Shown: positions 1 through 64,000 of the stretch, one piece after another
How the letters are laid out: every line of letters begins with the position of its first letter
How positions within the stretch are numbered: position 1 is the first letter of the stretch
Position numbers and translations under genes: made by a program
Assembly: GCA_964615625.1 (NCBI GenBank)
Contig: CAZTQT010000001.1
Span: forward strand, 12,438-76,437
Direction: 5' to 3'
DNA length: 64,000 nt
Source: an uncultured Candidatus Saccharibacteria bacterium
GTDB lineage: Bacteria; Patescibacteriota; WWE3; UBA101185; UBA10185
Notes under the pieces: model-generated
The model's input: the letters and a program-made list of their open reading frames with translations, nothing else
Told to the model about the DNA's origin: nothing
Databases searched by the model: none

Positions 1-1139
1 GCTTTAAGGATTTCGTTTACATTTACATTTTTTTGCACCTTTTCTTTTACAGTACCACCAAGAGCTTGGGCTGCTAAATCTACTGTCAATTCATTTCCCG
101 TGGCTTTAGCATAAGTTATAGCTTGAAGATAAGCTCCTTCTAACTCTCTTATATTTGATTCTACTTTTTCCGCTATATAGTTTATAACCTCATTAGACAC
201 GCTATCTTTTTCCTCATCTCTTTTAGATCTTAGTATTGCTGCACGCATTTCCATATCTGGTGTTTGTATATCAGCTACAATACCACTACTAAACCTTGAT
301 GTTATTCTTTCTTCCAGACTGTTAAAATCTTTTGGAGGTCTGTCAGAAGTTATAACAATTTGTTTCCCTGCCATATATAAAGTGTTAAATGTATGGAAAA
401 ACTCTTCTTGAGTAGATTCTCTGCCTATTATAAATTGGATATCATCTATCAAAAGAACATCTGCTTTTCTGAATTTTTCTCTGAATTGATTAGCAGTGTA
501 CCTTCCTCCTCCTTTCCCACTTTGTATAGTTTCTATCAATTCATTAGTAAAAGTTTCCCCAGTTGTATATACAACTCTCATTCCAGGTTTTGTCTCTATT
601 ATCTTGTTACCAATTGCTTGAATAAGGTGGGTTTTACCTAACCCAACTTTTGAGTAAATAAATACTGGGTTATACAGTTCCCCAGGTTTCTCTGATATAG
701 CTGTAGCTATAGCATATGCTAAGTTATTATTTTTTCCCAATACATAGTGTTCAAATGTTAGTTTAGAGTTTAAATTAGATTTTGCCCTTTTTTCTTCTTG
801 TATTTCAGATATATTTCTTTGTTGTGTAAAAAGAGGCCCTAATTCGTTTGTCTCTTTTTTTGCTTGGATGGTTTTTCTGGAAACAAAGAATTTAACTTTT
901 ACCTCATCCCCATAAATATTTACTAAGGCCCTTTTTACAATATCAGAGTATTTTTTTTCTAAATTTTTTCTTATAAAATCATCTTCACATGAAACCTCCA
1001 GTGTTTTATTTTCCATAGATACACCTTTAGTTCTTGAAATCATGGACTTATAAACCATGGGGGAGAGCTCGAGCTCTATTTGGCCTAGTATCGCTTTCCA
1101 CATGTCTACTGGGTTTATATTTTTATGATCGGTTTTCAT
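1..1139 (-). CDS. dnaA: Chromosomal replication initiator DnaA. The C-terminal end runs off the window start. The ATG is at 1137-1139 and is absent from the ORF track because the gene is truncated.
   Basis: My own minus-strand translation gives MKTDHKNINPVDMWKAILGQIELE...; Walker A GLGKTHL, LLIDDIQF (Walker B), sensor motifs, and C-terminal DNA-binding region, all characteristic of DnaA. Confidence 0.9.
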   Translation of the reverse strand, partial: MKTDHKNINPVDMWKAILGQIELELSPMVYKSMISRTKGVSMENKTLEVSCEDDFIRKNLEKKYSDIVKRALVNIYGDEVKVKFFVSRKTIQAKKETNELGPLFTQQRNISEIQEEKRAKSNLNSKLTFEHYVLGKNNNLAYAIATAISEKPGELYNPVFIYSKVGLGKTHLIQAIGNKIIETKPGMRVVYTTGETFTNELIETIQSGKGGGRYTANQFREKFRKADVLLIDDIQFIIGRESTQEEFFHTFNTLYMAGKQIVITSDRPPKDFNSLEERITSRFSSGIVADIQTPDMEMRAAILRSKRDEEKDSVSNEVINYIAEKVESNIRELEGAYLQAITYAKATGNELTVDLAAQALGGTVKEKVQKNVNVNEILK

Positions 1140-1227
1140 ATTTTCTATATTTGTTAACAAAACGACCACTAAGTGGGCGGGAAACTATTTTTGCGTAAAT
1201 CACGTACGGGTCTTTAGAGTACACAAG

Positions 1228-1257
1228 TTATCCACAACTATCAAGCAATGTGGATTA
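1228..1257. promoter_or_regulatory. Two inverted DnaA boxes in the 137-bp dnaA upstream region. These may be part of oriC or the dnaA autoregulatory site.
   Basis: TTATCCACA (consensus) at 1228-1236; TGTGGATTA at 1249-1257 is the reverse complement of TAATCCACA (1 mismatch). Confidence 0.6.
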
Positions 1258-1276
1258 TAAAAATGAGCGGTGCACT

Positions 1277-2023
1277 TTATTGCTGCTGCTTTTCTTCAAA
1301 AGCTTCTTTTACAGATGTTGCAATATATTCCTCGTGGGTTTGATCCAGGTTTCCTGGATAAGATGTAAAATCAGTTGTAAAATCTAAAACTTTTTCGCTA
1401 AAATATCTTTTTTCAATATCCCCGTCCCATATAACAGAGGTATCAATTCCAGCTTTTATAGAAGAGTTGGTTCCTGGGACTGAGCTTTCAAACACCAGTG
1501 CTTCTTTTTTTGATACGTTTAGCTTTTTTAAAATCTTGGAATATGTTTCTGGATCGGGTTTAGATTTCTTGATCTCATCTCCTGTTATTAAGGCATCAAA
1601 CAAACCATCTATTTCTAACCTCTTCATAATTTCTTCACAAATATATTTTGGAGTGTCAGTCACAAGTCCTATTTTCATGTTCTTTTCAGTCTTAAGTTCA
1701 TAATAAAAATCAATAAATCCTTCTGTTAGTTCCAAAGAAGTATCGGGATTTTTTATTATTTCCTCATATGCTTCCCACGTTTTTTTAACCAAGTCTTTTA
1801 TTTTAAAGTTTGTATTTATATCATTCCCATAAATAATGGCATCCCATATTTCTTCAAAAGAACACCCCTCAGAATAATATGATCTAGGCATTAAATATCC
1901 TATGGGGTTTGTATCCTCAACTTTTTCAAAGGCTTTAATCCTTAGCTCGTGTGTGTCTTTTGTAACAACACCATCTAATTCAAAGATAGCAGCTTTTTTA
2001 GAGGCAAATATATTTTTATACAT
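1277..2023 (-). CDS. HAD-superfamily hydrolase (beta-phosphoglucomutase-like)
   Basis: N-terminal FELDGVVT (DxDGT motif I); KSKPDP and GIDTS motifs later. Confidence 0.65.
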   Translation of the reverse strand: MYKNIFASKKAAIFELDGVVTKDTHELRIKAFEKVEDTNPIGYLMPRSYYSEGCSFEEIWDAIIYGNDINTNFKIKDLVKKTWEAYEEIIKNPDTSLELTEGFIDFYYELKTEKNMKIGLVTDTPKYICEEIMKRLEIDGLFDALITGDEIKKSKPDPETYSKILKKLNVSKKEALVFESSVPGTNSSIKAGIDTSVIWDGDIEKRYFSEKVLDFTTDFTSYPGNLDQTHEEYIATSVKEAFEEKQQQ

Positions 2024-2209
2024 TTATCTTCCAATAGGGATCCTTTTTCCCCTTGCGATTAAGATCACTAAATAAATAACTGTTACAGGACCTAAAACCA
2101 CGTTAATTGGGAAGTGGTACCATACAACAGGTCTCTTAGATGAAACATACAAGGCATAGATAAATCCAGCTATTATGTATATTGTTAAAATTGTTTTCCA
2201 CATATTCAC
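2024..2209 (-). CDS. Small two-helix membrane protein. Its start abuts the HAD gene stop.
   Basis: 61-aa ORF, two hydrophobic stretches; no gap to neighbours. Confidence 0.35.
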   Translation of the reverse strand: MNMWKTILTIYIIAGFIYALYVSSKRPVVWYHFPINVVLGPVTVIYLVILIARGKRIPIGR

Positions 2210-2249
2210 TATTAATTTTATATCTAATTTTTAAGTAAACAAACCACTC

Positions 2250-2684
2250 TTAATTATCAGATGTCTCGTTGAAGTACTCTTTAAGTATAAGAGCTGCTGC
2301 AAGGTGATCATTTAATGCTCTTTTTTTCATAGGTATATCAATATCTAAAGCCTCTTTTAAAGCAGCTTTAGATGTCCCAAACTCGTTTTGAAAAACAACT
2401 GGTCTTTTTGTTACCGTTCTTAGAGTTTTTGCAAACCTTCTTATTACCAACGATTCTTTGGTTTCTTTTCCCTCTGCTGTGAGTGGTAACCCCATGACCA
2501 CTAATCCTATTTTATTTTCTATAATAACTCTGTTTATTTCAAATAAGGCTATCTTTTGATCTTTTGCCATCACGACTTTTAGCGGAGATACTATGTTATT
2601 AACCCCCAAGGCAAGTCCTAAATGGGTTTCTCCATAATCTATACCAAGAATATTTGGAAGATTAGGGTCTTGTTTTACAGTCAT
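2250..2684 (-). CDS. ruvX: Holliday-junction resolvase-like YqgF/RuvX
   Basis: GIDYGETHLGLALG N-terminus and overall 144-aa YqgF architecture. Confidence 0.75.
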   Translation of the reverse strand: MTVKQDPNLPNILGIDYGETHLGLALGVNNIVSPLKVVMAKDQKIALFEINRVIIENKIGLVVMGLPLTAEGKETKESLVIRRFAKTLRTVTKRPVVFQNEFGTSKAALKEALDIDIPMKKRALNDHLAAALILKEYFNETSDN

Positions 2685-4195
2685 ATGGTTTCTCCTTTAT
2701 CTTCTTTTATTAGTTCCACATTTATTCTATCTGTATTTTTTGGAACTTTTGAGAAAAAAGGAACTCTTGGGGATATACTCATTTCGTAATATTCTATGTT
2801 TTTCAGAGACTCTATTATCTTTCTGGCTTCTTCCTCTGTTTTCCCACTTAAGCTTTCTCTAACATTATCCTCCTTAATATCAGGGATAATTATAGATCTT
2901 AATGTAATCTGAATATCAGCCTCCTTTGAATTCACAACACTGTTTACGGAATTGCCTAATACATTTATTTCTGTCTTTCTCTCTTTTTCAGGCATGTAGT
3001 GTCCTTCTGGTATAACACTCTTAAAATAATCACTAATGAAAGTGTTTAAATCCCCTTCTGTGTATATTAAGGCTTCAGCAGTAGCCTTTTGAGTTACGGA
3101 TATTTTATTTTTTTCGTCCCCAACCTGAGCACTAAATGTTTCAGAAGTTACTGTTACTTTTGTAGAACCTTCCACAAGCTTTTGATTTGAGGCTAGCTTA
3201 TTTTTTAAATCCTCCTCAGCCTTTTTAAGTAACGTTGTTCTAAGCTCACTAGAAACATCTGTTTTATCTGATTCTAAAACAATTTTTATTTCCTTACTGT
3301 TTCCTCCTGATAGTTTTCCTTTGGTCTTAGCTTCAGCCTCACTTTTATTTTTTCCAGATACAGAAAGGTTTTCATTATCATCTATGTTGTAATCCGGTCC
3401 TATATCTGAGGCTTCTACTTTTGCCTCAACCTCACCCCATTTTGATGTTAGTGTTTCTAGATCTTCTTCCCTTGGCGGTACAGTCACACTTTCCTTTAAC
3501 ACGTATACCAAGCTGTTAGACCCGTTTTTATAAGTAATCTTATTACCTTTATCAAGCTCCATCTCAGTATCTGTTTTATTGTATATTTTTATTTCCCCTG
3601 TAGCCTTTTCTCCTACAGTTTTTGAACCCGAAGTGTCCTTTTCTAAGCTATCTTCAACCTCTGCTGACAAAGTACTTCCGCGTAATATCATTTCTTTAAC
3701 ATTTGTTTGAGAATCGGCCTTTATTTTTACAGATATACTTTTTATGAATGGGTTAGATCCTACTGTTATTTTTACTGTAGCTTTGGGTGCTGTTGATCCG
3801 TAATAAATAAAAGAACCTACTAAAATTAAAGGTATTAACGCTAACAACCATTTTTTGTTTTCCCCTATTTTAGGCATTTTTATATGTGGGATACTAATAT
3901 TTCTCTTTTTTGGTTTTGTTGTGTATTCTTCAGTTCTTCCAAATTCCTCCGGTATGTACTCCATTTCTTTTCCTGATAATGCTTCCAATAAAACCTCTCC
4001 ATGCTCGTCGTTGGTAGAGAAGTTGATACTTTTTTCCATTTTATCGGCTTCGTGTTGAATAAGTTTTAAATTTAGAAAGTTCTCAAACAAAACAGATCCT
4101 TCTGGTATGAAAAGATCAATATTAAGATCACTAACCTCTTTAATTTTATTTATAACTTCTATTACATTATCTTCTTGGTTTAATTCCATTCTCAT
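2681..4195 (-). CDS. Bitopic membrane protein. It has a ~120-aa cytoplasmic N-terminus, one transmembrane (TM) helix and a ~370-aa Lys/Ser/Glu-rich extracytoplasmic domain. Function unknown. It may be the PilN-like partner of the adjacent actin-like protein.
   Basis: TM helix WLLALIPLILVGSFIYYG; the N-terminal NIDLFIPEG loosely resembles the PilN INLLP peptide; 4-nt overlap with ruvX. Confidence 0.4.
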   Translation of the reverse strand: MRMELNQEDNVIEVINKIKEVSDLNIDLFIPEGSVLFENFLNLKLIQHEADKMEKSINFSTNDEHGEVLLEALSGKEMEYIPEEFGRTEEYTTKPKKRNISIPHIKMPKIGENKKWLLALIPLILVGSFIYYGSTAPKATVKITVGSNPFIKSISVKIKADSQTNVKEMILRGSTLSAEVEDSLEKDTSGSKTVGEKATGEIKIYNKTDTEMELDKGNKITYKNGSNSLVYVLKESVTVPPREEDLETLTSKWGEVEAKVEASDIGPDYNIDDNENLSVSGKNKSEAEAKTKGKLSGGNSKEIKIVLESDKTDVSSELRTTLLKKAEEDLKNKLASNQKLVEGSTKVTVTSETFSAQVGDEKNKISVTQKATAEALIYTEGDLNTFISDYFKSVIPEGHYMPEKERKTEINVLGNSVNSVVNSKEADIQITLRSIIIPDIKEDNVRESLSGKTEEEARKIIESLKNIEYYEMSISPRVPFFSKVPKNTDRINVELIKEDKGETI

Positions 4196-4196
4196 A

Positions 4197-5399
4197 TTAA
4201 ATTACCCCTATTATTTCTTTATAAATAACTGATGCAGAAGCCATATATGTCCAATCATCACCTATGTTTTGATCTGTTATGTTGGCTATCTCAGGACTGT
4301 TTAGAAAAGAAAACTTTTTAAATTCTGGGTCATTCTTAAAAGGTATTGTCTTGGACCACTGTTCTGTTTCAAGAGCTTGAAAAATATCATCTATGTCAGA
4401 ACCACATCCAGAAAAATATACAGTTGGAGCAAAAGTTTTAACCCCAGGAAAATCTTCAAAAAGAATTTTTAAACCATCTATCCATATTTCTAAAACTTCC
4501 CTCAAACATGCTTTTACAAGGTTTGTTTCACTTTCTGATAGTTTTTTAGCTTTGTACATTTTAATAACAGCCTCAGTTTCTTTATTAGATAAACCCATCT
4601 TTGATCCAATAGCCTTTAAAAAGTGCAGATACCCTATGTTTAAAGATCTTGATGATGCCATACCTCCACTAAAAACAGCTCCAACATCAGTGGAATCCTC
4701 GGATAGATTTATGAGTACAAAGTCCTCTGGTTCAGTTGATGAAGTTTTTATTAATTCAACCAAAGAATACATCTGAGATCCTATGGCTATAATATTTAGG
4801 CCAGCCTTTTTAACAACATTTTGAACGGATTTTATATGAAAATCTGGAACGAATGCGTTATACACAGCCATTTCTACAGTTTGTCCTCTTTGTCCCTCAA
4901 GAACCCCAACCTTTTGATCATCTACCTTGAAATATATATCTGATGTTGTTATTGCACTTATACCAATGTCTGGATCACCTGTATTTTCCAAAACCTTGTT
5001 TCTGGCTTGGATAACAGCCGCTTCTTCTATTCTTTGATACATGTTTTCTATTTCGGATGTTTGTATAGGCTCTGATGTTGGTCTTTTCATCCTAACTGTT
5101 GTAGTAAGGCTGGTTGTTATACCTCCATCCAGACCGACAATAACGCTTTTAGTTTTGTTTTGTGAATTTTGAGTTGCTTTTTCTACAGTATTTTTTATTG
5201 CGTCTACAACAATATCATTGTATAAAATCATCCCGTTTCTGACAGAACCTTCGGGTAACTCTTGAAAACTTGCACCAGTTATATTTATTACGTTTTCGTT
5301 ATAGAGTAGCTCTAAGCATTTAACATCTCTAGCATTTATATTAAGAACCAAAAATCTATCATTATCCTCATACACTTTTTTAAAAGATGGCAGATTCAT
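4197..5399 (-). CDS. Actin-fold ATPase of the PilM/FtsA family
   Basis: N-terminal FLVLNINARDVKCLEL (phosphate-1-like), VIVGLDGG (second), GGMASSRSLNIGY; no ftsZ adjacent. Confidence 0.6.
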   Translation of the reverse strand: MNLPSFKKVYEDNDRFLVLNINARDVKCLELLYNENVINITGASFQELPEGSVRNGMILYNDIVVDAIKNTVEKATQNSQNKTKSVIVGLDGGITTSLTTTVRMKRPTSEPIQTSEIENMYQRIEEAAVIQARNKVLENTGDPDIGISAITTSDIYFKVDDQKVGVLEGQRGQTVEMAVYNAFVPDFHIKSVQNVVKKAGLNIIAIGSQMYSLVELIKTSSTEPEDFVLINLSEDSTDVGAVFSGGMASSRSLNIGYLHFLKAIGSKMGLSNKETEAVIKMYKAKKLSESETNLVKACLREVLEIWIDGLKILFEDFPGVKTFAPTVYFSGCGSDIDDIFQALETEQWSKTIPFKNDPEFKKFSFLNSPEIANITDQNIGDDWTYMASASVIYKEIIGVI

Positions 5400-5449
5400 A
5401 TTTGACTAGATTATACAAGCAAACGCGTGTTTATTTCAACGGATGGGTG

Positions 5450-7870
5450 TTAAAAAGGAAGTTTTGCAAAAGGATTTTCAGTAGTAGCATCTTTAAGATT
5501 TAAAACAGGGTCTGGGCTTAGTCTACTGTTTATAAATTCTTCCACCTCTTCTATAGGTGTGCCGTATTTTAATCTTGAAAGTTCCTTTATTTCTTCAGCA
5601 AGCTGTGAATCTCTTTTTACGGAGGTTAAATCATTCCAATCTACAAAGAGTGAGAATGGGGGAGTAGGTTGGCCTTTTACTAGTAATTTTATGTAGGCAT
5701 TCCCAACGCGTAAGTTGCTTAAATCATGTTTTGTGAACACAGGTTCAAACTGTGTTTCTAAGTATTCAGCATCATCTAAACCAACTCTGAATGCACATGT
5801 TGTACCTACATTACCAAAAACAGCAGTTTTTATGTCTTCTGGTAATTGTTCTATAAATTGATGTGCTACAGTTAGGTTTAATTTATATTTTCTTGCCTCA
5901 GATAGTATTGTTGCAAAATCTGGGGTAGCAAAGTTTTGAAATTCATCCACATGCAAAAAGAAATTTGGAAAATCCCCCTTTAGTTTTTGTCTCCTAAGAG
6001 CTGCAGTTAGTATTCTAGGTACCAAAAGAAGACCTAAGAAGTTTGAATTTTCCTCACCTATCTTTCCTTTCGCAAGATCTACTAACAATATCTTTTTATT
6101 TGCCATTATCTCGTCAAAGTCTATTGAAGATTTCTTTTGCCCTATTATATCTCTCATTGTTCTATCAACAGTTATACGATCAAATTTAGATGCAAAGTAC
6201 CCCATTGTTTCTGATTTTCTATTTTGGGATGTTCCTGCCATTTCATCCCAGTACATTTTGACCATAGGGTCTGTGATTTTATCCATAAATTTTTTGGAGT
6301 AACTCTCGTCTATAAAAAGCTTCAAAACATCTATCATTGTTGATTCTGGATCCGTCATAGCTGTAAGCATGACGCTTCTTATAGCTCTCTCAAGTACGGG
6401 ACCCATTATTCCTTGATGGTTAGGATCATAAAGCTTATATAGCAAAGCTATAAAGGAGTTAATTAACATGTGTTTTTCCTCTTCTGTCTTAGCTTCTAAC
6501 ATGTTTATACCAAGAGGTCTTTCTCTATCAGAGGCGTCAAAAAGAATAACGTCATTTTTTCTTTCTGGTGGGATTTTTTCCAACAATGCTTGAACATCTG
6601 TCCCGTGGGGGTCTATAACAGCAACACCTTCCCCTCTTTGTATATCTTGTAAGGCTAGCCACATCATAAGCTCAGATTTTCCTGTTCCTGTTTGACCTAT
6701 TATATAAACGTGTCGTTTTCTATCCTCATCTCTTATGAAAACTTTCTTTTTAATCCCTCTAAAAACACTCCAGCCTAGGAAAGCACCATCACCCTCATCA
6801 GGTAAATTAACAGGAGCAGAGGATGTTTTAGCACCTAACCATTCTATATTTGGTGTAGTTACATCTTTATTTGGAAAGTGAAATATTGTTGCCATTTCAA
6901 CAATATTCAAGACAGAGACATTTGAATATATTTGTTTTCCTACAATTGGCAATGTCAGTCTTTTTAAATTCATTCTTCTGTAAACAAAGTCCTCAACAAA
7001 TCTGATAGACGATGATGTATTTTTTCTAACAAATCTGTTGTATGTTATGTCTGTGAATTGCTCAAAAGCACTTGCTAAATTCTGTATCTGAGCCTCAGCA
7101 GCTATTTTATCTTCTGCTATGGAGACAATTCTTATTTTCGCAAAATACCCAGGATTACTTATTTTGTTCTCTATACCTTCAAGAAACTTTTCATCTACAG
7201 AAACAACCTTTTCCGGGTTAGCTTTTATAGCCTTTATTTTTGATATAAAACTTCTTCCAGCTAATCTCCAGCTGTCATCAGCTGACTGAAGTATATATTG
7301 TATTGCAAGAACCTCTCCGCTTCTCATTTTGCTCATAGCTGATGTTATTGAACCCATGGAATCACTTTTTAAATTTTCATATTCTTTGATGGGGTAGTAA
7401 GAAGGAGCTCTCAGGCGTAACTCTGTAACTCTGGTGTGCTTCCCTCTATCCCATATTTCTGGTGGGGGGACAACGTCTATATCTGCTTCAGGATAGGACC
7501 CGTTTATTTGTTTTTCTACTATGGTGGATATTTCATTTGGAGCAGCAACATAAAAAGAAATACCTGATTCTTTAGATATTATTTCAAAAGATATTCTGTA
7601 CTGTCCTGTAAAAAAAGCTCCTAAAGGACTTTTTCTTAAACTTAATAAGCTTGAAAACATGTGCTCAGCAGCTTTTACTTCTATCTCGTTTTCTTTTGGA
7701 AGTCGTACTTGGAAAAAAGTTAAGTTAAATTGGTAGTTTCTCTCATTTCTTCTCCTGATTATTGAGGACACAATCAAAATTATTAAAAAAATAACAAAAA
7801 AAACTATGAGTATAACTAGAGCACTTTCTGCAAAAGTTGTAGATTTTTCTAGAACATTACCTTGATGCAC
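5450..7870 (-). CDS. Membrane-anchored P-loop ATPase of the HerA/FtsK/VirB4-VirD4 superfamily (DUF87-like)
   Basis: N-terminal TM helix; Walker A IIGQTGTGKS followed by VIDPHG; Walker B HVDEFQNF; downstream ARKYKLNLTVAHQ (HerA/TraG-type); 806 aa. Confidence 0.6.
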   Translation of the reverse strand: MHQGNVLEKSTTFAESALVILIVFFVIFLIILIVSSIIRRRNERNYQFNLTFFQVRLPKENEIEVKAAEHMFSSLLSLRKSPLGAFFTGQYRISFEIISKESGISFYVAAPNEISTIVEKQINGSYPEADIDVVPPPEIWDRGKHTRVTELRLRAPSYYPIKEYENLKSDSMGSITSAMSKMRSGEVLAIQYILQSADDSWRLAGRSFISKIKAIKANPEKVVSVDEKFLEGIENKISNPGYFAKIRIVSIAEDKIAAEAQIQNLASAFEQFTDITYNRFVRKNTSSSIRFVEDFVYRRMNLKRLTLPIVGKQIYSNVSVLNIVEMATIFHFPNKDVTTPNIEWLGAKTSSAPVNLPDEGDGAFLGWSVFRGIKKKVFIRDEDRKRHVYIIGQTGTGKSELMMWLALQDIQRGEGVAVIDPHGTDVQALLEKIPPERKNDVILFDASDRERPLGINMLEAKTEEEKHMLINSFIALLYKLYDPNHQGIMGPVLERAIRSVMLTAMTDPESTMIDVLKLFIDESYSKKFMDKITDPMVKMYWDEMAGTSQNRKSETMGYFASKFDRITVDRTMRDIIGQKKSSIDFDEIMANKKILLVDLAKGKIGEENSNFLGLLLVPRILTAALRRQKLKGDFPNFFLHVDEFQNFATPDFATILSEARKYKLNLTVAHQFIEQLPEDIKTAVFGNVGTTCAFRVGLDDAEYLETQFEPVFTKHDLSNLRVGNAYIKLLVKGQPTPPFSLFVDWNDLTSVKRDSQLAEEIKELSRLKYGTPIEEVEEFINSRLSPDPVLNLKDATTENPFAKLPF

Positions 7871-8267
7871 GGGCAGCTTCCTCCATTTGTCCTTCTATGA
7901 ATTCTGCTTCTGTATCATTGGCCTTTTGGTGCTCATCAGTGCTTGCCGGGTCTACAGGGGTGTCTTCAAAATATTTTATTTCCTCCTCACTTTTAGCTTC
8001 CACATCTACGTTAGCAGGTATTTCTTTTATGTTACCTATCGTATTTATGGTTTCTGTGTGTTTTTCCTTTTCTACTGTTTCTGCTGTCTCATTGCTAATT
8101 ACCTCTGTAGTGTTTATCATTTTCTCATTATTGTTGGGCCACAAGTCTGTTACTTTTTCCACATCACCGGTTTGATTAGAAGTTTCTTCTGTATTATAAG
8201 CACCAATAGGCTTTTCAGGCTGATACTCATGACCAATTAGAGAGTTTATAGAAGTATCATTATTCAT
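7857..8267 (-). CDS. Acidic hypothetical protein, 14-nt overlap with the ATPase gene
   Basis: 136-aa Glu/Thr-rich ORF; shares the operon position. Confidence 0.35.
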   Translation of the reverse strand: MNNDTSINSLIGHEYQPEKPIGAYNTEETSNQTGDVEKVTDLWPNNNEKMINTTEVISNETAETVEKEKHTETINTIGNIKEIPANVDVEAKSEEEIKYFEDTPVDPASTDEHQKANDTEAEFIEGQMEEAARASR

Positions 8268-8299
8268 AGAAATATTCTAACACTGAGGATTATTTATAA

Positions 8300-8734
8300 C
8301 TATCTCTTTTTAACACCTTTAAAGTATCTTTTGCGAGATTTTCCTATCTCTTCCTCTATGTTATCGGTTATCTCGTCAATTTTGTTTAGAAATGGTTCTT
8401 TATTTTCCTCAATTTTATTTTTCACACTGTTTATTTTTTCCTTTGTTTTTTCTACAAAAGGCTCAGCTTTTACTTTTATCTCTTCATATTTCTCTTTTGC
8501 TTTTTCTACAACCTCCTCACCTTTTTGTTCATACTCCTTAGCTACTTTTTTAATCTTCTTTCTTGTTTCTTCACCTTTGTCTGGTGCAAAGATAACCCCA
8601 AGTAATGCTCCAATAGCAGCTCCCCAAAAAAATCCTTTAGAAAAAGAACCTTTTTTTCTATCGTAATATCTATAATCTCTTTCCATATCAATATTCCTCA
8701 TAGTCGTATTCATCCTCCTTTCTTTTTTTATCAA
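8300..8734 (-). CDS. YtxH-like (DUF948) coiled-coil membrane protein. The true start is probably internal (MERDY... near 8686).
   Basis: GFFWGAAIGALLGVIFAP followed by charged coiled-coil; the longest-ORF start overlaps the upstream gene by 47 nt. Confidence 0.45.
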   Translation of the reverse strand: MIKKERRMNTTMRNIDMERDYRYYDRKKGSFSKGFFWGAAIGALLGVIFAPDKGEETRKKIKKVAKEYEQKGEEVVEKAKEKYEEIKVKAEPFVEKTKEKINSVKNKIEENKEPFLNKIDEITDNIEEEIGKSRKRYFKGVKKR

Positions 8735-8978
8735 ATATATTTACTAAAGATCTTAAGTTATCTACACCTTTTGTAATATCACCAACAAGTCCCGCCACAG
8801 AATTAATTGGCTCTGTTACAGATCTTATTAGTTTTCTTGCGGTTTTAGTTATCTCCTTAAATTCCCTTGTTATACCCTGTATCTCTTTTAAAATAAGTGC
8901 GATATAAATCAAGACTGCTATAACAGCAACATATGTAGCTATTCTGACTATGATTAGTATTATTTCTAATGTTTCCAT
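8688..8978 (-). CDS. DUF948-like small membrane protein
   Basis: N-terminal TM helix plus short coiled-coil; paired with the YtxH-like gene. Confidence 0.4.
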   Translation of the reverse strand: METLEIILIIVRIATYVAVIAVLIYIALILKEIQGITREFKEITKTARKLIRSVTEPINSVAGLVGDITKGVDNLRSLVNIFDKKRKEDEYDYEEY

Positions 8979-9120
8979 TTTGGGTTTCCGTTGCCCAAAA
9001 CAGCACGACAGGGTGGTGTATAAGGGCAGATAAATTTAGTTAAAGTATACCCGTTGCTTACTAGAACAGTCAATATTTTGCTATACTTTTTGTAGGTAAA
9101 TATTTAAAAAGGATTTAAAA

Positions 9121-9414
9121 ATGGAAGAAAATCAAAATAATGATTTTAGTGCTGTTCAAGGAGATGGGGGTTTTTCTGAGGAAAGTAACGAGAACTTAGA
9201 TTTAGAAGAAAACTTACAATCAGACGAAGATGTTGGTGATGATGATAGTGTTTTGGGGTCAATCCCTGGAGTAGGTGTTAGAAACATTGTGGTTCAAGAT
9301 CCTGTTAAACAACAAGAAACCGCTCCTGTAGAGAGTGTTGTTGAAACATCCACTGAAGTGATGGATTCCATGGAAGAAGATACCGAGTCTTATATGGAAG
9401 ATGAGGCTGTTTAG
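9121..9414 (+). CDS. Acidic hypothetical protein
   Basis: 97-aa ORF, Asp/Glu-rich, preceded by an AT-rich promoter region. Confidence 0.35.
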   Translation: MEENQNNDFSAVQGDGGFSEESNENLDLEENLQSDEDVGDDDSVLGSIPGVGVRNIVVQDPVKQQETAPVESVVETSTEVMDSMEEDTESYMEDEAV

Positions 9415-9445
9415 TTTAGGGGTTTTAGTTTTTAGTAGAAATTAA

Positions 9446-9509
9446 GAGGGCCCCGCAGAATGCGGGGCCCTCTCTTGATGTGTTTGCCTTTTAAATAAAA
9501 GGCAAACAC
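9446..9509. terminator. Two tandem perfect hairpins between the convergent 9121-9414 ORF and dnaK. They form a bidirectional terminator.
   Basis: GAGGGCCCCGCA-gaa-TGCGGGGCCCTC (9446-9472, 12 bp); GTGTTTGCCTTTT-aaat-AAAAGGCAAACAC (9480-9509, 13 bp). Confidence 0.7.
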
Positions 9510-9542
9510 ACATTATGTATAACTTTTATACTCTAAAGTGAC

Positions 9543-11447
9543 TTATTCTACTATTTCACCTTCTACAGGGTCGTTTTTATCTTCCTCAGAGTCCTTTTTC
9601 TGATTCTCTGAACCTTCTTTATTTTCAGTACTGCTACTTGTAGATTCAGGACCACCTTGTTTGTACAAGTGTTCTCCTATTTTTTGCAATGAGCTGGATA
9701 GTTCTTGGGTTTTTTGTTTCAAGACATCAGAGCTGTCTGTTTGCAGACCATCTCTTATATTTTTGACCTTTTCTTCTATATCTTTTTTAACATCCTCTGG
9801 AACTTTATCTCCAGCATCTTTGAGAGATTTCTCTGCGGTATAACAAAGACCGTCAGCTAGATTTCTTGCCTCAACCTCTTCTTTTTTCTTTTTATCCTCG
9901 TCGGCATGCATTTCTGATTCTTTTACCATTTTTTCTACTTCTTCTTTTGACAACCCTGTACCTCCTTGAATAGTAATCCTCTGTTCTTTACCTGTAGCTT
10001 TATCTTTTGCTGTTACGTTTAAAATTCCACTTGCATCTATATCAAACGTAACCTCAATTTGAGGCAACCCTCTTGGAGCGGGAGCAATTCCGTCAAGCAT
10101 AAATCTTCCTAAAGATTTGTTATCTGCCGCCATTTCTCTCTCACCTTGCAAAACATTAATCTCAACACTTGTTTGATTGTCTGCTGCAGTAGAGAACACC
10201 TGACTTTTTTGAGTAGGTATTGTGGTATTTCTGTTTATCAAAGGTGTTGAAACTGCACCAAGTGTCTCTATTCCAAGCGTTAATGGTGTGACATCAAGCA
10301 ATAAGACGTCTTTTACATCTCCTGACAGAACACCACCTTGTATACCAGCACCAAGTGCGACTACCTCATCAGGGTTTATGCTTTTGTTTGGTTCTTTACC
10401 AAAAAACTCTTTAACTGTTTGGGTTACTTTTGGCATTCTTGTCATTCCCCCAACTAATACCACTTCATCAATGTCTTCCTTCTTTAAGCCAGAGTCCTTA
10501 AGAGCGTTTTCCATAGGGAGTTTTGTTCTTTGTATTAAATCGTCAACCAGTTGCTCAAGTTTTGCTCTAGTTAGTTTTATGTTTAAGTGTTTAGGTCCCG
10601 AACTGTCTGCTGTAATAAATGGTATGTTTATTTCTGTTTCCATTGTTGATGAAAGCTCAATCTTGGCTTTTTCTGCTGCGTCCTTAAGCCGTTGCATTGC
10701 TTGTCTATCCTTTGATATATCAACACCGTTTTCCTTCTTAAACTCTTCCAATAACCAATCTATAACTTTCTGGTCAAAATCATCACCACCAAGATAGGTA
10801 TCTCCGTTTGTTGCTTTAACTTCAAACACCCCATCCCCTATTTCAAGAATTGATACATCAAAAGTACCGCCACCAAGGTCATAAACTACTATTTTTTCAT
10901 TTTTCTTTTTGTCTAATCCGTAAGCTAGTGAAGACGCAGTAGGTTCGTTTATTATTCTATCTACCTCAAAACCTGCTATTTGACCAGCTTCTTTTGTTGC
11001 AGTTCTTTGAGAGTCATTGAAGTATGCAGGTACAGTAATTATCGCTTTTGTTACTTTTTCACCCAAGAAAGCCTCCGCATCAGCCTTCATTTTAGACAGT
11101 ATTTTTGCAGATATTTCTTGAGGTGTATAAATTTTGCCTTCTACTTCAACACAAGCAAGGCCGTTTTTCCCTTCTACAATTTCGTATGGGTAACTATCCT
11201 TTATTTTTTGTATATCAGGATCATCATACCTCCTACCCACCAATCTCTTAATAGAGAATACAGTGTTTTTTGGGTTCACAACTTGCTGTCTTTTAGCGGG
11301 TATGCCCACGATATTTTGATCAGGAACAACTATGGATGGAGTAGTGTTAGAACCTTCTGCGTTTGGTATTACTTTTGCAGAACCACCTTCCATGACGGAC
11401 ATACAACTATTTGTAGTTCCTAAATCTATTCCTATTATTTTAGACAT
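9543..11447 (-). CDS. dnaK: Chaperone DnaK (Hsp70)
   Basis: [19 protein letters not shown], full-length 634 aa. Confidence 0.95.
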
Positions 11448-11455
11448 GTTTCCTC

Positions 11456-11917
11456 CTATTCTTGGCCAACAACCACTTTGGCTGGCCTTAATAAATTTCC
11501 ATTTAATAAATAACCTTTTTGGTATATTTCTAAAACTTTATTTTTTTCGCCTTTTTTTAATTCCATGGCTTCCATGGTGTTGTGGTCAAAATCTTTTCCT
11601 AAAGCATCTACTTCCTCTACACCCATGTTTTTTAATGTGTTTTTTAAATCTTTTATAACTAGCTTCAAACCTTCATCGTTTGTGTGGTCTTCAAGTCTTT
11701 CTAAGTTATCAAAAAATGGTAAGAATTCTTTAATAACCTGGCTTTTTGTAAAATGCATGTAATTGGTTTTTTCTTCTGCAGTTCTTTTTTCAAGATTTTT
11801 ATAATCGGCAACAGCTCTTTTCCAATTGTTTTCTAAGGACACTATTTTTGTTTCCAACTCCTTAATTTGCATATCTATATCGTCTTTTGATTTTTTCATG
11901 GATTTATCTTCCTTCAT
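11456..11917 (-). CDS. grpE: Nucleotide exchange factor GrpE
   Basis: Position between hrcA and dnaK; coiled-coil N-terminus; C-terminal [17 protein letters not shown]. Confidence 0.85.
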
Positions 11918-11940
11918 GGCAGTTGTTTAAGTTGTTTGTG

Positions 11941-12663
11941 TTACCAGGATCCTCCTAATTCCTCTAATATCTTCTTAGTATATTTTATGATCGGGATTAT
12001 TTTTGAATAGTTTATTCTTGCAGGACCAAGAATGGCTATATTCCCCGATTTTTCTCCTACCCTTAAAGGACAAAATACTATTGCGCTTTTACTTAGGTTT
12101 TCTACTGGGATCTCGTCTCCAATTAGTGTGTACACGTCTTGTCCAGGTAAAATACTTTGAAATATTTTATTTAATGTTCCGTAATCATCCAATATTCTTA
12201 ATGTTGCTTTTGCAACATCTATATCCCAAAATTCTTTGTATTCCAAAACATTGACCGCTCCAGAGTAGGTGACAAACCCATCATCTGTGGTGGCTATAGA
12301 TAAACAATCAGTCGCCTCAGACAGTGCTAAAGTCGTTTCTCTTAGTAATTTTTCAAATTCAAATCTATTTGACCAAAGCCTTTGCTTTAATGCTACTTCT
12401 TGAAGAACAGGTATTTCTTCTTCTTCCATCAGATCCTCAATGTATAGTCTGTAAGCCATTTTTGTAGGAACCCTCCCAGAAGAAGTGTGTAACATTTCCA
12501 AAAAACCCAAATCTATGAGTTTTGCCATCTCGTTTCTAACTGTGGCGGCGGAACATCTTAAATTATGGTTTTTAACTATTTCTACAGAGCCAACAGGTTC
12601 TGCAGTATCAATATATTCGCTTATTATTGCTTGGAGCAATTCTATTTGTCTGTCCGTAAGCAT
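11941..12663 (-). CDS. hrcA: Heat-inducible repressor HrcA (short form)
   Basis: N-terminal wHTH MLTDRQIELLQAIISEYIDTAEPVGS; position upstream of grpE-dnaK. Confidence 0.8.
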   Translation of the reverse strand: MLTDRQIELLQAIISEYIDTAEPVGSVEIVKNHNLRCSAATVRNEMAKLIDLGFLEMLHTSSGRVPTKMAYRLYIEDLMEEEEIPVLQEVALKQRLWSNRFEFEKLLRETTLALSEATDCLSIATTDDGFVTYSGAVNVLEYKEFWDIDVAKATLRILDDYGTLNKIFQSILPGQDVYTLIGDEIPVENLSKSAIVFCPLRVGEKSGNIAILGPARINYSKIIPIIKYTKKILEELGGSW

Positions 12664-12664
12664 A

Positions 12665-12691
12665 TTATCAGTAATATATCACGAGTGCTAA
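12665..12691. promoter_or_regulatory. Degenerate CIRCE-like inverted repeat upstream of hrcA
   Basis: TTAtCAgTa-N9-GAGTGCTAA versus consensus TTAGCACTC-N9-GAGTGCTAA (right half perfect, left half 6/9). Confidence 0.35.
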
Positions 12692-12712
12692 AAGTGTCAA
12701 GAGCATTTTCAA

Positions 12713-13138
12713 TTGCATTTTTATATAGGTCATAGTAGAATCCCTTACAAATCTAACAAAATGAAGGAGAAAAGGATGTGTAAAAAGCCTAATTTAGAGA
12801 ATGTGTCGTGTGCGAAATCACTATCTCTTAGAATAAGAGATTCTTGGATTGCTGATCTTAAAGAATCCTCAATATCTTATGTGCAGCGCGAAGAAAAGCT
12901 AAATATCCAAGAGAAAACTGAAGAACAAAAACACTACGCGCTTCAGCTTATGGCTTCACGGATGTATTATAAGTTGTTGAGTGATGGTTATCATAAAGAG
13001 AACTTTTTGTCAGAAGAGACAATAAAAGACCTTTGTCTTACTTTTGTGAAAGTATTTCTTAAGACACTTGAAATAGCGGAAGCTACACTGTTTGTGGAGC
13101 AGGAGATTGTGAGCTTACTGAATGAAAATAGCTTTTGA
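12713..13138 (+). CDS. Hypothetical protein (likely start at ATG 12776 after GGAG)
   Basis: ORF with an SD-like aaggag upstream of the internal Met. Confidence 0.35.
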   Translation: MHFYIGHSRIPYKSNKMKEKRMCKKPNLENVSCAKSLSLRIRDSWIADLKESSISYVQREEKLNIQEKTEEQKHYALQLMASRMYYKLLSDGYHKENFLSEETIKDLCLTFVKVFLKTLEIAEATLFVEQEIVSLLNENSF

Positions 13139-13202
13139 TTAAGAGAAAATAAACGAGTTAGTACAGCATTAGGGGCTACTGATACCATTTATATTGGTAG
13201 CC

Positions 13203-14987
13203 CTACTTTGTGAGTATTTGCCTAAACGCTTCTTGAGGTATATCTACTTTTCCAATTCTTTTCATCCTGGCCTTCCCTTTCTTCTGTATCTCCAGTAACT
13301 TGTCTTTCCTTTCTCTGTGCCCCCCAGACATTTTAGCTAAGACATTTTTTCTTAATGCGGGGATATCCTCTCTTGCAAGTATTTTTCCACCTACTGCAGC
13401 TTGCAAAGAGACAGCAAACTGCTGTTTAGGTATTATGTCTTTTAATTTTCTAATTAATGACTTTCCTATTTCTTGGGCTTTGTTTTTTAAAACGATAGTT
13501 GTTAACGGGTCAACAACCTCTCCATGTACAAGTATGTCCAACTTTACTGCATTGACACCTCTGTAATCCAAGAAATCATAATCAAGGCTAGCAAACCCAG
13601 AAGACACGCTTTTTAAGTCATCAAAAAAATTGTAAACAAGTTCTGCTAAAGGTAATTCGTATTCAAAAAAGACAGTGTTCTCGTTTGGGTATTCCATTTT
13701 TTGTAACAAGCCCCTTCTTTCGGTGCAAAGTTTTATCACCGGGCCTGAGTAGAGAGCTGGGCACACTATTTTGCACAATATCCAAGGTTCTTGTATTTCT
13801 TTGACCTTAGTAATATCTGGTAAATCTGCTGGAGAGGTTATAAACAAAGTTTCATTTTTTGTGTTTATTATTTTATATCTTACTGCGGGAGTTGTTGATA
13901 TAAGGCTAAGATTATATTCCCTTTCTAACCTTTCTTGAATTATTTCAGCATGTAGTAAACCTAAAAAACCGCATCTAAACCCAAATCCAAGAGCAGTGTT
14001 GTTCTCAGGTTCGTATGATAGGGAAGAGTCTGATAGAGACAGTTTCTCAAGAGCCTCTCTTAATTGAGATGATTTTGAATTATCTATTGGATAGATAGAG
14101 ACAAACACGAAGGGTTTAATTTCCTTGTAACCAGGAAGTGGTCCAGACAAACTATCTTCTTCGAGAACGACCGTATCACCAACCTTAACTGCTTTTATAT
14201 CTTTCAACCCTGTTGCTATGTAACCAACCTCTCCTGTTGATATTTTTCCTGTTTTTACCCTTTTCATTTTTATGTACCCAATTTCTTCTGGAGAAGACGT
14301 TGTGTTTGTTGCCATAAACTTAAGTTTTGTGTTTTGCTTTACTTCAAAGTTACCATCAACAACCCTTACATTTGCTACGACCCCCAGATATTCATCGTAA
14401 TAGGAATCAAAAACAAGAGCTCTGGGGTTTGTGTTTTTTTGTCCGGAGGGGGCGGGTATATCTAATATTATTTTATTGAGAAGTTCTTCTACTCCCTGGC
14501 CTGTTTTCCCTGAAACACACAATGTGTCTCCTTTTTCTAACCCAAAGGTCTTTGATATATCATCTTTAAGTGTTTCTAAGTCTCCTGTTTGTAGATCTAC
14601 CTTATTTATAACTGGTATTATTTTTAATCCTGATTCTACAGCTTTATAAAAATTAGAAACTGTTTGGGCTTGTATACCTTGTGTTTTATCTACAAGAAGA
14701 ACAGCTCCCTCACAAGCGGCAAGAGATCTAGAAACTTCGTACGAGAAATCAACGTGTCCGGGAGTATCTATCAGGTTTAGTTGGTACCCGTTGTGTTCCA
14801 TTCTTATAGCCTTGAGTTTTATTGTTATTCCCTTTTCTCTTTCCAAATCCATTGAGTCTAGTGTTTGTTCAACAAGGTTCCTTTTATCTACTGTGTTGGT
14901 TATTTCCAACATTCTATCTGCCACAGTAGATTTACCGTGGTCTATGTGGGCTATTATGCAAAAATTTCTAATCCTTTGCTGATCCAT
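13203..14987 (-). CDS. lepA: Elongation factor 4 (LepA)
   Basis: IRNFCIIAHIDHGKST, DTPGHVDF, LepA C-terminal domain. Confidence 0.95.
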   Translation of the reverse strand: MDQQRIRNFCIIAHIDHGKSTVADRMLEITNTVDKRNLVEQTLDSMDLEREKGITIKLKAIRMEHNGYQLNLIDTPGHVDFSYEVSRSLAACEGAVLLVDKTQGIQAQTVSNFYKAVESGLKIIPVINKVDLQTGDLETLKDDISKTFGLEKGDTLCVSGKTGQGVEELLNKIILDIPAPSGQKNTNPRALVFDSYYDEYLGVVANVRVVDGNFEVKQNTKLKFMATNTTSSPEEIGYIKMKRVKTGKISTGEVGYIATGLKDIKAVKVGDTVVLEEDSLSGPLPGYKEIKPFVFVSIYPIDNSKSSQLREALEKLSLSDSSLSYEPENNTALGFGFRCGFLGLLHAEIIQERLEREYNLSLISTTPAVRYKIINTKNETLFITSPADLPDITKVKEIQEPWILCKIVCPALYSGPVIKLCTERRGLLQKMEYPNENTVFFEYELPLAELVYNFFDDLKSVSSGFASLDYDFLDYRGVNAVKLDILVHGEVVDPLTTIVLKNKAQEIGKSLIRKLKDIIPKQQFAVSLQAAVGGKILAREDIPALRKNVLAKMSGGHRERKDKLLEIQKKGKARMKRIGKVDIPQEAFRQILTK

Positions 14988-14994
14988 TAGGTGA

Positions 14995-16653
14995 TTATAC
15001 AGTTTCTTGTTCTGTTGCGGTTAAATTTACAGCTTCTGTTTTTATGTCTTGTTTTGTAATTTTTAATCTTCTAAGAAGCTTGTAAAAAAGTTCTATCTCC
15101 TCAACTTTCAATAAGTGAGTAATAAGCAGATATGTAGCCATTCCTGTTATTCCTGCTATTACAGTTAAGATTAAAAGATTTATTGTTCTTGTAGTGTCCA
15201 ACACAAAGTTATCTAAAAATTTCATCGGTAAGTAGAGTGTTACCCCCATTATGGCAGTAGACCATAGTATTTTTGTGAGAGGTATGAAAAGTTTTTTGTT
15301 GTCGAATTTTCCTACTTTTTTCCCTAAAAAAATTATGAGTAAAAAGGCATCCATGACAGAAGTTATAGTGTATGCAAGAGCTATACTCCATACACCAAGT
15401 TTTAAATTGGTGACAAAAAACACTGTTAGTAAAATATTTATAACCGCGGTTATTGTATTAATAACGACGGGGGTTTTTGTGTCCTTTAGGGCATAAAAAG
15501 CTCGGGATGTAAGATAGGCAATACTTTGTGGAAATATTGAGATGCTGAAAAAAGCTAGTGTTTGAGCAGTCCTTATTGTAGATGCCCATGGAAAGTTACT
15601 AACTCCGTACACGATCCTTATTGCTGGTACCCTTAATATTAATAGAATGGCACTAATTGGTAGTACAAGATATGATACTTGATGGAACGATGTTAAAAAA
15701 GTATTTTTAAACTTTTCCCTGTCTTCATGAGCAGCTTGTGAGGACAGTGTTGGTAGGCTTGCCGCTGCCATAGATACACCAAACAAACTTACAGGAAATG
15801 TTTGTAGTTGATCTGCAAACTTCAAATATATAGCGGAAGAAGAGGATATTAAAATAGCAAGACTATTGTTTATTGTTTGTGTAACGTTAGATATAAGAAC
15901 GTTCGTTATTCTAGCAGGTATTAATTTGAATGTATTTCTAAAATTATGATCAGAAAAGTTGATGATGGGGGAGTATTTAAATTTGGTTTTTTTTGCAAGA
16001 GGGAGCTGTACAGAAAAGTGGAGAATAGATCCTATAAGTACTCCCACCGCTGCCCCGTATATTCCAAACCTATTAGATAAAAATACAATTCCTAATATCA
16101 TACCTATGTTATAGAAAACAGGTGCAAGGGCGGGGATAATAAAATATTTAAATGATTGAAGAACACTTGTTAAAAGGCTCCCCAGAACTAAAAATATTTG
16201 TGAAACAAGCATTATTCTCATTATGTTAGATCCAAGATTTATTTCTTCTTTTGAGAACGTTCCTACGGATAAAAGCTTTATTATGGTTGGAGACATAAAA
16301 AATATTACTGTTCCCACTAGTATAAAAAATAAAAGAGTAAAGTTTATTATTGAGGATGCTGTCTTGTATGCTTCTCCCTCATCTTTTTTTAACAACCCTG
16401 TGAAAACAGGTATAAATACAGTTGATATAGCACCAAGTATAAGTATTGAGTACATTAAGTTTGGTATTTTGTCAGCTGTGTAAAAGATAGTTAATTCTCT
16501 AGATACACTAAAATATTTAGCTAATAGACGTGTTTTAATTAGTCCTAGAATAGAACTAAAACCACTGGCCAGACCAAGTATTACTGCGGCTGAAAGTATA
16601 GTGTTTTGTGCTTTGAATAAAAAGCCGTTTGTATTTTTATTTTCTATTTTCAT
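14995..16653 (-). CDS. murJ: Lipid II flippase MurJ/MviN
   Basis: 552 aa, ~14 TM helices, MurJ N-terminal pattern LSAAVILGLASGFSSILGLIKTRLLAKYF. Confidence 0.8.
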   Translation of the reverse strand: MKIENKNTNGFLFKAQNTILSAAVILGLASGFSSILGLIKTRLLAKYFSVSRELTIFYTADKIPNLMYSILILGAISTVFIPVFTGLLKKDEGEAYKTASSIINFTLLFFILVGTVIFFMSPTIIKLLSVGTFSKEEINLGSNIMRIMLVSQIFLVLGSLLTSVLQSFKYFIIPALAPVFYNIGMILGIVFLSNRFGIYGAAVGVLIGSILHFSVQLPLAKKTKFKYSPIINFSDHNFRNTFKLIPARITNVLISNVTQTINNSLAILISSSSAIYLKFADQLQTFPVSLFGVSMAAASLPTLSSQAAHEDREKFKNTFLTSFHQVSYLVLPISAILLILRVPAIRIVYGVSNFPWASTIRTAQTLAFFSISIFPQSIAYLTSRAFYALKDTKTPVVINTITAVINILLTVFFVTNLKLGVWSIALAYTITSVMDAFLLIIFLGKKVGKFDNKKLFIPLTKILWSTAIMGVTLYLPMKFLDNFVLDTTRTINLLILTVIAGITGMATYLLITHLLKVEEIELFYKLLRRLKITKQDIKTEAVNLTATEQETV

Positions 16654-16693
16654 TTCCCTTATTATTTAATGTACTTTTTACTTTGGCGTAGTT

Positions 16694-17041
16694 ATGATAT
16701 TATACAACCCGATTATGGCAAATACTAAGTCAGCAAAAAAGAATATTAGATCTTCGGCTAGAAAGAAAGCCCACAATGATAGGTGGGAGATGAAATATAA
16801 GTCCGCGAGAAAGTCTTTGTCCAAAGCTATAGCAGCTAAAGAGAAGGATTCGTTAAAGGAAAAATTTGTTTTATTGCAGAAATACTTAGATAAAGCTTCT
16901 AAAGAAAAAACTATTCATAAAAATAAAGCAAATAGGGTAAAATCTATATATGCTAGAAAAGTTGCTGCCCTCAATCTTCAAGAAGAAAGCGGAAAAGAGT
17001 CCGCAGTCTCAAAGCGTTCCTCAGGAAAAAAGACCAAGTAA
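16694..17041 (+). CDS. rpsT: 30S ribosomal protein S20 with a Lys/Ser-rich C-terminal extension (probable start MANTKSAKK at 16715)
   Basis: ANTKSAKKNIRSSARKKAHNDRW is the classic S20 N-terminus. Confidence 0.8.
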   Translation: MILYNPIMANTKSAKKNIRSSARKKAHNDRWEMKYKSARKSLSKAIAAKEKDSLKEKFVLLQKYLDKASKEKTIHKNKANRVKSIYARKVAALNLQEESGKESAVSKRSSGKKTK

Positions 17042-17582
17042 TGCTGATGACTCCTTTGATGAGGGTTTTAATTTAATACCTTTTTCTCAAACTAATATCA
17101 TATCTCCGAGCTATGCAGGTCCTGTGATAAAGTGGGTTAGAAAATCAATAGTTTTTGTTAGTGTTGTTTTTGTTGTCGTTTTATTATTAAATTTCGCTCT
17201 TTCTTATGTTGTTAACTATCAAAAACGTTGGCAGGACAAACTAGTATCCGAAATGAGTCTTTATGATGACATAGAGATTCGGGCAAAAAATATAGATGAA
17301 AAAATAGTTGCTTATAAGGACTTTTTAGGTAGTAGAAAGCTTCTCTTAGATAAATTCAAATATATTTTAGAAAAAAGAGGAGATTATGTAGAGATTAAAA
17401 ATCTTGATATGGATTATTACGGATTTACAATGAATTTTTCCGTTAAAGATGCCGTTTCTTTTACCAAATTTATTACAGCATGTGTAGAGGGTGGTATGGT
17501 TTCAGATATAACAATTCAGTCTGCGACTATGAGTACCGAAAAAGATGCTTTTAACGTGTCAATTCACGGAGGTTTTAAATAA
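16950..17582 (+). CDS. PilN-like bitopic membrane protein (start uncertain; the ATG-defined ORF overlaps rpsT by 92 nt)
   Basis: Short cytoplasmic segment, TM helix IVFVSVVFVVVLLLNFAL, coiled-coil, C-terminal alpha/beta domain; immediately upstream of a PilO-like gene. Confidence 0.45.
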   Translation: MLEKLLPSIFKKKAEKSPQSQSVPQEKRPSNADDSFDEGFNLIPFSQTNIISPSYAGPVIKWVRKSIVFVSVVFVVVLLLNFALSYVVNYQKRWQDKLVSEMSLYDDIEIRAKNIDEKIVAYKDFLGSRKLLLDKFKYILEKRGDYVEIKNLDMDYYGFTMNFSVKDAVSFTKFITACVEGGMVSDITIQSATMSTEKDAFNVSIHGGFK

Positions 17583-18124
17583 TGGAAAACATTTTAAACT
17601 CACTAAAAAGGATTTTTTCAAACGAAGTCACTGCTGCTAAAATATATGTAGTTTGGGGAGTTTTAGTTTTGGTTGTCTTTGGTTTCTTGGGTCTTTATCC
17701 TGTGACAAAAATACTGATTTCAAACTTTTCCCTTGTAGACAGTTTGTATAAAAGTAATATTTCCATGGAAGAAAACTTAAAAAAATTAAAAGAAATAAAA
17801 GAAAAGGTAGATTACGTAGAAGAGGACATCTATTTATTGGAGAATTTTGTTCCTACAGAATTTAGATCTCAAAACTATCTTGTGGAAATGTCTGCTATAT
17901 CTGGAGAGAGTGGTTATTTTATGGATAAATTAAATTTTGGTGAGAATAAAGATTCTAGTGTCGTATTGAGTCTTAATTTAGTAGGAAAGGGCGATCCGAT
18001 TAACATGATAAGTAGGTTAGAGAGTTCTGCTAAATTAAATGAGATAGAGCTGATTAGATATTCAGTTGGAGAAGTAACTGACATGTTAAATATACAAATA
18101 AGATCTTTCATAATGGACAAATAA
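17582..18124 (+). CDS. PilO-like bitopic membrane protein
   Basis: TM helix IYVVWGVLVLVVFGFLGL, coiled-coil ENLKKLKEIKEKVDYVEEDIY, periplasmic-type domain; ATGA overlap with the upstream gene. Confidence 0.5.
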   Translation: MENILNSLKRIFSNEVTAAKIYVVWGVLVLVVFGFLGLYPVTKILISNFSLVDSLYKSNISMEENLKKLKEIKEKVDYVEEDIYLLENFVPTEFRSQNYLVEMSAISGESGYFMDKLNFGENKDSSVVLSLNLVGKGDPINMISRLESSAKLNEIELIRYSVGEVTDMLNIQIRSFIMDK

Positions 18125-18315
18125 TGAAAAATTTATTTATAACTGTAGCCATATTTTTATTAACATTACTTATCTGGTTGGCTGTTGGTATGAAAAAACT
18201 AGACAAAGACTTTTTTCTTTCAAATTCAGTACTTGACAGAGCGATACCTTTGAATGTTAATATTGATATAGATTTCTTTAATAAGTTAAAGAACCCTGCC
18301 TATGAAAACAAATAA
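18124..18315 (+). CDS. Small membrane protein
   Basis: 63-aa ORF with an N-terminal TM helix, start-stop coupled. Confidence 0.3.
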   Translation: MKNLFITVAIFLLTLLIWLAVGMKKLDKDFFLSNSVLDRAIPLNVNIDIDFFNKLKNPAYENK

Positions 18316-18814
18316 TAATAGTTACAGTATAAAATCTCAGCAGACTAAAGGTCTTAGTACTTTTATTTTGACCTTGTCTATATCTCTTATAATTTTCAGC
18401 GCTGCGTATTACCTCATGACTTATAAATCCAACCAGCTTGAGAATTCTTCAGATCCTTCAATATCAAACGTTTTTGTAAAGGAAGAGGAGTCAAGTAATC
18501 CTGTAACGGATGCTTCAAGTGATACTTCTAAGGATAAAACTGTTTTTGGTTCTATTGCTAGTGCTAAACCAAACACTGAGTACAGACAAGTTTTGTCTGG
18601 ATCAGACGCTGTTCCTTCAGGTACTTATGTTAGTGATGCTTCTACAGCTCCACAGACAACTACTAGTGCGAGTCTTGAGACAGGTGTAACGAGTGTAACT
18701 GTTGGTTTGGTTTTATCTCTTGTACTTTTTGCTTTTACCATGGTTTTTGTTTATAAAGACCCTAGAAAAATAGCTTTAAGTACGTTTGAGAGAAATGCAT
18801 CCAAGGGTTTATAA
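18302..18814 (+). CDS. Surface protein with an N-terminal signal anchor and a C-terminal sorting-signal-like tail. The tail has the motif SLETG, a hydrophobic helix and a basic tail.
   Basis: SLETG (18671-18685), followed by VTVGLVLSLVLFAFTMVFV and YKDPRK; Thr/Ser-rich middle. Confidence 0.5.
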   Translation: MKTNNNSYSIKSQQTKGLSTFILTLSISLIIFSAAYYLMTYKSNQLENSSDPSISNVFVKEEESSNPVTDASSDTSKDKTVFGSIASAKPNTEYRQVLSGSDAVPSGTYVSDASTAPQTTTSASLETGVTSVTVGLVLSLVLFAFTMVFVYKDPRKIALSTFERNASKGL

Positions 18815-18830
18815 GTTAAATCCTTAACCT

Positions 18831-19562
18831 TTAATCATCCAAAGAAGCTCTTATTAGCAGTCTGTTGGTTTTTGTTCCTGCAGGCCAGCAAGTCATAAGA
18901 CTTATTGTAGAGGTATTTAAATACGCTGGTTTCCATCCGGACAGTGGAAATACATCAGACGGTTTTAAAACATTTTTATCTTCAACAGTATATGTTAATT
19001 CTCTGTTGTTGTATTTTATAAAGACTTTATCACCTTTTTCTAAGTCTCCAAGTGTTGAGAATATAGTTTTGTAATTTTTGGGGTTAAAAAACCAAGGTAA
19101 AACGGAATGACCATATATGAAAGAATCTCCTATTTTACCTGGTAATGCCGAGCCTTTGTAGTGACCTATGAATTCATCTGGGCTGGGCCCATCATACTCG
19201 CTCTTAACTAGTGCATTTTTTATACCAAGCTTTGGTATTGTTATATTAAAGTATTCTGGAATATCGTTTTCTTCTTTTGGAATTTCCCCACCTTTGTTCT
19301 CAAGTTCCTTAAAAGTGAAGTCCTTAAACCCTGTGGCTAGGCCAAGTACTGTTTGTTCCATGGGTTTTACAACTGTGTCTTGAGTTTTAAAATATACCAA
19401 CGGGAGTATCACTTGCGTTCCAAGGATTAGAAACCCTAGGGACATTAAAAGTCCGGATAATATTCTTGTTTTAAACAAGAATCGGTAGTTTACCGAGCTG
19501 TATATAGGATCAAAGGACTTGTCTTTTATGTAAATTTTTTTACTGTTTTTGTTAGAAGGCAT
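18831..19562 (-). CDS. Sortase family transpeptidase
   Basis: N-terminal TM anchor; catalytic-Cys motif TISLMTCWP (TLxTC-type); conserved His in GHYKG; Arg near the C-terminus. Confidence 0.75.
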   Translation of the reverse strand: MPSNKNSKKIYIKDKSFDPIYSSVNYRFLFKTRILSGLLMSLGFLILGTQVILPLVYFKTQDTVVKPMEQTVLGLATGFKDFTFKELENKGGEIPKEENDIPEYFNITIPKLGIKNALVKSEYDGPSPDEFIGHYKGSALPGKIGDSFIYGHSVLPWFFNPKNYKTIFSTLGDLEKGDKVFIKYNNRELTYTVEDKNVLKPSDVFPLSGWKPAYLNTSTISLMTCWPAGTKTNRLLIRASLDD

Positions 19563-19564
19563 TA

Positions 19565-20263
19565 TTAAGAGTTTAACACTATTTCCACTGCCATTGGAAC
19601 CAATACATCCTCATCAATCTCACCAATCTTTGACTTCATATCTAGTTTTCTGAGTTCCTCGTATATGTGTATTAGTTGCTGCTCTGAAAATAAAAGAGAT
19701 TGGCTACGAGCTTTGTTTTTTATAAATCCAGATGATTTGTTATAAGATGGGCTATTAAATTTTGATGTGGAAACATTTCTTAATCCGTAAAACATCATGG
19801 GTATTATTTCAAAAGAGGACACGCTGTCATTAATGAGTTTAGAGAGTTCTAAATAAGCATTTTCTCTTTGTTTATAAAATACAGCATCAACAAATTTAAA
19901 AATATTACTTTGAGGTTTTAGTTCGTTTAAGTTTAGTTTAGCCTTAAGTCTTCCTGCATTTTTAATAAAAGCGTTGGTTTTAGTGAGTTGTTTGTTAGAA
20001 AGAATGATTAGAGTTGTTTGTTCAGGTATCCTTTCTATTTTTTCTATATACGGTTCTAAGCTAGCTCTTCCTGTGCCAGATATATCTAAAACAACAAAAG
20101 GAGGTGTTCCGAATAAATCGTTAGAGCAGCATATCTCATAAAGACCCTCTGGAGTTACACTTGAAATAGACATTTCCTGTCGTGTCCCGCCGCATTTATT
20201 TTGTTGGTTTTGGATCATTATTCTGGATTTTGATATGTCTTCACCGTGGACTATGTATATCAT
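19565..20263 (-). CDS. holA: DNA polymerase III delta subunit (short form)
   Basis: IYIVHGED N-terminus, LFGTPPFVVL, LIILSN pattern typical of HolA. Confidence 0.55.
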   Translation of the reverse strand: MIYIVHGEDISKSRIMIQNQQNKCGGTRQEMSISSVTPEGLYEICCSNDLFGTPPFVVLDISGTGRASLEPYIEKIERIPEQTTLIILSNKQLTKTNAFIKNAGRLKAKLNLNELKPQSNIFKFVDAVFYKQRENAYLELSKLINDSVSSFEIIPMMFYGLRNVSTSKFNSPSYNKSSGFIKNKARSQSLLFSEQQLIHIYEELRKLDMKSKIGEIDEDVLVPMAVEIVLNS

Positions 20264-20287
20264 TGGTCTATTTTAACAGAGTAAGTT

Positions 20288-21478
20288 TTATTTATTACCA
20301 AAAAGATATTTTTGTACGTACGCATGTATTTGTGAAAAATCACCCGCTTGTGGAACCAAGACCCAAGCCCCTCCATATAATGTTGAATCTGTTGGGTGAT
20401 ATAACAGCCCCCCCTCATCAGCATTATCCCCAGTGTCTATAACTATAGATTTTATATCTTCAAAGCTTAAGTCTTGTGAGAGTTGGTAAAAGCTTTGTAT
20501 ATCCTGTAAATCAATGTCTGTCTCAACATTAGACACGTATTGATTGTAAATTTCCTTTAGCTTTATTGGGTTTAACAAGGTGTTTACGGATAATGCCTTA
20601 TTTTTTATTGCCATTATCACCCCCTGTTGTCTTTTTGATCTCGCAAAATCACTTCCTTCCCCGTTGTTTCCATGTCTAGACCTTGCATATTTTAGAGCAG
20701 TTTTTCCGTCCATTTTTTGTACCCCCTGATTAAAAGATATCGTTTCATACCTGCATGGAAACGCTGTTAAAAAGTTTATTGTTTTCCCATCTTCTGTGTA
20801 AGAGCCGCCATTTTCAATTATTTTCTTTGTAATTTCTTCTTTTTCTTCCTCTGTTTTTCCACAAAAATCACCCTCTTTACCCTCAACAGGGTACTCATAA
20901 TCTGTGAAAGATTTTTCTACGTTTATATCAACACCTTCAAGAGTATCTATAATTTCCTCAAATAATTGAAAAGTAACGGTTGCGTAATAATGTATCGGTA
21001 TACCAAGTACGTTCTCCATTTGTATCTTCAACTCTTCTACACTTGAATTGGCATAAACCTCATTTATTTTTGATGAATATGTGTAACCATTTTCTAGTTT
21101 ATAGTTGTTTATCCACAAATCTCGTGGTAGGGAAATTAATACTACATCGTTGTCTACTTTACCTATAGATGCCACAAGTATCGTGTCAGTAAGTGTATTT
21201 CTGCCGCTTTCAATACCCAAACTTCTTTTATCAGATCCTAGTACTAGTATGTTGGTTCTACCATCACTTTGTTTTAGGTTTGTTTTTGATTGTGACGACC
21301 CTCCCACTATTTTTATAGGATTAAAAGCTTTTTTAATAGAATCTTTAAAAAAGAAGAAAACAATGCCTATGAAAATCAAAATGCCTATAAGTAGAAATAC
21401 TTTGGCAATACCGTTGTTTTTCTCGTTTGCCCTTTTTACGTAAATTTTCTGTTGTTTTGATATATCTGTATATTTCAT
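20288..21478 (-). CDS. LytR-CpsA-Psr (LCP) family cell-envelope phosphotransferase
   Basis: TM anchor then NILVLGSDKR...DTILVASI...LISLPRDLW LCP core. Confidence 0.75.
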   Translation of the reverse strand: MKYTDISKQQKIYVKRANEKNNGIAKVFLLIGILIFIGIVFFFFKDSIKKAFNPIKIVGGSSQSKTNLKQSDGRTNILVLGSDKRSLGIESGRNTLTDTILVASIGKVDNDVVLISLPRDLWINNYKLENGYTYSSKINEVYANSSVEELKIQMENVLGIPIHYYATVTFQLFEEIIDTLEGVDINVEKSFTDYEYPVEGKEGDFCGKTEEEKEEITKKIIENGGSYTEDGKTINFLTAFPCRYETISFNQGVQKMDGKTALKYARSRHGNNGEGSDFARSKRQQGVIMAIKNKALSVNTLLNPIKLKEIYNQYVSNVETDIDLQDIQSFYQLSQDLSFEDIKSIVIDTGDNADEGGLLYHPTDSTLYGGAWVLVPQAGDFSQIHAYVQKYLFGNK

Positions 21479-21495
21479 TCGTTATTTTGTAAAAA

Positions 21496-22194
21496 CTAAT
21501 CCTGAACGTAGTATCGAATTATATCCGTAAATGTTTCTGAATCAAGGCTTGCATTTCCTACTAAGACCCCATCTATTTCCCTTATTCTGGATATTTGAGA
21601 AGCGTTTTTTTCATTTACAGATCCTCCGTATATCAACGGTGTTTCGGAGGGTATTATTTTTCTTATTTCTTTTGCAATAGCCTCTATTTTTTCTGGTTCT
21701 TCTGATCTATAAACCCCTCCAACAGATATATTTTGAGGATTTTCCCAAGCTATTATGCAACCTTCTTTGTGAAGGGATGGTAAATCAGCTGGGTTAACAA
21801 AACAAATGATTGGGGTAATGTTATCTCTTAAGCACAGGTCTCGTTTTTTTATGACATCTTCTATGTTTTCTTGTCTTTCACTATGGCCTATTATTGCGTA
21901 TCTACAAAAATCTTTTATTTGAAAAGCACCTGTATCCCCTGTATGAGCACCTCTGTCAAGTGAAGACACGTCTTGAACACCAATGTTTACGCCCATTTTT
22001 CCTGCTATATCGCACATTGCAGGGACGTATATCAAAGAAGGGCAGATTATCACACGGGGCCATCTTTCCTCAATTATTTTTCTTTTTTTCCAGTCTTTTT
22101 TTATATTTTTATATTTTTTGCTAAATGCCCCTGACCACCCCAATATCTCTTTTGACCCCATATTCATTTTCCAATTTGCTATAACGTATTTCAT
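21496..22194 (-). CDS. tpiA: Triosephosphate isomerase
   Basis: ANWKMN N-terminus, IGHSERQ, IAWENP...GG, YGGSVN. Confidence 0.85.
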   Translation of the reverse strand: MKYVIANWKMNMGSKEILGWSGAFSKKYKNIKKDWKKRKIIEERWPRVIICPSLIYVPAMCDIAGKMGVNIGVQDVSSLDRGAHTGDTGAFQIKDFCRYAIIGHSERQENIEDVIKKRDLCLRDNITPIICFVNPADLPSLHKEGCIIAWENPQNISVGGVYRSEEPEKIEAIAKEIRKIIPSETPLIYGGSVNEKNASQISRIREIDGVLVGNASLDSETFTDIIRYYVQD

Positions 22195-23042
22195 AATTCA
22201 GATATTTTTTTAATTGTCTCTTCTATAAGTTTAGGAAGGTTTTCTATGTCTTCATGTGTGTAGTTATAACCCAACGTATTTAGACAAGAAAATACCATAC
22301 CTATATCAGTGTATATTTTATCGGCAAACTGACATGCCACAAGACTATTTATAACTACATTGCCTCCTATTTCACCAACTTTAGATCTGTTACATCCCAT
22401 TGGGCAGTTAGAACAAGAGGGGTATCCTTCTTTGATAACTCTTAGATCATTACTCATTTCCATAATATTTTCATAAAGCTTCTTGTAATCTTCAAAATTA
22501 TCAACCGTGTAGTTTTCAGTTCCTGTTATTGATAAACCAACAATATTTCTATCCAAAAGTGCTTTTTCTAGATAAAGGTCTGGGGTAGTAAAGTACTCGT
22601 CCGCTTGTATTTTATCTTTGTTTACACATATTTGAGATCTTTTTCCTGGAAGCCCTAAAGATTGTATGTCTGTCTCTTTAGTATGGAATAAAACATCTGT
22701 ATTTTGTAATTCTACAACAACCTCATCTGATGATTTGCCGTGGAATAATATAGAGTCTATTCCTGCAAATTTTATTCTTGTTGATAAGTTTCCTCCTATG
22801 TATATGTCTTCAATAGCTCCGTTGTTATCTAAAACAATAGATGTTTTAGAGGCAAATGGGAAGAAGCCATTTAAAGGTCCTACAGAAAATATTAGCGGGT
22901 TTTTATCATGATAAACTTCTAAAAGTTTAAGACCAACACCAGTACCGCCAAAATAGGGATTTAAATCGGTAAAACTTTTGGTTTCAGATGTTTTATTTTC
23001 TAGGTCTATAATTACGACTTTTTTTACACTGGTATCTGTCAT
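22191..23042 (-). CDS. Truncated AOR-family protein. It carries the N-terminal domain and the CxxCxxxC [4Fe-4S] motif only.
   Basis: GPLNGFFPFASKTS...IGGNLSTRIKFAGIDSILFHGKS matches the AOR N-terminal domain (GPLTGT...GGYFGAELKFAGYDAIVVEGKA); CSNCPMGCNR matches AOR CYACPIGCGR; the gene ends at 283 aa where tpiA begins. Confidence 0.6.
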   Translation of the reverse strand: MTDTSVKKVVIIDLENKTSETKSFTDLNPYFGGTGVGLKLLEVYHDKNPLIFSVGPLNGFFPFASKTSIVLDNNGAIEDIYIGGNLSTRIKFAGIDSILFHGKSSDEVVVELQNTDVLFHTKETDIQSLGLPGKRSQICVNKDKIQADEYFTTPDLYLEKALLDRNIVGLSITGTENYTVDNFEDYKKLYENIMEMSNDLRVIKEGYPSCSNCPMGCNRSKVGEIGGNVVINSLVACQFADKIYTDIGMVFSCLNTLGYNYTHEDIENLPKLIEETIKKISEL

Positions 23043-23287
23043 TGTTCTACTACTCCCAGCACTTCTCTTGGGCAGATAGATGCTATTTTTTCAATATCAA
23101 GAACATTTGATCTAGGATCTATTTCTATATCAAATTTAATGGCGTTTGTATCAGCATCTTTGCCTCTAAAAACTCTTATGAGAGAGTCTTCAAGACCCAC
23201 TTTTTTTAACTGTCTCTGAGCTTCAAAAACACACATCTCACACCCAGTACACTTATCATTTCCTGTAGTTTTTAGTATTTTTGTCAT
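23039..23287 (-). CDS. Small 4Fe-4S ferredoxin-like protein
   Basis: CTGCEMC plus a distal ICP Cys motif; 82 aa; overlaps the AOR-like gene start by 4 nt. Confidence 0.5.
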   Translation of the reverse strand: MTKILKTTGNDKCTGCEMCVFEAQRQLKKVGLEDSLIRVFRGKDADTNAIKFDIEIDPRSNVLDIEKIASICPREVLGVVEQ

Positions 23288-23291
23288 TATC

Positions 23292-24266
23292 TTATTGATT
23301 GAGAGCTTCTATTCCAGCCAAAGTACCTTCTGATAGAAAGTCCAGCATAGCCCCTCCTCCGGTTGAAACAAAACTAAATTTGTTTAATAATCCCAACTTA
23401 TTTATTGCTGTTACGGTATCGCCACCTCCTACGACAGAGAAGAGATTACCTTCTTGCGTCATATCAGCTATCTTTTGAGCTACTTTCTTCGTTCCTACTA
23501 TAAACTGTTCTTCTTCATATTTTCCTAAAGGCCCGGCCCATAAAACTGTTTTAGATTTATCTATAGCTTCTGTGAATTTTTTTATTGTGCTCTCATCTAT
23601 ATCCAAAGAGTCTTCGTTAGCATTATCGGATAATAGTATATTTTGAGTAACTTCTTTATCCCAATTGGCTGATAATATTGAGCTCAACATAATAAAATCT
23701 GCAATTTTTTCAAATCTTTCAACCATCGGGAGCTTGCTTTCCAGTTTTATACCCCCAATTATTATGGAAAGTGGTTTGTCGGGGTTTTCCATAACTTTTT
23801 TTAATGAAAAAACTTCTTTTTCTAGGTTAAACCCAGCGTATGATGGTAATAACTTTGTTATTCCAACTATTGAAGCGTGTTTTCTGTGTGATGTTGCAAA
23901 GCTTTCATTGACGTAAATATTAGCTTTTGATGCAAGTTCAATAGAAAAAGTTTCATTATTTTCTTCTTCTCCTGGGTTAAATCTAAGATTTTCCAATAAT
24001 TCAAATTTTTTCGGACCTAATTTTTCTGTAAAATAGGGGAGTAGTTGTTTTGTACTAAGTTCCTCTACATACTCACCCTTTGGTTTTCCAATGTGACCTG
24101 CTATTACAGGTATCCCACCTTTTTCTATAATATATTTTAATGTTTCTAGTGATGACTCTAATCTAAAAGGTTCTTCTATAACTCCGTTGTTAATAGGAAC
24201 ATCTATATCACATCTGACAAAAACTCTAACACCTTTACTTATAGGGGCTTCGGATAATGTTTTCAT
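23292..24266 (-). CDS. pgk: Phosphoglycerate kinase (short, 324 aa)
   Basis: VFVRCDIDVP, hinge and C-terminal GGGDTV...STGGGAMLDFL. Confidence 0.85.
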   Translation of the reverse strand: MKTLSEAPISKGVRVFVRCDIDVPINNGVIEEPFRLESSLETLKYIIEKGGIPVIAGHIGKPKGEYVEELSTKQLLPYFTEKLGPKKFELLENLRFNPGEEENNETFSIELASKANIYVNESFATSHRKHASIVGITKLLPSYAGFNLEKEVFSLKKVMENPDKPLSIIIGGIKLESKLPMVERFEKIADFIMLSSILSANWDKEVTQNILLSDNANEDSLDIDESTIKKFTEAIDKSKTVLWAGPLGKYEEEQFIVGTKKVAQKIADMTQEGNLFSVVGGGDTVTAINKLGLLNKFSFVSTGGGAMLDFLSEGTLAGIEALNQ

Positions 24267-24293
24267 AACAATTATTCTAACATCAAGATATGC

Positions 24294-25379
24294 TTATGAC
24301 ACCATCATTATTGCCATGTCTACTAATCTACAGCTGTATCCCCACTCATTGTCGTACCAAGCAAATATTTTCAACATATTTCCATCTATGACTGTAGTCA
24401 TGGAAAGATCAACTATTGCGGAATGTGGGTCACCTATTATGTCAGATGAAACGAGTGGCTCATACGTAGCTTTTATGACATTCATGTATTTGGGGTCTTT
24501 TGCTGCACCTTCAAATACTTTGTTTACTTCTTCTTTAGTAACGTTTTTTTCTAGTAGCGCTGTTATATCAACAATTGAGCCTGTTATTATAGGAACTCTT
24601 AAAGATGTGCCATCAAATTTGCCCTTTAGATTTGGTAATACGTCTCCTGTAGCATCTGCAGCACCTGTTGTAGTAGGAACAATATTGTAACCAGCAGCCC
24701 TTGCTCTTCTCATGTCAACTTTCTCTCCAAATGGTGGGCTATCTACAACATTTTGGTTAGCCGTTACAGCATGTATTGTACTCATTCCGGCTTTTAATAT
24801 TTTAAAATTTGAATCTATGATTGCTAGAACTGGGGATATGCAGTTTGTAGTACAGGATGCGTTTGATATTGCATTTTGACCTAGGTATTGAGAATCGTTA
24901 ACACCCATCATGAAGGTTTGGATAGTACCGCCTTTTACTGGGGCTGATACAACAACCTTTTTAGCTCCTGAAGAGATGTGTACTAAAGCAGCATCATCTT
25001 TTGTAAATTTTCCAGTGCATTCAAGAACCACATCTACACCAAGATCTCCCCAAGGAAGATTAGCAGGGTCTTTATCTGAGAACATAGCTGTTTTTTTACC
25101 ATCAACAACTATAAAATTTTCCGTTCCTTTTATATTGAAAAATTCTTTCCCACCGTCATTTTCTTCTAAACGTACTATTTTTCCATCTTCTTCTAGCCAA
25201 ACGTCTTTATCATACACACCGTAAGCAGTGTCATATTTTAGGAGATGTGCCAAAACTCTGGGGTTGGCAATGTCATTTATTGCAACGACATTTAAGCCTT
25301 TTTCCAGAGCAATTTTAAAGGATGCTCTACCTATCCTTCCGAATCCATTTATAGCTATTTGGGCAGTTTTATTTTCCAT
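24294..25379 (-). CDS. gap: Glyceraldehyde-3-phosphate dehydrogenase (type I)
   Basis: INGFGRIGR, SNASCTTNC active site, WYDNEWGYS. Confidence 0.95.
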   Translation of the reverse strand: MENKTAQIAINGFGRIGRASFKIALEKGLNVVAINDIANPRVLAHLLKYDTAYGVYDKDVWLEEDGKIVRLEENDGGKEFFNIKGTENFIVVDGKKTAMFSDKDPANLPWGDLGVDVVLECTGKFTKDDAALVHISSGAKKVVVSAPVKGGTIQTFMMGVNDSQYLGQNAISNASCTTNCISPVLAIIDSNFKILKAGMSTIHAVTANQNVVDSPPFGEKVDMRRARAAGYNIVPTTTGAADATGDVLPNLKGKFDGTSLRVPIITGSIVDITALLEKNVTKEEVNKVFEGAAKDPKYMNVIKATYEPLVSSDIIGDPHSAIVDLSMTTVIDGNMLKIFAWYDNEWGYSCRLVDMAIMMVS

Positions 25380-25393
25380 ATACTAATATGATA

Positions 25394-25660
25394 CTACTTT
25401 ATATGTGAATCTATCCAACTTTTTAACATATCTTTTGGCATAGCACCTAGTTTTCTATCCACCTCTTTATCATTTTTCAGAATGACAAATGTAGGGATAC
25501 TCATTATTCCAAATTGTGCTGCCAAATCATTGTCTGATTCAACATCCACCTTTTCAAATGTTACCTTGTCTGCGTATTCTGTTTCTATTTCTTCAAAAAT
25601 AGGAGCCATAGCTTTGCAAGGCCCACACCAATCTGCATAAAAATCTATTAATTTAATCAT
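25394..25660 (-). CDS. trxA: Thioredoxin
   Basis: WCGPCK active site, 88 aa. Confidence 0.9.
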   Translation of the reverse strand: MIKLIDFYADWCGPCKAMAPIFEEIETEYADKVTFEKVDVESDNDLAAQFGIMSIPTFVILKNDKEVDRKLGAMPKDMLKSWIDSHIK

Positions 25661-25732
25661 ATTTTTCTCCTTATAACCCCAAGTTTTTTTGTTTGGGGAA
25701 ACTTACACGCTATATGATAACATAAACTTTGT

Positions 25733-26719
25733 TTGCTCCGTATGCAAGATATTAATAAAAAAGAAAACATTACCTTTGGAATAATTTTAATTGTTGTGGT
25801 GATGTTTTTCATTTCTGGTTTAATCCTTTTTAAAAATCTTTTCAAAGAAGGCAACGTATTTACCAAGGATATGTCTAAAGACAACTATTACTCTACATTG
25901 TTAAAACAGGAAAACTTAACATCTGATTGGTCTCCAAATGAAGTTGTATTAACAGGAAACGCTCCAGAACTTTCTGCTCAAAGCGCTGTTTTAGTTGATA
26001 TAAATAGCGGAAAAATATTGTATGAAAAAAACTCATCTAAAGAAATGAGGATAGCCAGTGTAGTGAAAATATTAACAGCAGTAGTTGCTCTTGAACATAA
26101 AAATTTAAATGAAGAAATATTTATAACTGAAAAAGTTGCTAGCGTAGGTGAAAACACTATGAATATAACAAGTGGGGAAGTTTACACACTGGAGGAGCTT
26201 TTGTATGGGATGATGTTGAATTCTGGAAATGATGCCGCTTATGCAATAGCAGAGGGGGTTGCAGGTAGTGTAAAAACTTTTGTTTTGTGGATGAATATGA
26301 AAACAGAAGAGCTTGGTATGACTGACACAAAAATATTTGATCCGAGCGGTCTTGATGATAGAACTTACAGTACAGCCATAGATTTAGTAAAACTCTCAAA
26401 ATATGCAATGGGGAAGGAAGATTTTAGAAGAATAGTCTCAACCAGCGAGCTTGTTCTAGACCAATCTTTAAAGCATAAACATCTACATCTTGAAAACCAG
26501 ACTAATTTATTAACCACATATCCTGGGGTGGCAGGTATTAAGACGGGTTATACCGAGGAAGCGGGGTATTGTTTAGTAACATATGCTGAAAACGAAGGGG
26601 TAGAGCTTGTAGGGGTTGTTTTAAAAAGTGAAAATAGGAAGTTTGATATGTTATTTTTACTTGATTATGGTTTTTCTACTTTTGGTATTACAGTTGAACA
26701 TCCGTTATTGAATTTTTGA
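25733..26719 (+). CDS. D-alanyl-D-alanine carboxypeptidase (S11, PBP5-type)
   Basis: SXXK (SVVKIL), SGN (LNSGND), KTG (KTGYT) motifs; N-terminal signal anchor. Confidence 0.8.
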   Translation: MLRMQDINKKENITFGIILIVVVMFFISGLILFKNLFKEGNVFTKDMSKDNYYSTLLKQENLTSDWSPNEVVLTGNAPELSAQSAVLVDINSGKILYEKNSSKEMRIASVVKILTAVVALEHKNLNEEIFITEKVASVGENTMNITSGEVYTLEELLYGMMLNSGNDAAYAIAEGVAGSVKTFVLWMNMKTEELGMTDTKIFDPSGLDDRTYSTAIDLVKLSKYAMGKEDFRRIVSTSELVLDQSLKHKHLHLENQTNLLTTYPGVAGIKTGYTEEAGYCLVTYAENEGVELVGVVLKSENRKFDMLFLLDYGFSTFGITVEHPLLNF

Positions 26720-26760
26720 TCATAATTGAATCGTTGGTTTAGTTTTGGCATAATCTCTTT

Positions 26761-27342
26761 ATGAAAAACATTAATAAAGGTAGCTTATTTCCTATAGTGT
26801 CTGTGTTTATAGTTGTATTGGTTTTAGTAGCTAGTGTTTACTGGTTTGGAACACATTCTAAAAAGTTAAATCCGACTGGTGGTGTTTCTGATTCTAGGGA
26901 GATTGATAATACTGAAACGTCAAAAGACGTGGCCAAGTCCAAAACTGAGGAAAAAGAAGAAAGTGGTTCAAACATTGTTGTAGAGAAGAAAGATAATGTT
27001 TTAGAGGAAAAGGAAAATGTAACAGAAAATAAGGTTGATGAAAGCGATGAAGATATTATAGAAACATTGGTTTTACTATTAGCCAAAAAACATGAGAAAA
27101 AAGTTGAAGATATAAAAGTTACAATTTCAGAAAGAGAGGGAAATTATATTGTTGGGGGAGTTAGGTTTTTAGATGAAGTGTCTGGTGGTGTTCTTTATGT
27201 AGCTAAGACAAATGGTGCTTGGAAAATAGTTTACGATGGTAATGGGACATGTAGCTGTTCTGCCTTGAACATTGTAGATTTTCCTAAAACATTGGTAGAA
27301 GAATGCCTTGATGATAATACTTCTGAAGTTGTTTCTAGGTAG
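26761..27342 (+). CDS. Membrane-anchored hypothetical protein with an acidic linker and a C-terminal Cys-containing domain
   Basis: N-terminal TM helix; no recognisable catalytic motifs. Confidence 0.35.
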   Translation: MKNINKGSLFPIVSVFIVVLVLVASVYWFGTHSKKLNPTGGVSDSREIDNTETSKDVAKSKTEEKEESGSNIVVEKKDNVLEEKENVTENKVDESDEDIIETLVLLLAKKHEKKVEDIKVTISEREGNYIVGGVRFLDEVSGGVLYVAKTNGAWKIVYDGNGTCSCSALNIVDFPKTLVEECLDDNTSEVVSR

Positions 27343-27565
27343 TCTTCTGTTTTGTAATAAATACGAGCCATAATATGTTCTTTCTGTACTAAGAATTGCT
27401 AGGTTTTTACGTGTTTTCCAGAGGTTTTTCAATTTAAATATAACTAGACAGTATTTTTATATTGAGATGATCTTTAGGAAAATATATAAACTTCTGATTT
27501 AAAGCACGCAATCAAGAACAAAATTACTAACTAGTGGCGTTCAAATAGTTTGTTATTATATTTTA

Positions 27566-29515
27566 GTGTCAGAAAGTAAAAACAATTTATTTAGAGATTT
27601 AAATCCTCAGCAAATAGATGCAGTTAATCATATAGATGGCACTGCTCTGGTTGTAGCAGGTCCGGGTAGTGGTAAAACCCGTGTTTTAACTCATAGAATT
27701 GCTAATTTAATCAAGAATCATAATATTTCTGAAACTAATATACTTTGTGTAACTTTTACAAATAAGGCCGCAGATGAAATAAAACAACGTGTGGGCGGTT
27801 TGGTTTCGGAATCCTTTAAATTACCTTGGAGTGGTACATTTCACTCCGTTTGCTCAAAAATACTTAGAAGGGATGGGTTTAATATCGGGATACCACCATC
27901 TTTTGTTATTTATGATACAGACGATTCAGTATCAGTAATAAAAGAAATAATAAAAGATTTTGGAATAGATCCAAAAAGATTTAATCCAAGAGGTGTTTTG
28001 GAAACCATATCAAGTGCAAAATCGGAAATTATATCAGCCGAAGATTATGAAGGTTATGCCCAAGGATATTATCAGAGGACTGTAGCAAAAATTTACCCAG
28101 AATATAGAAAAAGGTTGCAAAATAGCAATGCCTTGGACTTTGATGATTTGCTATATTTTACTGTAAAACTCTTTGATACCGATCCTAAGGTTCTTGAGAA
28201 ATATCAAGCCTTGTTTAAATACATACTTGTAGATGAGTACCAAGATACAAATAAGGCACAATATGTTCTTACCAGACAGTTGTCTGAATTATCAAAAAAC
28301 CTTTTTGTTGTAGGAGACATGTCTCAGGCAATCTATAGCTTTCGTGGTGCTGATTTTAGAAATATTTTAAATTTTCAACGAGATTACCAAGACGCTGTTA
28401 TTTATAATTTGGAGCAGAATTACAGATCCACGCAGGTTATTTTAGATGCTGCAAAAGCTATTATTAAAAATAATTCCACTCATATAAATTTAGATTTATG
28501 GACAGATAGATCTGGTGGCGATCGCATTACAGTTTTTTCAGGAAATAGTGGTAATGAAGAAGTTGCTTTTGTTGTGGACGAGATCTCCGATGGTATAAAG
28601 ATGGGAAAGTCTTTTAATGATTTTGCAGTTTTGTATAGAACAAATGCCCAATCACGTGCTGTTGAAGAGGCTCTCATAAAAAATAGTATTCCTTATAGAA
28701 TGTTTGGAGGCGTAAGGTTCTATTCCAGAAAAGAGATTAAAGATATTGTTTCTTATCTAAGAGTTGTCCATAATCCAAAAGATGCGGTGTCTTGGGCTAG
28801 GATTATAAATACTCCTACTCGTGGGGTGGGGCAAAAGACGGCACAGAAACTAAAGGAAAGTGGCTGGGATTTAGAAGAGATTGAGAGTGTTGCAAAAATA
28901 CCTATTAAGAAATGGATTTCAAAAAAAGATAATTTATCAACCACGGAGTTAATGGATGGGATTTTGCACGATACTGGTTATCTGAAATGGATAGATGATG
29001 GGACAGAAGATGCTCTAAATAGAATTGAAAACATTAAGGAGTTAAGAACAGTCGCCTCCCTTTTTGTTGAATTAGATGGTTTTTTAGAGAGCGTTTCTTT
29101 AGTTGAATCTGTTTCAGAATCAAAAGATACTTTTGATAATGATAGAGTTACTCTCCTTACAGCACATGCATCTAAAGGGTTGGAGTTTCCAACCGTTTTT
29201 ATTGTTGGGATGGAGGAAGGTTTGTTCCCACATTCAAACTCAACTGACAACAATGATGATTTAGAGGAGGAGAGACGTTTGTGCTATGTAGCTATCACAC
29301 GTGCGAAAAATAAGGTTTTTATAACTAATGCTAGGTCGCGTCTGTATTTTGGAAATATACAAACAAACCTTCCAAGCAGGTTTATATCTGAAATACCCGA
29401 AAATCTAATAGATTTTAAAGGTTTAGGTTTTAATAATCATTTTAGAAAAAACAAATCAGAAGAAGATTTTTTAGATGATTTAGAATACGACAGAAACAGT
29501 TTTAGTTGGGAATAA
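27566..29515 (+). CDS. pcrA: ATP-dependent DNA helicase PcrA/UvrD (GTG start)
   Basis: AGPGSGKT Walker A, TFHS, LVDEYQDTN, VGDMSQAIYSFRGA, helicase motifs IV-VI. Confidence 0.9.
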   Translation: MSESKNNLFRDLNPQQIDAVNHIDGTALVVAGPGSGKTRVLTHRIANLIKNHNISETNILCVTFTNKAADEIKQRVGGLVSESFKLPWSGTFHSVCSKILRRDGFNIGIPPSFVIYDTDDSVSVIKEIIKDFGIDPKRFNPRGVLETISSAKSEIISAEDYEGYAQGYYQRTVAKIYPEYRKRLQNSNALDFDDLLYFTVKLFDTDPKVLEKYQALFKYILVDEYQDTNKAQYVLTRQLSELSKNLFVVGDMSQAIYSFRGADFRNILNFQRDYQDAVIYNLEQNYRSTQVILDAAKAIIKNNSTHINLDLWTDRSGGDRITVFSGNSGNEEVAFVVDEISDGIKMGKSFNDFAVLYRTNAQSRAVEEALIKNSIPYRMFGGVRFYSRKEIKDIVSYLRVVHNPKDAVSWARIINTPTRGVGQKTAQKLKESGWDLEEIESVAKIPIKKWISKKDNLSTTELMDGILHDTGYLKWIDDGTEDALNRIENIKELRTVASLFVELDGFLESVSLVESVSESKDTFDNDRVTLLTAHASKGLEFPTVFIVGMEEGLFPHSNSTDNNDDLEEERRLCYVAITRAKNKVFITNARSRLYFGNIQTNLPSRFISEIPENLIDFKGLGFNNHFRKNKSEEDFLDDLEYDRNSFSWE

Positions 29516-29571
29516 CAAGAACATCGCAGCCTAAACCCTCGAGTTATCTGTTAACCTATCTATGTATTAGC

Positions 29572-32100
29572 TTAAAGTCTGTCTGTTGATTTCTTTTCAA
29601 AATCTTTTAAAGCAAGTTTTCTAGATTTACCGTTGTGTATATAGTAAGCTCCCATACCAGTCAAGATAGAAGATATTACTATGAATAATAGTTCTTCACT
29701 CCCTGTCTCTGGTACTGATTGGGTTGATTCTCCTAACACATTGTTTTGTACCTGTGTTTTATTTTGAGCGATATTGTTTGAAGTACTTCCTTGAACTGGA
29801 TTGGTGGTAATTGTAGCCAGGGCTGTATTCTTATGCCAACCATAAGGATACTTATTAAGATTGATAGCTATGCTACTTTCTCCTCTTTTACAGTGGTTAG
29901 TTGGTTTTATAATTATATTTTGCCAAGGAGCTACGTTGGCTAAGAATTCGTGACCATCGTTTTCTGTGTTGGATACTTTCCATGGATATTTTCCTGTACC
30001 ATCATCAATTTCTATATCAACTCTATCTGCATCAACTTGAACCCAAGTTAGTTGCATTCCCTTTACACCGTTTTTTTCTGCTGGCTTGAGTTCTATTCTT
30101 TCTATTGGTTCAGGTTTTTTCCAATGACATCTCGTATCAGGATGGAAAACAACCCTGTTCTTAAATGTTGGGTCATCGTTATCATCACCATCGAAACTTG
30201 GGGTAGCGTGGTATGCTTTGAAGGCATTCACCCTTTTACCTGTAAGTATTTTTCCACCCAGATCTCCAACATCGTCTCCTGTTTCTAAAACTATTCTTTT
30301 GACATCTTCTGGAGATAAAGTTGGGTTTTTACCCCATATTATGGCGGCTACGGCTGCTGCATATGGGCTAGCCATTGATGTACCATCCATTAGTTGATAA
30401 CTACCGTCGGCAGCTTCTGAGTCAACAATTTTTATATCATCAATGATACAACCATAATGTATTGTTGGGTCGTAATTACCGAGATTAACAGAAGGTGTTT
30501 GCCAGCGAATCCTTACAGTATTATAATTTTGCACGTGATTAGTGATACCTATTGATGCATAGCCTGCAAAAGTTTCGTTGTTCGCAAACACCTCTACCCA
30601 AGAGTAATTCTCATAAATTTCAACAGATAGTCTAGGTAACCCAGGGTTTCCGACAGGTGTCGGTAGAGAACAGTCGTAAAAAAATTGCATATACACTTGT
30701 TTTGGATCACTCATCGAGAATGAAGGTGAAAGTGTTATGTAAGAATCGGCTCCCGAGGCATACGTTCCAGATGGGAGCATAGCGTTTAAATCTGTGATTA
30801 AAGCTACATTACCGCTACCGTATTCTATAGTTCCCCAGTTGGGGTATGTTCCAGAGACATCAAGACCGCCTATATCTGGTGGGGTAAGGTTGTTAAAATC
30901 TATATTCACCATCCTTTTTCCCTCCAAACTAAGAATATTTTCACCAGGAGCGCCAACATCAACGGATTTTACACCGTAGTTTGAGAAAGTTGATAAATTA
31001 TCATGTTGATCGGTAGATGCTACAGATATTATGTTTGGCAAGTCATATGAAGCAGGGTACTCAGGAGTAATATCATTATTATCCCCAATACCATCAACCC
31101 CTCCGTTTCCTGCTGCAGCTACTACTAATCCGGGATATGTTTCTATAGCTTCTCTAAATGTCTCAGAATAGCTCGGACCTCCCAAACTCATATTTATTAT
31201 TTTTACTCCATGGGTTTTTGCATAAGAGATACTTAACAAAATATCTGTTAAATTAAAGCCACTGCTATCCCCAGCTCTTATGGGTAAAACTTTGACATTG
31301 TTATACCTGCTAATACCACTTATTCCTCCTGAATTATCTACAATACTGGCTATTATTCCTGCCACATGGCTACCATGACCGTCTTTATCATAAGGTTCGC
31401 TACTACCTAAAAAATCTACTCCTGGTACCAGGTTATTTTTTATATCTGTGTGATTTATAGCTACTCCTGTATCTATAACAGCAACAACTATATCTGACTT
31501 GTGTTTTGTTTCTATATCCCACATATCGCTTACATCCATATCCGCATCTTCTGTACCTGCGTTTCCAAAGAAAGATTGTCCTGTGTTTTCTAATGCCCAT
31601 TGTTGTTGATAGTGAGTATCATTTGGTGTGTAAGTAGGGTAGTAAATATAATTTGGTTCTACATATTCAACACGGGTATCTTTTTTAAGTTCTTCTATTT
31701 TTTCTTTTACACTTTTGCCATCAGATATTTTGTATGTTTCCACATTCATATTTTTTACAGATCCAACTTTTTTCAAATTTGCCAATTTTGCAATTTGGTT
31801 CGCTTCGGATTTATCATCAGAGTTAGATAGCCTTATCTCACTGTCTTTATATTTAACTACCACCTGTCCTTCTACATATTTTGGTCTACTTTTTTTATAG
31901 CTTATATTGGACCTTGAGGTAGAGTTTTTTGAAGACGGGTTAGAGAATATATTATGTTTCTCAGATTTATTCTGATTATTCTTTGTGAGCGCAATGACAA
32001 ATATCAAAAATGATATTGATAGAGCAGAAACGATAGGTGTGATGTTTTCTCGTTTAATTTTTATGAAAGGTTTATTTGAGTTTTTAAAAATACTATTCAT
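29572..32100 (-). CDS. Subtilisin-family (S8) serine protease, membrane/cell-wall anchored. Its C-terminal VPETG sorting signal is at ~29701-29715. Start is placed at ATG 32100; the longer ORF runs to 32232.
   Basis: VAVIDTGV (Asp), DGHGSHVAGI (His), GTSMASPYAAA (Ser); N-terminal signal anchor; C-terminal VPETG + hydrophobic helix + KSRK. Confidence 0.8.
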   Translation of the reverse strand: MNSIFKNSNKPFIKIKRENITPIVSALSISFLIFVIALTKNNQNKSEKHNIFSNPSSKNSTSRSNISYKKSRPKYVEGQVVVKYKDSEIRLSNSDDKSEANQIAKLANLKKVGSVKNMNVETYKISDGKSVKEKIEELKKDTRVEYVEPNYIYYPTYTPNDTHYQQQWALENTGQSFFGNAGTEDADMDVSDMWDIETKHKSDIVVAVIDTGVAINHTDIKNNLVPGVDFLGSSEPYDKDGHGSHVAGIIASIVDNSGGISGISRYNNVKVLPIRAGDSSGFNLTDILLSISYAKTHGVKIINMSLGGPSYSETFREAIETYPGLVVAAAGNGGVDGIGDNNDITPEYPASYDLPNIISVASTDQHDNLSTFSNYGVKSVDVGAPGENILSLEGKRMVNIDFNNLTPPDIGGLDVSGTYPNWGTIEYGSGNVALITDLNAMLPSGTYASGADSYITLSPSFSMSDPKQVYMQFFYDCSLPTPVGNPGLPRLSVEIYENYSWVEVFANNETFAGYASIGITNHVQNYNTVRIRWQTPSVNLGNYDPTIHYGCIIDDIKIVDSEAADGSYQLMDGTSMASPYAAAVAAIIWGKNPTLSPEDVKRIVLETGDDVGDLGGKILTGKRVNAFKAYHATPSFDGDDNDDPTFKNRVVFHPDTRCHWKKPEPIERIELKPAEKNGVKGMQLTWVQVDADRVDIEIDDGTGKYPWKVSNTENDGHEFLANVAPWQNIIIKPTNHCKRGESSIAINLNKYPYGWHKNTALATITTNPVQGSTSNNIAQNKTQVQNNVLGESTQSVPETGSEELLFIVISSILTGMGAYYIHNGKSRKLALKDFEKKSTDRL

Positions 32101-32164
32101 AGCAGTACTAATAATGATGCGTGTTTTTACCTGATTTGTAAACAGTTTTTCAAAGTTATCGTTA

Positions 32165-32443
32165 TCAGTTGGCAGTGTTTTTGCACGGAGCAAAATCGCA
32201 TTTAGGTGGGACTCTGCCAACAAAGCTACCATCAGGACATTTTCTTACATCTTGGGTGCAAAAAACAACCTCATCTTCTTCTGGTTCTTGTTCCTCTGTT
32301 TCTTTTACCGTTTCTATTTTTTCTGGAACTTTTTCTTGTTGTACCTCTTTTTTATTTTTGGAAGTTGTTAAGATACAAATTGTTATTAAGGATACCAATG
32401 CTAGAGATAAGATTATGACATACACAGTGGTCTTTTTACTCAT
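32165..32443 (-). CDS. Small membrane-anchored Cys-rich protein (four C-terminal Cys)
   Basis: N-terminal TM helix, acidic linker, CTQDVRKCPDG...CDFAPC. Confidence 0.35.
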   Translation of the reverse strand: MSKKTTVYVIILSLALVSLITICILTTSKNKKEVQQEKVPEKIETVKETEEQEPEEDEVVFCTQDVRKCPDGSFVGRVPPKCDFAPCKNTAN

Positions 32444-32488
32444 ACTGTAATTGTAACATCTTGTTGTTATCTAATGTAAAATTAATAT

Positions 32489-33244
32489 ATGTTCAAACCC
32501 CACAAAACACTTGGCCAGAATTTTTTATCCGATAAAACAATTGCAAAGAAAATGGTAGCCGCACTAGAAATCAGTCAAAACGATATTGTTATTGAGATAG
32601 GTCCTGGGAAAGGTGTTCTAACATCAATTATTACAGAACTTCCTTACGGAAAATTTCATGCAGTAGAAATAGACAGGCGTTTGTATTTAGAGTTATTGGA
32701 AAAATATAAAAATATAGATAATCTTGAAATTCACTGCGACAATATTTTGCAATGGTTACCCAAATTTTCCGCGGATGGGAAGGTTAAAGTAATAGCTTCC
32801 GTTCCCTATTACATAACTTCACCAATAATTCACCAGCTTATAAAAATGAAAAACAGACCAGCTATTGCTGTTTTATTAATACAAAAGGAAGTTGCAGAAA
32901 AGATTAAAAGTACTGCACCAGATTCTTCCTACATGTCTTCTTTCACGCAAACTTTTTTTGATGTTACTTATTTAGGTAAAGTATCTGCTAAAGATTTTTG
33001 GCCGGTTCCAGAAGTAGATGGCGGGATATTGAAATTATCATTAAAGAATATTGATATACCATCAGAATTTGTACGAAAGTATGAGGGGTTTTTACACAGA
33101 GCTTATTCAAATCCAAGAAAAATGTTGAATAAGGTTTTTAAGAAAGATGAGTTAGAAAAAGGTAAAATAGAACCAACACTTCGAGCACAAAATTTGGATG
33201 CGGAGGAGTGGTTTAATTTTTATAAAGTATTAAATGAAGTTTAG
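32489..33244 (+). CDS. rsmA: 16S rRNA (adenine1518/1519-N6)-dimethyltransferase
   Basis: LGQNFL, EIGPGKGVLT SAM-binding motif, VPYYITSPI. Confidence 0.9.
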   Translation: MFKPHKTLGQNFLSDKTIAKKMVAALEISQNDIVIEIGPGKGVLTSIITELPYGKFHAVEIDRRLYLELLEKYKNIDNLEIHCDNILQWLPKFSADGKVKVIASVPYYITSPIIHQLIKMKNRPAIAVLLIQKEVAEKIKSTAPDSSYMSSFTQTFFDVTYLGKVSAKDFWPVPEVDGGILKLSLKNIDIPSEFVRKYEGFLHRAYSNPRKMLNKVFKKDELEKGKIEPTLRAQNLDAEEWFNFYKVLNEV

Positions 33245-33968
33245 TATTTGCATACCAACATTAAATGAAGAGGGTTACATTGGAGGAATATTAGGATGTT
33301 TAGAGAAGCAAACACATAAGGATTTTGAAGTTGTTGTTGTAGATGGTGGTTCTGAAGATAAAACAAAAAATGAGGTAATGAAGTTTTCAAATAAATATCC
33401 AATTTCCTTTATTAAATCCCCCGAGCGTGGAGTGTCTTTCCAAAGAAACTATGCCGCAAAAAAATCAAAAAATGATTACCTAATATTTTTTGATGCCGAT
33501 GTTATGGTAGAAAACGATTTTCTTGAAAAGATAAACAAAGTAATAGAGGAAACTAGTGTTGATGTTTTAACTACTTGGAATAAACCCATTTCCGATAGAC
33601 CTGTAGATGAGTTTATATATCTTTTTATGAATATTTTTATGTTAGAGATGATAAAAAAAACCAATCCAGGGGCAATAGGTGTGTTTATTTGTGTGAAAAA
33701 AAGTTCTTTTGAGAAAATAGGTGGTTTTAGAGAGAACGTGAGTTTTGGTGAAGATTATGATTTAGCTAAAAGATTACATGAAAGTGGTTTTACCTATACT
33801 TTGTTGAAAAATCCAAAAGTTCATGTTTCGGTAAGAAGATTTGATAAAGAAGGAAGGCTTAATGTAATACTTAAAAACCTGAGAGCGGGCTCGTATTTTC
33901 TGGTGGATAAGAAACACTACATAGACAAAATCCAGGGTAAATTTAAACATGAGTTTGGGGAATTTTAG
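33234..33968 (+). CDS. Family-2 glycosyltransferase
   Basis: ICIPTLNEE, VVVVDGGSED, FFDADV (DxD), 11-nt overlap with rsmA. Confidence 0.75.
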   Translation: MKFSICIPTLNEEGYIGGILGCLEKQTHKDFEVVVVDGGSEDKTKNEVMKFSNKYPISFIKSPERGVSFQRNYAAKKSKNDYLIFFDADVMVENDFLEKINKVIEETSVDVLTTWNKPISDRPVDEFIYLFMNIFMLEMIKKTNPGAIGVFICVKKSSFEKIGGFRENVSFGEDYDLAKRLHESGFTYTLLKNPKVHVSVRRFDKEGRLNVILKNLRAGSYFLVDKKHYIDKIQGKFKHEFGEF

Positions 33969-34130
33969 ATCATGAGCCCGTCAAACCTTAGTTTGAAAGC
34001 GGGCTCTTATTTAGGCCCGATATCTTCGAACCTGTACTCTTTTTGATCCCGTCCTAAATTTAGGGCGATATTAAGTTGTTAATATAAAAATATCCTACAT
34101 TAGCCGTGTCGTCAATGTTATACTTGCCTC

Positions 34131-35066
34131 ATGAAAACGCATGTACTACAATCCGAGCTTTGGGAGAAGTTCAAAAATGACTACGGAACTCCCGCTATAA
34201 GATCTGGGAAGATACTCTATACAAAGCATAAAATACCTTTTTCAAATTATTATTACGCTTACTGCCCACGTGTTAACCCATTTGATATTGATTTTGAAAC
34301 TTTAGAGAAATCTCTAGTGGACAATGATTGCATTGCTATTCATTTTGATGTTCCAGATGTTACAAAGAACAGTGATAGAGCAGAGGAGGCAGAGAGTATA
34401 TTGAAAGATAAGTGTGTTAAATCAGCGAGGGAAGAGTTTGCAAAAGGAAATTTCTTTTTAGATTTGAAAAAAAATGAAGATGAGATATTGGTGGGAATGC
34501 ACAAAAAACACAGGTACAATATAAAATTGGCGCAAAGGAAAGGAGTAGTTGTAAGAGCAAGTACTGAGGATGATGATTTTAATATATTCTTTAATTTATA
34601 TCGTGAGACAGGGCAGAGGCAGAAGTTTTTTGCGAGAACAAGGATATATTTGGAGAAAGTTTGGAAGGCTTTTAGGGAAAAGAATGCTGCGTTTATCTTA
34701 GTTGCTGAGTATGATGGCGAGCCTCTTTCTGCTTGGATGTTGTTTGTATATGACAATGTCCTATATTACCCATATGGTGGGTCTACTGAAAGAGATAAAG
34801 ATGTGCAAGCAAGTTGTTTATTGGGGTGGGAGGCAATAAAATTTGGGAAAAATAAGGGATGTGATTTGTTTGATATGTGGGGAGCAGCAGAAGATATGAG
34901 TAATAAAAGTGATCCTTATTATGGATTCTCCGTTTTTAAGGAAAAATTTGGGGCAAACCATGTAAATTATATAAATTCTTATGATTATGTTATCAACGGC
35001 CCTTTGTACAAAATGTTTACACTAGCGAATAATGTCAGGTGGAAACTGCTTAATATTTTAAAATGA
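34131..35066 (+). CDS. FemAB-family peptidyltransferase (peptidoglycan cross-bridge formation)
   Basis: FemX-like organisation; HKKHRYNIKLAQRKG, YPYGGS, C-terminal GFSVFKEKFG. Confidence 0.6.
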   Translation: MKTHVLQSELWEKFKNDYGTPAIRSGKILYTKHKIPFSNYYYAYCPRVNPFDIDFETLEKSLVDNDCIAIHFDVPDVTKNSDRAEEAESILKDKCVKSAREEFAKGNFFLDLKKNEDEILVGMHKKHRYNIKLAQRKGVVVRASTEDDDFNIFFNLYRETGQRQKFFARTRIYLEKVWKAFREKNAAFILVAEYDGEPLSAWMLFVYDNVLYYPYGGSTERDKDVQASCLLGWEAIKFGKNKGCDLFDMWGAAEDMSNKSDPYYGFSVFKEKFGANHVNYINSYDYVINGPLYKMFTLANNVRWKLLNILK

Positions 35067-35965
35067 TACCTAAATCGGATATAAGACAGGGTGATAAATG
35101 GGCTAAATATCTAGAAGAGATGGGGTGGAAATCTCATAGAACGTCTAATGGTACAAACATATATCATATAAAGACTTTTTTGGGATCTGTAATAAAAATA
35201 CAGAGACCACCGCTTTTAAGTAATAAAGATTTGCAGGAAATAGAAAGTTACTGTCTTCCGTTAAAGCCGTTATTTATTAAAATAGAGCCTTTTGTTGGGC
35301 AAGATGTTTCAGTGTTGGAGCAGGCAGGTTACATAGAAAGTAACGAGCCCTTAATACCCTCCTCAACAATCTATATTGATTTAACCAAGTCAGAAGAAGA
35401 TCTTTGGAACAGCGTATCTCATAGCGGTAAGTATTCTATAAGAAGGGCTCAAAGAGAGGGGACTGTTACTAGGTTTTATCAAAACCCTTTAGAGGAACGT
35501 TTGCCTGAATATTTCAATTTAGTAAAAGAGACGGGAAAAAGGAAACGTTTCTACGTGCAACCGATGAAGGATCTTACAGCAAAAGTAAGAATATACGGAA
35601 AAAACTGTCATTTAGTAACATCTTACAATCAAGAAGGAACGCTTTTAAGTGGTAAATTTTATTTATGTCATGACGATATGGTTTTATATTCCACAGGAGG
35701 TACATCTGAAGCTGGGTTAAAAACTAAAGCTGGGTATGAGTTACTGTGGAAATCTATTTTATATTTTAAAGGCCTTGGATATAAGGTTTTGGATTTAGAA
35801 GGTAAGGATGACCCACGGTTCCCACAAGCTACAAAAAACTGGGGAGGTTTCAGTCATTTCAAAGAAAAGTTTGGTGGTATTAATGTGGAATTTCCTTATC
35901 CGTATATTAAATATTTTAGCCCCATTTTGAAACTCCTTTCAAAATTTACAGATTTACCGTTTTAG
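35063..35965 (+). CDS. FemAB-family peptidyltransferase, tandem paralog
   Basis: Parallel motifs GKYSIRRAQREG, YSTGGTSEAG, GFSHFKEKFG; ATGA overlap with the preceding gene. Confidence 0.6.
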   Translation: MIPKSDIRQGDKWAKYLEEMGWKSHRTSNGTNIYHIKTFLGSVIKIQRPPLLSNKDLQEIESYCLPLKPLFIKIEPFVGQDVSVLEQAGYIESNEPLIPSSTIYIDLTKSEEDLWNSVSHSGKYSIRRAQREGTVTRFYQNPLEERLPEYFNLVKETGKRKRFYVQPMKDLTAKVRIYGKNCHLVTSYNQEGTLLSGKFYLCHDDMVLYSTGGTSEAGLKTKAGYELLWKSILYFKGLGYKVLDLEGKDDPRFPQATKNWGGFSHFKEKFGGINVEFPYPYIKYFSPILKLLSKFTDLPF

Positions 35966-35967
35966 AA

Positions 35968-38862
35968 TTATTCCTTCTCTGAGAATGGACATATCCTTTT
36001 ATAAGGGCAGAATCTGCAGCTTTGCCCAGGGTTTGGTTTAAAGTTTTTTTCTTTTATACCGTCAACAACGTCTTTAATGACCTTTTTCTGTGCATCTATT
36101 TGTTTTTGTGTTCTGTTGGTAGATATTTTTTCTCCAGCTTCTAGGTAATAAAAACTTAAAGAATCGGGTTTAATATTTAAAGCTTCTTCTGCAGCCATTT
36201 TATATATTGTCATTTGGACATCATCGTCAACTTCTTTTTGGGTTTTGGAATTTCCTGTCTTGTAATCTATTATTTCCACACTTCCGTTTGGAAGTTTATC
36301 TATCCTGTCTATTTTTCCCTTAAGTTTTATACCGTCTATATCAAGTATAAAGTCCTTCTCTATACCTAGGTGTTGTACATCAATATCTTTATTGGTTTGG
36401 TAGTATTTTTCTAAAATTTTCTTTCCTGACTCAAAACGCTCCTTTCTATGTTCTTCGTTTTCATACCCCAGAGGAATCCACTCTTTATCATATGTATCTA
36501 TTAAATCTTCAAAAGAAGTATCATTACCAAACATTTTTTTAGTGTGAAATATTTTTAATACGTTGTGTATTGTATTACCAAAATTTAACGCACTACTTGG
36601 AGGGGTAGGGACGTTTAAAATATAAGAGAACTTGTATCTTAATGGACAAGCTAAGTAATTATCTATTTGAGAATAACTTATTGTTGGTGGTGCTTTCCCA
36701 TCTCCCCTTATTATTTTTGGATCTCTAAAGCTTGTTTCAACACCAAATATGCTTGTTTGCTTTTCTTTATCTTCTTCTATGCCTGGCCCCACTTCTTGAA
36801 TTTTTAGACCTGTTTCCTGTAAATAGCCACTTGGGATAGTGTCTCTTTTACCCCCATAATTTTTACTCAATGTCATAAACAAATATTTTTTGGCCCTGGT
36901 CATTCCAACATAAAAAAGCCTCCTCTCTTCTTGTATATGTTCATCTCCTGTTGGTAACGTTTCTTTTATTAAATCTTCGGGTATCTCTATTGTGTCCTTG
37001 CGATTTCTGGTTGGGAATCTGCCAGAAATAAGGTTTACCATGAAAACTACAGGGAACTCTAACCCCTTTGATGAATGGACGGTCATTAGATTTATAGTGT
37101 CTATATCTTCTATTTCAGCTTGGGCAGGGTTTTCCCCAGCCTCAATAACCATATCAAGATAGTCTATAAAATTTATAAGTGTGGGTATTTCTTTTGCTTC
37201 GTTGTAATAATCAACCTCAAATCTTTGTATTTTTGTTAAAAAAAGATTCAGATTCTTTATACACAGTTCATTTTCTACTGTTTCTTCCTTTAGAAATTGC
37301 TCAAGGTATTTAATTGAATTTACTAGTTCAAATGTTATATCTGTTGGTGTAGCTTTAGTTGTTTTCTTTTGTGCATCTTCTATATTTTCAATTATAAATT
37401 TGATTTTTTCGTTTTTAGATTCTTTTAATTGTTCCCATAAATCAATTCTTTTAAACCTCGATTGGGATAAAGAGTAGGATATATCCTCGTAAGATATATC
37501 CAAACTTTCTATATTTAAAACTCTGTACAAACTCATTCCATCTGAAGTATCAACAACCACTTTTATTAAAGAAATTATGTCTCTTACCTCATCTCTATCG
37601 TAAAGACCTCTATTACCAACTAGTTGATAAGGTAGGCCTTTTTTCCTTAAAGCCATGACAAAGGGGTCTAAATGATTATTGGCTCTAGCTAATATTGCTA
37701 TATCTTTATAAGTATATTGGGGTTCCTTTGCTAGTATATCTACGATTTTTTGAATTACTGTATTAACTTCATTTTCAACAATATCTGCTTGTATTATTTC
37801 TGGAATTATTTTGTCTTTTTTATTTTTTCTTTCCTCTTGAGATACACTTATTAATTTTTTGGAAATACCCAATTTTGATTCTAATGTATCTGGGTTATTG
37901 TTTTGGATTAATTTATATGCTGGATCTAGTATCTCTTGGGTAGATCGGTAATTTTTTATTAACGTTACCATCTCTGCACTTTTGTAGTCTTCCATAAATT
38001 GCAAAATATTTGATATAGCAGCTCCTCTGAATTTATAAATTGATTGTGAGTCATCACCAACCGCCAACAAACTCCTGCCTTCATCTTTTTCACCAGTAGG
38101 GTAAAGGAGCTTTATAAGTTCATATTGAGAGTAATTTGTATCTTGAAACTCATCTACAAGTATATGTCTAAATTGTTTTTGATATTCAGATAGTATATTT
38201 GGACGAGTAGCGAACAGCTCTATCAGCCAAGATATTATATTGCCAAAGTCCATCATTGAATTTTCCACCTTTAACCTCTCATATTCTGTGTATATGTATG
38301 ACAACTCTTCATACTTTGATTTTTCTTCATCAGTCTCATATGTTGCCTGATAAACATATGCTTCTAAATCTTTTGGTTTTATATTTTCATCTTGAAGTTT
38401 TGATATGAATTTCAAAATCTCAGATATAAATTTGGTAGGATTTCCTAAAGGTCTGAAATAGTTAAGTTTGAGAGAGAATAGGTGCTTTTTTATTAACATC
38501 CATTGTTCAGCTCCAGAAATTATTTTATAGGAAGGATCTATTCCTATTTCAATACCTCTTTCTCTTAATATCCTATCTGCGAAGGAATGGAATGTACTAA
38601 CCCAAGGTTCTTCATATCCAAGAGGCATTATATCTCCAATACGAGAGACCATCTCCTCAGCGGCTTTATCGGTAAAAGTTAGTGCGAGTATTTCATTGGG
38701 TTTACAACCTTTTTCTTGTATTAGGTGTTTTATTCTCTCTGTAATAACTCTTGTTTTTCCAGTCCCAGCCCCAGCTACAACAAGAATAGGGCCTGATTTA
38801 TGTTTCACAGCTTTAAGTTGTTCTTCGTTTAATTCAGATTTTTCTTTTTTCACAATATCCAT
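35968..38862 (-). CDS. UvrD/AddA-type helicase fused to a C-terminal RecB/Cas4-like PD-(D/E)xK nuclease with a Cys cluster
   Basis: AGAGTGKT Walker A, ILVDEFQDTN; C-terminal IIDYKTG (RecB motif III) and CRFCPYKRICPF. Confidence 0.8.
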   Translation of the reverse strand: MDIVKKEKSELNEEQLKAVKHKSGPILVVAGAGTGKTRVITERIKHLIQEKGCKPNEILALTFTDKAAEEMVSRIGDIMPLGYEEPWVSTFHSFADRILRERGIEIGIDPSYKIISGAEQWMLIKKHLFSLKLNYFRPLGNPTKFISEILKFISKLQDENIKPKDLEAYVYQATYETDEEKSKYEELSYIYTEYERLKVENSMMDFGNIISWLIELFATRPNILSEYQKQFRHILVDEFQDTNYSQYELIKLLYPTGEKDEGRSLLAVGDDSQSIYKFRGAAISNILQFMEDYKSAEMVTLIKNYRSTQEILDPAYKLIQNNNPDTLESKLGISKKLISVSQEERKNKKDKIIPEIIQADIVENEVNTVIQKIVDILAKEPQYTYKDIAILARANNHLDPFVMALRKKGLPYQLVGNRGLYDRDEVRDIISLIKVVVDTSDGMSLYRVLNIESLDISYEDISYSLSQSRFKRIDLWEQLKESKNEKIKFIIENIEDAQKKTTKATPTDITFELVNSIKYLEQFLKEETVENELCIKNLNLFLTKIQRFEVDYYNEAKEIPTLINFIDYLDMVIEAGENPAQAEIEDIDTINLMTVHSSKGLEFPVVFMVNLISGRFPTRNRKDTIEIPEDLIKETLPTGDEHIQEERRLFYVGMTRAKKYLFMTLSKNYGGKRDTIPSGYLQETGLKIQEVGPGIEEDKEKQTSIFGVETSFRDPKIIRGDGKAPPTISYSQIDNYLACPLRYKFSYILNVPTPPSSALNFGNTIHNVLKIFHTKKMFGNDTSFEDLIDTYDKEWIPLGYENEEHRKERFESGKKILEKYYQTNKDIDVQHLGIEKDFILDIDGIKLKGKIDRIDKLPNGSVEIIDYKTGNSKTQKEVDDDVQMTIYKMAAEEALNIKPDSLSFYYLEAGEKISTNRTQKQIDAQKKVIKDVVDGIKEKNFKPNPGQSCRFCPYKRICPFSEKE

Positions 38863-38944
38863 TTTACATTATTGGTGTTTAGATTTGATAAAGATCTAAT
38901 TTTCATTATAATTGTGTGAACTTAATAAGTAAGGAGAAGAGAAA

Positions 38945-39046
38945 ATGGTTAATATAGGTGTAGTGATTCTTGTTATAGTTATAGTTCTAGGGGTTTTGAT
39001 GGCAGTTTGTTTAAACTACTATGAAGAACACAAGGAGAAGTTGTAG
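38945..39046 (+). CDS. 33-aa hydrophobic micro-protein (MVNIGVVILVIVIVLGVLMAVCLNYYEEHKEKL)
   Basis: Strong SD AAGGAGAAG 6 nt upstream of the ATG; followed by a hairpin terminator; below the ORF-track size cutoff. Confidence 0.4.
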   Translation: MVNIGVVILVIVIVLGVLMAVCLNYYEEHKEKL

Positions 39047-39069
39047 CTTAGGAGAGTGTTATTTCTTAG

Positions 39070-39098
39070 AGGGATTTAATAGATTTTATTAAATCCCT
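39070..39098. terminator. Bidirectional hairpin terminator between the micro-ORF and rmuC
   Basis: AGGGATTTAAT-agatttt-ATTAAATCCCT, 11-bp perfect stem followed by a T-run. Confidence 0.6.
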
Positions 39099-39104
39099 TT
39101 ACTT

Positions 39105-40163
39105 TTATCCTTCTAGCAAATTATTTTCGTCCTCTTTTGGTTTTTCAATTGATTGAACCTTTTCAATCCTAGTGAGCAACCTTACGTATCTGCTTTTAAC
39201 ACTGTCTATTGATTTGTATGAGTTTGAAACATGTCTTTCTAAAACACTTAAATCTTCAAAAACTTTTCCAGCCTCAATTTTTATCCCAGCAATGGCTTTT
39301 AAAATATCACCTGTGTGTTTTTGTAACTCGTGTTGTTGGTAAGCAACCAAAAGGACTTTCAAGAAATAAGATAGTGTGTTGGGAGAAGTCATGACAACAT
39401 TTTTATGTTTTGCATACTCCTCAACTTCTGGGGTATTAACAATAAGCTCGTAATAAACATTTTCTGATGGTACGTACATTACCGCTTGATCAGTAGTTTT
39501 TTCTTCAGGCAAAATATATTTACTTGATATCTCGTCTATCCTTTTTTTAACATCTGATATAAAAACCTTTTTAAATTTATCTCTCTCGGCTTGTGATTCT
39601 GAGGTTATCATTGCCTTGAAGTTTTCCATTGGAAATTTAGAATCTATAGGTACAAGTCCCTTATCTGTTATGACTACAGCATCACAAATACTACCGTCCT
39701 TGAATTTATATTGTGTTTTATAAAGATCCTTTGGTAAAAAATTGTCTAATATTTCGTATAAAAATTGTTCTCCAAGACCGCCTCTTAGCTTTGGAGATTT
39801 CAAAATATTACTTAGATCTTTTATGTCGGTTCCAAACTCCTGTATACCTCCCAGTTGTTTTTGAACCTCTCTTATGACGTCACTAGATTTTTCAAGTCTT
39901 TCTGATATAAATTTAGTTTGTTGATTTACAGAGTCTCTGTGGCTTTTCATTTGTTCTTCCAAAGTTGTTCTTTGATCTTTTAACTGTCTTTCCATAACCT
40001 CTGTATTTTTTTCCATAGTGCCTTTCATGTCTTTTAACCATTCCATCAAAATAGCATCCTCAGAACTTCCAGATTTTTTAATTTGAGATGATAGATAAAG
40101 TCCTACGGCTATTACCGCTGCTACAATTAAAACTAGAAATATTATTATTGTTTGTGTGTCCAT
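39105..40163 (-). CDS. rmuC: DNA recombination protein RmuC
   Basis: N-terminal TM helix, long coiled-coil, C-terminal RmuC domain (VMYVPSENVYYEL..., TSPNTL). Confidence 0.75.
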   Translation of the reverse strand: MDTQTIIIFLVLIVAAVIAVGLYLSSQIKKSGSSEDAILMEWLKDMKGTMEKNTEVMERQLKDQRTTLEEQMKSHRDSVNQQTKFISERLEKSSDVIREVQKQLGGIQEFGTDIKDLSNILKSPKLRGGLGEQFLYEILDNFLPKDLYKTQYKFKDGSICDAVVITDKGLVPIDSKFPMENFKAMITSESQAERDKFKKVFISDVKKRIDEISSKYILPEEKTTDQAVMYVPSENVYYELIVNTPEVEEYAKHKNVVMTSPNTLSYFLKVLLVAYQQHELQKHTGDILKAIAGIKIEAGKVFEDLSVLERHVSNSYKSIDSVKSRYVRLLTRIEKVQSIEKPKEDENNLLEG

Positions 40164-40199
40164 ATAGTCTCTATTTTATCAGAGTGTTAAAATCAAACC

Positions 40200-40565
40200 A
40201 TGCCCAAGTTTGTTAAATCGGCTATTATTTTTTCACTTATTTTATGGATCTTGTGGTTTTATTTTCTATTTTTTGGTCTATCACCAAAATCGTATAAAGA
40301 AATTTTTATTTTTTTAGGGGTTTTGTTCCTAGCAGTTGATATGTCTTTGTCCTTCCCATTTTATTTTATATATAAAAAGAAATACAAGAATTTTACTGAT
40401 ATGGGAATTCTTTATAAAAGAGCTTTAAAGTATGGGTTTTTAATAAGTTTTGGTCTTATTGGTATAGCATTAATGCAAGCTTTTAATATTGTTACTGTTC
40501 TAAACGTTTCTTTATTTGCATTGTTATATGTTGGTGTATTTATGCAAGTGGGTGGGAAAAGGTAA
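40200..40565 (+). CDS. Polytopic small membrane protein, hypothetical
   Basis: Four hydrophobic segments in 121 aa. Confidence 0.4.
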   Translation: MPKFVKSAIIFSLILWILWFYFLFFGLSPKSYKEIFIFLGVLFLAVDMSLSFPFYFIYKKKYKNFTDMGILYKRALKYGFLISFGLIGIALMQAFNIVTVLNVSLFALLYVGVFMQVGGKR

Positions 40566-40723
40566 GTTGTTTGAAAATAGTTTTGGAAAGATTAAATGAT
40601 TAAGGAAAAAACAAACAGATTTTAAAGTAAAAATAGGGCAGTAGTTATTAGATCTCTTAGTAATACATTTGTTAATGGGATACGAGCTAATATGTAAAAA
40701 TTGAAAACCAGAGAGTTCTAAGA

Positions 40724-40755
40724 GAGTGGTGGTTTTTGTTAAATCACCACTCCCA
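40724..40755. terminator. Hairpin (GAGTGGTG...CACCACTC) with flanking T-runs. It is the likely terminator of the minus-strand operon ending at 40762.
   Basis: 8-bp GC-containing stem immediately 3' of the 112-aa gene on the minus strand. Confidence 0.5.
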
Positions 40756-40761
40756 TTAATG

Positions 40762-41100
40762 TCATTCAGAGAGATGCTCTTCGGCATCTTTCATAATTGA
40801 CCACACATTTCCGTATAGCCACGACCTTTTCCAACCTTGTTCTTTGGCAACCTTGTTTTTGAAGTTGTCGTAATCTATATCGTCAATGATTTTATCTACC
40901 ACTTTTTTGAAATCTCCAACGCTTACGTAGATTCTGTATCTGTAATCAGCGTCTTCCATTTCCACAATAGAGCCCAGCGAGGGGAGATACCTCTTCAAAT
41001 TTTCAAGGTCTTCTTTTACTCGCGCCCTAATCTGAAGCTCCTCGTCGTTATAGCGACTCCTTGTTACACTAAAAAACCCTACTTTTGTAAAAAGCCACAT
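40762..41100 (-). CDS. Hypothetical 112-aa protein (last gene of the kinase-like operon)
   Basis: No recognisable motifs; same strand, short gaps. Confidence 0.4.
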   Translation of the reverse strand: MWLFTKVGFFSVTRSRYNDEELQIRARVKEDLENLKRYLPSLGSIVEMEDADYRYRIYVSVGDFKKVVDKIIDDIDYDNFKNKVAKEQGWKRSWLYGNVWSIMKDAEEHLSE

Positions 41101-41216
41101 ATCATTCTTTCTCCTTATTTTTTATTTTTTGTATTCTAACATAGAAAGTCCTATAGTCAATAAAGATAAGATTTATAGTGTCAAAATGGAGAGAAAGATT
41201 AAAGAATATGCAAGAC

Positions 41217-41603
41217 CTATATAACAGTTTTTTCAAAGCCTTCTAACAGCTCTTCCATGGTTGTAACGTTTTTATCGCCTGTTACTATTTTGTCTTTTAC
41301 CTTACTCTCATATATTTCCATAGTCATTGGGGTAAATGTGTATCTATTTCCAAGCTCACTTGTAAAACTGAGGTTTTCATTGTTAATAACCAAGTCATTA
41401 GTGATCATGGAGCGTTCTTTATTGGAGTCCCACCATGTTAATAATTTGGAAGATTCATTAAAATTAACTCTTAGTGCAACTAAAACAGTATTATCTAAAA
41501 CAGTATCATCGGGATTTGTACCACTTTCTACAAAAAATAACTTGTTTTCTGATAAAAACGTCTCCATATTAGGTTGATTTGTAAATGATTCTATACTTTC
41601 CAT
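41217..41603 (-). CDS. Hypothetical 128-aa protein (third gene of the kinase-like operon)
   Basis: No recognisable motifs; 31-nt gap to the 865-aa gene. Confidence 0.4.
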   Translation of the reverse strand: MESIESFTNQPNMETFLSENKLFFVESGTNPDDTVLDNTVLVALRVNFNESSKLLTWWDSNKERSMITNDLVINNENLSFTSELGNRYTFTPMTMEIYESKVKDKIVTGDKNVTTMEELLEGFEKTVI

Positions 41604-41634
41604 AAGGTATTTATTGTACCACAGTCATTTTATA

Positions 41635-44232
41635 TTATTCAGCTGTAGTAACCTCCTTTTTATTTAAATTTCTGATATCGAAAAATTCTCCCATATTTTC
41701 TGCACAAACCACAAATTTTTCCAAAGGTATGCCGTTAATTTCCTCTACCCCTAGTTCCTTTCTTATTTCATTTATTAAATACATTCTATTTTCAGGTAGT
41801 CTGGTGCATATACCCATGATCATGTTGGGATGTACACCTCTTTTAAACATTACTTCGTTACTTGGGTAGAAGTTTATTTTTGCGTCATTAACGAATTCAT
41901 CGGCAGAAGGTCTTAAAGAAAAGGTATCTTCACGTATACTGCCGTAGTTATCTTCTTTATATGCATACCAATCTGTTCTATTTAATACCTCTGGATTAAT
42001 AACTAGGGTATAGTTACTTAGGTTAAATTTTGGTGCTGTTTCTTCTGAGATCAATCTAGTAAAAGCACTGTTAAAACCACCGGTCCCGGTATCCTCGCCT
42101 GTTGAAAGTCCGTTTATAATCTTTCCACTCTCCCATCTTGTTTGACTAGCTTGCAAACCTCCCTTAAGCATATTTGTAATATTATCTGACTCATATATTG
42201 AATGTGCTAGGACTAGATTTTGATCTTTAGTCCATTCTTCAACTGCCTTTTCATTGACGTATGTACTATAACCAGGGAATACCTCTTCCAATACAAGTTT
42301 GTTAGCTTCTTCTTTGTTTTTCTCATCCATTTCTGATATCTTATGGAACCATTTATATCTGGCAAATCTGTAAACCATTTCGGCTTCTGTATCAGGTTTC
42401 TCTAATCCGTTATCTATTCCCAAGGTTTTCATAGCTTTTTCTATTTCTGTTGAAATTTGTTCTGGTGACATATCTCCTCCCCTCACAGCTATCTGCACAG
42501 CCCCCTTAAAAGCCAGCTTCTTTTCTGTATCTTCTGCTACATGTATCACTGTGTTTGGAGTTATTTGTATATCTAGGCTTGCAAAGTTAACATTATCACC
42601 GACTTCGTTTGAGTTGAAAAATGTGTAATTATATCCGTGTGATACTTGAGGCACATTCGAACTAGCGGTTTGAATTTCGTTTGTAATCATTGTCGTCCTT
42701 CTGTGGTTTTCAGTAGTTTTAAAATAGACTAAAAAATCGCCTTTGTTTGTACATACCACGTTTATATTATGTCCTTCAATGTGTGTACTGTCTCCGCGTA
42801 CCCCCACATACCCGTGTTTTTCAAGACTTCTTCTAAGTTCTGAAATCTCCAGCGCTTTTGCGAACCCATCTATACCACCTTTTTCCATTGTATTTCTTCT
42901 ACCCTCAATGTTAGTGGTATCTAGATCAAATTTATTAATCAAAAAATTACGTCTCCCAACCATACTGTTGATTAAATGTTCTCTGGTCTCTTCTGGTAAA
43001 TCTTCTCTTGAAACAATTCTTCTAATATCATCCTCACTTAGTTTATCCACAAGATATTGCGCCTGCTTTTTTATCTCTTCTTCAGTTATCCCTTCAAATA
43101 TAAGGGCACTGTTAGGGTTTATACTAGGGTTTAACATGGATTCTAGCTCTGGTATATCTGGGCCGTATTCTTTTAAACCACCTTGAGCTCTAAAAATAAG
43201 AGTTCCTCCGTTATCTATTCTGTACACCCTTCCGTCAGACCCTCGTTCTAAGTTATCAAAACCTAGACCAGCAACGTCCCAGTTTGCTAAAAATGCGTCT
43301 GCAACAAACCCTTTTCTAACGGAGTAGCTGTTTTTCAAATTCTCTTTACCAACTCTTTCATGACCTTCTATCACTCTAGAAATATATGCTGTTTTATTGC
43401 CTATAGCACCTATTTCTGATCTTGGAGCGTGTATTCCAAGATGTTCATAAATATTATTTGATACTGTTTCCACACGTGCTTGATTTGGATCCTCATAAAA
43501 TTTAACGTAATATTCATACCCAGCTGCATCTTTATATAGACCACCATCATTGGAACCTAGATTTTCACCAATTTTGGTCACCCCTCCAAACACCCCTAAA
43601 CGACTGTCTTTAGATACTGGTTTGTAATCTTCCCAAGTGTCAAACTTATGCAAAAACTCACCCCACTCTTTCAAATAATCTTGGGGGTTAATGCCCCATT
43701 CATTAGATTCCTCCTCAGATTCAGTGGTTGAAATATAGTCCACACCTTTCTCTGAATTCGTACGGTCTGCATGTTCAACTTTTTCCCACTTTATATCCTG
43801 CTTAATTCCTTCGTTTCCCCCAGCAATAGTTGAAATACTACCCAAATCTCCTTTCCCGGAGATATCCCAAACTTCAGATGCATCCCATGGAGACGGGGTG
43901 GTTGAAATATCTTCATTGACTGAATTATCAAAGTTTAGCTTACCATATAAGTTATCAAGATTTATCCCTTGGTATACAATATTTGAATTTTCCGTATTCA
44001 AATTTTTTAAATCTGAATAAAGTTTGTCAAACTCATCCATTTCTTCCTCTACCAAATGCTCATTACCTCCTATCATTTTGTAAAATTTTTCCTTAATCTC
44101 TCCAGCTTTCTCAGCTATTTTTTCTTTGATGTCAGAGAAGACTTCAGCAAAGGTTTTCTTTTCCTCTTTTTCTGGAGAAGAGGAGTGTTGTGTCTCAAAA
44201 GAGTTTTTAAGTATATCGGCGTTATATGTCAT
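41635..44232 (-). CDS. Large cytoplasmic protein with a protein-kinase-like catalytic core. The family is unassigned.
   Basis: Gly-rich loop GSNDGGLYK, Lys in YYVKFY, Glu in RVETVSNNIYEHLG, catalytic loop DAFLAN (D...N), DFG-equivalent RIDNGG, with canonical spacing; no TM or signal peptide; 865 aa. Confidence 0.5.
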   Translation of the reverse strand: MTYNADILKNSFETQHSSSPEKEEKKTFAEVFSDIKEKIAEKAGEIKEKFYKMIGGNEHLVEEEMDEFDKLYSDLKNLNTENSNIVYQGINLDNLYGKLNFDNSVNEDISTTPSPWDASEVWDISGKGDLGSISTIAGGNEGIKQDIKWEKVEHADRTNSEKGVDYISTTESEEESNEWGINPQDYLKEWGEFLHKFDTWEDYKPVSKDSRLGVFGGVTKIGENLGSNDGGLYKDAAGYEYYVKFYEDPNQARVETVSNNIYEHLGIHAPRSEIGAIGNKTAYISRVIEGHERVGKENLKNSYSVRKGFVADAFLANWDVAGLGFDNLERGSDGRVYRIDNGGTLIFRAQGGLKEYGPDIPELESMLNPSINPNSALIFEGITEEEIKKQAQYLVDKLSEDDIRRIVSREDLPEETREHLINSMVGRRNFLINKFDLDTTNIEGRRNTMEKGGIDGFAKALEISELRRSLEKHGYVGVRGDSTHIEGHNINVVCTNKGDFLVYFKTTENHRRTTMITNEIQTASSNVPQVSHGYNYTFFNSNEVGDNVNFASLDIQITPNTVIHVAEDTEKKLAFKGAVQIAVRGGDMSPEQISTEIEKAMKTLGIDNGLEKPDTEAEMVYRFARYKWFHKISEMDEKNKEEANKLVLEEVFPGYSTYVNEKAVEEWTKDQNLVLAHSIYESDNITNMLKGGLQASQTRWESGKIINGLSTGEDTGTGGFNSAFTRLISEETAPKFNLSNYTLVINPEVLNRTDWYAYKEDNYGSIREDTFSLRPSADEFVNDAKINFYPSNEVMFKRGVHPNMIMGICTRLPENRMYLINEIRKELGVEEINGIPLEKFVVCAENMGEFFDIRNLNKKEVTTAE

Positions 44233-44398
44233 TTTTAGAACCCATTCTTTTTATGCTTTCTTCTAGCAACCTATTATATTTTGCTTCATCTATCTTTTTT
44301 CTTGCCCTAACAGTAACCTCAGACATTTGTTTTAAAATACCATCAGCATCAGTTTTATATTTTAATAACATCTTTTTTTGTCTCTCATTTATACCCAT
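44222..44398 (-). CDS. 58-aa basic ORF (MGINERQKKMLLKYKTDADGILKQMSEVTVRARKKIDEAKYNRLLEESIKRMGSKNDI). It is translationally coupled to the 865-aa gene by an 11-nt overlap.
   Basis: My own minus-strand translation; the stop TAA overlaps the downstream ATG (AATGACATATAA); below the ORF-track cutoff. Confidence 0.35.
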   Translation of the reverse strand: MGINERQKKMLLKYKTDADGILKQMSEVTVRARKKIDEAKYNRLLEESIKRMGSKNDI

Positions 44399-44505
44399 AT
44401 ATTTGTTGTTAATAAAATAATAAGTATTTATTCAACATAGGTCAATTTTACCCCAGATTTTTACAAAAACTTAGAAAAAACTTAGTTAGATGTTAAAATT
44501 CCAAT

Positions 44506-45927
44506 GTGAAAAAGAAAATATTAATAACAACAGCCATAGATTACGTTAATGATGTAATTCACATAGGCCATGCCTACCAAAAAATTCTAGCCGATTGTGT
44601 TGCTAGATTTGAAAGAATAAGACGTGGTAAAGAAAACACCTTTTTTGTAACTGGGACCGATGAATACGGTCAAAAAGTTTATAATGTGGCAAAAAAGCTG
44701 GGGGTAGACACAAAAGAATTTATTGACGGAATATCCGTAAAAGATCAAGAGCAACAAGATTCTCTTAAAATATCATACGACAGGTTTATAAGAACAACAG
44801 ATAATGATCATGTAAAAACAGCCTCTGATTTTTTCAAAAAAGTCTACGATGCGGGTTATATATACAAAAATATTTATAAAGGTCTATATTGCGAAGGTTG
44901 TGAATCTTACAAAACAGAAAAAGATTTAGTAGAAGGGAAATGCCCATTACACCCAAATAGTGAAATACAGATTGTTGAAGATGAAAATTACTTTTTCAAA
45001 TTTTCGGCCTTCAAAGATTTTCTAAAAGAATTATATGAAAAAAATGCAGAGTTTGTATTGCCAAACCAGCGTTATAAAGAAATGTATTCTTTTATAGATA
45101 ATTTGGAGGATATTCCTGTAACCAGAAGAAAAGAGAACTTACCGTGGGGAATACAATGTCCAGTAGATAAAGACCATGTTATTTGGGTATGGTTTGACGC
45201 ATTGGTTAATTATTTAACATTTGGTTTGCAGGTTAATACTTGGAATGAAGACACAAAAATAGTTCACTTTTTAGGCAAAGATAATGCAAGAATGCATGCG
45301 TTATTATGGCCATGCATGTTAAAAGCAGCTGGGTATGCTTTACCAGATACCATCTATGTTAATGCTTTTTTGAGTTTAAATGGCAAAAAAATAAGTAAAA
45401 GTTTGGGAAATGTTATTGCTCCAAAGGAATTGGTAGAGAAGTATGGTACAGACCCTGTTAGATATTATTTTTTGAGATATGGCCCAATAGTTGAGGATGC
45501 GGATTTTTCGGATTCTCATTTTCAAACTGTTTATAATGCAGATCTAGCCAACGGGTTAGGTAATACAGTAGCTAGACTAGCAAAAATGGCCGAAAAATCC
45601 GCCATAGGATTCAACATAAATATAAGTCAAAACGACATTTTGAAACCTGAATTTACTCAATATTTTGATACATTTCGTGTTGACCTAGCAGCTCAATATA
45701 TTTGGTCTAAGCTATCAGATTTAGACAAACATATAAATGAAAATACTCCTTGGGCCGTGGAAGATAAGGATAAGTTAAAGGATATTTTAGAATATGAGAT
45801 CTCAAGTATTTGTGAAATAGCCGAAATGTGCAGACCCTTTATGCCGGAGACATCTGAGAAAATTTTACAGACTTTTGGTGGTGGTTTAGTTACAGCCCCT
45901 CCATCTTTCTTCCCAAGAATACAATGA
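44506..45927 (+). CDS. metG: Methionyl-tRNA synthetase (short form, no C-terminal tRNA-binding domain)
   Basis: HIGHAYQ, CEGCESYK...CPLHP zinc knuckle, KISKSLGN (KMSKS). Confidence 0.9.
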   Translation: MKKKILITTAIDYVNDVIHIGHAYQKILADCVARFERIRRGKENTFFVTGTDEYGQKVYNVAKKLGVDTKEFIDGISVKDQEQQDSLKISYDRFIRTTDNDHVKTASDFFKKVYDAGYIYKNIYKGLYCEGCESYKTEKDLVEGKCPLHPNSEIQIVEDENYFFKFSAFKDFLKELYEKNAEFVLPNQRYKEMYSFIDNLEDIPVTRRKENLPWGIQCPVDKDHVIWVWFDALVNYLTFGLQVNTWNEDTKIVHFLGKDNARMHALLWPCMLKAAGYALPDTIYVNAFLSLNGKKISKSLGNVIAPKELVEKYGTDPVRYYFLRYGPIVEDADFSDSHFQTVYNADLANGLGNTVARLAKMAEKSAIGFNINISQNDILKPEFTQYFDTFRVDLAAQYIWSKLSDLDKHINENTPWAVEDKDKLKDILEYEISSICEIAEMCRPFMPETSEKILQTFGGGLVTAPPSFFPRIQ

Positions 45928-46844
45928 AAAGATTGTTAATTATAGATACATTTAATTTTCTACACCGTGCGTATCACGCATTACCTACATCTTTTCGTGG
46001 TCCCGATGGGCAGCCAACTAATGCAGTTTATGGCTTTACTTCAATGATATTAAATGTTTTAGATCAAGTTAAACCAGATTACATGATAGCCGCTTTAGAT
46101 GGGAAAGAACCTACTTTTAGAGTTGGGGAGTTTACCGCATACAAAGCACAAAGAAAGCCAATGGAGGAGGACTTACAGGTTCAGATACCTAAAGTTTTTG
46201 ACATATTAGATGCTTTTAAAATTAAAAGAATAGTTGTGGAAGGATATGAGGCCGATGATGTTATAGGAACGGTATCAACAATGTTTAAGGGTAGTGTAAA
46301 TATATTTATTGTTAGCAATGATAGGGATTTATGGCAATTGGCTGGGGATGGCACAGTTATTATGGTTCCAGGTAAAAAAGGTGAGATTTCTATAATGGGA
46401 GAAAAAGAAGTTGATGAAAAATTAGGGTTTGGTGCTGAAAAAATAGCCGATTATAAGGGTTTAAGAGGAGATACTAGTGATAATATACCAGGAGTTTTTG
46501 GCGTTGGTGATGTTACAGCCACTAAGTTATTACAAAAGTACGGAACTTTAGAGGATATATACAAAAATATAGAAAGTGTAGAACCAGAATCTTTGAAAAA
46601 AAAGTTGATAGAAAGTTATGAACAAGCTCTGATGAGTAAAAAATTGGCAAAAATAATACTAGATGTTCCTTTACATGTAGATTTAGAAGAGTGCGTTTAT
46701 AGCGATACCAATAAAATTAAAGTAAAAGAAGTTTTGGAGAAGTATAATTTTAAATCTTTAATTAGAAGGATGGGTTTTGAGGTTGATGGTAAAAAATTAG
46801 ATAAAAAGCCTGAGAGACCCGACAACCAACTTTCCCTTTTATAA
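45924..46844 (+). CDS. Stand-alone 5'-3' exonuclease (FEN/Pol I N-terminal domain-like)
   Basis: LLIIDTFNFLHRAYHA, GYEADDVIGT, H3TH region GIPGVFGVGDVTATKLL. Confidence 0.8.
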   Translation: MKRLLIIDTFNFLHRAYHALPTSFRGPDGQPTNAVYGFTSMILNVLDQVKPDYMIAALDGKEPTFRVGEFTAYKAQRKPMEEDLQVQIPKVFDILDAFKIKRIVVEGYEADDVIGTVSTMFKGSVNIFIVSNDRDLWQLAGDGTVIMVPGKKGEISIMGEKEVDEKLGFGAEKIADYKGLRGDTSDNIPGVFGVGDVTATKLLQKYGTLEDIYKNIESVEPESLKKKLIESYEQALMSKKLAKIILDVPLHVDLEECVYSDTNKIKVKEVLEKYNFKSLIRRMGFEVDGKKLDKKPERPDNQLSLL

Positions 46845-46846
46845 AT

Positions 46847-47497
46847 ATGACAAGAGAAGAAAGAGCTTTGGAGATAGCAAAGATTTTAAAAAAGGAAATT
46901 CCTAATCCTAGGACTGAGCTTATTCATAAAAATGAATACGAATTGGCAGTGTCTGTTATGCTTTCTGCTCAAACTACTGATAAAAAGGTAAATCAAGTTA
47001 CACCCGCATTGTTTAAAAAATACCCATCTTGGGGAGATTTAGCTGTGGCTGATTTATCAGATGTTCAAAATTTAATAAAACAGGTCAATTTTTATAAAGG
47101 AAAGGCGGAGAGGTTGATAAAAGCAGGACAGGTTGTTATAGCAGAGTTTGGTGGTAAGTTGCCAAAGGATATGGAGTCTCTTATGAAGATACCTGGTGTA
47201 GCTAGAAAAAGTGCTAATGTTATTACTCAAGAAGCTTGGGGGGTTGCAAACGGTATTGTTGTGGATACTCATGTAAGAAGGGTTTCTAATAGATTGGGGT
47301 TAACAAAAGAACAAGATCCAAAAAAGATAGAGAAGAAGTTAATGGAATTATTACCAAAGAAATACTGGAGAAACATTTCTGGAGCTATGGTTTTACACGG
47401 TAGGTATGTATGTGTAGCTAGAAAGCCAAAGTGTAGGGAGTGTAGTCTAAGAAATATTTGTCCTAGCTCACCAAACCCTTTTATTCAACAGGTGTGA
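46847..47497 (+). CDS. nth: Endonuclease III
   Basis: HhH-GPD (IPGVARKSANV...VDTHV) and C-terminal CVARKPKCRECSLRNIC 4Fe-4S loop. Confidence 0.9.
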   Translation: MTREERALEIAKILKKEIPNPRTELIHKNEYELAVSVMLSAQTTDKKVNQVTPALFKKYPSWGDLAVADLSDVQNLIKQVNFYKGKAERLIKAGQVVIAEFGGKLPKDMESLMKIPGVARKSANVITQEAWGVANGIVVDTHVRRVSNRLGLTKEQDPKKIEKKLMELLPKKYWRNISGAMVLHGRYVCVARKPKCRECSLRNICPSSPNPFIQQV

Positions 47498-48143
47498 CAT
47501 CTTGTGTTGTTGGTACTGTACTAGGTGTTTCCTGATTTGGTCCTGTTTCAGATTCCAATTTAGTTTCTTGCTCCGGCTCTGTTTCTTCTTGCTTCGGTTC
47601 TGGCAGGGTGTCTGGAATCTTTTTAACATCTATAGAACCTTCATGATTACTGTAACGTTCTTTATAAGTCCATATACCTAACGTGGTCATTTGAAATTCA
47701 AAACTTGTTCCAGGGTGCATTTCCACATCATTTGATAGTTCAGGATAAGTTGGTTTTCTCTGTCTTAGATAGATAGTCTCCTTGGTGTCGTTAGTCCACA
47801 CCACTTTTTGCCCTTGATACACTTTTATTATCATGGGGTTAAAACCACCTTCTTTTGTGTAAGATATTTTCACTATTCCAAAGGTTTTGTCTATATCAAG
47901 AGGTGGCTCATCTTCTGTAAGTTCTTTATTTTTACCAATTTCAACATCATCGTCTCTCTGATTATCTTCTTCTTGTACTTTGTATTTTAATGTTTCATTT
48001 TCATTAAGTTTTCTTAATTCAGTTTCTCTTCCAGGTCTTAATCTGTAAGCTATAACAATAACAGAGAACACCGATGCCAGAATTATACCTATCATAAATA
48101 TTGGTTTATTTCTTTCTATGAAGCTGACTATTTTGGTATTCAT
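47481..48143 (-). CDS. Membrane-anchored hypothetical protein with a beta-rich extracytoplasmic domain and a Pro/Glu/Thr-rich tail
   Basis: N-terminal TM helix; no catalytic motifs seen. Confidence 0.35.
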   Translation of the reverse strand: MNTKIVSFIERNKPIFMIGIILASVFSVIVIAYRLRPGRETELRKLNENETLKYKVQEEDNQRDDDVEIGKNKELTEDEPPLDIDKTFGIVKISYTKEGGFNPMIIKVYQGQKVVWTNDTKETIYLRQRKPTYPELSNDVEMHPGTSFEFQMTTLGIWTYKERYSNHEGSIDVKKIPDTLPEPKQEETEPEQETKLESETGPNQETPSTVPTTQDVTPVE

Positions 48144-48170
48144 ATAAAAAATTATACACTGTAAAACAAT

Positions 48171-49118
48171 TTATATTATTTTACGAACTGTTTTTTCCAT
48201 CTCTTCTTTTGTAAATAAACCAGTTCCAGCACTTTCTTTTGTTATCTCCCCAAAAGAGTTTATAGCTCCCCAACCAAGTGCTTCTTTTAATGATTTTTTA
48301 TGAAAAATGGCTGAAATAAAACCAGAAGAAAAAGCATCTCCTGCACCTGTTTTGTCCTTAACCTCCCTACCATCTGTGTAGGCACTTACTTTAACCAAGT
48401 TCTCACCATCAAAACCGCTAGCCCCGTTTTTTCCATCTGTAATTACTGTAAGTTTTGGCCCTAATTTTTGTAAATCTATGTGCATTTTTGGTAGTGGTTT
48501 TTCTCCGACCAATCTAACCGCTTCCTCAAGATTTAATATTAATATACTTGTTATTTCTAAAAATTCTTTTATATGGTTAAATCCCATCCTCATTTGGTGA
48601 GATCCAGGGTTGAATACAACTATAATATCTTTATTTTCTTCAATGTATTTTATTAACTCTTCTTGAAATTTTTCAAAACCATCTCCTATTGATGTGTAGT
48701 ATATAAAAGTTGGTTTTTCCCAACCTCTTACTTTATAGTTTCTTGGTGCGTGGTAAGAGAATATAGTTCTTTCGTAATTGTGAACAATTATAGAATGTAC
48801 ATCCGTATCCTGGTCGTTGTTCCTTATGCAGTAGTCGGTGTTTATACCTTTTTCCTTTAGCTCGTTTACTATTTTTTCTCCATTTTGATCATCGCCTATT
48901 TCCGTGTAGACTCCAACTTTTAACCCCATTCTGTTACACCCTACTGCCACATTAACAGAGTTACCAGCTATAGCTGTTGAAAATTTTTCTACTGGAACCT
49001 TACTTCCGTGCAAAAAACAAATCTGCGAGTCGTCAGTACCAGGTATCTTCACCTCATTGGCACTAGATATATACAAAGTCATATCTATTGCAGCATCTCC
49101 TACAGTAAGAATATCCAT
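48171..49118 (-). CDS. PfkB-family carbohydrate kinase (ribokinase-like)
   Basis: N-terminal VGDAAID, C-terminal GAGDAFSSGF anion hole. Confidence 0.75.
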   Translation of the reverse strand: MDILTVGDAAIDMTLYISSANEVKIPGTDDSQICFLHGSKVPVEKFSTAIAGNSVNVAVGCNRMGLKVGVYTEIGDDQNGEKIVNELKEKGINTDYCIRNNDQDTDVHSIIVHNYERTIFSYHAPRNYKVRGWEKPTFIYYTSIGDGFEKFQEELIKYIEENKDIIVVFNPGSHQMRMGFNHIKEFLEITSILILNLEEAVRLVGEKPLPKMHIDLQKLGPKLTVITDGKNGASGFDGENLVKVSAYTDGREVKDKTGAGDAFSSGFISAIFHKKSLKEALGWGAINSFGEITKESAGTGLFTKEEMEKTVRKII

Positions 49119-49122
49119 ATTT

Positions 49123-50139
49123 TTATTTTAATTCCCTTTCTTTTGAAAAGTTATCTAGTTTTTCAATAAAATTTATAATTTTTTCTTCAATATGATGCGA
49201 GCTGAGACCGTACTTATTTTTTAAATCCGCATAATCTCCAGATTCTCCAAATGTATCTTGAATACCTATTCTTAGAAGAGGGGAGGGTAGGTTTTCTGAT
49301 AAAAATTCAGAAATAGCCCCGCCTAAACCCCCTGTTATTTGATGCTCTTCTACAGTTACACATATTTTGGTTTTTCCAACTGACTCTAATATCTTTTCTT
49401 TATCAAGCGGTTTTATAGTTGGGGAGGCAATAAGTTCAGCATTTATTTTATATTTTGCTTTAAGATTTTTAACAGCAATTAAAGCTTCGTATGTTATAGC
49501 ACCACAAGATATAACAGTAACATCTGTTCCCTCCACAAGAGTATATGCTTTTCCTATCACAAAGGGAGTATCTTTGGTTGTTATATCAGGGGTTTCTGCT
49601 TTAGAGTATCTTAAATAAACAGGCCCGTTGTGTTTAGATACTTCAACGACCGCTTTTTTGGTTTGCTCGTAATCTATTGGGTTTATTACAGTCATGTTAG
49701 GAAGTACTCTCATAATAGCAATATCTTCAAGGGGTTGAGCTGATGCACCGTCTGGTCCGTTTGAAAATCCCTCATGAGATCCACATATTTTCACATTTAA
49801 ATTGTTCATGCAAATAGACAATCTTATTTGATCCCATCCTCTGTAAGTTAAAAAAACGGCATGGGATACTAGAAATGGGGTGTTTCCCTCTATAGCTAAT
49901 CCTGCTGACATGGAGCACATATTTTGTTCAGCTATGCCTGTTTGAATAAATCTGTCGGGGTATTTTTCTCCAAATTCTTTTAACTTTACCGATTCTGACA
50001 GATCGGCTACAAGAGCGATAATAGAGGTGTCTTTTCCTGCTAATTCGATTAATGTTTTTCCAAAGGCATCTCTTGGGGATCTTTTTTCAGAGTCCTCAAG
50101 AAAAACATCTTGGTTTAGTCTAAGTCTGTAGTTAAGCAT
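49123..50139 (-). CDS. Transketolase, C-terminal (pyrimidine-binding plus C-terminal domain) subunit
   Basis: Split-Tkt subunit B organisation; ...GIAEQNM...EGNTPF..., GPVYLR. Confidence 0.8.
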   Translation of the reverse strand: MLNYRLRLNQDVFLEDSEKRSPRDAFGKTLIELAGKDTSIIALVADLSESVKLKEFGEKYPDRFIQTGIAEQNMCSMSAGLAIEGNTPFLVSHAVFLTYRGWDQIRLSICMNNLNVKICGSHEGFSNGPDGASAQPLEDIAIMRVLPNMTVINPIDYEQTKKAVVEVSKHNGPVYLRYSKAETPDITTKDTPFVIGKAYTLVEGTDVTVISCGAITYEALIAVKNLKAKYKINAELIASPTIKPLDKEKILESVGKTKICVTVEEHQITGGLGGAISEFLSENLPSPLLRIGIQDTFGESGDYADLKNKYGLSSHHIEEKIINFIEKLDNFSKERELK

Positions 50140-50155
50140 AGGGCAGTAAAGAATT

Positions 50156-50740
50156 TTATTTACTATTTGTTACCTCGTTTGTTTCTTTGTTTTCTATTTC
50201 GGTATCATCACACATAATTACTTTTGTAATTTTATCAAAATCAATTCTGTAATTAGTTTTAGACAGAATAACCATATCTACTGCAATATTTTTATCTTTC
50301 TCCATATTGCAGTCTTTTTCTGGTACTGTTTCCTCAAATTCAATTAACATTTTCTTCTTTTCTTTATCCTCATATATTTTCTTTATTTTAATTTTTCTCC
50401 CTGTATCCTCGTTTGTGTTTGTGGAGACTGCAAGAACAATTTTTTTATCAAAATCAATTCTCTCTTTCACGGTTAAGAGGCCTGTTTTGTCTATTTTATT
50501 AAGAAATTCATTAAGCTCTTGTTCGCTAGTAATGACCTTTCTCTCTTTTTCCATATCCTCGTCTAAATATATTACCGTCGGAAAGCCTTCAATTCTTTGT
50601 ATCGTGGGGCCTTTATTAAACTTTGGGAGTTTTAATTCTCCTTTAAGTAGAAAATAACCAACCCCGAGCATAAGGCCTATTAAAACAACAATAGGCAGTA
50701 TACTTATTCTTAAAGACGCTTTTTGTCTATGATTCATCAT
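50156..50740 (-). CDS. Membrane-anchored hypothetical protein inserted between the two transketolase halves
   Basis: TM helix ISILPIVVLIGLMLGVGYFLL; Lys/Glu-rich remainder. Confidence 0.4.
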   Translation of the reverse strand: MMNHRQKASLRISILPIVVLIGLMLGVGYFLLKGELKLPKFNKGPTIQRIEGFPTVIYLDEDMEKERKVITSEQELNEFLNKIDKTGLLTVKERIDFDKKIVLAVSTNTNEDTGRKIKIKKIYEDKEKKKMLIEFEETVPEKDCNMEKDKNIAVDMVILSKTNYRIDFDKITKVIMCDDTEIENKETNEVTNSK

Positions 50741-50750
50741 TTTATTCCTC

Positions 50751-51596
50751 CTAAATTATAGAACTAAGTTCCTCTTTAGCTTGAACGGCCTCCATTTTAT
50801 TAGGGACCTTTCCATGCCATTGGTATTTGTTCTTCATAAAATCTACACCCTCTCCAGGTATTGTATTTGCAATTATTACAGTAGGACGATGTGTCACTGA
50901 TTTCGCTATGTTACAGGCAGATATTATTTCTTCTATGTTATGGCCGTTTATTTCTAAAACATGCCAGTTGAAACTTTCAAGTTTGTCTTTTAAATTTTCT
51001 AAGGGCATTATATCTTCTGTATTGCCGTCGCTTTGTATTTTATTCCTATCTATTATCCACGTTATATTATCAATTTTTTTATTTGGAGCAAACATAGCTG
51101 CTTCCCACACCTGACCTTCATTTATTTCCCCATCCCCAGTTATGCAGTATACCCTGTAGTTTTGGTTAGATATTTTTGATGATATTGCCACCCCAAGCGC
51201 TTGAGATAACCCCTGACCTAGAGATCCACTGGTGTTTTCTATTCCGGGTAGAGAATTAATCTTGGGATGTCCTTGTAAATTAGAATTTAATTTTCTTAAT
51301 TCCCATAACTCTGTTTTTGGGAAAAAACCTCTTTCTGAGAGGGTTGCGTACCAGATAGGGCATATATGGCCATTTGATAAGAAAAGCCTATCCCTATCCT
51401 TTTTGTTTGGGTTCTTAGGATCTATGTTTAACACATTAAAATAAAGAGATGTGAATATTTCTGCAGTACCCAAAGAACCAGCGGTGTGCCCAGATTTTGC
51501 TTCAGTTAACATGTCTATAACAGTTTGTCTAAGTTTGTTAGATATTTTATACAGTGTGTCTGTGTCTGGATTGTTGCCTGTTTTTTCAGTGGACAT
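50751..51596 (-). CDS. Transketolase, N-terminal (TPP-binding) subunit
   Basis: GHTAGSLG, ITGDGEINEGQVWEA thiamine-binding motif. Confidence 0.8.
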   Translation of the reverse strand: MSTEKTGNNPDTDTLYKISNKLRQTVIDMLTEAKSGHTAGSLGTAEIFTSLYFNVLNIDPKNPNKKDRDRLFLSNGHICPIWYATLSERGFFPKTELWELRKLNSNLQGHPKINSLPGIENTSGSLGQGLSQALGVAISSKISNQNYRVYCITGDGEINEGQVWEAAMFAPNKKIDNITWIIDRNKIQSDGNTEDIMPLENLKDKLESFNWHVLEINGHNIEEIISACNIAKSVTHRPTVIIANTIPGEGVDFMKNKYQWHGKVPNKMEAVQAKEELSSII

Positions 51597-51892
51597 TATT
51601 AAAAGTATATCACGATATTGGCTGCCTAATGTTTAGTTTTATTTTGACTTATAGGCTTTGAAATGTTAAAATCTCTAAAGCGTGGTTGGCTTTTGGTGTT
51701 GTTGGGGTTGCTGCCATTCATCCCCACTCCTTACTCAGTTTTAAATATTAAAGCTGGGGTTTTCAACACCTTCCAATCCCCACATGCTCCAGTTAGCCAT
51801 GTTTACGGTAGTTACAGACAGATCCAAAATTAGGGTTTGTTTTATCAATCGTTACATGGCTAATCTTTTATATCAATCAGTTGTTTTAGTTT

Positions 51893-52489
51893 TTAATCCT
51901 TGTAAATACTGTCTTCTATGGATTTTATATAATCAAGAACTTCTTGTGGGGTAGTGCATATTTCAAGTATTTCTGTCTCACCACCTCTTACTGTCATATT
52001 TTCATCTATTGCTTTCAAGATGCCATTCCAATGTTCTCCAAAAAGTATTATTGGCTTGTTATTTGGCTCATGTATGTAAGAATTTTCCCAAGACATGCCA
52101 AACTCACTTAGAGTTCCAATGCTTCCCCTAAATATTACATGTATATCAGATGTTTGGAGCATAACTTTTGTTCTATCAAAGTAATCAAGAGTTTTTACTT
52201 CAAGATCAAATTTGTTTTCTGGATCTACGCCCTCAAAATGTCTTTTTGGTTTATTTGGATGGTATGTTACTGCAAGTACCCCAGCACCTCCTTCGTGTGC
52301 ACCCTCAGTTGACGCTCTCATAACCCCAGGACCACCACCATTAACAATCCCATATCCGTTTTTGGCAAGTAGTTTTGCTGTAGCTTTAGCTTGTATGTAA
52401 GGTTCATCGTTTTCATTCCACGCAGCACCGCCTAAAAAACAGACCATTAAAGGCCTTCTACTGTTTTTGTTTATTGTTGTTTTTTCCAT
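51893..52489 (-). CDS. LOG-family (TIGR00730) nucleotide-binding protein
   Basis: VCFLGGAA, GGGPGVM, RGSIGTLSEF (PGGxGTxEE-like). Confidence 0.7.
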   Translation of the reverse strand: MEKTTINKNSRRPLMVCFLGGAAWNENDEPYIQAKATAKLLAKNGYGIVNGGGPGVMRASTEGAHEGGAGVLAVTYHPNKPKRHFEGVDPENKFDLEVKTLDYFDRTKVMLQTSDIHVIFRGSIGTLSEFGMSWENSYIHEPNNKPIILFGEHWNGILKAIDENMTVRGGETEILEICTTPQEVLDYIKSIEDSIYKD

Positions 52490-52491
52490 AA

Positions 52492-53154
52492 TTACCTTTC
52501 TTCCAAAATTTTTAGAAATTCCAACATTTCATCCTTGGGATTACTAGTATTAAATATTGCTGAACCAACTACCACATTGTCAACCCCTGATTTTAATATC
52601 TCATATATATTTTGTTTGTTTACGCCCCCATCTATTTGTGTTTTTATGTTAGGAAATTCTTCTTTAAAAATTGATATTTTTTGAATGACTTCTGGTATAA
52701 ATTTGTTTCCCTGTTTACCAGGTATAACTCCCATAAATTGGACCAGTGATATTCTTTCTAAAATTGGTTTGAGTAGAGATGAGTCTTGGTCATAATTTAT
52801 AGATATTCCTGAAATGTAGTTAAATTTTTCACATACATCAAAAAAAGAATTTAAATCGCCCTCATTAACAAATTGGGTAATGAAAGTGTTCACAACCTTC
52901 TTTTTTATCGCCATATCTAGGCAGGATTTTTCATATTTCTCCACAAAATCAGCTGGTTTTTCTACCATTAGGTGTATTGATATGTTTGCAGATGTGTCTA
53001 GTTCGTTAAGCTTGGGAAGGTCCGTAAATGTTTCTTCTTTTATTAAAGTATTATCAAGTACATCTACTTGCACTTCTTTAGACAAATCTTCAACTACTCC
53101 AATTCTTTTTTGTATCTCACTGAAATCTTTTTCAAGAATTGCAGGTATTATCAT
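52492..53154 (-). CDS. rpe: Ribulose-phosphate 3-epimerase
   Basis: MIIPAIL, HLMVEKP, QIDGGV, TIM-barrel length. Confidence 0.75.
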   Translation of the reverse strand: MIIPAILEKDFSEIQKRIGVVEDLSKEVQVDVLDNTLIKEETFTDLPKLNELDTSANISIHLMVEKPADFVEKYEKSCLDMAIKKKVVNTFITQFVNEGDLNSFFDVCEKFNYISGISINYDQDSSLLKPILERISLVQFMGVIPGKQGNKFIPEVIQKISIFKEEFPNIKTQIDGGVNKQNIYEILKSGVDNVVVGSAIFNTSNPKDEMLEFLKILEER

Positions 53155-53600
53155 TTTTCCTCTTCCTCAAATGATGCAAGTTTGACCAATCTTCTTATAT
53201 GTCTTTCTTCTCCGGAGAAATTTGTTGTCAACCATCTTTGTACCGTGATAAGAGCCTCTTCTTTTGTTATGTAATCAGCAGGTAATGCTAAAACATTTGC
53301 CCCATCATCATTTCTGGTAGACGCTGCATGTACTGGATTCCAAGATAATGCCGCTCTGACACCATCAAACTTATTTGCAGCTATGCTTATTCCCACCCCG
53401 TTTGCACATATAACAATACCCATGTTTTCAGGATTTTCTTGAATCTTTTCTGCTACAATCTTCGCATAGTCAGGATAATCGTCCTCAGGGTTTATATCTT
53501 TTGGCCCTAAATCCTCTATATGAATATCATCTTTTTCTAACTCTTCCACCAAAAATTTTTTAAGTTCAAATCCTCGGTGATCTGAAGATATGTAAATCAT
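53151..53600 (-). CDS. rpiB: Ribose-5-phosphate isomerase B
   Basis: IYISSDHRGFELK, GIVICANGVGISIAANK. Confidence 0.85.
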   Translation of the reverse strand: MIYISSDHRGFELKKFLVEELEKDDIHIEDLGPKDINPEDDYPDYAKIVAEKIQENPENMGIVICANGVGISIAANKFDGVRAALSWNPVHAASTRNDDGANVLALPADYITKEEALITVQRWLTTNFSGEERHIRRLVKLASFEEEEK

Positions 53601-54439
53601 TTACTTTTCCTAACTTTATAAAAAATAAATAAAGCAATTATTATATTAAGTATAGATATACATTGAGATACATTCAAGGAAACACTGTTGCCAAGAGATA
53701 TTTCCCATTGTTCTATTCTTATGAAATCTAAGAAAAATCTTATCATCGAGTATCCAAAAAGGTATGAAGCCACAAAAAAGCCTTTTCCCAAGTATTTTTC
53801 TTTATGTTTTTTGTATAAGAAAATCATTACAACGAATAGCAAAAGACATAAAATTGATTCATACAAAAATAAAGGATGAAAGTTTGAGGAAGTAGAGAAG
53901 TTATCGGGTCTATTTTTTGGTTCCACAAACATTCCCCAAGGGAGTTTCGTTGGTAGACCTAAGATTTCTTTATTAAAAAAATTTCCCCACCTTCCTATTG
54001 CTTGTCCAAGTGGAATTGATATTGAAATTTTGTCTAGCCAAGAAATAATTTTTTGTTTTTTACCTTTTAGGTATAAAGAGGATCCTATAATGCCTCCAAA
54101 AATACCTCCCCATATTCCAAGCCCACCCTTCCATATCTTAAAAATCTCTAACAAGTTGTTTTCATAATATGTCCAGAAATCAAAAACATGGTAAAAACGT
54201 GCTCCAACTATACCGCACAAAATTAACCAGAAACACATTCCCCACATAATATCTTCGTCTTTTTTGTCTATTAGAGAACGAAGAATTAGTATTGAAAAAA
54301 ATATAGATAAACTTATTGTGATTCCGTATATACTCAACACTATATTAGGAAAAGACAAGCGATCAATATTGCTAAAAGAACAATAATAAATAACAAGACA
54401 GAAGATTTTTTGGGAGTAACTTTTAAGGCCCAAAACCAC
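53597..54439 (-). CDS. lgt: Prolipoprotein diacylglyceryl transferase (start uncertain; the ORF overlaps the upstream gene by 100 nt)
   Basis: Lgt signature GRWGNFFNKE, multiple TM helices, LGIWGGIFGG. Confidence 0.7.
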   Translation of the reverse strand: MVLGLKSYSQKIFCLVIYYCSFSNIDRLSFPNIVLSIYGITISLSIFFSILILRSLIDKKDEDIMWGMCFWLILCGIVGARFYHVFDFWTYYENNLLEIFKIWKGGLGIWGGIFGGIIGSSLYLKGKKQKIISWLDKISISIPLGQAIGRWGNFFNKEILGLPTKLPWGMFVEPKNRPDNFSTSSNFHPLFLYESILCLLLFVVMIFLYKKHKEKYLGKGFFVASYLFGYSMIRFFLDFIRIEQWEISLGNSVSLNVSQCISILNIIIALFIFYKVRKSK

Positions 54440-54924
54440 TCTTTAATATCTCCTTCAAAGTAACATTCTATTAATCTATAGATAGAATTTGCAAGCATTG
54501 ATAGAACGAAAGTTTTTGCAAAGTAAGATTTGGTGGAGTAGGAGACAAACAAAGCTACTGGTACAAGAATCATTTGAAAAAGCGCACTGTTTAGTGATTT
54601 CTCTTTGACGTCATCTCTGTGCTCGTTTATAAAAGCTATTAATCCTCCAGTATCTTTACTTTTTATATAACCAAAAACAGATATTGCAAAACTGCTATTA
54701 GGTTCAAACATATAGGAGTAGAGAATATACTCCAAATCTAGCACAAACGCTCCCATTAAAACTCCAGATAGTATTTCAAATATTTCAAAGGGTTTTTTTA
54801 CCACCCCAAGTGCGGCTACCATTATTCCTAAAGTAACAGATATAAGAAGAGGGAGTTTATAGTATGTAAATATTTTCTTTATCATTTGTACTTTAATGAT
54901 ACTATTTAGATTTTTCACTTCCAA
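54340..54924 (-). CDS. Polytopic membrane protein, hypothetical
   Basis: Five to six hydrophobic helices; no motif. Confidence 0.4.
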   Translation of the reverse strand: MEVKNLNSIIKVQMIKKIFTYYKLPLLISVTLGIMVAALGVVKKPFEIFEILSGVLMGAFVLDLEYILYSYMFEPNSSFAISVFGYIKSKDTGGLIAFINEHRDDVKEKSLNSALFQMILVPVALFVSYSTKSYFAKTFVLSMLANSIYRLIECYFEGDIKEWFWALKVTPKKSSVLLFIIVLLAILIACLFLI

Positions 54925-55222
54925 TACTTTGTTTTTTCTCTTTTTCCTTGTTTTCTCGTTCTTTTTTAATTTGTCCTACTTTCCACATAAACAAACGCCC
55001 TTTTGTTGTTGCGTTCTTTGAGTTTAGTACTGATATCCTTGCTTCCTCAAGAATGTTCCTATCCTCATTTTTTGCTAGTTTTATGTACAGTGTTCTGTGT
55101 CTCACGTCTCCTAGCTCTTCAGCCAACTTATTGCCATAGGCTTGAAATTCATGAGAGCATCTATAGTCTCTCCCCATTTTTTTGCTATTTATTATGTCAG
55201 ATATACTTTTTGGATTTGCCAT
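54902..55222 (-). CDS. Small basic hypothetical protein
   Basis: 106-aa ORF, Lys/Glu-rich tail; abuts the ligase gene. Confidence 0.35.
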   Translation of the reverse strand: MANPKSISDIINSKKMGRDYRCSHEFQAYGNKLAEELGDVRHRTLYIKLAKNEDRNILEEARISVLNSKNATTKGRLFMWKVGQIKKERENKEKEKKQSIGSEKSK

Positions 55223-57016
55223 TTATTTTCTTTGGTTTTTATGAATTTTCTTAATTTCTTCAACTGTTGTAGCATCTTGTGGCTTTTTATCATGTCTAAA
55301 TTTTATTAATCTTGGAAACCTTAAAGCGTATTTTGCTGTATGTGACGGAGAAACGCTTATCTCATCGGCACCTATTTCAACTACAAGTTCTGGGCTTACT
55401 ATAACATCAGGTGTGAACATTTTAGTAACATCAACATTCTTAGGTAATTCTTTTATTTTTATCTTATCGCAGGCTGCTTTTAGTACCTTTAAATCATCTT
55501 CTGTTAGACCTGTCCCTATCTTTGAAACAGTTTTAAAAGTGTTGGTTTTTTCATCAAAAACGCCAGCTAGAAAACCCCCTATCCCAAATTTTGATCTGAC
55601 CCCCTTGCCGTAGTAATAGCCTAAAACTACACAATCTACAGTATCAGAAAGGAGCTTTTGATCAGCAGTTTTATACTTTATCCACGAATACGATCTGGCC
55701 CCAGCTTGGTACGGGTCTTCTGGGGTTTTAACCACAATCCCTTCCAACCCTTTATTTTTTGCAATTTCAAAATACTCTTCTAATTTTTCAAATTCCGTTG
55801 TTTCAAGATGTTCATCTACTTCAATCACATTTCCTGTTTTTATGACAGAGGAGAGTAGTTTTCTTCGTTCAGAGAGCGGTTTGTGTGCTATGGATTCTCC
55901 GTTTAAATACAGAAGATCAAATACAAAATATTTAAGAGGAATGTTTTTTGCTGCTTCAGAAATGTTATATTTCCTTTTCCTCTGTATTGTCTCTTGAAAA
56001 GGTAGAAATTCTCCTGTTTCTTTGTTGTATCCAATTCCCTCGCCGTCTAATATAGCGGAATTTGCATTTATTTGTATTTTTGCAGCTTCTATAATCTCTG
56101 GATATTGATGGGTTGTCTCTTCTAAATTTCTTGTATATGTTTTTACCAGTGTTTCATCTTTTACACCGCTAAACAAACTTCCCTGGGGTTTGTTATCACT
56201 GTTACGTTTCTCATCATAATTACCTTTTTTGGCAAAATGAAGTTGTACTCTTGTACCATCAAACTTAAATTCGGCCCAAACGTTATCTATTCTTTCCATA
56301 ATTTCTTCCATCCCGCTCACCCTTTGGGCTTTTTGTGATAAAACAGGAACCCCTATTTCCATTTCTATACCATCAATTCCTTTTATCCCATCGCTTTTTA
56401 TTTTTTTAGCTATTAAACCTATATCTGGGTGTATGTTGTATTTATTTTCTATTTTTTTAGCTAGGGATTTATCATTTAAAAAATTGGCCAGCGCAACTAT
56501 TATTGTTAATTCTGTAAATCCAAGCCTCATTGTTCCTAAAATTATTCTTGTTATATGTTTGGCCGATAAGGCATCTACGTCTTTTATCAGATTTGATATT
56601 TTAGTTATTTTTGCTTCTTGTGATCCAGAACCTTCAATTTGGGATATATCTATAAGTTTGGAATATACTTCAGATATAGTTGGATTTTTGCTGGTTTCAT
56701 CGTTTTTTTTAAATTCAAAAACAACATTTCCTAGATCCCCTGTTTGTGCATATAGATTTTGAATATTATCTTTTATATCTGGATTTTTAGCAGTGGAGAA
56801 GGATTGTTCAAGGACTCTAAACATCATTCTATCTGCAATGTTGAATTTTATTCCCTCAAACTGCGCCCCAATATAACCAGAAGCCAAGTATATAGCCTTG
56901 TCAGTTTCTTCAACATCCAGGTTTTTGATTAAATCTGAAAGTATATCAACCATCTCTAATCTTTTTGTGGTGTCTTCTAGTTTTTGAAGATACTTTGATA
57001 GCTCACTAAATCTCAT
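55223..57016 (-). CDS. ATP-dependent DNA ligase (Lig1-like: DBD-NTase-OB)
   Basis: Motif I KFDGTR, motif IV FDLLYLNGE, motif V EGIVVK, motif VI-region WIKYK; 597 aa. Confidence 0.85.
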   Translation of the reverse strand: MRFSELSKYLQKLEDTTKRLEMVDILSDLIKNLDVEETDKAIYLASGYIGAQFEGIKFNIADRMMFRVLEQSFSTAKNPDIKDNIQNLYAQTGDLGNVVFEFKKNDETSKNPTISEVYSKLIDISQIEGSGSQEAKITKISNLIKDVDALSAKHITRIILGTMRLGFTELTIIVALANFLNDKSLAKKIENKYNIHPDIGLIAKKIKSDGIKGIDGIEMEIGVPVLSQKAQRVSGMEEIMERIDNVWAEFKFDGTRVQLHFAKKGNYDEKRNSDNKPQGSLFSGVKDETLVKTYTRNLEETTHQYPEIIEAAKIQINANSAILDGEGIGYNKETGEFLPFQETIQRKRKYNISEAAKNIPLKYFVFDLLYLNGESIAHKPLSERRKLLSSVIKTGNVIEVDEHLETTEFEKLEEYFEIAKNKGLEGIVVKTPEDPYQAGARSYSWIKYKTADQKLLSDTVDCVVLGYYYGKGVRSKFGIGGFLAGVFDEKTNTFKTVSKIGTGLTEDDLKVLKAACDKIKIKELPKNVDVTKMFTPDVIVSPELVVEIGADEISVSPSHTAKYALRFPRLIKFRHDKKPQDATTVEEIKKIHKNQRK

Positions 57017-57066
57017 GGGCTTATTATATCCTAAGGTGTGAGAAATTTTATTATTCTTAATATAAG

Positions 57067-58059
57067 CTACTTAAGCTCGTATCTAGATGATTTAGTACTT
57101 CCAGTCTTTTGCACAATGCCTGCATCTATCAGAGACTTTAAATCTCTTAAAACAGTATCTTCTGATATATCAGGAAAAATTCTGGAAAAATCTTTGTTTT
57201 GTAACACTCCGTAATCCTGCATGTACTCTATAATTCTTTCCTGTCTTGTGCTTACTTTTGTTCTCCCTGTAGCCTTTGCAATCTTTGTATCTTTGGCTAA
57301 TAATTTAACGTTTTGTGAAACAGTTGAAACTTCTGAGGCCAGTGCTTCCGTAAAATATTCCAACCATTCTGTTAAATCTTGATCAGAGTGGTTTATGGAA
57401 TCAAGAGAATTTCTATAATCAGCCTTAGTATTTTTGTAGTAATTTTCAATTGATATTAAATCCCTAAAACCATACCCTGATGTTTTTAAGCACACGTACG
57501 TCATTAAATTAGCTGTGGTGCTGTTCATTTCTTCAAATGGGTGTATTTTTTCTAAACATGCTTTCATTATCCCAGCCGTTATAATCTTATGAGTTTCTTT
57601 TGCATCCAGACTGTTGTGCCAATCAAAAAGGCTTACCACTTGGGCTAATATTTCTTCAGGTTTTGTTTTTCCTACCATTTTTGACCCTCTGTAAGAACCT
57701 TGTTTGATTTTTGGTACAAGACCATCAGTAAGGGTTTTATGGATGTATTTTAAATCCACTTCTTCAAAATCTCTGTTTTTTGAAATATCGTTAGCTAGGT
57801 AAACGCTTTTAATAATATTTAGGGTTTCTCTGTCAGGAGTTTGGTTTATATTCTCAACGCACTCTTTTATTAATTGTTGGTTTGTGTTTATTCCTAATAA
57901 TTGTAAAGATCCGTAAACTATTTTAACAACAGCATCTTTTTTAAGTTGAGATTCCCAAGAGGGGAGTATTGTGGTGTTTTCTATGACAGACTTTCCGTAC
58001 TCAATTACGGCTATATTATTGAGAGTTTTTGAGGTGATAGAGTATTCAGGAAAGTACAT
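57067..58059 (-). CDS. Fic/DOC-family protein with a degenerate active-site motif and a C-terminal wHTH
   Basis: HPFEEMNSTTANL in place of canonical HPFx[DE]GNGR. Confidence 0.55.
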   Translation of the reverse strand: MYFPEYSITSKTLNNIAVIEYGKSVIENTTILPSWESQLKKDAVVKIVYGSLQLLGINTNQQLIKECVENINQTPDRETLNIIKSVYLANDISKNRDFEEVDLKYIHKTLTDGLVPKIKQGSYRGSKMVGKTKPEEILAQVVSLFDWHNSLDAKETHKIITAGIMKACLEKIHPFEEMNSTTANLMTYVCLKTSGYGFRDLISIENYYKNTKADYRNSLDSINHSDQDLTEWLEYFTEALASEVSTVSQNVKLLAKDTKIAKATGRTKVSTRQERIIEYMQDYGVLQNKDFSRIFPDISEDTVLRDLKSLIDAGIVQKTGSTKSSRYELK

Positions 58060-58097
58060 AAAATAATTATCGCATATTTACCGCAAATTAAATATGG

Positions 58098-58487
58098 ATG
58101 TATTTAATTGTGTTATACTGTCCAAAATTATTAAAAAGTAAGCAAAAGGAGAGAAAAATGTTAGAAGAACAAATCGTTACTGTTGGTCCTGTAGGTAAGC
58201 ACATGGGATTGCTTGTTATTGTTTTAGCAAAAAGAAAAGAAGATTTGGATGGAGATGTTGTAACTTTGTTTATCTCTGGTAGAGAAGTAGTGAGCAGCGG
58301 TGTGTTACCACATCCAAATGAGATATCTCTTATCAGAGATAAGAATTTAGTAAGTTCTGTCTCAGGACAAGGGATTGGTTATGCTTGGTTTGATATAGAC
58401 CTCTCAACCATATCAAGCAAAAATGATATTTCCATAGTAATGTCAAACGGAGATACGAAGAAATCTCCTGTTAGAATCTGTATTTAA
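58098..58487 (+). CDS. Hypothetical protein (likely start MLEEQIV at 58158 after AAGGAGAGAAAA)
   Basis: ORF with a good SD upstream of the internal Met. Confidence 0.35.
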   Translation: MYLIVLYCPKLLKSKQKERKMLEEQIVTVGPVGKHMGLLVIVLAKRKEDLDGDVVTLFISGREVVSSGVLPHPNEISLIRDKNLVSSVSGQGIGYAWFDIDLSTISSKNDISIVMSNGDTKKSPVRICI

Positions 58488-58502
58488 AAAGTAGTTTTGA
58501 AC

Positions 58503-58539
58503 AAGCCTCCAATAAGAAATTTTTGGAGGCTTTCTTATT
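58503..58539. terminator. Hairpin between the convergent 58098-58487 ORF and recF
   Basis: AAGCCTCCAA...TTGGAGGCTT 10-bp stem with an alternative AATAAGAAA/TTTCTTATT pairing; T-run. Confidence 0.5.
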
Positions 58540-59602
58540 CCAAAGGAAGATTTATTACCTTTGCGTTTTCCATATTTACAAAGTCACTTGTTGCTGTGCT
58601 TGTTATGGTTGTTTGTTTTCCTTCTATGCTTTCAATAACCGCCTTCTGGTGAGTATCGTCTAATTCAGAGAAAATGTCATCAAGTAGTAGTACAGGCCTG
58701 TCTCCTTTGTGTTTTTCAATATATTCAATCTCTCCTATTTTTAAAGCTAATACACAGCTTCTTTGTTCTCCTCTAGATCCAAAGTTAGATACATTATGGT
58801 CATTAAAAATAATTTCAAAATCGTCTCTATGTGGGCCTACTAAAGTTGTCATTGCACCAATTTCCCTTTGCTCATATTCTTGTAATCTTTGGTGATTTAT
58901 CTCGTTTTTCTTATATATTATTTTTACTTCTGTATTATTACCGTTTAGTACAAGACCGTTTTCAAAAACTACTGGGTTTATTTCTTCAAACATCCTTTCA
59001 CGTTTTTGCTGTATTCTGGTACCGTTTTCAAGTATTTGGTTTGTATAGAAACCTATTTCATCTTGTCCACCAAGGCCTTTGTTTATTTTTTCTAACAATT
59101 TATTTCTATGTCTCACAGCCTTAACATAATCGTTTAAACTTTTTTTATAGTCTTTATCTGTTTGAGACAACATATCATCCATATATCTTCTTCTTTCAGA
59201 TGGGGATCCTGTTATTAGTTGTATATCCTGCGGGGAAAAAAGCACGGAGTTAAATATTCCCGTAAAGTATTGGATACTTTTTACTACTTTATTAATCTTT
59301 GCTTTTTTAATAGACGCGTTTTCAAACTTTTCACTTTTTATTATCTGTAGCTCCATGTTAAAAGAATCATTATTTGTTTCTATATCGGCATTTATGGTGC
59401 AAAAATCTTTCCCGTACTGTATTAAATCTTTATCATATCTCGAGGATTTTGCTCTTCCTGTAGAGAGTGCGTGTATAGATTCAAGTATTGTGGATTTACC
59501 GGATCCGTTTCCTCCAATTATCATGGTTAGGTTTTTATCAAACCCTATCTCTAAATTTTCATGATTTCTTACATTGGTAAGTTTTAAGTTTAGTATTTTC
59601 AT
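58535..59602 (-). CDS. recF: DNA replication and repair protein RecF
   Basis: GGNGSGKST Walker A; signature and Walker B LLLDDIFSELD. Confidence 0.85.
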   Translation of the reverse strand: MKILNLKLTNVRNHENLEIGFDKNLTMIIGGNGSGKSTILESIHALSTGRAKSSRYDKDLIQYGKDFCTINADIETNNDSFNMELQIIKSEKFENASIKKAKINKVVKSIQYFTGIFNSVLFSPQDIQLITGSPSERRRYMDDMLSQTDKDYKKSLNDYVKAVRHRNKLLEKINKGLGGQDEIGFYTNQILENGTRIQQKRERMFEEINPVVFENGLVLNGNNTEVKIIYKKNEINHQRLQEYEQREIGAMTTLVGPHRDDFEIIFNDHNVSNFGSRGEQRSCVLALKIGEIEYIEKHKGDRPVLLLDDIFSELDDTHQKAVIESIEGKQTTITSTATSDFVNMENAKVINLPLE

Positions 59603-59605
59603 TTT

Positions 59606-60487
59606 TTAAAGAAGTTGTCTTTGCCTTTCATTTATTTTTACTTTTTTCAACGACTCTTTTTTGTATGGCTGACAGATAGGGCAGTAGTAAGTCCCTCTTC
59701 CATTTATTTTCTCAAAAATAGTTTTAGCACCGCAGCTTGGGCATTTATCTTTCCCATAAATTTTAAAATAATTTTGCTGGTTTCCGCTGTTGCCAAATAT
59801 ATCAACATACATTTTGTCCGGTAGAGTAGATCCCCTGTTTTTTATACCTTCGTTTAAAATTTCCCTAGATTTTTCTAGCAAAATTTCACTTTCATTTAAA
59901 TTTATAGATTGTGTGGATGTTTTTGGATTTATTTTTGCAAGGAACAGAGCGTCAGTTGCATATATATTTCCAAGACCAGATATAATACTCTGATCCAATA
60001 GTACGTTTTTTATATTTGTTTTTTTAGAATGAATAGCCTTTAAAAAATCTTCAGGAGTTATTTTTTTATTAAGAACACTTAGCCCATATTTATTTTCCAA
60101 ATCTCTTACACCAGCTTCATCTAATACATTTATTTTTCCAAATTGTCGCATATCACAAAACTTCAAATATTTTTTATCATCATTTTTTGCTATTTCAAAC
60201 ACAATTTTTACCCAATTATCCTTTCTATCCTTATCAGACGTTAATAAGATTCTACCAGTCATCGCTAAGTGAAAGGTTAAAAAGCCATTTTCTGATAGTT
60301 TTATGACTATGTTTTTTGCAATTCTTTTAACTTCTACAAATTTTTTGTTTAAGAGTGAGGGGAGTTTCTTTTTTACTGATTCTGGTATCTTATAGTTCTT
60401 AGTTATTTTAATATTTTTAATCTCGTAACCAATGATATTATTGTTTAAATCGTTTGCTATTGTATGTACTTCTGGTAGTTCAGGCAT
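59606..60487 (-). CDS. mutM: Formamidopyrimidine-DNA glycosylase
   Basis: MPELPEV N-terminus (Pro2, Glu3), H2TH, C-terminal zinc finger CPSCG...CPICQ. Confidence 0.85.
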   Translation of the reverse strand: MPELPEVHTIANDLNNNIIGYEIKNIKITKNYKIPESVKKKLPSLLNKKFVEVKRIAKNIVIKLSENGFLTFHLAMTGRILLTSDKDRKDNWVKIVFEIAKNDDKKYLKFCDMRQFGKINVLDEAGVRDLENKYGLSVLNKKITPEDFLKAIHSKKTNIKNVLLDQSIISGLGNIYATDALFLAKINPKTSTQSINLNESEILLEKSREILNEGIKNRGSTLPDKMYVDIFGNSGNQQNYFKIYGKDKCPSCGAKTIFEKINGRGTYYCPICQPYKKESLKKVKINERQRQLL

Positions 60488-61622
60488 CTCTATTGTGTTC
60501 TTCCCATTTCTCTCTTACAAACTCTTTAAGCTCGGATTGAAACCTCTCTTTTGAAAATCTTTGAGCGTGGTTTTTTATTTTCTCGTGGTCAAACTTTTTA
60601 TTTTTTATCATTTGATCAAACTCTAGTAATTTTTCTGATAAACATTCAACAGTACCTTCTTCAAAGAATAAACCTGTCTCACCTTCTATTATTGTTTCTA
60701 AATGACCGCCAGATTTGTGAGCTAGTACAGGTTTTCCATGTGCCATTGCTTCTATAGGAACAATTCCAAAATCTTCATCAACAACAGGGTTTATTAAGCC
60801 TAGACAATTTTCCAAAAGCTCATGTTTTTCCTTATCATCAACTCTTCCTTTAAAAATTATATTTTCTCCTGCCATAGCTTTTAATTTTTCTTCTTCAAGC
60901 CCTGTTCCAACCATCACTAGTGGGTATTTAATTTTATTGAAAGTTTCTATCAAAAGATCAAAATTTTTATACTTTGACATTCTACCTACCGCCATAAAAT
61001 AAGGCGTTTCCAGTTTTTTCATGTTGTTACTCATCTCAAAATTAATTTCTACAGGTGGGTATATTATTGTTGCATCACGCCCGTAAAATTTCTTTATTCT
61101 TTTTTTAGTTGTTTCAGAATTTGTAATTATGTAATCAGGTCTTTGTGCAGCAGAGTAGTCCCACAATCTTAAAAAATTTACAAGATAGCTATAAAGAGGC
61201 TTAAGAATTGGTTTTTGCCATTTTGTTGTTTCTTGAGAATATTTGTACAAAAATCTTGGGGGAGTGTGTATGTATGTAAAATGTAATTGATTGGGTTTTG
61301 TAATGATCCCCTTGTTCCAAGTAGTTCCGCTGGAAATTATTATGTCGTAGTCTCTAAAATCAAAATCCTCAAAAATAGTAGGCATCCTTAACAAAAAGAA
61401 AAGTTTTTCAGAGATTTTACTAAAGATTCCTTTGGGATATATAATTTCCCTTTTTGTTATTGTTTCAGGCATTTTGCTAGAATCATACTTGGCTGTATAT
61501 ATTGGGGATTCTGGAAAAATCTCAGCTATAGCTTCTATTGTTTTTTCTGCCCCTCCAAATTGAGATAAAAACTCGTGGGCCAACGCTACTTTTGGTTCTT
61601 TCATATTTGTATTATATATCAT
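60480..61622 (-). CDS. Family-4 glycosyltransferase
   Basis: GT-B C-terminal motif GLINPVVDEDFGIVPIEAMAHGKPV (EX7E). Confidence 0.75.
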   Translation of the reverse strand: MIYNTNMKEPKVALAHEFLSQFGGAEKTIEAIAEIFPESPIYTAKYDSSKMPETITKREIIYPKGIFSKISEKLFFLLRMPTIFEDFDFRDYDIIISSGTTWNKGIITKPNQLHFTYIHTPPRFLYKYSQETTKWQKPILKPLYSYLVNFLRLWDYSAAQRPDYIITNSETTKKRIKKFYGRDATIIYPPVEINFEMSNNMKKLETPYFMAVGRMSKYKNFDLLIETFNKIKYPLVMVGTGLEEEKLKAMAGENIIFKGRVDDKEKHELLENCLGLINPVVDEDFGIVPIEAMAHGKPVLAHKSGGHLETIIEGETGLFFEEGTVECLSEKLLEFDQMIKNKKFDHEKIKNHAQRFSKERFQSELKEFVREKWEEHNRDA

Positions 61623-61654
61623 TTAAATTATTACATGGGTTTCGGTAAATATAT

Positions 61655-62203
61655 GTGAAAACTATTGACATGAAAATTAAATTATGGGTTCATTTAAGTA
61701 TGAAGAAGAGTTTTTTAATTCCACTAATTATCATCTTGGTATTTGCTGGTATCCCTACTGCTTTTTGGTTTCTTTCTTCTAAGGAAAATGTTGATGAAAA
61801 TGTTCAGGGAGTAAGGTCCGGATCTACAGGAGTTGTATTAAAGATAGTTTCAAACGGCGGTGCTTGGGATATGTTCAAATACGTTTGTGAGAGCAAGGAA
61901 AAATGTTTAGAAAGTTTGGAATCTGGAAAAAAACTAGATGTTACAAGTGGCGGTGGTATAGAAGAGCAATCCGTTGCTATTAAATACACACATGAAATGG
62001 AATCTCAGGAATTTATGAAAATATTTGTAAAGCCGGGGTGGGGAACTGTTGAAAGAGCTTTTAATGTAAGTTTAGATTTAGATGCATCTGACGTTTCTAT
62101 TGAAAAAATGAATGTTGGGAATAACGATTTTTATATTATTTTAATACCCATGAAATATTTGCACTCAGAAGTTTTTGATTTAGCAACTTTTGTAGATTAT
62201 TAA
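61655..62203 (+). CDS. Secreted or membrane-anchored hypothetical protein
   Basis: N-terminal signal anchor; no motifs. Confidence 0.35.
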   Translation: MKTIDMKIKLWVHLSMKKSFLIPLIIILVFAGIPTAFWFLSSKENVDENVQGVRSGSTGVVLKIVSNGGAWDMFKYVCESKEKCLESLESGKKLDVTSGGGIEEQSVAIKYTHEMESQEFMKIFVKPGWGTVERAFNVSLDLDASDVSIEKMNVGNNDFYIILIPMKYLHSEVFDLATFVDY

Positions 62204-62254
62204 ACACACAAAGTTATTTAATTTAACTCTTAAATAATTTATCATTCTAAGTGT

Positions 62255-62746
62255 ATGCAAGTCATTGCCCGAAACTCAAAACTATGGAGTTACATGGCTC
62301 CTGAGATAAGAGATTTAGTAGAGGATGGGGAGATCATACTCAATTTTGTTTATGAGAATAAACAAAAATCGGATATATCAGATTATTCCTTTATAGTGTT
62401 TCCTTTTGCAAAAGCCTACGAGGGTTTTTTGAAGAGATTTTTCTGGGATGTTGGTCTCATTTCTGAAGATGAATACTACGGAGACGAGATAAGAATAGGT
62501 AGGCTTCTTAACCCAAGCTACGATGGTAATTCAAGTATATACAACAAAGTGTGTAAGGGATCAAAAGGTGGTAAAAATGTTGCCCAGCGTTTATGGGATG
62601 CGTGGAAAAGAGGGAGAAATTCTGTCTTTCATTATTTTCCCCACAATTTTAGAAAACTTGAATACAACGAGGCTTTAGACATTATAAATGACCTAATAAA
62701 TGCTATGGCAGAGGTGGTTTCTGTTTGTTTGGATAATAAAAAGTAG
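62255..62746 (+). CDS. Hypothetical protein with a candidate HEPN Rx4H motif
   Basis: RNSVFH near the C-terminal third of a 163-aa predicted helical protein. Confidence 0.4.
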   Translation: MQVIARNSKLWSYMAPEIRDLVEDGEIILNFVYENKQKSDISDYSFIVFPFAKAYEGFLKRFFWDVGLISEDEYYGDEIRIGRLLNPSYDGNSSIYNKVCKGSKGGKNVAQRLWDAWKRGRNSVFHYFPHNFRKLEYNEALDIINDLINAMAEVVSVCLDNKK

Positions 62747-62755
62747 AGAAGATTT

Positions 62756-64000
62756 TTAATTGTCGGTTGAAAAAGTTGCTTCCGTTATTTTTATTTTCTT
62801 GGTATTTCTTCCTTGCGTGTTGACCCCAACTGCAGCGTGTCTTTCTTGTTCCATATTACCGTCCAAGGTTTGTAATCTAAATAAAAGTTTTGTTATACCT
62901 TCTTTTTGTATTTTAAACGGAACTGTGTACTTATCCCAACTTTGTCTCTCATCAGTGGAGTACAATATAAAATCTATATCTTGATTACTACCTGAGGTAA
63001 GAAATTTTATTGTTGGAAATTCTGTATACCAACCATTTTCACTTGATCCTGTGATCTCCACATTAGTTTCCGGAATGTTCTTATCAGCAAGTACAGCAAA
63101 TCTGCTTAAGTGATTTATTGTAGTTGATATTACGTTGTTTATCTTATCAAAAGTTCCTGCTTCCTCTTTCCAAATATTAAGTATTTCATCAAAAAAGTAT
63201 ATTTTTAAGCTATCAACATCTATCCCGATTAAGTGTTTGGGATCTATTTTTATAGATATTTTTAATGGGTTTTCAAATTCAGAAATTTTATTTCCTAGTT
63301 GGTCATATACCTCAGCAATAAAAGATGTTTTTGGTATATACCTCTTTAATAAAAAGCTCTCTTCGTTTGGGTTTACATATGGGTAAATTTTGGCCACAAA
63401 ATTATTAACACTTTTGGGAAATGTAATAGTTTTATTATCTAGTACTAACTCATTCCCGTCTTGAGATGGTGTACCCGAAGATATAATTTCTGAAACCTCA
63501 TTGATAGAGTGTTTCCATAAGTAAGAACTTTCAGTGCCTTTGTGGTTTCCAAGATTATCCTCCCAAGAGAAACTTTCCCACGGATCATTGTTATTTATAT
63601 CCTGCCAACCAAAAGGATCCGTCCTGCCATTTGGGAATTCATCCAAAAAACTGTTATTTGAGTTAGTGTCTTTTGTTACTTCAAAGTGTAAGTGCGGCCC
63701 TGTCGTTCTACCTGTCAATCCGACTTTTCCTATAGCATCGCCATCGTTAACAGAAACACTCCCTGTTTTAGTTATTAAACCGTCTTCTTGTAAGTGCATG
63801 TATGTAGTTTGATAACCGTTTTGATGGTCTATTTTTATTGAATGTCCACAGTCGGTGCAATAATAGTAAGAAGCTACTCCAGAAGCTGGGGCTTTTATTT
63901 TGGATCCGTAGTTTAACCCAAAATCTATCCCACTATGAGAACTGTAGTATATGTTTGGTTCCTTACCCTTAATTCCAAGAAAATTTAGTGTAGTTGATTT
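62756..64000 (-). CDS. M23/LytM-family peptidase with a long C-terminal extension. The N-terminus runs off the window end.
   Basis: My own translation of 63800-64000 continues the frame: HSGIDFG...HSIKIDHQNGYQTTYMHLQ, then GPHLHFEV (HxH motif). Confidence 0.75.
   Translation of the reverse strand, partial: KSTTLNFLGIKGKEPNIYYSSHSGIDFGLNYGSKIKAPASGVASYYYCTDCGHSIKIDHQNGYQTTYMHLQEDGLITKTGSVSVNDGDAIGKVGLTGRTTGPHLHFEVTKDTNSNNSFLDEFPNGRTDPFGWQDINNNDPWESFSWEDNLGNHKGTESSYLWKHSINEVSEIISSGTPSQDGNELVLDNKTITFPKSVNNFVAKIYPYVNPNEESFLLKRYIPKTSFIAEVYDQLGNKISEFENPLKISIKIDPKHLIGIDVDSLKIYFFDEILNIWKEEAGTFDKINNVISTTINHLSRFAVLADKNIPETNVEITGSSENGWYTEFPTIKFLTSGSNQDIDFILYSTDERQSWDKYTVPFKIQKEGITKLLFRLQTLDGNMEQERHAAVGVNTQGRNTKKIKITEATFSTDN

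Follow-up and report, generated by a model that had tools for sequence, protein, structure and literature searches.

The housekeeping sortases of class A (SrtA) and class E (LAXTG) are membrane-anchored cysteine transpeptidases with a His/Cys/Arg triad that act on a tripartite signal, consisting of a pentapeptide ending in TG, a transmembrane (TM) helix and a basic tail, and they are encoded among core genes and serve several unrelated surface proteins. The sortase system described here, from an uncultured ultra-small bacterium of the candidate division WWE3, appears to resemble them in each of these respects. It differs in that the enzyme reaches no class cutoff, that the pentapeptide opens with V, S, N or A followed by P or L, that the signal includes a cytoplasmic motif at a spacing of 26 residues and an upstream VLxG motif, and that one dedicated client gene always lies next to the sortase gene. 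Lineage-specific conserved C-terminal domains built from a motif, a TM helix and a basic cluster also define the exosortase/PEP-CTERM, archaeosortase/PGF-CTERM and rhombosortase/GlyGly-CTERM pairs, in which one processing enzyme serves a small regulon. The WWE3 module may be likened to those of such pairs, but its enzyme is a classical sortase-fold transpeptidase and neither an exosortase nor a rhomboid. By sequence, the WWE3 sortase is closest to the pilin-polymerising sortases of class C (NF033745; 4d7w, 6bwe, 2xwg), from which it is set apart by the absence of a lid motif, of a C-terminal TM helix and of pilin clients.

A precedent for a residue other than leucine at position 1 is SrtB of Clostridioides difficile, which uses (S/P)PxTG (PMC4155245, PMC5118464). 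Both systems have the xPxTG form and few clients per genome, whereas the C. difficile enzyme belongs to class B and reads signals with ordinary short basic tails, and no class B family or structure occurs among the NCBIfam matches, the PDB sequence matches or the best 50 of the 129 Foldseek matches of the WWE3 sortase. In Actinomyces oris, the housekeeping SrtA is functionally tied to an enzyme of the LytR-CpsA-Psr (LCP) type (LcpA-glycosylated GspA) and to the small membrane protein SafA (PMC6381275, PMC9282373). The WWE3 locus shows a likeness in gene neighbourhood, as the operon of the sortase includes an LCP gene; with a client rich in serine and threonine, an LCP-dependent glycosylation before anchoring is conceivable. 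However, sequence similarity to GspA or SafA is absent and the gene order differs. SafA, whose gene immediately follows srtA, is a membrane-spanning protein of only about 52 aa that bears an FPW motif on its exoplasmic side (PMC9282373); FPW is absent from both the 170-aa and the 63-aa protein of the WWE3 locus, and the orientation is unlike that of SafA. Sortases are enriched in CPR/Patescibacteria (PMC6744442), and our literature search found no paper that describes the signals and clients of the sortases of these bacteria.

We think, with a probability of roughly 70%, that the locus encodes a core housekeeping-type sortase of WWE3 (Patescibacteria) together with a dedicated substrate, and that this sortase reads an extended, lineage-specific C-terminal module; we regard the system as a lineage-specific variant of a known one. 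The central features of the window, by which we mean the whole stretch of 64,000 nucleotides that was analysed, are the following.

18302-18814, plus strand: small candidate substrate, 170 aa, convergent with the sortase gene, in conserved synteny
about residues 18-41 of the 170-aa protein: N-terminal TM anchor
18539-18562, plus strand: TVFGSIAS motif in the Ser/Thr-rich linker of the 170-aa protein
18590-18607, plus strand: VLSGSD motif in the same linker
18671-18685, plus strand: SLETG pentapeptide, residues 124-128
18686-18754, plus strand: C-terminal TM helix of 23 residues, VTSVTVGLVLSLVLFAFTMVFVY
18755-18811, plus strand: cytoplasmic tail, KDPRKIALSTFERNASKGL
18831-19562, minus strand: sortase, 243 aa, assigned by PF04203, catalytic triad, N-terminal conservation and predicted fold
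19565-20263, minus strand: holA (PF21694, E 1.2e-8), directly upstream of the sortase gene
20288-21478, minus strand: LCP transferase (PF03816, E 3.3e-33), in the same operon as the sortase gene

The minus-strand gene at 18831-19562 encodes a sortase, as a reading of the sequence without database searches (hereafter the sequence-only reading) had proposed. Its product matches Pfam PF04203 (E 1.4e-20, 73.8 bits, cutoff 26.6) and exceeds the cutoff of the generic NCBIfam model TIGR01076 (47.2 versus 39.35). The catalytic residues His152, Cys225, which lies within TLMTCWP, and Arg234 correspond to those of PDB 4d7w and are invariant in an alignment of 47 sequences, as are Y11, D18, P19, I20 and F28 of the N-terminus. 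As these N-terminal residues are conserved, we favour the 243-aa form over the 204-aa form of the public gene calls, which begins at M40. A conserved cytoplasmic N-terminus of 33 aa is followed by a TM helix, a low-confidence linker and the catalytic beta-barrel, and the protein ends only 9 residues past the catalytic arginine. The AlphaFold2 (AF2) model, in which most of the catalytic domain has a pLDDT of about 75-92 and the loop 155-165 is of low confidence, predicts the eight-stranded beta-barrel of the sortase superfamily. When this model was compared with the PDB by Foldseek, 129 matches were obtained at E<=0.001, and the best 50 of these 129 are all sortases.

The class of the enzyme is less easily named. 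In the Foldseek comparison, sortases of classes C, A, E and D are interspersed with comparable E-values (2e-10 to 4e-8), and a class call by structure was therefore dropped. Among the NCBIfam class models, the class C model NF033745 scores best, yet at 57.9 bits against a cutoff of 160 it reaches only about one third of what is required, and the class C structures 4d7w, 6bwe and 2xwg are the closest by sequence (E about 1e-8). The models for class E (42.4 versus 160), class D (38.1 versus 165), SrtD (39.7 versus 140), class F (29.7 versus 166) and GN (14 versus 158) likewise remain below their cutoffs; class A and class B families are absent from the NCBIfam matches, and no class B structure occurs among the PDB sequence matches or the best 50 of the 129 Foldseek matches. 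No class model claims the enzyme, and the placement in a class of incompatible recognition motif, which would have refuted the sequence-only reading, did not come about. The sortase is devoid of both an extracellular DP[FWY] lid motif and a C-terminal TM helix, its gene does not lie beside pilin genes, and a conserved GFxDFxFxE segment lies in the low-confidence linker, where a lid could be.

The sortase gene closes a gap-pgk-tpiA-LCP-holA operon. The order LCP-holA-sortase is found with holA in all 29 orthologous loci and with LCP in 28 of them, the contig of the remaining one (L004) ending before LCP. At each of the 29 loci a convergent ortholog of the small protein lies beside the sortase gene, and this pair sits within a fully syntenic core region. 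No sortase ortholog turned up for the WWE3 genome CP006914.1. Many WWE3 genomes possess a second or third sortase, and other CPR sortase paralogs adjoin canonical LPxTG proteins or other signals, which favours specific pairs of enzyme and signal.

The convergent 170-aa protein, which also has a gene call in public contigs, lies where the sequence-only reading had placed it, with a gap of 16 nt to the sortase gene. It is indeed rich in serine and threonine (29% overall, 33% in the 82-aa middle part) and has three parts: a TM helix at the N-terminus, which is conserved, a Ser/Thr-rich linker, which is disordered and contains two short motifs, and finally the sorting module. The termini are conserved among orthologs and the middle is variable; conservation is highest in the two TM helices and the cytoplasmic tail. 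It counts against the substrate reading that the C-terminal helix and the tail would be lost on cleavage and are nevertheless better conserved than the mature part, which suggests that the uncleaved form or the leftover peptide is functional. The ortholog alignment reveals no folded domain, Ig-like domain, pilin motif or conserved lysine, which speaks against the earlier description of the protein as pilin-like or adhesin-like. Its hydrophobic helix was also given as 19 residues, where we count 23, and the protein does not end at YKDPRK but continues with IALSTFERNASKGL.

The S8 protease is, judged from its sequence, the second candidate substrate in the window.

29572-32232, minus strand: S8 subtilisin-like protease, maximal open reading frame of 886 aa, assigned by PF00082, PF22148 and the tail profile
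29701-29715, minus strand: VPETG of the S8 protease

The protease matches PF00082 (E 1.7e-48) and PF22148 and has a prodomain of the fervidolysin type. Its VPETG had been located correctly, but a length of 886 aa had been assigned to 29572-32100, whereas 886 aa correspond to 29572-32232 and a start at 32100 gives 842 aa. The 842-aa form agrees with public gene calls (P0121, 100% identical) and is likely the real product. It ends in NNVLGESTQS-VPETG-TM-KSRKLALKDFEKKSTDRL. That the small protein and this distant protease share a tripartite signal of a non-LPXTG kind could be confirmed with a profile built from the small-protein tails of other genomes only, leaving out both window proteins. Among the 199 open reading frames of the window (>=50 aa), this profile matches the 170-aa protein with 81.5 bits and the S8 protease with 25.7 bits (E 8.6e-8), whose tail aligns end to end and reaches the C-terminus; a third match is absent, the next best scoring 5 bits. 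Orthologs of the small protein score 80-94 bits with a tail profile. In both proteins 42 residues follow ETG, RK[IL]AL..FE[RK] is common to both, and both possess a hydrophobic segment, a positively charged C-terminal tail and an N-terminal export signal. The cytoplasmic tails, with 19 residues in the 170-aa protein and 18 in the S8 protease, are longer than usual for sorting signals and are conserved. No NCBIfam anchor model matches either protein at E<=1. The module is retained by L082 and by the S8 relatives P0121-P0132 (12 clusters of 624-1436 aa, 48-100% identity), more distant S8 proteins are without it, and a metagenome scan yielded only two close S8 relatives. The idea that tail-bearing S8 proteases have an N-terminal signal (LSISxLIF) in common with the small protein was considered and rejected; the N-terminal TM model of the small family ranks tail-bearing S8 proteins no higher than other S8 proteins.

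Over 30 WWE3 orthologs, the pentapeptide of the small protein reads [LP]x[T26/S2/G2]G with an invariant glycine. Position 1 is V, N, S or A, position 2 is P in 21 and L in 9 orthologs, and position 3 may be E, D, N, Q, S or A, so that xETG or [LP]ETG, as the sequence-only reading had put it, is too narrow; wider database members mostly have VPxTG. With SLETG and VPETG in the window and [VNSA][PL]x[T/S/G]G in the family, the signal is not L-P-x-T-G. Canonical LPxTG proteins are absent from the window, and none lies <=10 kb from the orthologous sortases, the module-bearing protein excepted. The threonine is replaced by serine or glycine in 4 of the 30 orthologs, and database members include VPNGG, VPDGG and VPDAG; such residues at the scissile position are unusual for P1 of a sortase. 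The pentapeptide directly abuts the TM helix, as in known sorting signals, and is preceded by a VL[AG]G/E-S-T pre-motif, i.e. VL[AG][GE][ST][TD]. From its glycine to the arginine of RK there are exactly 26 residues in all 30 small proteins and in the S8 protease of the window, and this RK belongs to the conserved cytoplasmic motif (N/K)xRKxALxxFEK. Both extensions, the (N/K)xRKxALxxFEK at 26 residues and the upstream VL[AG]G/E-S-T, had been overlooked in the first reading. Co-variation of the cytoplasmic N-terminus of the sortase with the substrate tail found no support: the tail stays constant where this N-terminus diverges (L026-L028), which leaves a simple model of N-terminus-to-tail recognition unsupported.

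The module is portable. In an exhaustive search of 1.84 billion representatives (E<=0.001) with a profile made from the window and P-numbered sequences, 119 clusters match, about 117 of them at the protein C-terminus. About 90 carry the N-terminal signature of the small family, and fragments or diverged relatives of that family add to them. The other bearers are S8 proteases, GLUG-repeat proteins (P0241-P0244), an FG-GAP fragment (P0277), a 427-aa protein of unknown kind (P0327) and a secreted family of 170-182 aa (P0294, P0303, P0326, P0343, P0354). That the module closes unrelated proteins at their C-termini argues for a portable sorting signal. The gene of the GLUG client P0243 follows two FemAB genes and is flanked by those of RmuC and a helicase of the AddA type; as this context is syntenic with 34131-40163 of the window, a WWE3 relative must be the source of P0243.

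The gene of the small protein ends a conserved operon, whose upstream members are listed here.

16950-17582, plus strand: PilN/GspL-like bitopic protein, 210 aa, tentatively named from predicted structure and ortholog alignment
17582-18124, plus strand: bitopic protein of 180 aa, PilO-like, encoded in the operon of the small substrate
18124-18315, plus strand: 63-aa single-TM protein, between the pilO-like and substrate genes and overlapping both

The PilN-like gene shares its first 92 nt with the 3' end of rpsT, and its stop is overlapped by the start of the pilO-like gene. The earlier view that these genes are PilN/PilO-like is probably right. Pfam PilO (PF04350) matches 7 of 15 orthologs of the PilO-like protein (best E 1.8e-6), the window copy itself being without a match, and the gene position is conserved. 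The family traits of PilN are a bitopic topology, a ferredoxin-like periplasmic domain and, near the N-terminus, an INLLP-type motif that binds PilM. The 210-aa protein has no Pfam match; a conserved NL[IL][SP] precedes its TM helix, and it further comprises a long helix and a domain of beta-beta-alpha-beta-beta order, which a single-sequence AF2 model predicts with a pLDDT of about 75-84. The top Foldseek match of this model is the periplasmic domain of XcpY/GspL (E 9.5e-4, TMt 0.78), followed by those of PulL and EpsL and then by PilO (3jc8) and PilN (4bhq), with E-values from 9.5e-4 to 0.09 over XcpY, PulL, EpsL and PilN. An assignment as PilN through profile-profile comparison with the PilO-like family was dropped, as hhalign gave a probability of 5.7%. 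The 63-aa gene, called on public contigs, keeps its position in most orthologous loci, and its product has no family match in Pfam or NCBIfam. Scans of 16500-19800 gave no clear excess of promoter-like sites (15 versus 13.5 +/- 3.6 in shuffled sequence) or terminator-like sites (4 versus 1.4 +/- 1.3).

For an anchoring reaction, the window also offers wall-related genes: two FemAB genes and those of MurJ, an S11 carboxypeptidase and the LCP transferase.

34131-35965, plus strand: two FemAB-family genes (PF02388, E 4.4e-26 and 8.7e-13)

The FemAB pair likely builds peptidoglycan cross-bridges and as such would supply the nucleophile needed by the sortase. In the mechanism that we propose, the N-terminus would anchor the sortase in the membrane, the catalytic domain would face the exterior, and the enzyme would recognize the module composed of the VL[AG][GE][ST][TD] pre-motif, a short linker, [LP]-x-T-G, the TM helix and (N/K)xRKxALxxFEK 26 residues past the glycine. 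By analogy with characterised sortases, Cys225 would cut between threonine and glycine, and the cleaved protein would then be moved onto the cross-bridge built by the FemAB-type enzymes. Each genome would have few clients, namely the small Ser/Thr-rich protein and the S8 protease, to which relatives would add proteins of the GLUG-repeat, FG-GAP and small secreted kinds. The module signal is assigned to this sortase because the genes are adjacent, in genomes of which many have further sortases.

As alternative to a substrate, the 170-aa protein might be a membrane partner with two TM helices, either a SafA-like factor or a subunit of the PilN/PilO platform, in which the [LP]xTG is structural or a decoy and is never cleaved. 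That the TM helices and the tail in the cytoplasm are conserved best, the loss of the threonine in 4 of 30 orthologs and the translational coupling to the pilN-like, pilO and 63-aa genes would all fit, and in SafA there is a precedent for a small TM protein that is genetically linked to a housekeeping sortase and regulates it (PMC9282373). However, the same module also ends S8, GLUG, FG-GAP and small secreted proteins that are unrelated to PilN/PilO, and SafA, with 52 aa, an FPW and a gene co-directional and downstream of srtA, differs from a convergently encoded protein of 170 aa that lacks FPW; we consider this unlikely. Quite unlikely, in our view, is that the module is a tail-anchor or retention signal, processed by another enzyme or not at all, while the neighbouring sortase serves canonical LPxTG clients. 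A conserved cytoplasmic motif at a fixed spacing of 26 residues is foreign to known sortase signals, and WWE3 genomes do contain other sortases, but the x[LP]xTG abuts the TM helix just as known signals do, the orthologous sortases have no canonical LPxTG protein <=10 kb away, and where such clients occur, at L032 and L042, they adjoin a different sortase paralog.

The sequence-only reading had considered a sortase-processed surface filament component. In a further reading, a class C-like sortase would polymerise the small protein into a pilus. Class C does score best among the class models and provides the PDB entries nearest in sequence, and the gene neighbours resemble pilus genes. Such genes belong to type IV pili, though, which are sortase-independent; 57.9 bits for class C fall far short of the cutoff of 160, Foldseek does not separate the classes, the enzyme lacks the C-terminal TM helix, the DP[FWY] lid and pilin neighbours, and an Ig-like domain, a pilin motif and a conserved lysine are all missing from the putative subunit. 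We hold this filament to be highly improbable, and it may be called weakly refuted already.

Returning to the small protein as a substrate of the module-reading sortase, its operon and its sorting module can be read jointly, in a form that we regard as doubtful. The protein would be a covalent tether, with its conserved N-terminal TM helix kept in the membrane beside the co-translated PilN/PilO and its C-terminus joined to peptidoglycan by the sortase, so that in a cell with a single membrane the alignment platform of the type IV pilus would be held to the wall; the 26-residue ruler and NPRKxALxxFEK would act as another recognition element, one that is read on the cytoplasmic side. If this were true, the tether would do the job of PilP/PilQ/TsaP in double-membrane bacteria, and the sorting signal would be two-sided, a kind not known for sortases.

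Within our literature search, the extended and rigidly spaced C-terminal anchoring signal of WWE3 surface proteins is undescribed. Its fixed spacing and conserved cytoplasmic motif suggest that sortase signals can carry cytoplasmic-side information. The locus provides a searchable sorting module for one CPR lineage and a short list of candidate clients, among them a protease, proteins of the GLUG-repeat and FG-GAP types and one that is probably linked to a type IV pilus platform, and the module thereby offers a direct handle on the surface-displayed proteins of these episymbiont-like cells.

The locus encodes a sortase strictly adjacent to one of its clients, together with a portable C-terminal module in which an LPXTG-like core abuts a transmembrane (TM) helix. 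The module comprises a VLxG-type pre-motif, a pentapeptide, the TM helix and a cytoplasmic RK.AL..FE motif, and the three ORFs concerned were found as described in the sequence-only reading:

18302-18814, plus strand: small Ser/Thr-rich protein of 170 aa, C-terminus ...TSASLETG-VTSVTVGLVLSLVLFAFTMVFVY-KDPRKIALSTFERNASKGL
18831-19562, minus strand: sortase of 243 aa, containing TLMTCWP
29572-32232, minus strand: S8 subtilisin-like protease ORF, C-terminus ...QSVPETG-SEELLFIVISSILTGMGAYYIHNG-KSRKLALKDFEKKSTDRL

Among the window ORFs, an xETG motif with a following TM helix is confined to the small protein and the protease, as is the RK.AL..FE tail, and in each exactly 42 residues follow the ETG. 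A profile of small-protein tails from other genomes only was run on every window ORF of 50 aa or longer (199 in all); it scored the small protein at 81.5 bits and the protease at 25.7 bits (E 8.6e-8), with 5 bits for the next best, and its alignment to the protease spans the whole module through the last residue. As a profile derived from other genomes picks just these two, the common signal is real and not due to chance, which bears out the earlier proposal that both proteins end in the same signal type. The identical 170-aa protein occurs, with the same gene order, on the public Logan assemblies SRR8925811 and SRR27710307.

A scan of one genome per species recovered 29 orthologous sortase loci (46-74% identity), all of which have a 138-210-aa ORF convergent with the sortase gene and with the same termini as the small protein. 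Synteny holds throughout the region, with lepA-murJ and then rpsT-p210-p180-p63-substrate on one strand facing sortase-holA-LCP-tpiA-p283 on the other.

Residue counts in the pentapeptide of 30 small proteins
Position 1: V16 N5 S4 A3 D1 T1
Position 2: P21 L9
Position 3: E13 D6 N4 Q3 S3 A1
Position 4: T26 S2 G2
Position 5: G30

These counts define the conserved core as [LP]x[T]G rather than the xETG or [LP]ETG originally suggested, position 3 being variable. The spacing is fixed, with 26 residues from the pentapeptide Gly to the Arg of the cytoplasmic RK motif in all 30 small proteins and also in the window protease, and the cytoplasmic motif (N/K/D)xR[KR]xA[LI]xxFE[KR] is nearly invariant among the orthologs.

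The module also occurs on other proteins. The S8 relatives P0121-P0132 (48-100% identity, 624-1436 aa) all have the C-terminus MVP[ED]TG-TM-[KR]SR[KS]xAL[KR][GD]FEKK, and three carry additional GLUG repeats; this C-terminus is absent from the more distant S8 proteins compared. A metagenomic ortholog of the window protease (69% identical) has VPDTG. An exhaustive search of 1.84 billion representative proteins with a profile of nine module sequences gave 119 matches at E<=0.001, from which P0258 and P0286 were rejected as multi-stretch false positives. The remaining matches (about 117) all reach the C-terminus of their protein, and their commonest pentapeptides are VPDTG and VPETG. The N-terminal TM signature of the small family is present in 90, and about a dozen more belong with this family as diverged relatives or as fragments truncated at the N-terminus. 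The other carriers comprise S8 proteases and four proteins with GLUG repeats but no protease domain (P0241-P0244), as well as an FG-GAP fragment (P0277), a 427-aa protein of unknown type (P0327) and a secreted 170-182-aa family whose members have an EWW motif and a signal peptide that can be cleaved (P0294, P0303, P0326, P0343, P0354), in which a conserved F.L..IG...T.G..Y.EWW segment accompanies the module.

The GLUG client P0243 is flanked by an AddA-type helicase and RmuC, with two FemAB genes upstream; as this is the neighbourhood of window 34131-40163, it comes from a WWE3 relative. In a WWE3 relative (L091, 5148-7763), a module-bearing GLUG-repeat protein is inserted at this helicase-RmuC junction, which in the window is an empty 240-bp gap (38863-39104). 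The junction looks like a variable position for sortase clients. In 1.3 Mb of sequence from the loci compared, the module was confined to the S8 ortholog and the syntenic small protein, and clients are therefore few per genome.

Sortase enrichment in CPR is already known (PMC6744442), and many WWE3 genomes contain further sortases. One paralog adjoins canonical LPATG proteins. The gene of another overlaps the 3' end of genes for giant proteins (600-3220 aa), whose ORFs end at the paralog gene start in L031, L033-L036, L038, L039, L041, L049, L052, L057, L058, L063 and L078. These proteins terminate in EEGSVLGE-(15-20 aa)-SPW[TF]W-TM-RKRN without [LP]xTG, an ending that may represent a different, undescribed sortase signal. 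Canonical clients in other CPR lineages have (E/Q)VLGAST.LPxTG, and in the C-termini of LPxTG ORFs from L032, L043, L045, L050, L062, L070, L073, L075 and L080, 10/10 clients have VLG[AEVI][SAV][TA] 1-20 residues before LPxTG. In the window protease (29716-29740) NNVLGES precedes VPETG, and the small-family counterpart, VLAG[AST][TD], stands 62-104 residues before the C-terminus in 28/30 proteins. By sequence, the VLG-type motif looks like a CPR-wide pre-anchor motif. As NNVLGESTQSVPETG of the window protease is a near relative of the CPR signal, the WWE3 module looks derived from it, carrying Val instead of Leu at position 1 and an added cytoplasmic motif.

The sortase of the window (G+C ~34%) has 678 homologs (E<=1e-5), and the nearest of those with a name belong to candidate division WWE3 and other Patescibacteria. 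The HMM classification upheld its identity as a sortase (Pfam Sortase, E 1.4e-20) and placed it in no known class: in NCBIfam the generic sortase model alone exceeded its cutoff, and the class models remained far below theirs (C, 57.9 vs 160; E, 42.4 vs 160; D, 38.1 vs 165; F, 29.7 vs 166). The nearest solved structures by sequence are class C enzymes (4d7w, 6bwe, 2xwg; E ~1e-8), the DP[FWY] lid motif is absent from the sequence, and Foldseek with the AF2 model returned class C, A, E and D enzymes at similar E-values. That model, built with 47 homologs (mean pLDDT 72.9, most of the barrel ~75-92), predicts a sortase barrel. His152, Cys225 and Arg234 are invariant in the 47-sequence alignment, and with the catalytic Arg only nine residues before the end, the enzyme has no C-terminal TM helix. 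It belongs to no established class. Public gene calls start at Met40 (204 aa) and leave a 120-nt gap to holA, which the 243-aa start narrows to 2 nt; in the 39 upstream codons (19446-19562), Y11, D18, P19, I20 and F28 are invariant in 47 homologs. This 39-residue stretch is probably translated and the public calls too short.

The PilN/PilO-like description given to the upstream genes holds, more firmly for PilO, which Pfam matches in 7/15 orthologs of the 180-aa protein (best E 1.8e-6), than for PilN. The 210-aa protein had no match in the Pfam search; its single-sequence AF2 model has a TM helix, a long helix and a beta-beta-alpha-beta-beta domain, with best PDB matches to the periplasmic domains of XcpY/GspL (E 9.5e-4, TMt 0.78), PulL and EpsL, followed by PilO and PilN, and NL[IL][SP] is conserved before the TM helix. 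Its ORF, with a tentative start, begins 92 nt inside the rpsT 3' end in another frame (16950-17041), and the N-terminal MLEKLLP conserved in orthologs may merely reflect rpsT constraint. As the PilN-like, PilO-like, 63-aa and substrate genes all overlap at their junctions, they are probably co-translated. Elsewhere, a three-gene cluster (2681-7870, minus strand) comprises genes for a 504-aa unknown, for a 400-aa protein that matches PilM weakly (PDB 3jc8, E 0.012) and for an 806-aa DUF87/HerA/TraG-like ATPase whose N-terminus bears a TM helix. The PilM partner that the PilN-like protein lacks could come from this cluster, which may alternatively belong to a monoderm-type secretion or conjugation machine.

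The sortase gene closes a long core operon in which an LCP transferase (PF03816, E 3.3e-33) is also encoded. Two FemAB genes, an S11 carboxypeptidase and MurJ are also encoded in the window and are consistent with a cross-bridged wall. In the glycolytic operon, a 283-aa protein (22191-23042, minus strand) matching only the aldehyde:ferredoxin oxidoreductase N-terminal domain (PF02730, E 1.3e-18) lies between tpiA and a small 82-aa Cys-rich ORF and is kept at all orthologous loci.

Following established sortase biochemistry, the module would keep exported clients in the membrane, Cys225 is predicted to cleave after the Thr, and a lipid II cross-bridge would resolve the acyl-enzyme. The part of the module to be discarded on this proposed cleavage is strikingly conserved. 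Signal-peptidase cleavage of the small protein's N-terminal TM helix is argued against by the V or I found at -1 of any would-be site in the orthologs, and if this helix is kept, the small protein would be a membrane-to-wall tether beside PilN/PilO. By analogy with LcpA, which glycosylates GspA in Actinomyces oris (PMC6381275), it is conceivable that the LCP enzyme glycosylates its Ser/Thr-rich linker.

None of the Pfam and NCBIfam models matches the module, and our literature search found no paper that describes it. Precedents exist for a pentapeptide without Leu, namely (S/P)PxTG of C. difficile (PMC4155245, PMC5118464), and for a link between a housekeeping sortase and a small membrane protein, SafA (PMC9282373). 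The sorting system in itself is ordinary in principle, and what merits experiment is the extended signal with its ruler-like character, together with the connection to the type IV pilus platform.

Follow-up and report, generated by a model that had tools for sequence, protein, structure and literature searches.

What is left of an aldehyde:ferredoxin oxidoreductase (AOR) when the part that binds its tungsten cofactor has gone, and why would such a protein be kept among glycolytic genes? The question is raised by a locus in a 64-kb stretch of WWE3 bacterial DNA (64,000 nucleotides, called the window here). Two genes on its minus strand, fdx82 and mAOR, are both real open reading frames and lie in the order trx-gap-pgk-fdx82-mAOR-tpiA. 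An earlier note on this DNA had placed an AOR-family gene and a ferredoxin within the gap-pgk-tpiA genes, and profile matches to the three glycolytic enzymes bear out that position. No account of such a mini-AOR/fdx82 pair, or of AOR or glyceraldehyde-3-phosphate oxidoreductase (GAPOR) in WWE3/CPR, was found in the searchable literature. The genes and the parts of the pair are as follows.

25394..25660, minus strand: thioredoxin gene (trx), head of the co-directional run
24294..25379, minus strand: gap, type I GAPDH, 361 aa (TIGR01534 above cutoff)
23292..24266, minus strand: pgk, 324 aa, directly upstream of fdx82 (PF00162, E 6e-84)
23039..23287, minus strand: fdx82, 82-aa single-cluster ferredoxin-like protein, reduced WorS small subunit (open reading frame and homology chain)
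23231..23251, minus strand: CTGCEMC of fdx82 (C13, C16, C19), putative first three cluster ligands (translation; invariant in 61 sequences)
23069..23074, minus strand: C72-P73 of fdx82, putative distal fourth ligand (CP) (translation; invariant in 61 sequences)
22191..23042, minus strand: mAOR, 283-aa internally deleted WorL/AOR-family protein (open reading frame, AFOR_N, AF2, dN/dS)
22509..23024, minus strand: mAOR residues 7-178, compacted AOR domain 1 (AFOR_N; AF2 pLDDT mostly >85; Foldseek E about 1e-13)
22392..22415, minus strand: CSNCPMGC of mAOR (C210, C213, C217), equivalent to PfAOR C288, C291 and C295 (motif in 120/120 family members)
22332..22334, minus strand: C237 of mAOR, equivalent to PfAOR C494, putative fourth [4Fe-4S] ligand (pairwise to P0166 and P0170; P0170 to 1aor; E-INS-i alignment)
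22197..22331, minus strand: mAOR residues 238-282, helical part with homology to a segment of WorL domain 3, with FSCLNxLGYxYTHED and the mini-specific C253
21496..22194, minus strand: tpiA, 232 aa, 4-nt overlap with the mAOR stop (PF00121, E 3e-39)

A conserved pair in a glycolytic gene run

The fdx82/mAOR and mAOR/tpiA junctions are each a 4-nt ATGA overlap, and CxxCxxC...CP is kept in 61/61 fdx82 sequences; the earlier description of an 82-aa CxxCxxC ferredoxin overlapping the AOR-like gene by 4 nt is thus upheld. Operon context alone says little about function, because lytR, holA and a sortase gene share the co-directional run, with gaps that are equally small and free of terminators. A promoter scan gave a count indistinguishable from chance. 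An Rfam scan of the 64-kb window returned zero matches, and therefore there is no Moco riboswitch in it.

Homologs of mAOR make up at least 120 protein clusters, nearly all of 276-289 aa with one of 309 aa, and a gene order of the trx-gap-pgk-fdx82-mAOR-tpiA type was found again in 60 WWE3-type species. At five loci (L032, L034, L035, L041 and L064), pgk is absent between gap and the ferredoxin gene. The 276-289-aa form is present in independent NCBI, JGI, ENA and Logan assemblies, one of which is the complete genome CP006914.1. The dN/dS ratio is 0.030 for mAOR and 0.044 for fdx82, next to 0.042 for gap, 0.054 for pgk and 0.100 for tpiA; median amino acid identity is 53% for mAOR, 51% for pgk and 43% for tpiA. 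Both fdx82 and mAOR are conserved and under strong purifying selection. The comparison by which the earlier note had proposed to separate a pseudogene from a maintained protein points to the latter (dN/dS 0.030).

Could mAOR nevertheless be a pseudogene or a functionless, decaying remnant, one of two options left by that note? The loss of about 320 ancestral residues, active site included, would fit such a fate. However, the length is kept in at least 120 clusters and 60 species, the dN/dS of 0.03 is equal to or below that of gap and pgk, the AF2 model is compact and confident, and translation is coupled to the neighbouring genes at both the start and the stop. Length conservation, shared gene order and dN/dS refute the idea, which we regard as extremely improbable. 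They sustain the other option, a repurposed mini-AOR Fe-S protein retained in frame, as do five invariant cysteines. An assembly or sequencing artefact, that is, a frameshift in a full-length AOR gene, is more improbable still and can be set aside. A six-frame profile search of the 64-kb window found no AOR-like sequence beyond mAOR, so there is no frameshifted remainder from which a full AOR could be recovered by a single frameshift, as had been considered earlier. Moreover, tpiA directly follows mAOR, and the same form recurs in the independent assemblies.

Domain 1, the deletions and the putative cluster ligands

Residues 8-122 of mAOR match Pfam AFOR_N (PF02730) with 67.9 bits (cutoff 29.8; E 1.3e-18) over profile positions 2-129 of 199, whereas AFOR_C (PF01314, domains 2 and 3) stays below its gathering score (15.1 bits against 27), with residues 172-221 matching profile positions 37-81 of 385 only. 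This profile check, suggested in the earlier note, supports the alignment to the AOR N-terminal domain that had been made by eye, and the blocks quoted for it are real. When the PDB was searched by profile, AOR/WOR chains were the sole matches. The AF2 model of mAOR is confident and compact (pLDDT 87, pTM 0.89) when built from a 99-sequence alignment; with 20 sequences, residues 196-283 fall below pLDDT 50. Foldseek with the model returned nine WOR-family chains and none else at E<0.001 (E 7e-14 to 4e-12). Among the best is 1aor (E 3e-13, TMq 0.62), the structure of PfAOR, which is the archetype of WorL. By AF2 and Foldseek, mAOR has the domain-1 fold of WorL, and the blocks GPLxG..P...K and GG....KfAG.D are common to mAOR and PfAOR.

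Does the protein stop after the cluster motif, as first described? The tungstopterin-binding bulk is indeed missing, but 66 residues (218-283) follow CxxCxxxC. Residues 8-217 align to the N-domain and CxxCxxxC of the full-length relative P0166, and a second stretch, 234-271, pairs with 449-486 of the same protein (E 3e-8); the equivalent match to a second full-length relative, P0170, has an E of 1e-5. Residues of about 230-272 correspond to the domain-3 segment that carries the fourth [4Fe-4S] ligand in full-length relatives. Since residues 218-283 follow the motif and part of them aligns to domain 3, mAOR is an internal-deletion derivative and not a C-terminal truncation. The deleted parts are roughly PfAOR 243-282, 299-484 and 545-605; PfAOR has 605 aa and mAOR 283, and the bulk of the pterin-binding domains of PfAOR is not in mAOR. 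The most conserved motif of the mAOR family, FSCLNxLGYxYTHED, lies in the retained C-terminal helices.

What was lost with these segments? We take the pterin-phosphate motif to be DxxGL(C/D)x, at PfAOR 338-344 and 489-495 (as defined by Chan et al. 1995). In mAOR, the first copy is deleted; of the second, (N/H)SLVACQ remains, with Asp and Gly lost. According to the family alignment, T243, E313, D338/D343, Y427, H448 and K450 (PfAOR numbering) all lie inside deleted segments, so that none (0/4) of the second-shell catalytic residues of WorL, T243, E313, Y427 and H448 (PMC12096430), is kept. In domain 1, the Mg/pterin contacts are N93, R182 and A183 (N93 and A183 from PMC12096430); R182/A183 stand in the motif GRGGxGAVMGSK, which is replaced by TTPDLYLEKALLDR in mAOR. 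The position of R76 is occupied by K66. By these alignments, mAOR has none of the pterin-binding and catalytic residues. A present-day GAPOR-like activity, which the earlier note had thought the locus to match, is implausible because these positions are deleted.

Many polar residues are invariant in mAOR (K66, E78, D79, Y81, K134, E224, N228, D246, N255, H263, E264 and D265), and C253 does not vary among the mini forms, whose full-length and micro relatives have Ala there. Together, these polar residues and C253 exceed what a passive carrier would seem to need, which speaks against viewing mAOR as one.

The cluster motif of mAOR, CSNCPMGC, does compare with CYACPIGC of PfAOR, as had been noted earlier. 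The fourth ligand had to be mapped through the intermediates P0166 and P0170, because a phmmer search of the PDB with the C-terminal 83 aa alone gave no match. P0170 aligns over its full length to 1aor, the shared cysteine falls on C494, and the family alignment (E-INS-i) concurs. By alignment, mAOR thus has the four putative cysteine ligands of the WorL [4Fe-4S] cluster (C210, C213, C217 and C237), shared with PfAOR as CxxCxxxC and a distal cysteine. Five cysteines are invariant in the mini family, and its aligned members keep all four ligands. Five full-length relatives (P0299, P0305/L078, P0165, P0168 and P0172) have lost all four jointly, as documented by alignment for these five sequences, which supports the idea that the four form one site. 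These relatives stand at the same locus with an intact reading frame, and therefore the ancestral retained function may not be purely redox.

How is fdx82 related to known small subunits? Its Pfam scores are 17.2 bits for Fer4_15, against a gathering score of 22.4, and 14.7 for Fer4, against 21.1. Over its full length, fdx82 is homologous to a 79-aa ferredoxin at the locus L078 (E 4e-9). The N-terminal 50 aa of that ferredoxin match a 145-aa WorS-like protein of the four-cluster type (E 2e-9), and this protein matches the Fe-S subunits of WOR5, WorS and AorA in the PDB. The homology chain points to fdx82 being a WorS polyferredoxin reduced from four clusters to one, with the first CxxCxxC and the terminal CP kept. 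Thus, a WorS-derived gene lies directly upstream of mAOR, but its four cysteines would suffice for one cluster and not four. We presume, from the ligand topology of NarH/DmsB-type proteins, that the retained cluster is S1. In WorS, the N-terminal domain packs on WorL, and the L2-S1 distance is 10.8 Å (PMC12318220).

Full-length, mini and micro relatives

The earlier note had proposed descent from a full AOR-family gene and a ferredoxin in a glycolytic cluster. This is supported: the search for a full-length ortholog at the same locus, which it had suggested, succeeded in related lineages. Full-length homologs of ~545 aa (~536-578) share the site after pgk with a ~80-aa one-cluster ferredoxin, and micro homologs (~215 aa) are likewise found there with a ~80-aa ferredoxin. 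Full-length, mini and micro lineages alike keep pgk next to the pair; where the large subunit is full-length or micro, tpiA is absent from the site. At one micro locus, L084, gap is on the opposite strand, and the products recorded around the pair include none of the thioredoxin family. The full-length AOR-like proteins of WWE3/Patescibacteria (L076 5001-6638, P0305) are encoded in the order trx-gap-..-pgk-Fd~80-AOR-lytR-holA and are the nearest relatives of mAOR by profile score and tree. They share GGxGxxxxL, GPLxGxxPxxSK and LGxxxSHE with mAOR but differ in that AFOR_C is kept, tpiA is not adjacent and several lack all four cluster cysteines. In the tree, the mini and micro forms make up a single clade with 97% bootstrap support, which joins the CPR full-length forms at 71%. 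These full-length relatives keep AFOR_C (E 1e-22) but are without equivalents of D338, R182 and D489, and the parent full-length clade has Asn instead of His at the H448 position (HMMER alignment).

Which characterised enzymes does the pair resemble? In class II WORs, which consist of WorL and WorS and include Caldicellulosiruptor bescii GOR, P. furiosus WOR5/ASOR and Aromatoleum AorAB (PMC13328260, PMC12096430, PMC12318220), the small Fe-S subunit is likewise encoded directly upstream, and the N-terminus and terminal CP of WorS are homologous to fdx82. The association of GOR with glycolysis genes resembles that of the pair. By contrast, WorS has four [4Fe-4S] clusters and fdx82 has the cysteines for a single one, class II large subunits contain a pterin module that is missing from mAOR, and none of the four second-shell residues described as conserved in GOR is present in mAOR. 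Archaeal GAPOR (P. furiosus) is of the same superfamily as mAOR, and the hypothetical ancestral role of mAOR is likewise at the GAP oxidation step. However, GAPOR is monomeric and without a small subunit, whereas mAOR has a small-subunit partner gene. GAPOR and GOR are unrelated clades (PMC12096430). The NCBIfam model NF040818 (GAPOR_Arch, cutoff 1300 bits) gave no match to mAOR at E<=1 and 28.4 bits over about 80 residues for a full-length syntenic relative; on these scores, membership in archaeal GAPOR was rejected, and the archaeal-type GAPOR origin offered in the earlier note finds no support.

Is the ancestral enzyme likely to have oxidised GAP? This is suggested at most, because the contexts of distant full-length relatives are mixed. 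Two of them (L081 and L087), each with a subunit of the four-cluster type, lie in glycolytic clusters, one with pgm-pyk-pgi and one with pfk and glycogen phosphorylase; others adjoin POR, archaeal-type CODH/ACS or unrelated genes.

A proposed two-cluster electron-transfer module and its rivals

We propose, with a probability of about 0.55, that the pair is a selection-maintained, cofactor-stripped derivative of a class II WOR (WorS-WorL) and survives as an electron-transfer heterodimer with two [4Fe-4S] clusters. In an ancestor of WWE3/Katanobacteria, a two-subunit WorS-WorL tungsten-oxidoreductase would have been encoded downstream of gap-pgk. Internal deletions have taken most of the tungstopterin-binding part of domains 2 and 3, with all the second-shell catalytic residues, and left WorL domain 1 with the four cluster cysteines. 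Each subunit would bind one [4Fe-4S] cluster, and fdx82 and mAOR may form a heterodimer like that of WorS and WorL, in which the S1-type cluster of fdx82 would face the WorL cluster at about 11 Å. Such a pair would no longer bind pterin and would be unable to oxidise glyceraldehyde-3-phosphate. It would transfer electrons at low potential, much like a ferredoxin, as a small module of two clusters, its translation coupled to that of pgk and tpiA. Because the tungsten-cofactor half is lost and one iron-sulfur cluster site per subunit is kept, the pair is probably a small module for electron transfer and not an enzyme that oxidises aldehydes. It could plausibly carry electrons for the 2-oxoacid oxidoreductase, dependent on ferredoxin, that is reported in a complete WWE3 genome. 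For WWE3 RAAC2, PFOR or 2-oxoglutarate:Fd oxidoreductase is reported, and the carriers listed comprise only a 'ferredoxin oxidoreductase-like protein' and no stand-alone ferredoxin (PMC3812714).

Need the clusters carry electrons at all? The pair might instead be a scaffold or sensor working with glycolytic enzymes, its clusters being structural or sensing O2 or redox state. The five Cys-less but intact full-length homologs at the same locus would agree with such a non-redox role, as would the finding that conservation peaks in the C-terminal helical motif LGYxYTHED and not just at the Cys residues. Nevertheless, we consider it unlikely: CxxCxxxC occurs in 120/120 mini members, with four ligands in the aligned ones, all four fdx82 ligands occur in 61/61 sequences, and the architecture is that of an electron-transfer pair. 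Alternatively, the pair may have kept or gained a pterin-free catalytic or thiol-redox function at the GAPDH/PGK step. One version would be a ferredoxin-dependent reductase that keeps GAPDH or thioredoxin reduced by means of an exposed [4Fe-4S] cluster and Cys253, loosely like ferredoxin:thioredoxin reductase (FTR). Its appeal lies in the position right after gap-pgk, conserved in three size classes, in the thioredoxin gene with which the run begins at most loci, and in the invariance of C253 and numerous polar residues in mAOR. We hold it to be quite doubtful, however. With a single extra cysteine in mAOR there is no obvious disulfide pair, and the micro forms are without C253; one micro locus (L084) has its gap gene on the other strand and no thioredoxin-family product recorded nearby; synteny inside one phylum is weak functional evidence; and Pfam and NCBIfam scans gave no FTR or Hdr family similarity.

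Might genes elsewhere supply the pterin domains, which would join mAOR in trans to make a working GAP:ferredoxin oxidoreductase? The domain-1 and cluster-site regions that contact the cofactor in real WORs are kept, and K66 stands at the R76 position. Against such a split tungstoenzyme, which is very improbable, no AFOR_C-like reading frame was found in the 64-kb window, another sequence has taken the place of the domain-1 pterin/Mg contact motif, and the remaining DxxGLC motif has neither Asp nor Gly. Furthermore, the full-length CPR relatives are already without the D338, R182 and D489 equivalents, and the complete-genome WWE3 paper is silent on tungsten and molybdopterin (PMC3812714).

To our knowledge, every characterised member of the AOR/WOR family has a tungsten or molybdenum bis-pyranopterin cofactor. 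A 2026 classification into 92 clades and five classes takes the cofactor as present in every WorL (PMC13328260). The mini form, kept by a whole phylum of bacteria, has no cofactor module, and purifying selection on it is as strong as on the glycolytic enzymes. The automated JGI label 'aldehyde:ferredoxin oxidoreductase' on the mini genes would be functionally wrong. A bolder proposal, and a slightly longer shot than the pterin-free function weighed above, is that WorS' and WorL', without pterin, make up a novel type of Fe-S enzyme or a redox relay for the GAPDH/PGK step throughout a CPR phylum. If true, it could serve in the ferredoxin-driven reactivation of oxidised GAPDH or thioredoxin, for example, or in cluster-based triose phosphate oxidation, and a tungstoenzyme scaffold would have been re-used after the cell lost tungsten cofactor synthesis. 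With the full-length, mini and micro stages all extant at one locus, the family offers a clean natural case of reductive evolution making an enzyme into something else, and it flags a redox component, universally conserved and without an assigned role, beside the central ATP-yielding reactions of organisms whose metabolism is minimal.

The glycolytic gene run around the pair

The 283-aa ORF similar to the AOR/WOR family (mAOR) and its upstream partner (fdx82) lie in a co-directional run of genes:

25394-25660, minus strand: thioredoxin, a member of the co-directional run
24294-25379, minus strand: gap, confirmed by Pfam and NCBIfam
23292-24266, minus strand: pgk, confirmed by Pfam and NCBIfam
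23039-23287, minus strand: fdx82, an 82-aa Cys-rich ORF
22191-23042, minus strand: mAOR, a 283-aa ORF
21496-22194, minus strand: tpiA, confirmed by Pfam and NCBIfam
same run as tpiA, minus strand: lytR-family, holA-like and sortase genes, co-directional and tightly packed

The fdx82/mAOR and mAOR/tpiA junctions are each an ATGA overlap, and no terminator-like site was seen on the minus strand from ~19.5 to 26 kb; the pair is translationally coupled to its neighbours. The earlier note's placement of a ferredoxin and an AOR-like ORF, overlapping by 4 nt, within a gap-pgk-tpiA run is thus borne out by the junctions and the flanking genes. The nearest relatives of these genes carry the label candidate division WWE3 or that of Patescibacteria.

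PGK is just 324 aa long, and its match to the 379-position Pfam PGK model is broken into three stretches; the orthologs in WWE3 are likewise short (323-344 aa). The Gp_dh_N domain of the 361-aa GAPDH was matched in two stretches, which suggests an insertion of ~25-30 residues in the NAD-binding domain. The remaining genes of this AT-rich window (~34% GC) form an ordinary housekeeping set. Pfam at E<=1e-5 finds nothing in three large ORFs (2681-4195, 4197-5399 and 41635-44232, all minus strand; 504, 400 and 865 aa), and this bacterial window also encodes, at 55223-57016 (minus strand), an archaeal/eukaryotic-type DNA ligase that is ATP-dependent and has the domains DNA_ligase_A_N, _M and _C. 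Rfam at the gathering threshold found no family in the whole 64 kb, and so no tRNA, rRNA or riboswitch.

Internal deletion and retained cysteines in mAOR

Does mAOR belong to the AOR/WOR family? The proposed similarity holds: Pfam AFOR_N matches residues 8-122 with 67.9 bits (cutoff 29.8; E 1.3e-18), AFOR_C gives a sub-threshold fragment around the Cys motif, and AOR/WOR chains are the only PDB matches of the family profile. The AlphaFold2 model, built from a 99-sequence alignment, is compact and confident (pLDDT 87.3, pTM 0.89), and its nine Foldseek matches at E<0.001 are all WOR-family chains (AOR, FOR, WOR5, BamB, AorB and WorL; E 7e-14 to 4e-12, TM ~0.6 on the query).

The protein does not, as had been claimed, stop right after CxxCxxxC; residues 218-283 follow and are the family's most conserved part. 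In BLASTP, residues 7-276 of the full-length relative P0166 (N-domain through CxxCxxxC) align to mAOR 8-217 and residues 449-486 to mAOR 234-271 (E 3e-8), and residues 489-530 of a second full-length relative, P0170, align to mAOR 230-272 (E 1e-5). P0170 matches the Pyrococcus furiosus enzyme (PfAOR) from end to end (E 7e-64), with SLVICLF of P0170 falling on SAGLCLF of PfAOR; the Cys of that PfAOR segment is Cys494, which supplies the fourth ligand of the [4Fe-4S] cluster. The same picture of an internal deletion emerges when PfAOR is aligned by E-INS-i with full-length, WWE3/Patescibacteria full-length (CPR full-length, ~545 aa), mini (~280 aa) and micro (~215 aa) forms. In this alignment, C210, C213, C217 and C237 of mAOR correspond to PfAOR C288, C291, C295 and C494 and are kept, K66 occupies the R76 position, and PfAOR ~243-282, 299-484 and 545-605 are missing. 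The gaps take away D338/D343 and K450, and also T243, E313, Y427 and H448, which are conserved second-shell residues (PMC12096430). Asp and Gly are gone from the DxxGLC motif that survives, and domain 1 has another sequence in place of GRGGxGAVMGSK, the motif with the R182/A183 cofactor contacts. No second AOR-like sequence turned up in the window in a six-frame profile search.

All four cluster cysteines are lost jointly in five full-length relatives (P0165, P0168, P0172, P0299 and P0305), which speaks for a single site made up of these four positions. In each of these relatives the ORF (~550 aa) is intact and at the same locus; P0305 lies at 6001-7644 of locus L078, where its 79-aa upstream partner retains its own Cys motif.

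Conservation and descent of the two subunits

The pair is maintained under strong purifying selection. Of the 371 homologs found by a protein search, the top 120 clusters measure 276-289 aa (one 309) and have 53-99% identity. Among species-representative genomes, fdx82 and mAOR are adjacent at 60 of 60 loci, including the complete genome CP006914.1, and tpiA comes next wherever the contig runs beyond mAOR. Measured against the window, the median identity of mAOR is 53% and that of fdx82 52%, next to 51% (pgk), 43% (tpiA) and 62% (gap); NG86 dN/dS in close pairs comes to 0.030 (n=19) for mAOR and 0.044 for fdx82, and to 0.042, 0.054 and 0.100 for gap, pgk and tpiA respectively. The length conservation, the syntenic loci and the low dN/dS dispose of a pseudogene or decayed remnant, and favour the other reading offered earlier, a mini-AOR Fe-S protein retained in-frame. 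At four loci (L032, L034, L035 and L041) gap is followed directly by the pair, with no pgk detected in between, and L064 has the order trx-fdx-mAOR-tpiA, where neither pgk nor gap is detected between trx and the pair. Such gene orders are of interest, since PGK is bypassed by enzymes of the GOR and GAPOR type.

In an exhaustive profile search, AOR-like proteins of ~540-550 aa and micro forms of ~200-217 aa rank just beneath the mini family. Full-length homologs at the same locus, for which the earlier note proposed a search, do exist: a metagenome scan and contig look-ups gave the order trx-gap-(x)-pgk-Fd(~80 aa)-AOR(~545 aa)-lytR-holA...S20-murJ, without an adjacent tpiA, and the syntenic protein matches both AFOR_N (E 1e-36) and AFOR_C (E 1e-22). 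A micro form in a WWE3 genome is likewise downstream of pgk and a 79-aa ferredoxin. Comparison of the window with L076, L078 and L084 places tpiA behind the AOR-like gene in mini lineages only, full-length and micro lineages having lytR or other genes there. Some Katanobacteria TIM sequences group with archaeal ones in a published tree (PMC7304191).

A neighbour-joining tree (282 shared columns, 100 bootstraps) recovers mini and micro forms as monophyletic (97/100) and joins them to the CPR full-length forms (71/100). The next relatives are proteins of 570-610 aa, usually preceded by a 105-145-aa gene resembling WorS, the Fe-S small subunit of class II WOR (L086, with no small Fe-S gene upstream, is one exception). 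Two with large subunits of 589-600 aa lie in sugar-catabolism clusters: L081 (283-7803; pgm-pyk-pgi-WorS-WorL with PFOR downstream, encoding PGM/PMM, pyruvate kinase and PGI) and L087 (579-5090; pfk-WorS-WorL-glycogen phosphorylase). These are candidate bacterial GAP:ferredoxin oxidoreductases; other members of the clade adjoin POR, archaeal-type CODH/ACS or unrelated genes. The upstream WorS-like gene and the two sugar-catabolism contexts fit, but do not prove, descent from a two-subunit GAP-oxidising enzyme in the manner of Caldicellulosiruptor bescii GOR, a class II WOR (PMC13328260). Since the CPR full-length forms already lack the D338, R182 and D489 equivalents in the E-INS-i alignment, cofactor binding may have gone before the deletion.

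An archaeal GAPOR origin, as the earlier note had suggested, does not fit: NF040818 has no match in mAOR and scores 28 bits (cutoff 1300) on a full-length relative. Archaeal GAPOR is a monomer that has no small subunit, and it shares no clade affinity with GOR (PMC12096430).

In fdx82, C13, C16 and C19 (CxxCxxC) and C72-P73 are invariant among 61 sequences, and Pfam Fer4 models score below threshold. Judged by homology, it is a WorS polyferredoxin cut down from four clusters to one. Its whole length is homologous to the 79-aa protein of L078 (E 4e-9); the N-terminal 50 residues of that protein resemble the start of a 145-aa protein with 16 Cys (E 2e-9), whose gene lies upstream of that for a 600-aa relative; and the 145-aa protein in turn matches, in the PDB, Fe-S subunits of WOR5, bifurcating WOR (WorS), NrfC and AorA. 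In the NarH/DmsB-type four-cluster topology, the proximal cluster is presumably ligated by the first three Cys of motif I and the last of motif IV; by this analogy fdx82 keeps the set expected for the proximal (S1) cluster. The solved structures of WorSL have the N-terminal domain of WorS packed against WorL, with S1 10.8 A from the WorL cluster (PMC12318220).

A proposed role in electron transfer

Full-text literature searches found no account of pterin-less WOR relatives or of the CPR fdx-mAOR pair, and a 2026 WOR classification mentions neither Patescibacteria nor a cofactor-less WorL (PMC13328260). Mini genes are labelled 'AFOR N-terminal domain-containing protein' or 'aldehyde:ferredoxin oxidoreductase' in databases; the second label is misleading.

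Sequence comparison establishes homology, maps the deletions and shows that both ligand sets are retained, and confidence in the anatomy of the pair is high. Each protein would carry one [4Fe-4S] cluster, and the two would dimerise after the WorS-WorL fashion, bind no pterin and shuttle low-potential electrons; GAP oxidation would fall to GAPDH and PGK, which are present and conserved. Many polar residues of mAOR are invariant, C253 is invariant and mini-specific, and full-length homologs without the cysteines occupy the same locus, all of which fit a passive carrier poorly; the pair may instead act in catalysis or thiol-redox chemistry, or serve as a scaffold or sensor outside redox. Confidence in the carrier role is modest. 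A complete WWE3 genome is reported to encode a type 3b hydrogenase together with a 2-oxoacid:ferredoxin oxidoreductase, and the paper mentions no stand-alone ferredoxin (PMC3812714); with such a redox inventory the pair could be the cell's ferredoxin-type carrier.

What the first reader, a model, noticed from the sequence alone, without database searches (positions are those of the whole stretch)
40762..44398. Operon built around an 865-aa protein with a complete protein-kinase-like motif set plus three small unknown proteins, one translationally coupled
The 865-aa minus-strand protein has no TM helix or signal peptide. It carries, in canonical order and spacing, a Gly-rich loop (GSNDGGLYK), a beta3-type Lys (YYVKFY), an alphaC-type Glu (RVETVSNNIYEHLG), a catalytic loop D-x4-N (DAFLAN) and a DFG-equivalent (RIDNGG). 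That fits a protein-kinase-like or PI3/4-kinase-like fold. It lacks the HipA, APH and UbiB hallmark strings I know. The catalytic core is flanked by ~300 aa of N-terminal and ~350 aa of C-terminal unassigned sequence. A 58-aa basic ORF that I translated myself overlaps its start by 11 nt. A 128-aa and a 112-aa ORF follow, and a hairpin terminator closes the unit at 40724-40755. All four partners lack recognisable motifs. A large kinase-like enzyme tightly coupled to small proteins suggests a toxin/immunity, effector/chaperone or anti-phage module. In a putative episymbiont it could be a host-directed effector.
Basis: partly seen in the sequence, partly recalled or inferred. Interest (0 to 1): 0.75.

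Follow-up and report, generated by a model that had tools for sequence, protein, structure and literature searches.

The report
Kinase-fused DarT-like ADP-ribosyltransferase with small partner
The 865-aa protein does contain an atypical kinase domain, but the conserved core of the locus is a previously unassigned DarT-like ADP-ribosyltransferase domain paired with the 128-aa protein encoded just downstream, which looks like a toxin-plus-antidote module shared by ultra-small (Patescibacteria) bacteria and, in a partner-less form, by their phages.

Summary

- a family-specific alpha/beta domain ("mid");

Mid+ART is the evolutionary core, with 2,325 cluster representatives. The kinase is an optional N-terminal add-on.

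The three small ORFs differ:
- **128 aa:** follows mid+ART directly in about 70 loci, with or without the kinase. It is absent from kinase-only loci and from most phage MuF-fused versions.
- **58 aa:** a real gene, but found in only three lineages.
- **112 aa:** an independent, mostly phage-associated family with its own promoter-like site.

In relatives, an ADP-ribosylglycohydrolase gene often sits just beyond the partner. The window has none.

Best reading: an ART toxin or effector neutralised by its partner, with an accessory catalytic kinase. Target and biological role are unknown. This is a new variant of a known kind.

The parts
44417..44445 (-). Sigma-70-like promoter candidate (TTGACC-17-TATTAT) upstream of the 58-aa ORF
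   Evidence: Consensus scan, 10 of 12 matches. The number of such sites in the region is no higher than in shuffled sequence, so this is only a candidate.
44222..44398 (-). 58-aa basic helical ORF whose stop overlaps the large gene's start by 11 nt; a sporadic accessory gene
   Evidence: ORF and overlap. pI 9.85. Homologs sit directly upstream of the ART gene in the L001/L026 lineage and in L027, whose mid-ART gene has no kinase (E 2.9e-30 after iteration). No homolog among the upstream small ORFs (59 tested) of the other loci. 15 synonymous against 18 non-synonymous codon differences relative to L001. No family match.
41635..44232 (-). 865-aa multidomain protein: variable N-terminus, atypical kinase, mid domain, DarT-like ART
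43621..44232 (-). Residues 1-204: two helices followed by a long disordered stretch; variable in length and sequence among homologs
   Evidence: pLDDT below 50 for residues 1-26 and 81-198. BLAST matches to homologs beyond P0002/P0003 start at about residue 218.
42913..43620 (-). Residues 205-440: atypical protein-kinase-like domain (CtkA / HipA / PI4K-II / CotH / actin-fragmin-kinase group) with a complete catalytic motif set
42337..42879 (-). Residues 452-632: family-specific alpha/beta 'mid' domain that always precedes the ART in the cellular family
41695..42327 (-). Residues 636-846: DarT-like ADP-ribosyltransferase domain; candidate active-site residues H677, R699, S710, D754, E793
41217..41603 (-). 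128-aa acidic partner protein; putative neutralising (immunity or antitoxin) protein of the ART
   Evidence: Directly downstream on the same strand, with gaps typically -12 to +35 nt: in every testable genome locus, in 44 of 46 kinase-bearing loci and in 26 kinase-less loci. Absent from kinase-only loci L019 and L023 and from most phage MuF-ART loci. No Pfam or PDB-sequence match. pI 4.34.
41133..41160 (-). Promoter-like site (TTGACT-16-TGnTAGAAT) in the 116-nt gap before the 112-aa ORF
   Evidence: an AAGGAG ribosome-binding site follows.
40762..41100 (-). 112-aa ORF: adjacent gene from an independent, mostly phage-associated small-protein family; probably not a core part of the module
   Evidence: 106 homologs. 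Contexts are phage-like or unrelated chromosomal. Among 105 ART loci it is found only in the window lineage and the L001/L029 lineage.
40724..40755 (-). Stem-loop after the 112-aa ORF; a possible but non-canonical terminator
   Evidence: 10-bp stem, centroid -16.6 kcal/mol, z -2.47, no adjacent U-tract. Not flagged by the terminator scan.

Best explanation
The locus encodes an ADP-ribosylation conflict module.

The 865-aa protein is a cytoplasmic, two-enzyme toxin or effector. Its C-terminal DarT-like domain uses NAD+ to attach ADP-ribose to a target. It always comes with a family-specific 'mid' domain that probably recognises the substrate or regulates the enzyme. An N-terminal atypical kinase (CtkA / HipA / PI4K-II type) with all catalytic residues intact provides a second, accessory activity.

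The 128-aa protein encoded immediately downstream binds and neutralises the ART. It is an immunity or antitoxin protein, not an enzyme of any known eraser class. In many relatives a convergently oriented ADP-ribosylglycohydrolase adds an enzymatic eraser; the window lineage lacks it.

Phages use the same ART as a head-packaged MuF-fused effector, mostly without the partner.

Shown here: domain folds, residue conservation, co-occurrence and gene order. Inferred: catalytic activity, inhibition by the partner, toxicity. Open: the target, and whether the module serves abortive phage defence or attack on other cells. The acidic ART domain and the ARH neighbours lean towards a protein or other non-DNA target rather than DarT's ssDNA.
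For: **ART domain.**
- 16 of 90 relatives give weak hits to Pfam DarT, always over the catalytic-Glu end. No other family is hit by more than 3.
- H677, R699, S710, D754 and E793 are invariant or nearly so.
- The R699-to-S710 spacing equals R52-to-S63 of DarT1, whose essential residues are listed in PMC11543638.

**Partner follows the ART, not the kinase.**
- It is directly downstream in 44 of 46 kinase-bearing and 26 kinase-less loci, often with overlapping stop and start codons.
- It is absent from kinase-only loci.
- It is absent from most MuF-fused phage versions. That fits an inhibitor better than an obligatory cofactor.

**Independent support for ADP-ribosylation chemistry.** ADP_ribosyl_GH is the top neighbour family, in 12 of 101 flanking ORFs. 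It lies 40-150 nt beyond the partner in 29 of 55 non-redundant partner loci.

**Conflict-system signatures.**
- Relatives sit in different chromosomal neighbourhoods.
- Some genomes have two copies on one contig.
- There are phage polyvalent homologs.

**Kinase.** Fold and invariant K/E/D/N/D residues.
Against: - No activity, toxicity or binding has been tested.
- The window protein itself does not hit Pfam DarT. The best relative is just below the gathering score (21.4 against 22.5 bits).
- The partner has no resemblance to any known immunity, antitoxin or eraser family, and I could not model its structure. 'Inhibitor' therefore rests on gene-order logic alone.
- The window and its 42%-identical relative L001 keep the module at the same housekeeping-flanked site, between MetRS and a membrane protein. 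That is also compatible with a stable regulatory role.
- No PADLOC defence model matches.
- The ART domain is acidic (family median pI 4.86), unlike what is expected for an ssDNA-modifying DarT.
- There is no recognisable secretion signal or trafficking domain.
Confidence: 0.6

Rival explanations
1. This is an endogenous, reversible regulatory ADP-ribosylation system of the DraT/DraG type. The ART writes a regulatory mark on a cellular protein. The neighbouring ARH erases it where present. The 128-aa protein is a regulator or adaptor, or is itself the substrate. The kinase integrates a second signal.
For: - A writer gene with an ARH eraser gene is found in 29 of 55 partner loci.
- The chromosomal position between housekeeping genes is shared with a 42%-identical relative.
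- The ART domain is acidic, which suggests a protein rather than a DNA target.
- No defence-system match.
Against: - The same ART family is a MuF-fused, head-packaged phage effector in dozens of viral contigs.
- The best structural relatives are toxins (DarT), followed by effectors OspC3, SopF and CteC.
- Genomic locations vary and some genomes carry two copies.
- The window has no ARH in 64 kb.
- The tight translational coupling of a small acidic protein to the enzyme is typical of toxin-antidote pairs.
Confidence: 0.18
2. The 128-aa protein is not an inhibitor. It is a chaperone or activating cofactor for a secreted, host-directed effector, as with effector/chaperone pairs. The disordered N-terminus would carry the export signal.
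For: - The N-terminal 200 residues are long, disordered and variable.
- Saccharibacteria are episymbionts (established knowledge).
- Several related ART effectors need protein cofactors, for example OspC3/CopC with calmodulin and SopF with ARF1, as described in the structure entries matched.
- Small acidic proteins are typical secretion chaperones (established knowledge).
Against: - Phage MuF-fused versions mostly lack the partner. An obligatory activator should travel with the enzyme.
- No secretion-system genes lie next to the module in the window or in the relatives examined.
- No signal peptide.
Confidence: 0.12
3. This is a kinase-centred toxin-antitoxin module of the HipBA type. The kinase is the toxin and one of the small ORFs is its antitoxin. 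The C-terminal domains are accessory.
For: - A small basic ORF overlaps the start of the large gene, in the position HipB occupies.
Against: - About half of the mid-ART proteins with the same partner have no kinase.
- Kinase-only loci have none of the small ORFs.
- The 58-aa ORF occurs in only three lineages, one of which has no kinase.
- No HipA_C or HTH Pfam match.
Confidence: 0.05

Closest known systems
DarTG toxin-antitoxin systems (DarT2/DarG macrodomain; DarT1/NADAR)
   Different: - The ART scores below the Pfam DarT threshold.
- It is embedded in an 865-aa protein with an obligatory upstream mid domain and an optional kinase.
- The partner is neither a macrodomain nor NADAR.
- The eraser found in relatives is an ARH.
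- The ART domain is acidic, and an Asp (D754) sits where DarT1 has the base-coordinating Asn. The target is therefore probably different.
Tre1-Tri1 type ART toxins with ARH-family immunity (established knowledge; Ting et al. 2018, not read here)
   Same: An ADP-ribosylating toxin protected both by a binding protein and by an ADP-ribosylglycohydrolase. Relatives of this locus encode both a small partner and an ARH.
   Different: Here binding and erasing would be split between two separate genes. The ART belongs to the DarT-like H-type clade, not the R-S-E clade. No T6SS or other delivery context is present. The window lineage has no ARH.
Phage/conjugative-element polyvalent proteins with MuF heads (Iyer et al. 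2017, PMC5512222)
   Same: Both the kinase-like module and this ART family occur in MuF-fused multidomain phage proteins, alongside NUDIX, Zeta-toxin, ADPrib_exo_Tox and Rho_N domains.
   Different: - The window protein has no MuF domain, is chromosomal in a Patescibacteria genome and has a cognate partner.
- The ART described for polyvalent proteins is the H-Y-D Tox-ART-HYD2 clade, and the kinase described there is a truncated HxD Ser/Thr/Tyr kinase. Neither matches these domains.
CtkA / HipA / PI4K-II-alpha / CotH / actin-fragmin kinase group of atypical kinases
   Different: No sequence-level membership: no Pfam HipA_C or PI3_PI4_kinase hit. Sequence identity is 9-17%. The domain is fused to an ART, and its substrate is unknown.
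HopAG1 of Pseudomonas syringae (ART + NUDIX effector, PMC9963460)
   Same: A multidomain effector combining NAD/ADP-ribose-handling domains. Phage relatives of the kinase-like module have the order NUDIX, kinase-like, ART.
   Different: No homology was tested. The paper documents only the ART and NUDIX domains. A kinase-like middle domain in HopAG1 is my recollection only.

Membership tests
DarT (Pfam PF14487) ADP-ribosyltransferases | ART fold with DarT structures as nearest neighbours | tested here: met
DarT (Pfam PF14487) ADP-ribosyltransferases | Sequence match to the family model at or above the curated threshold | tested here: not met
   The window protein has no hit. The best relative scores 21.4 bits against a cut-off of 22.5. 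16 of 90 relatives give sub-threshold hits. The PDB sequence profile search found no DarT.
DarT (Pfam PF14487) ADP-ribosyltransferases | Catalytic Glu plus the Arg relay and NAD+-binding residues (DarT1 R52, S63, N104, E152; PMC11543638) | tested here: inconclusive
   H677, R699, S710, D754 and E793 are invariant or nearly so, in the right order. R-to-S spacing is 11 as in DarT1. No residue-level superposition was possible.
DarTG toxin-antitoxin system | Cognate macrodomain (DarG) or NADAR antitoxin encoded next to the ART | tested here: not met
   The partner family has no Pfam match. The neighbour census finds ARH, not macro or NADAR, among the 25 most frequent neighbour families.
DarTG toxin-antitoxin system | ADP-ribosylation of ssDNA bases | not testable with these tools
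   Indirect hints against: the ART domain is acidic and the associated eraser is an ARH.
Protein-kinase-like superfamily (atypical CtkA/HipA/PI3-4K group) | Bilobal kinase fold | tested here: met
Protein-kinase-like superfamily (atypical CtkA/HipA/PI3-4K group) | Gly-rich loop, beta3 Lys, alphaC Glu, catalytic Asp/Asn, metal-binding Asp | tested here: met
   All are invariant or at least 90% conserved in 47 sequences and lie on the expected secondary-structure elements. The geometry of the pocket was not inspected.
HipBA toxin-antitoxin | HipA_C domain match and an upstream HTH antitoxin (HipB) that co-occurs with the kinase | tested here: not met
   No HipA_C hit apart from one relative at E 0.17. 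The 58-aa upstream ORF has no HTH match and is confined to three lineages, one of which has no kinase.
Toxin-immunity / type II-like toxin-antitoxin pair (generic) | Small gene adjacent, co-directional, tightly spaced and co-inherited with the toxin domain across lineages | tested here: met
   about 70 loci, gaps typically -12 to +35 nt. The partner tracks the mid-ART unit regardless of the kinase.
Toxin-immunity / type II-like toxin-antitoxin pair (generic) | Toxicity of the enzyme and neutralisation by the partner | not testable with these tools
   Requires expression experiments or at least a co-folded complex.
Polymorphic toxin systems | Conserved N-terminal secretion or trafficking domain carrying interchangeable C-terminal toxins | tested here: not met
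   The pattern here is the reverse: variable, disordered N-terminus and conserved C-terminal enzymes. No trafficking domain or signal peptide.
Phage polyvalent (MuF-fused) proteins | MuF or portal-associated head domain in the same polypeptide | tested here: not met
   No Phage_Mu_F in the window protein or its cellular family. It is present only in distant phage relatives.
Known anti-phage defence systems (PADLOC-DB) | Match to any defence-system protein model | tested here: not met
   No significant hit for any of the four proteins.

The most novel reading that the evidence does not exclude
The kinase and the ART act one after the other on the same target. This would be a two-step 'phospho-ADP-ribosylation' chemistry used by Patescibacteria and their phages. 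Either the kinase phosphorylates the ADP-ribose adduct so that erasers cannot remove it, or it creates a phosphate acceptor that the ART then ADP-ribosylates, as in the first step of Tpt1.

Three observations are compatible with this, but none tests it:
- The kinase-like module is fused to at least two unrelated ART clades, DarT-like here and ADPrib_exo_Tox in phage proteins, and also to NUDIX.
- Kinase-bearing loci carry the ARH eraser less often than kinase-less ones, 10 of 33 against 19 of 22. This comparison is confounded by shared ancestry.
- Every kinase catalytic residue is invariant.
Probability: 0.12. Interest if true: 0.9.

Novelty: new variant of a known kind. Interest (0 to 1): 0.62.

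Why it matters
ADP-ribosylating toxin-antidote pairs such as DarTG and Tre1-Tri1 are known. This locus differs from them in three ways:
- It defines a large DarT-related clade that the curated libraries searched here (Pfam, NCBIfam, PHROGs, PADLOC) do not capture: 2,325 cluster representatives at E <= 1e-3.
- It has its own obligatory accessory domain and a new partner family that is neither macro nor NADAR.
- In about half of the members examined it is fused to a catalytically intact atypical kinase.

The family is concentrated in Patescibacteria (Saccharibacteria and relatives). These are genome-reduced episymbionts whose means of attacking hosts or resisting phages are largely unknown. Phages carry the same ART as a head-packaged effector.

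The family therefore offers a tractable entry point to three things: (i) conflict systems of ultra-small bacteria, (ii) a possible new ART target specificity, suggested by the acidic domain, the Asp at the base-reading position and the ARH erasers, and (iii) possible functional coupling between phosphorylation and ADP-ribosylation.

Tried and rejected
**Searches that found nothing.**
- Pfam, NCBIfam, PHROGs and PADLOC scans of all four proteins gave nothing significant.
- PDB sequence searches found nothing useful: single sequence, whole-family profile, ART-only profile and partner profile.
- A Pfam scan of all 47 full-length family members found nothing for the kinase or mid domains.
- Rfam on the whole window gave 0 hits.
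- The literature search found no description of this family in Saccharibacteria. The one ART mention concerns a pertussis-toxin analogy.

**Ideas tested and dropped.**
- The kinase and ART described for polyvalent proteins are different clades, a truncated HxD kinase and the H-Y-D Tox-ART-HYD2 ART.
- The 112-aa ORF as a partner specific to the kinase. One phage locus (L110) has it two genes after a MuF-NUDIX-kinase-like-ART protein. Five other contexts lack the module, so I rejected it as a consistent partner.
- The 58-aa ORF as a domain fused to the N-terminus of other homologs: no hits.

**Limits of the tools.**
- The word-indexed homolog search for the 128-aa partner reached only close relatives. 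Its distribution had to be established with HMMs on the fetched loci instead.


Full report
**1. The observation.**
The four minus-strand ORFs are exactly as described: 58 aa at 44222-44398, 865 aa at 41635-44232, 128 aa at 41217-41603 and 112 aa at 40762-41100. The 58-aa ORF overlaps the start of the 865-aa gene by 11 nt. Gene callers on four independent assemblies that carry the identical protein call the same four genes. The five motif strings start at residues 226, 241, 253, 312 and 338. There is no hydrophobic segment (maximum 19-residue Kyte-Doolittle mean 0.82), and the 58-aa protein is basic (pI 9.85). Pfam, NCBIfam, PHROGs, PADLOC and PDB sequence searches return nothing significant for any of the four proteins.

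Two details need correcting. The hairpin at 40724-40755 folds well (10-bp stem, about -16.6 kcal/mol, z = -2.5), but it has no U-tract and the terminator scan did not flag it. The 112-aa ORF follows a 116-nt gap that holds an extended -10 promoter-like site and an AAGGAG ribosome-binding site, so it may be transcribed separately.

**2. The kinase-like domain is real.**
A database search found 61 homologs. About 45 are hypothetical proteins at roughly 35% identity; the few that carry a source name are from Saccharibacteria. They align over query residues ~218-846. In the 47-sequence alignment, G226, N228, G230, G231, K244, E255, D312, N317, D319, N327, R338 and D340-N-G-G are invariant or at least 90% conserved.

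The AlphaFold2 model is confident from residue 200 to 855 (pLDDT mostly 85-95) and disordered for 1-26 and 81-198. The motif residues lie on the expected elements: Lys on a strand, Glu on the following helix.
- **Foldseek against the PDB:** H. pylori CtkA comes first (E 2.8e-6), followed by eukaryotic protein kinases, RNase L, PI3K, RIO1 and APH(2'').

With every catalytic residue invariant, the domain is very probably an active phosphotransferase. A non-kinase activity on the same fold, as in SelO or SidJ, cannot be excluded.

**3. The 'unassigned' C-terminus is the key.**

Sequence evidence agrees with the fold. Of 90 relatives scanned individually, 16 give weak hits to Pfam DarT, always over the C-terminal catalytic-Glu part of the model (best E 2.3e-4, 21.4 bits against a cut-off of 22.5). 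No other family is hit by more than three.

H677, R699, S710, D754 and N792-E793 are invariant or nearly so, both in the close family and in the wider set. H677 ends a strand and is followed by a helix, and E793 opens a strand. The R-to-S spacing of 11 equals R52-to-S63 of DarT1. In DarT1, R52, N104 and E152 are essential, and S63 occupies the Tyr position of the H-Y-E motif (PMC11543638). The residue-level equivalence is my inference, because no superposition tool was available.

**4. What is the evolutionary unit?**
An exhaustive HMM search with the ART domain alone finds 2,325 cluster representatives at E <= 1e-3, and 363 at E <= 1e-30. I made domain HMMs for the kinase, mid and ART regions and applied them to all 208 proteins retrieved up to that point. 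They give 80 kinase-mid-ART, 80 mid-ART, 11 ART-only and 13 kinase-only proteins. Mid+ART is therefore the core, and the kinase is an optional N-terminal module.

The kinase-like module also travels on its own.
- It is found in large phage proteins: MuF-(NUDIX)-kinase-like-ADPrib_exo_Tox, Zeta_toxin-kinase-like-ART and NUDIX-kinase-like-DUF3626.
- In two loci it is fused to a different, unknown ~330-residue C-terminal domain.

**5. The small ORFs.**
- **128-aa ORF.** A homolog lies directly downstream on the same strand in every genome locus with a full-length homolog and enough DNA. These include Sungiibacteriota and Colwellbacteria genomes. Over the 105 genome and metagenome loci it is present in 44 of 46 kinase-bearing loci with room for it, and in 26 loci whose mid-ART gene lacks the kinase. 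Gaps are typically -12 to +35 nt. It is absent from the kinase-only loci. It is also absent from 17 kinase-less ART loci, most of them ~1,100-1,140-aa proteins; the four of that size class I scanned (three without the partner) are Phage_Mu_F + Rho_N + ART polyvalent proteins. Most of the 76 non-redundant viral-contig versions lack it as well. The partner therefore tracks the ART, not the kinase. It is acidic (pI 4.3), has a ~100-residue conserved core, and matches no Pfam family or solved structure by sequence.
- **58-aa ORF.** It is a genuine gene: 15 synonymous against 18 non-synonymous codon differences relative to L001, and homologs in three lineages, one of which has no kinase. Among the upstream small ORFs tested in the ART loci (59 in all), only those lineages have it, and it is never fused to the large protein.
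- **112-aa ORF.** It belongs to a broad family of about 110-residue proteins (106 hits). Other members sit mostly in phage-like regions. Only one of six such contexts contains the kinase-like module. It is best treated as a neighbour, not a component.

**6. Neighbourhood.**
I scanned 101 ORFs flanking non-redundant partner-bearing modules. ADP-ribosylglycohydrolase (PF03747) is by far the commonest family, with 12 hits and a best E of 4.6e-82. The rest are scattered housekeeping genes, plus single Imm33 and resolvase hits. An ARH-specific HMM shows the gene 40-150 nt beyond the partner, convergently oriented, in 19 of 22 kinase-less loci and 10 of 33 kinase-bearing loci with enough sequence. 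Many of the kinase-less loci belong to one lineage, so that contrast is not statistically independent.

The window has no ARH in 64 kb. Here the module lies between MetRS and a small membrane protein followed by RmuC and an AddA/UvrD-type helicase. L001 (42% identity) shares the MetRS and membrane-protein flanks, while more distant relatives sit in unrelated neighbourhoods. Some genomes have two copies on one contig.

**7. Mechanism.**
The best-supported reading is an ADP-ribosylation toxin or effector with a cognate neutralising protein. The ART, helped by its mid domain, modifies a target using NAD+. The 128-aa protein, co-translated just after it, blocks it. In many relatives an ARH removes stray modification. 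Phages deploy the same ART, head-packaged and usually without the antidote.

That the partner is missing from phage versions argues that it is an inhibitor, not an obligatory cofactor.

The target is open. The fold says DarT-like, which would mean nucleic-acid bases. Three things point away from DarT's ssDNA chemistry and towards a protein or other non-DNA acceptor:
- the ART domain is acidic across the family (median pI 4.86);
- the position equivalent to DarT1's base-reading Asn is an Asp;
- the associated eraser is an ARH, a family known for Arg- and Ser-linked ADP-ribose (established knowledge), rather than macro or NADAR.

The role of the kinase is unresolved. It could be an independent second activity, a regulator, or a partner in sequential chemistry. 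Its recurrent fusion to two unrelated ART clades and to NUDIX makes a functional link to ADP-ribose chemistry plausible but unproven.

Whether the module serves abortive phage defence like DarTG or attack on the episymbiont's host or competitors cannot be decided here. No PADLOC model matches, and there is no recognisable export signal.

**8. Comparison with what is known, and novelty.**
The module works like DarTG or Tre1-Tri1, but it fails membership of DarTG on two tested features: it is below the Pfam DarT threshold, and it has no macro or NADAR antitoxin. It is not a HipBA system, a polymorphic toxin or a polyvalent protein in the strict sense. The kinase and ART clades described for polyvalent proteins are different ones. 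I found no description of this family in the papers searched.

I rate it a new variant of a known kind: a large, uncharacterised DarT-related clade with its own accessory domain, a new partner family and a kinase fusion, concentrated in Patescibacteria and their phages.

**Scores.**

| Item | Score |
|---|---|
| Interest | 0.62 |
| ART toxin/effector plus neutralising partner | 0.6 |
| Endogenous reversible regulation | 0.18 |
| Partner as chaperone or activator of a secreted effector | 0.12 |
| Kinase-centred HipBA-like module | 0.05 |

Noticed in passing
L001:4765-5760 (-), L019:4725-6746 (+), L023:4926-6839 (+): In the closest syntenic relative (L001), a stand-alone 331-aa ORF sits next to the module. 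It is 40% identical (E 2e-71) to the unknown C-terminal domain fused to the kinase-like module in the two 'kinase-only' loci. The window lacks this gene. This suggests a second functional partner domain for the kinase-like module. Pfam finds nothing for it.
   Followed up: partly
L019:6953-9790 (+), L023:1848-3200 (-) and L023:3319-4440 (+): The kinase-only loci are flanked by large proteins that share a C-terminal DUF3626-like domain (PF12294, E 2.4e-8 in L019), with small ORFs between them. The arrangement looks like an array of toxin or effector genes. P0060 joins NUDIX, the kinase-like module and DUF3626 in one protein.
   Followed up: partly
L003, L011, L032, L037, L046, L048 and about 23 further loci: An ADP-ribosylglycohydrolase gene lies convergently 40-150 nt after the partner gene in 29 of 55 non-redundant partner loci. 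It is present in 19 of 22 kinase-less loci but only 10 of 33 kinase-bearing ones. The contrast may be real or may reflect shared ancestry among the kinase-less loci.
   Followed up: partly
L110:829-4336: A Mu-like prophage or phage region encodes Portal_Mu, then a 984-aa MuF-NUDIX-kinase-like-ADPrib_exo_Tox protein, then a 73-aa ORF, then a homolog of the window's 112-aa ORF. This is the only other context found where the 112-aa family sits near the kinase-like module.
   Followed up: partly
L111:4776-6482, L115:8811-10394: Two phage-like contexts of the 112-aa family also encode Ro60/TROVE-vWA proteins. One has in addition a 1,502-aa protein with a 2',5' RNA ligase (2H) domain. These look like RNA-repair gene sets.
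   Followed up: no
L049:1340-4642 and downstream: One MuF-type polyvalent ART protein carries an intein with an HNH endonuclease inside it. Unlike most phage versions, it is followed by both a partner homolog and a co-directional ARH gene.
   Followed up: no
L038/L039:2456-6793; L021 and L022 (same contig CAUVQU010000002.1): The family is duplicated within genomes. In one case a kinase-mid-ART gene and its partner are followed at once by a second, partner-less mid-ART gene. In another, two complete modules with distinct partners lie about 18 kb apart.
   Followed up: no
P0047 residues ~630-860: After its kinase-like module, this 1,030-aa protein has a region with R...S-x-S...E-x-E-like strings that resemble an R-S-E-type ART. 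Pfam finds nothing there, so this remains an impression only.
   Followed up: partly
window 1-64000: Rfam at gathering thresholds finds no RNA family at all, not even a tRNA, in the 64-kb window.
   Followed up: no
window 40200-40565 (+): A 121-aa, strongly hydrophobic ORF converges on the module. It is 50% identical to the ORF at the same position in L001, yet gene callers on the identical assemblies call only a 54-aa ORF on the opposite strand there. It is possibly an under-annotated small membrane protein.
   Followed up: no
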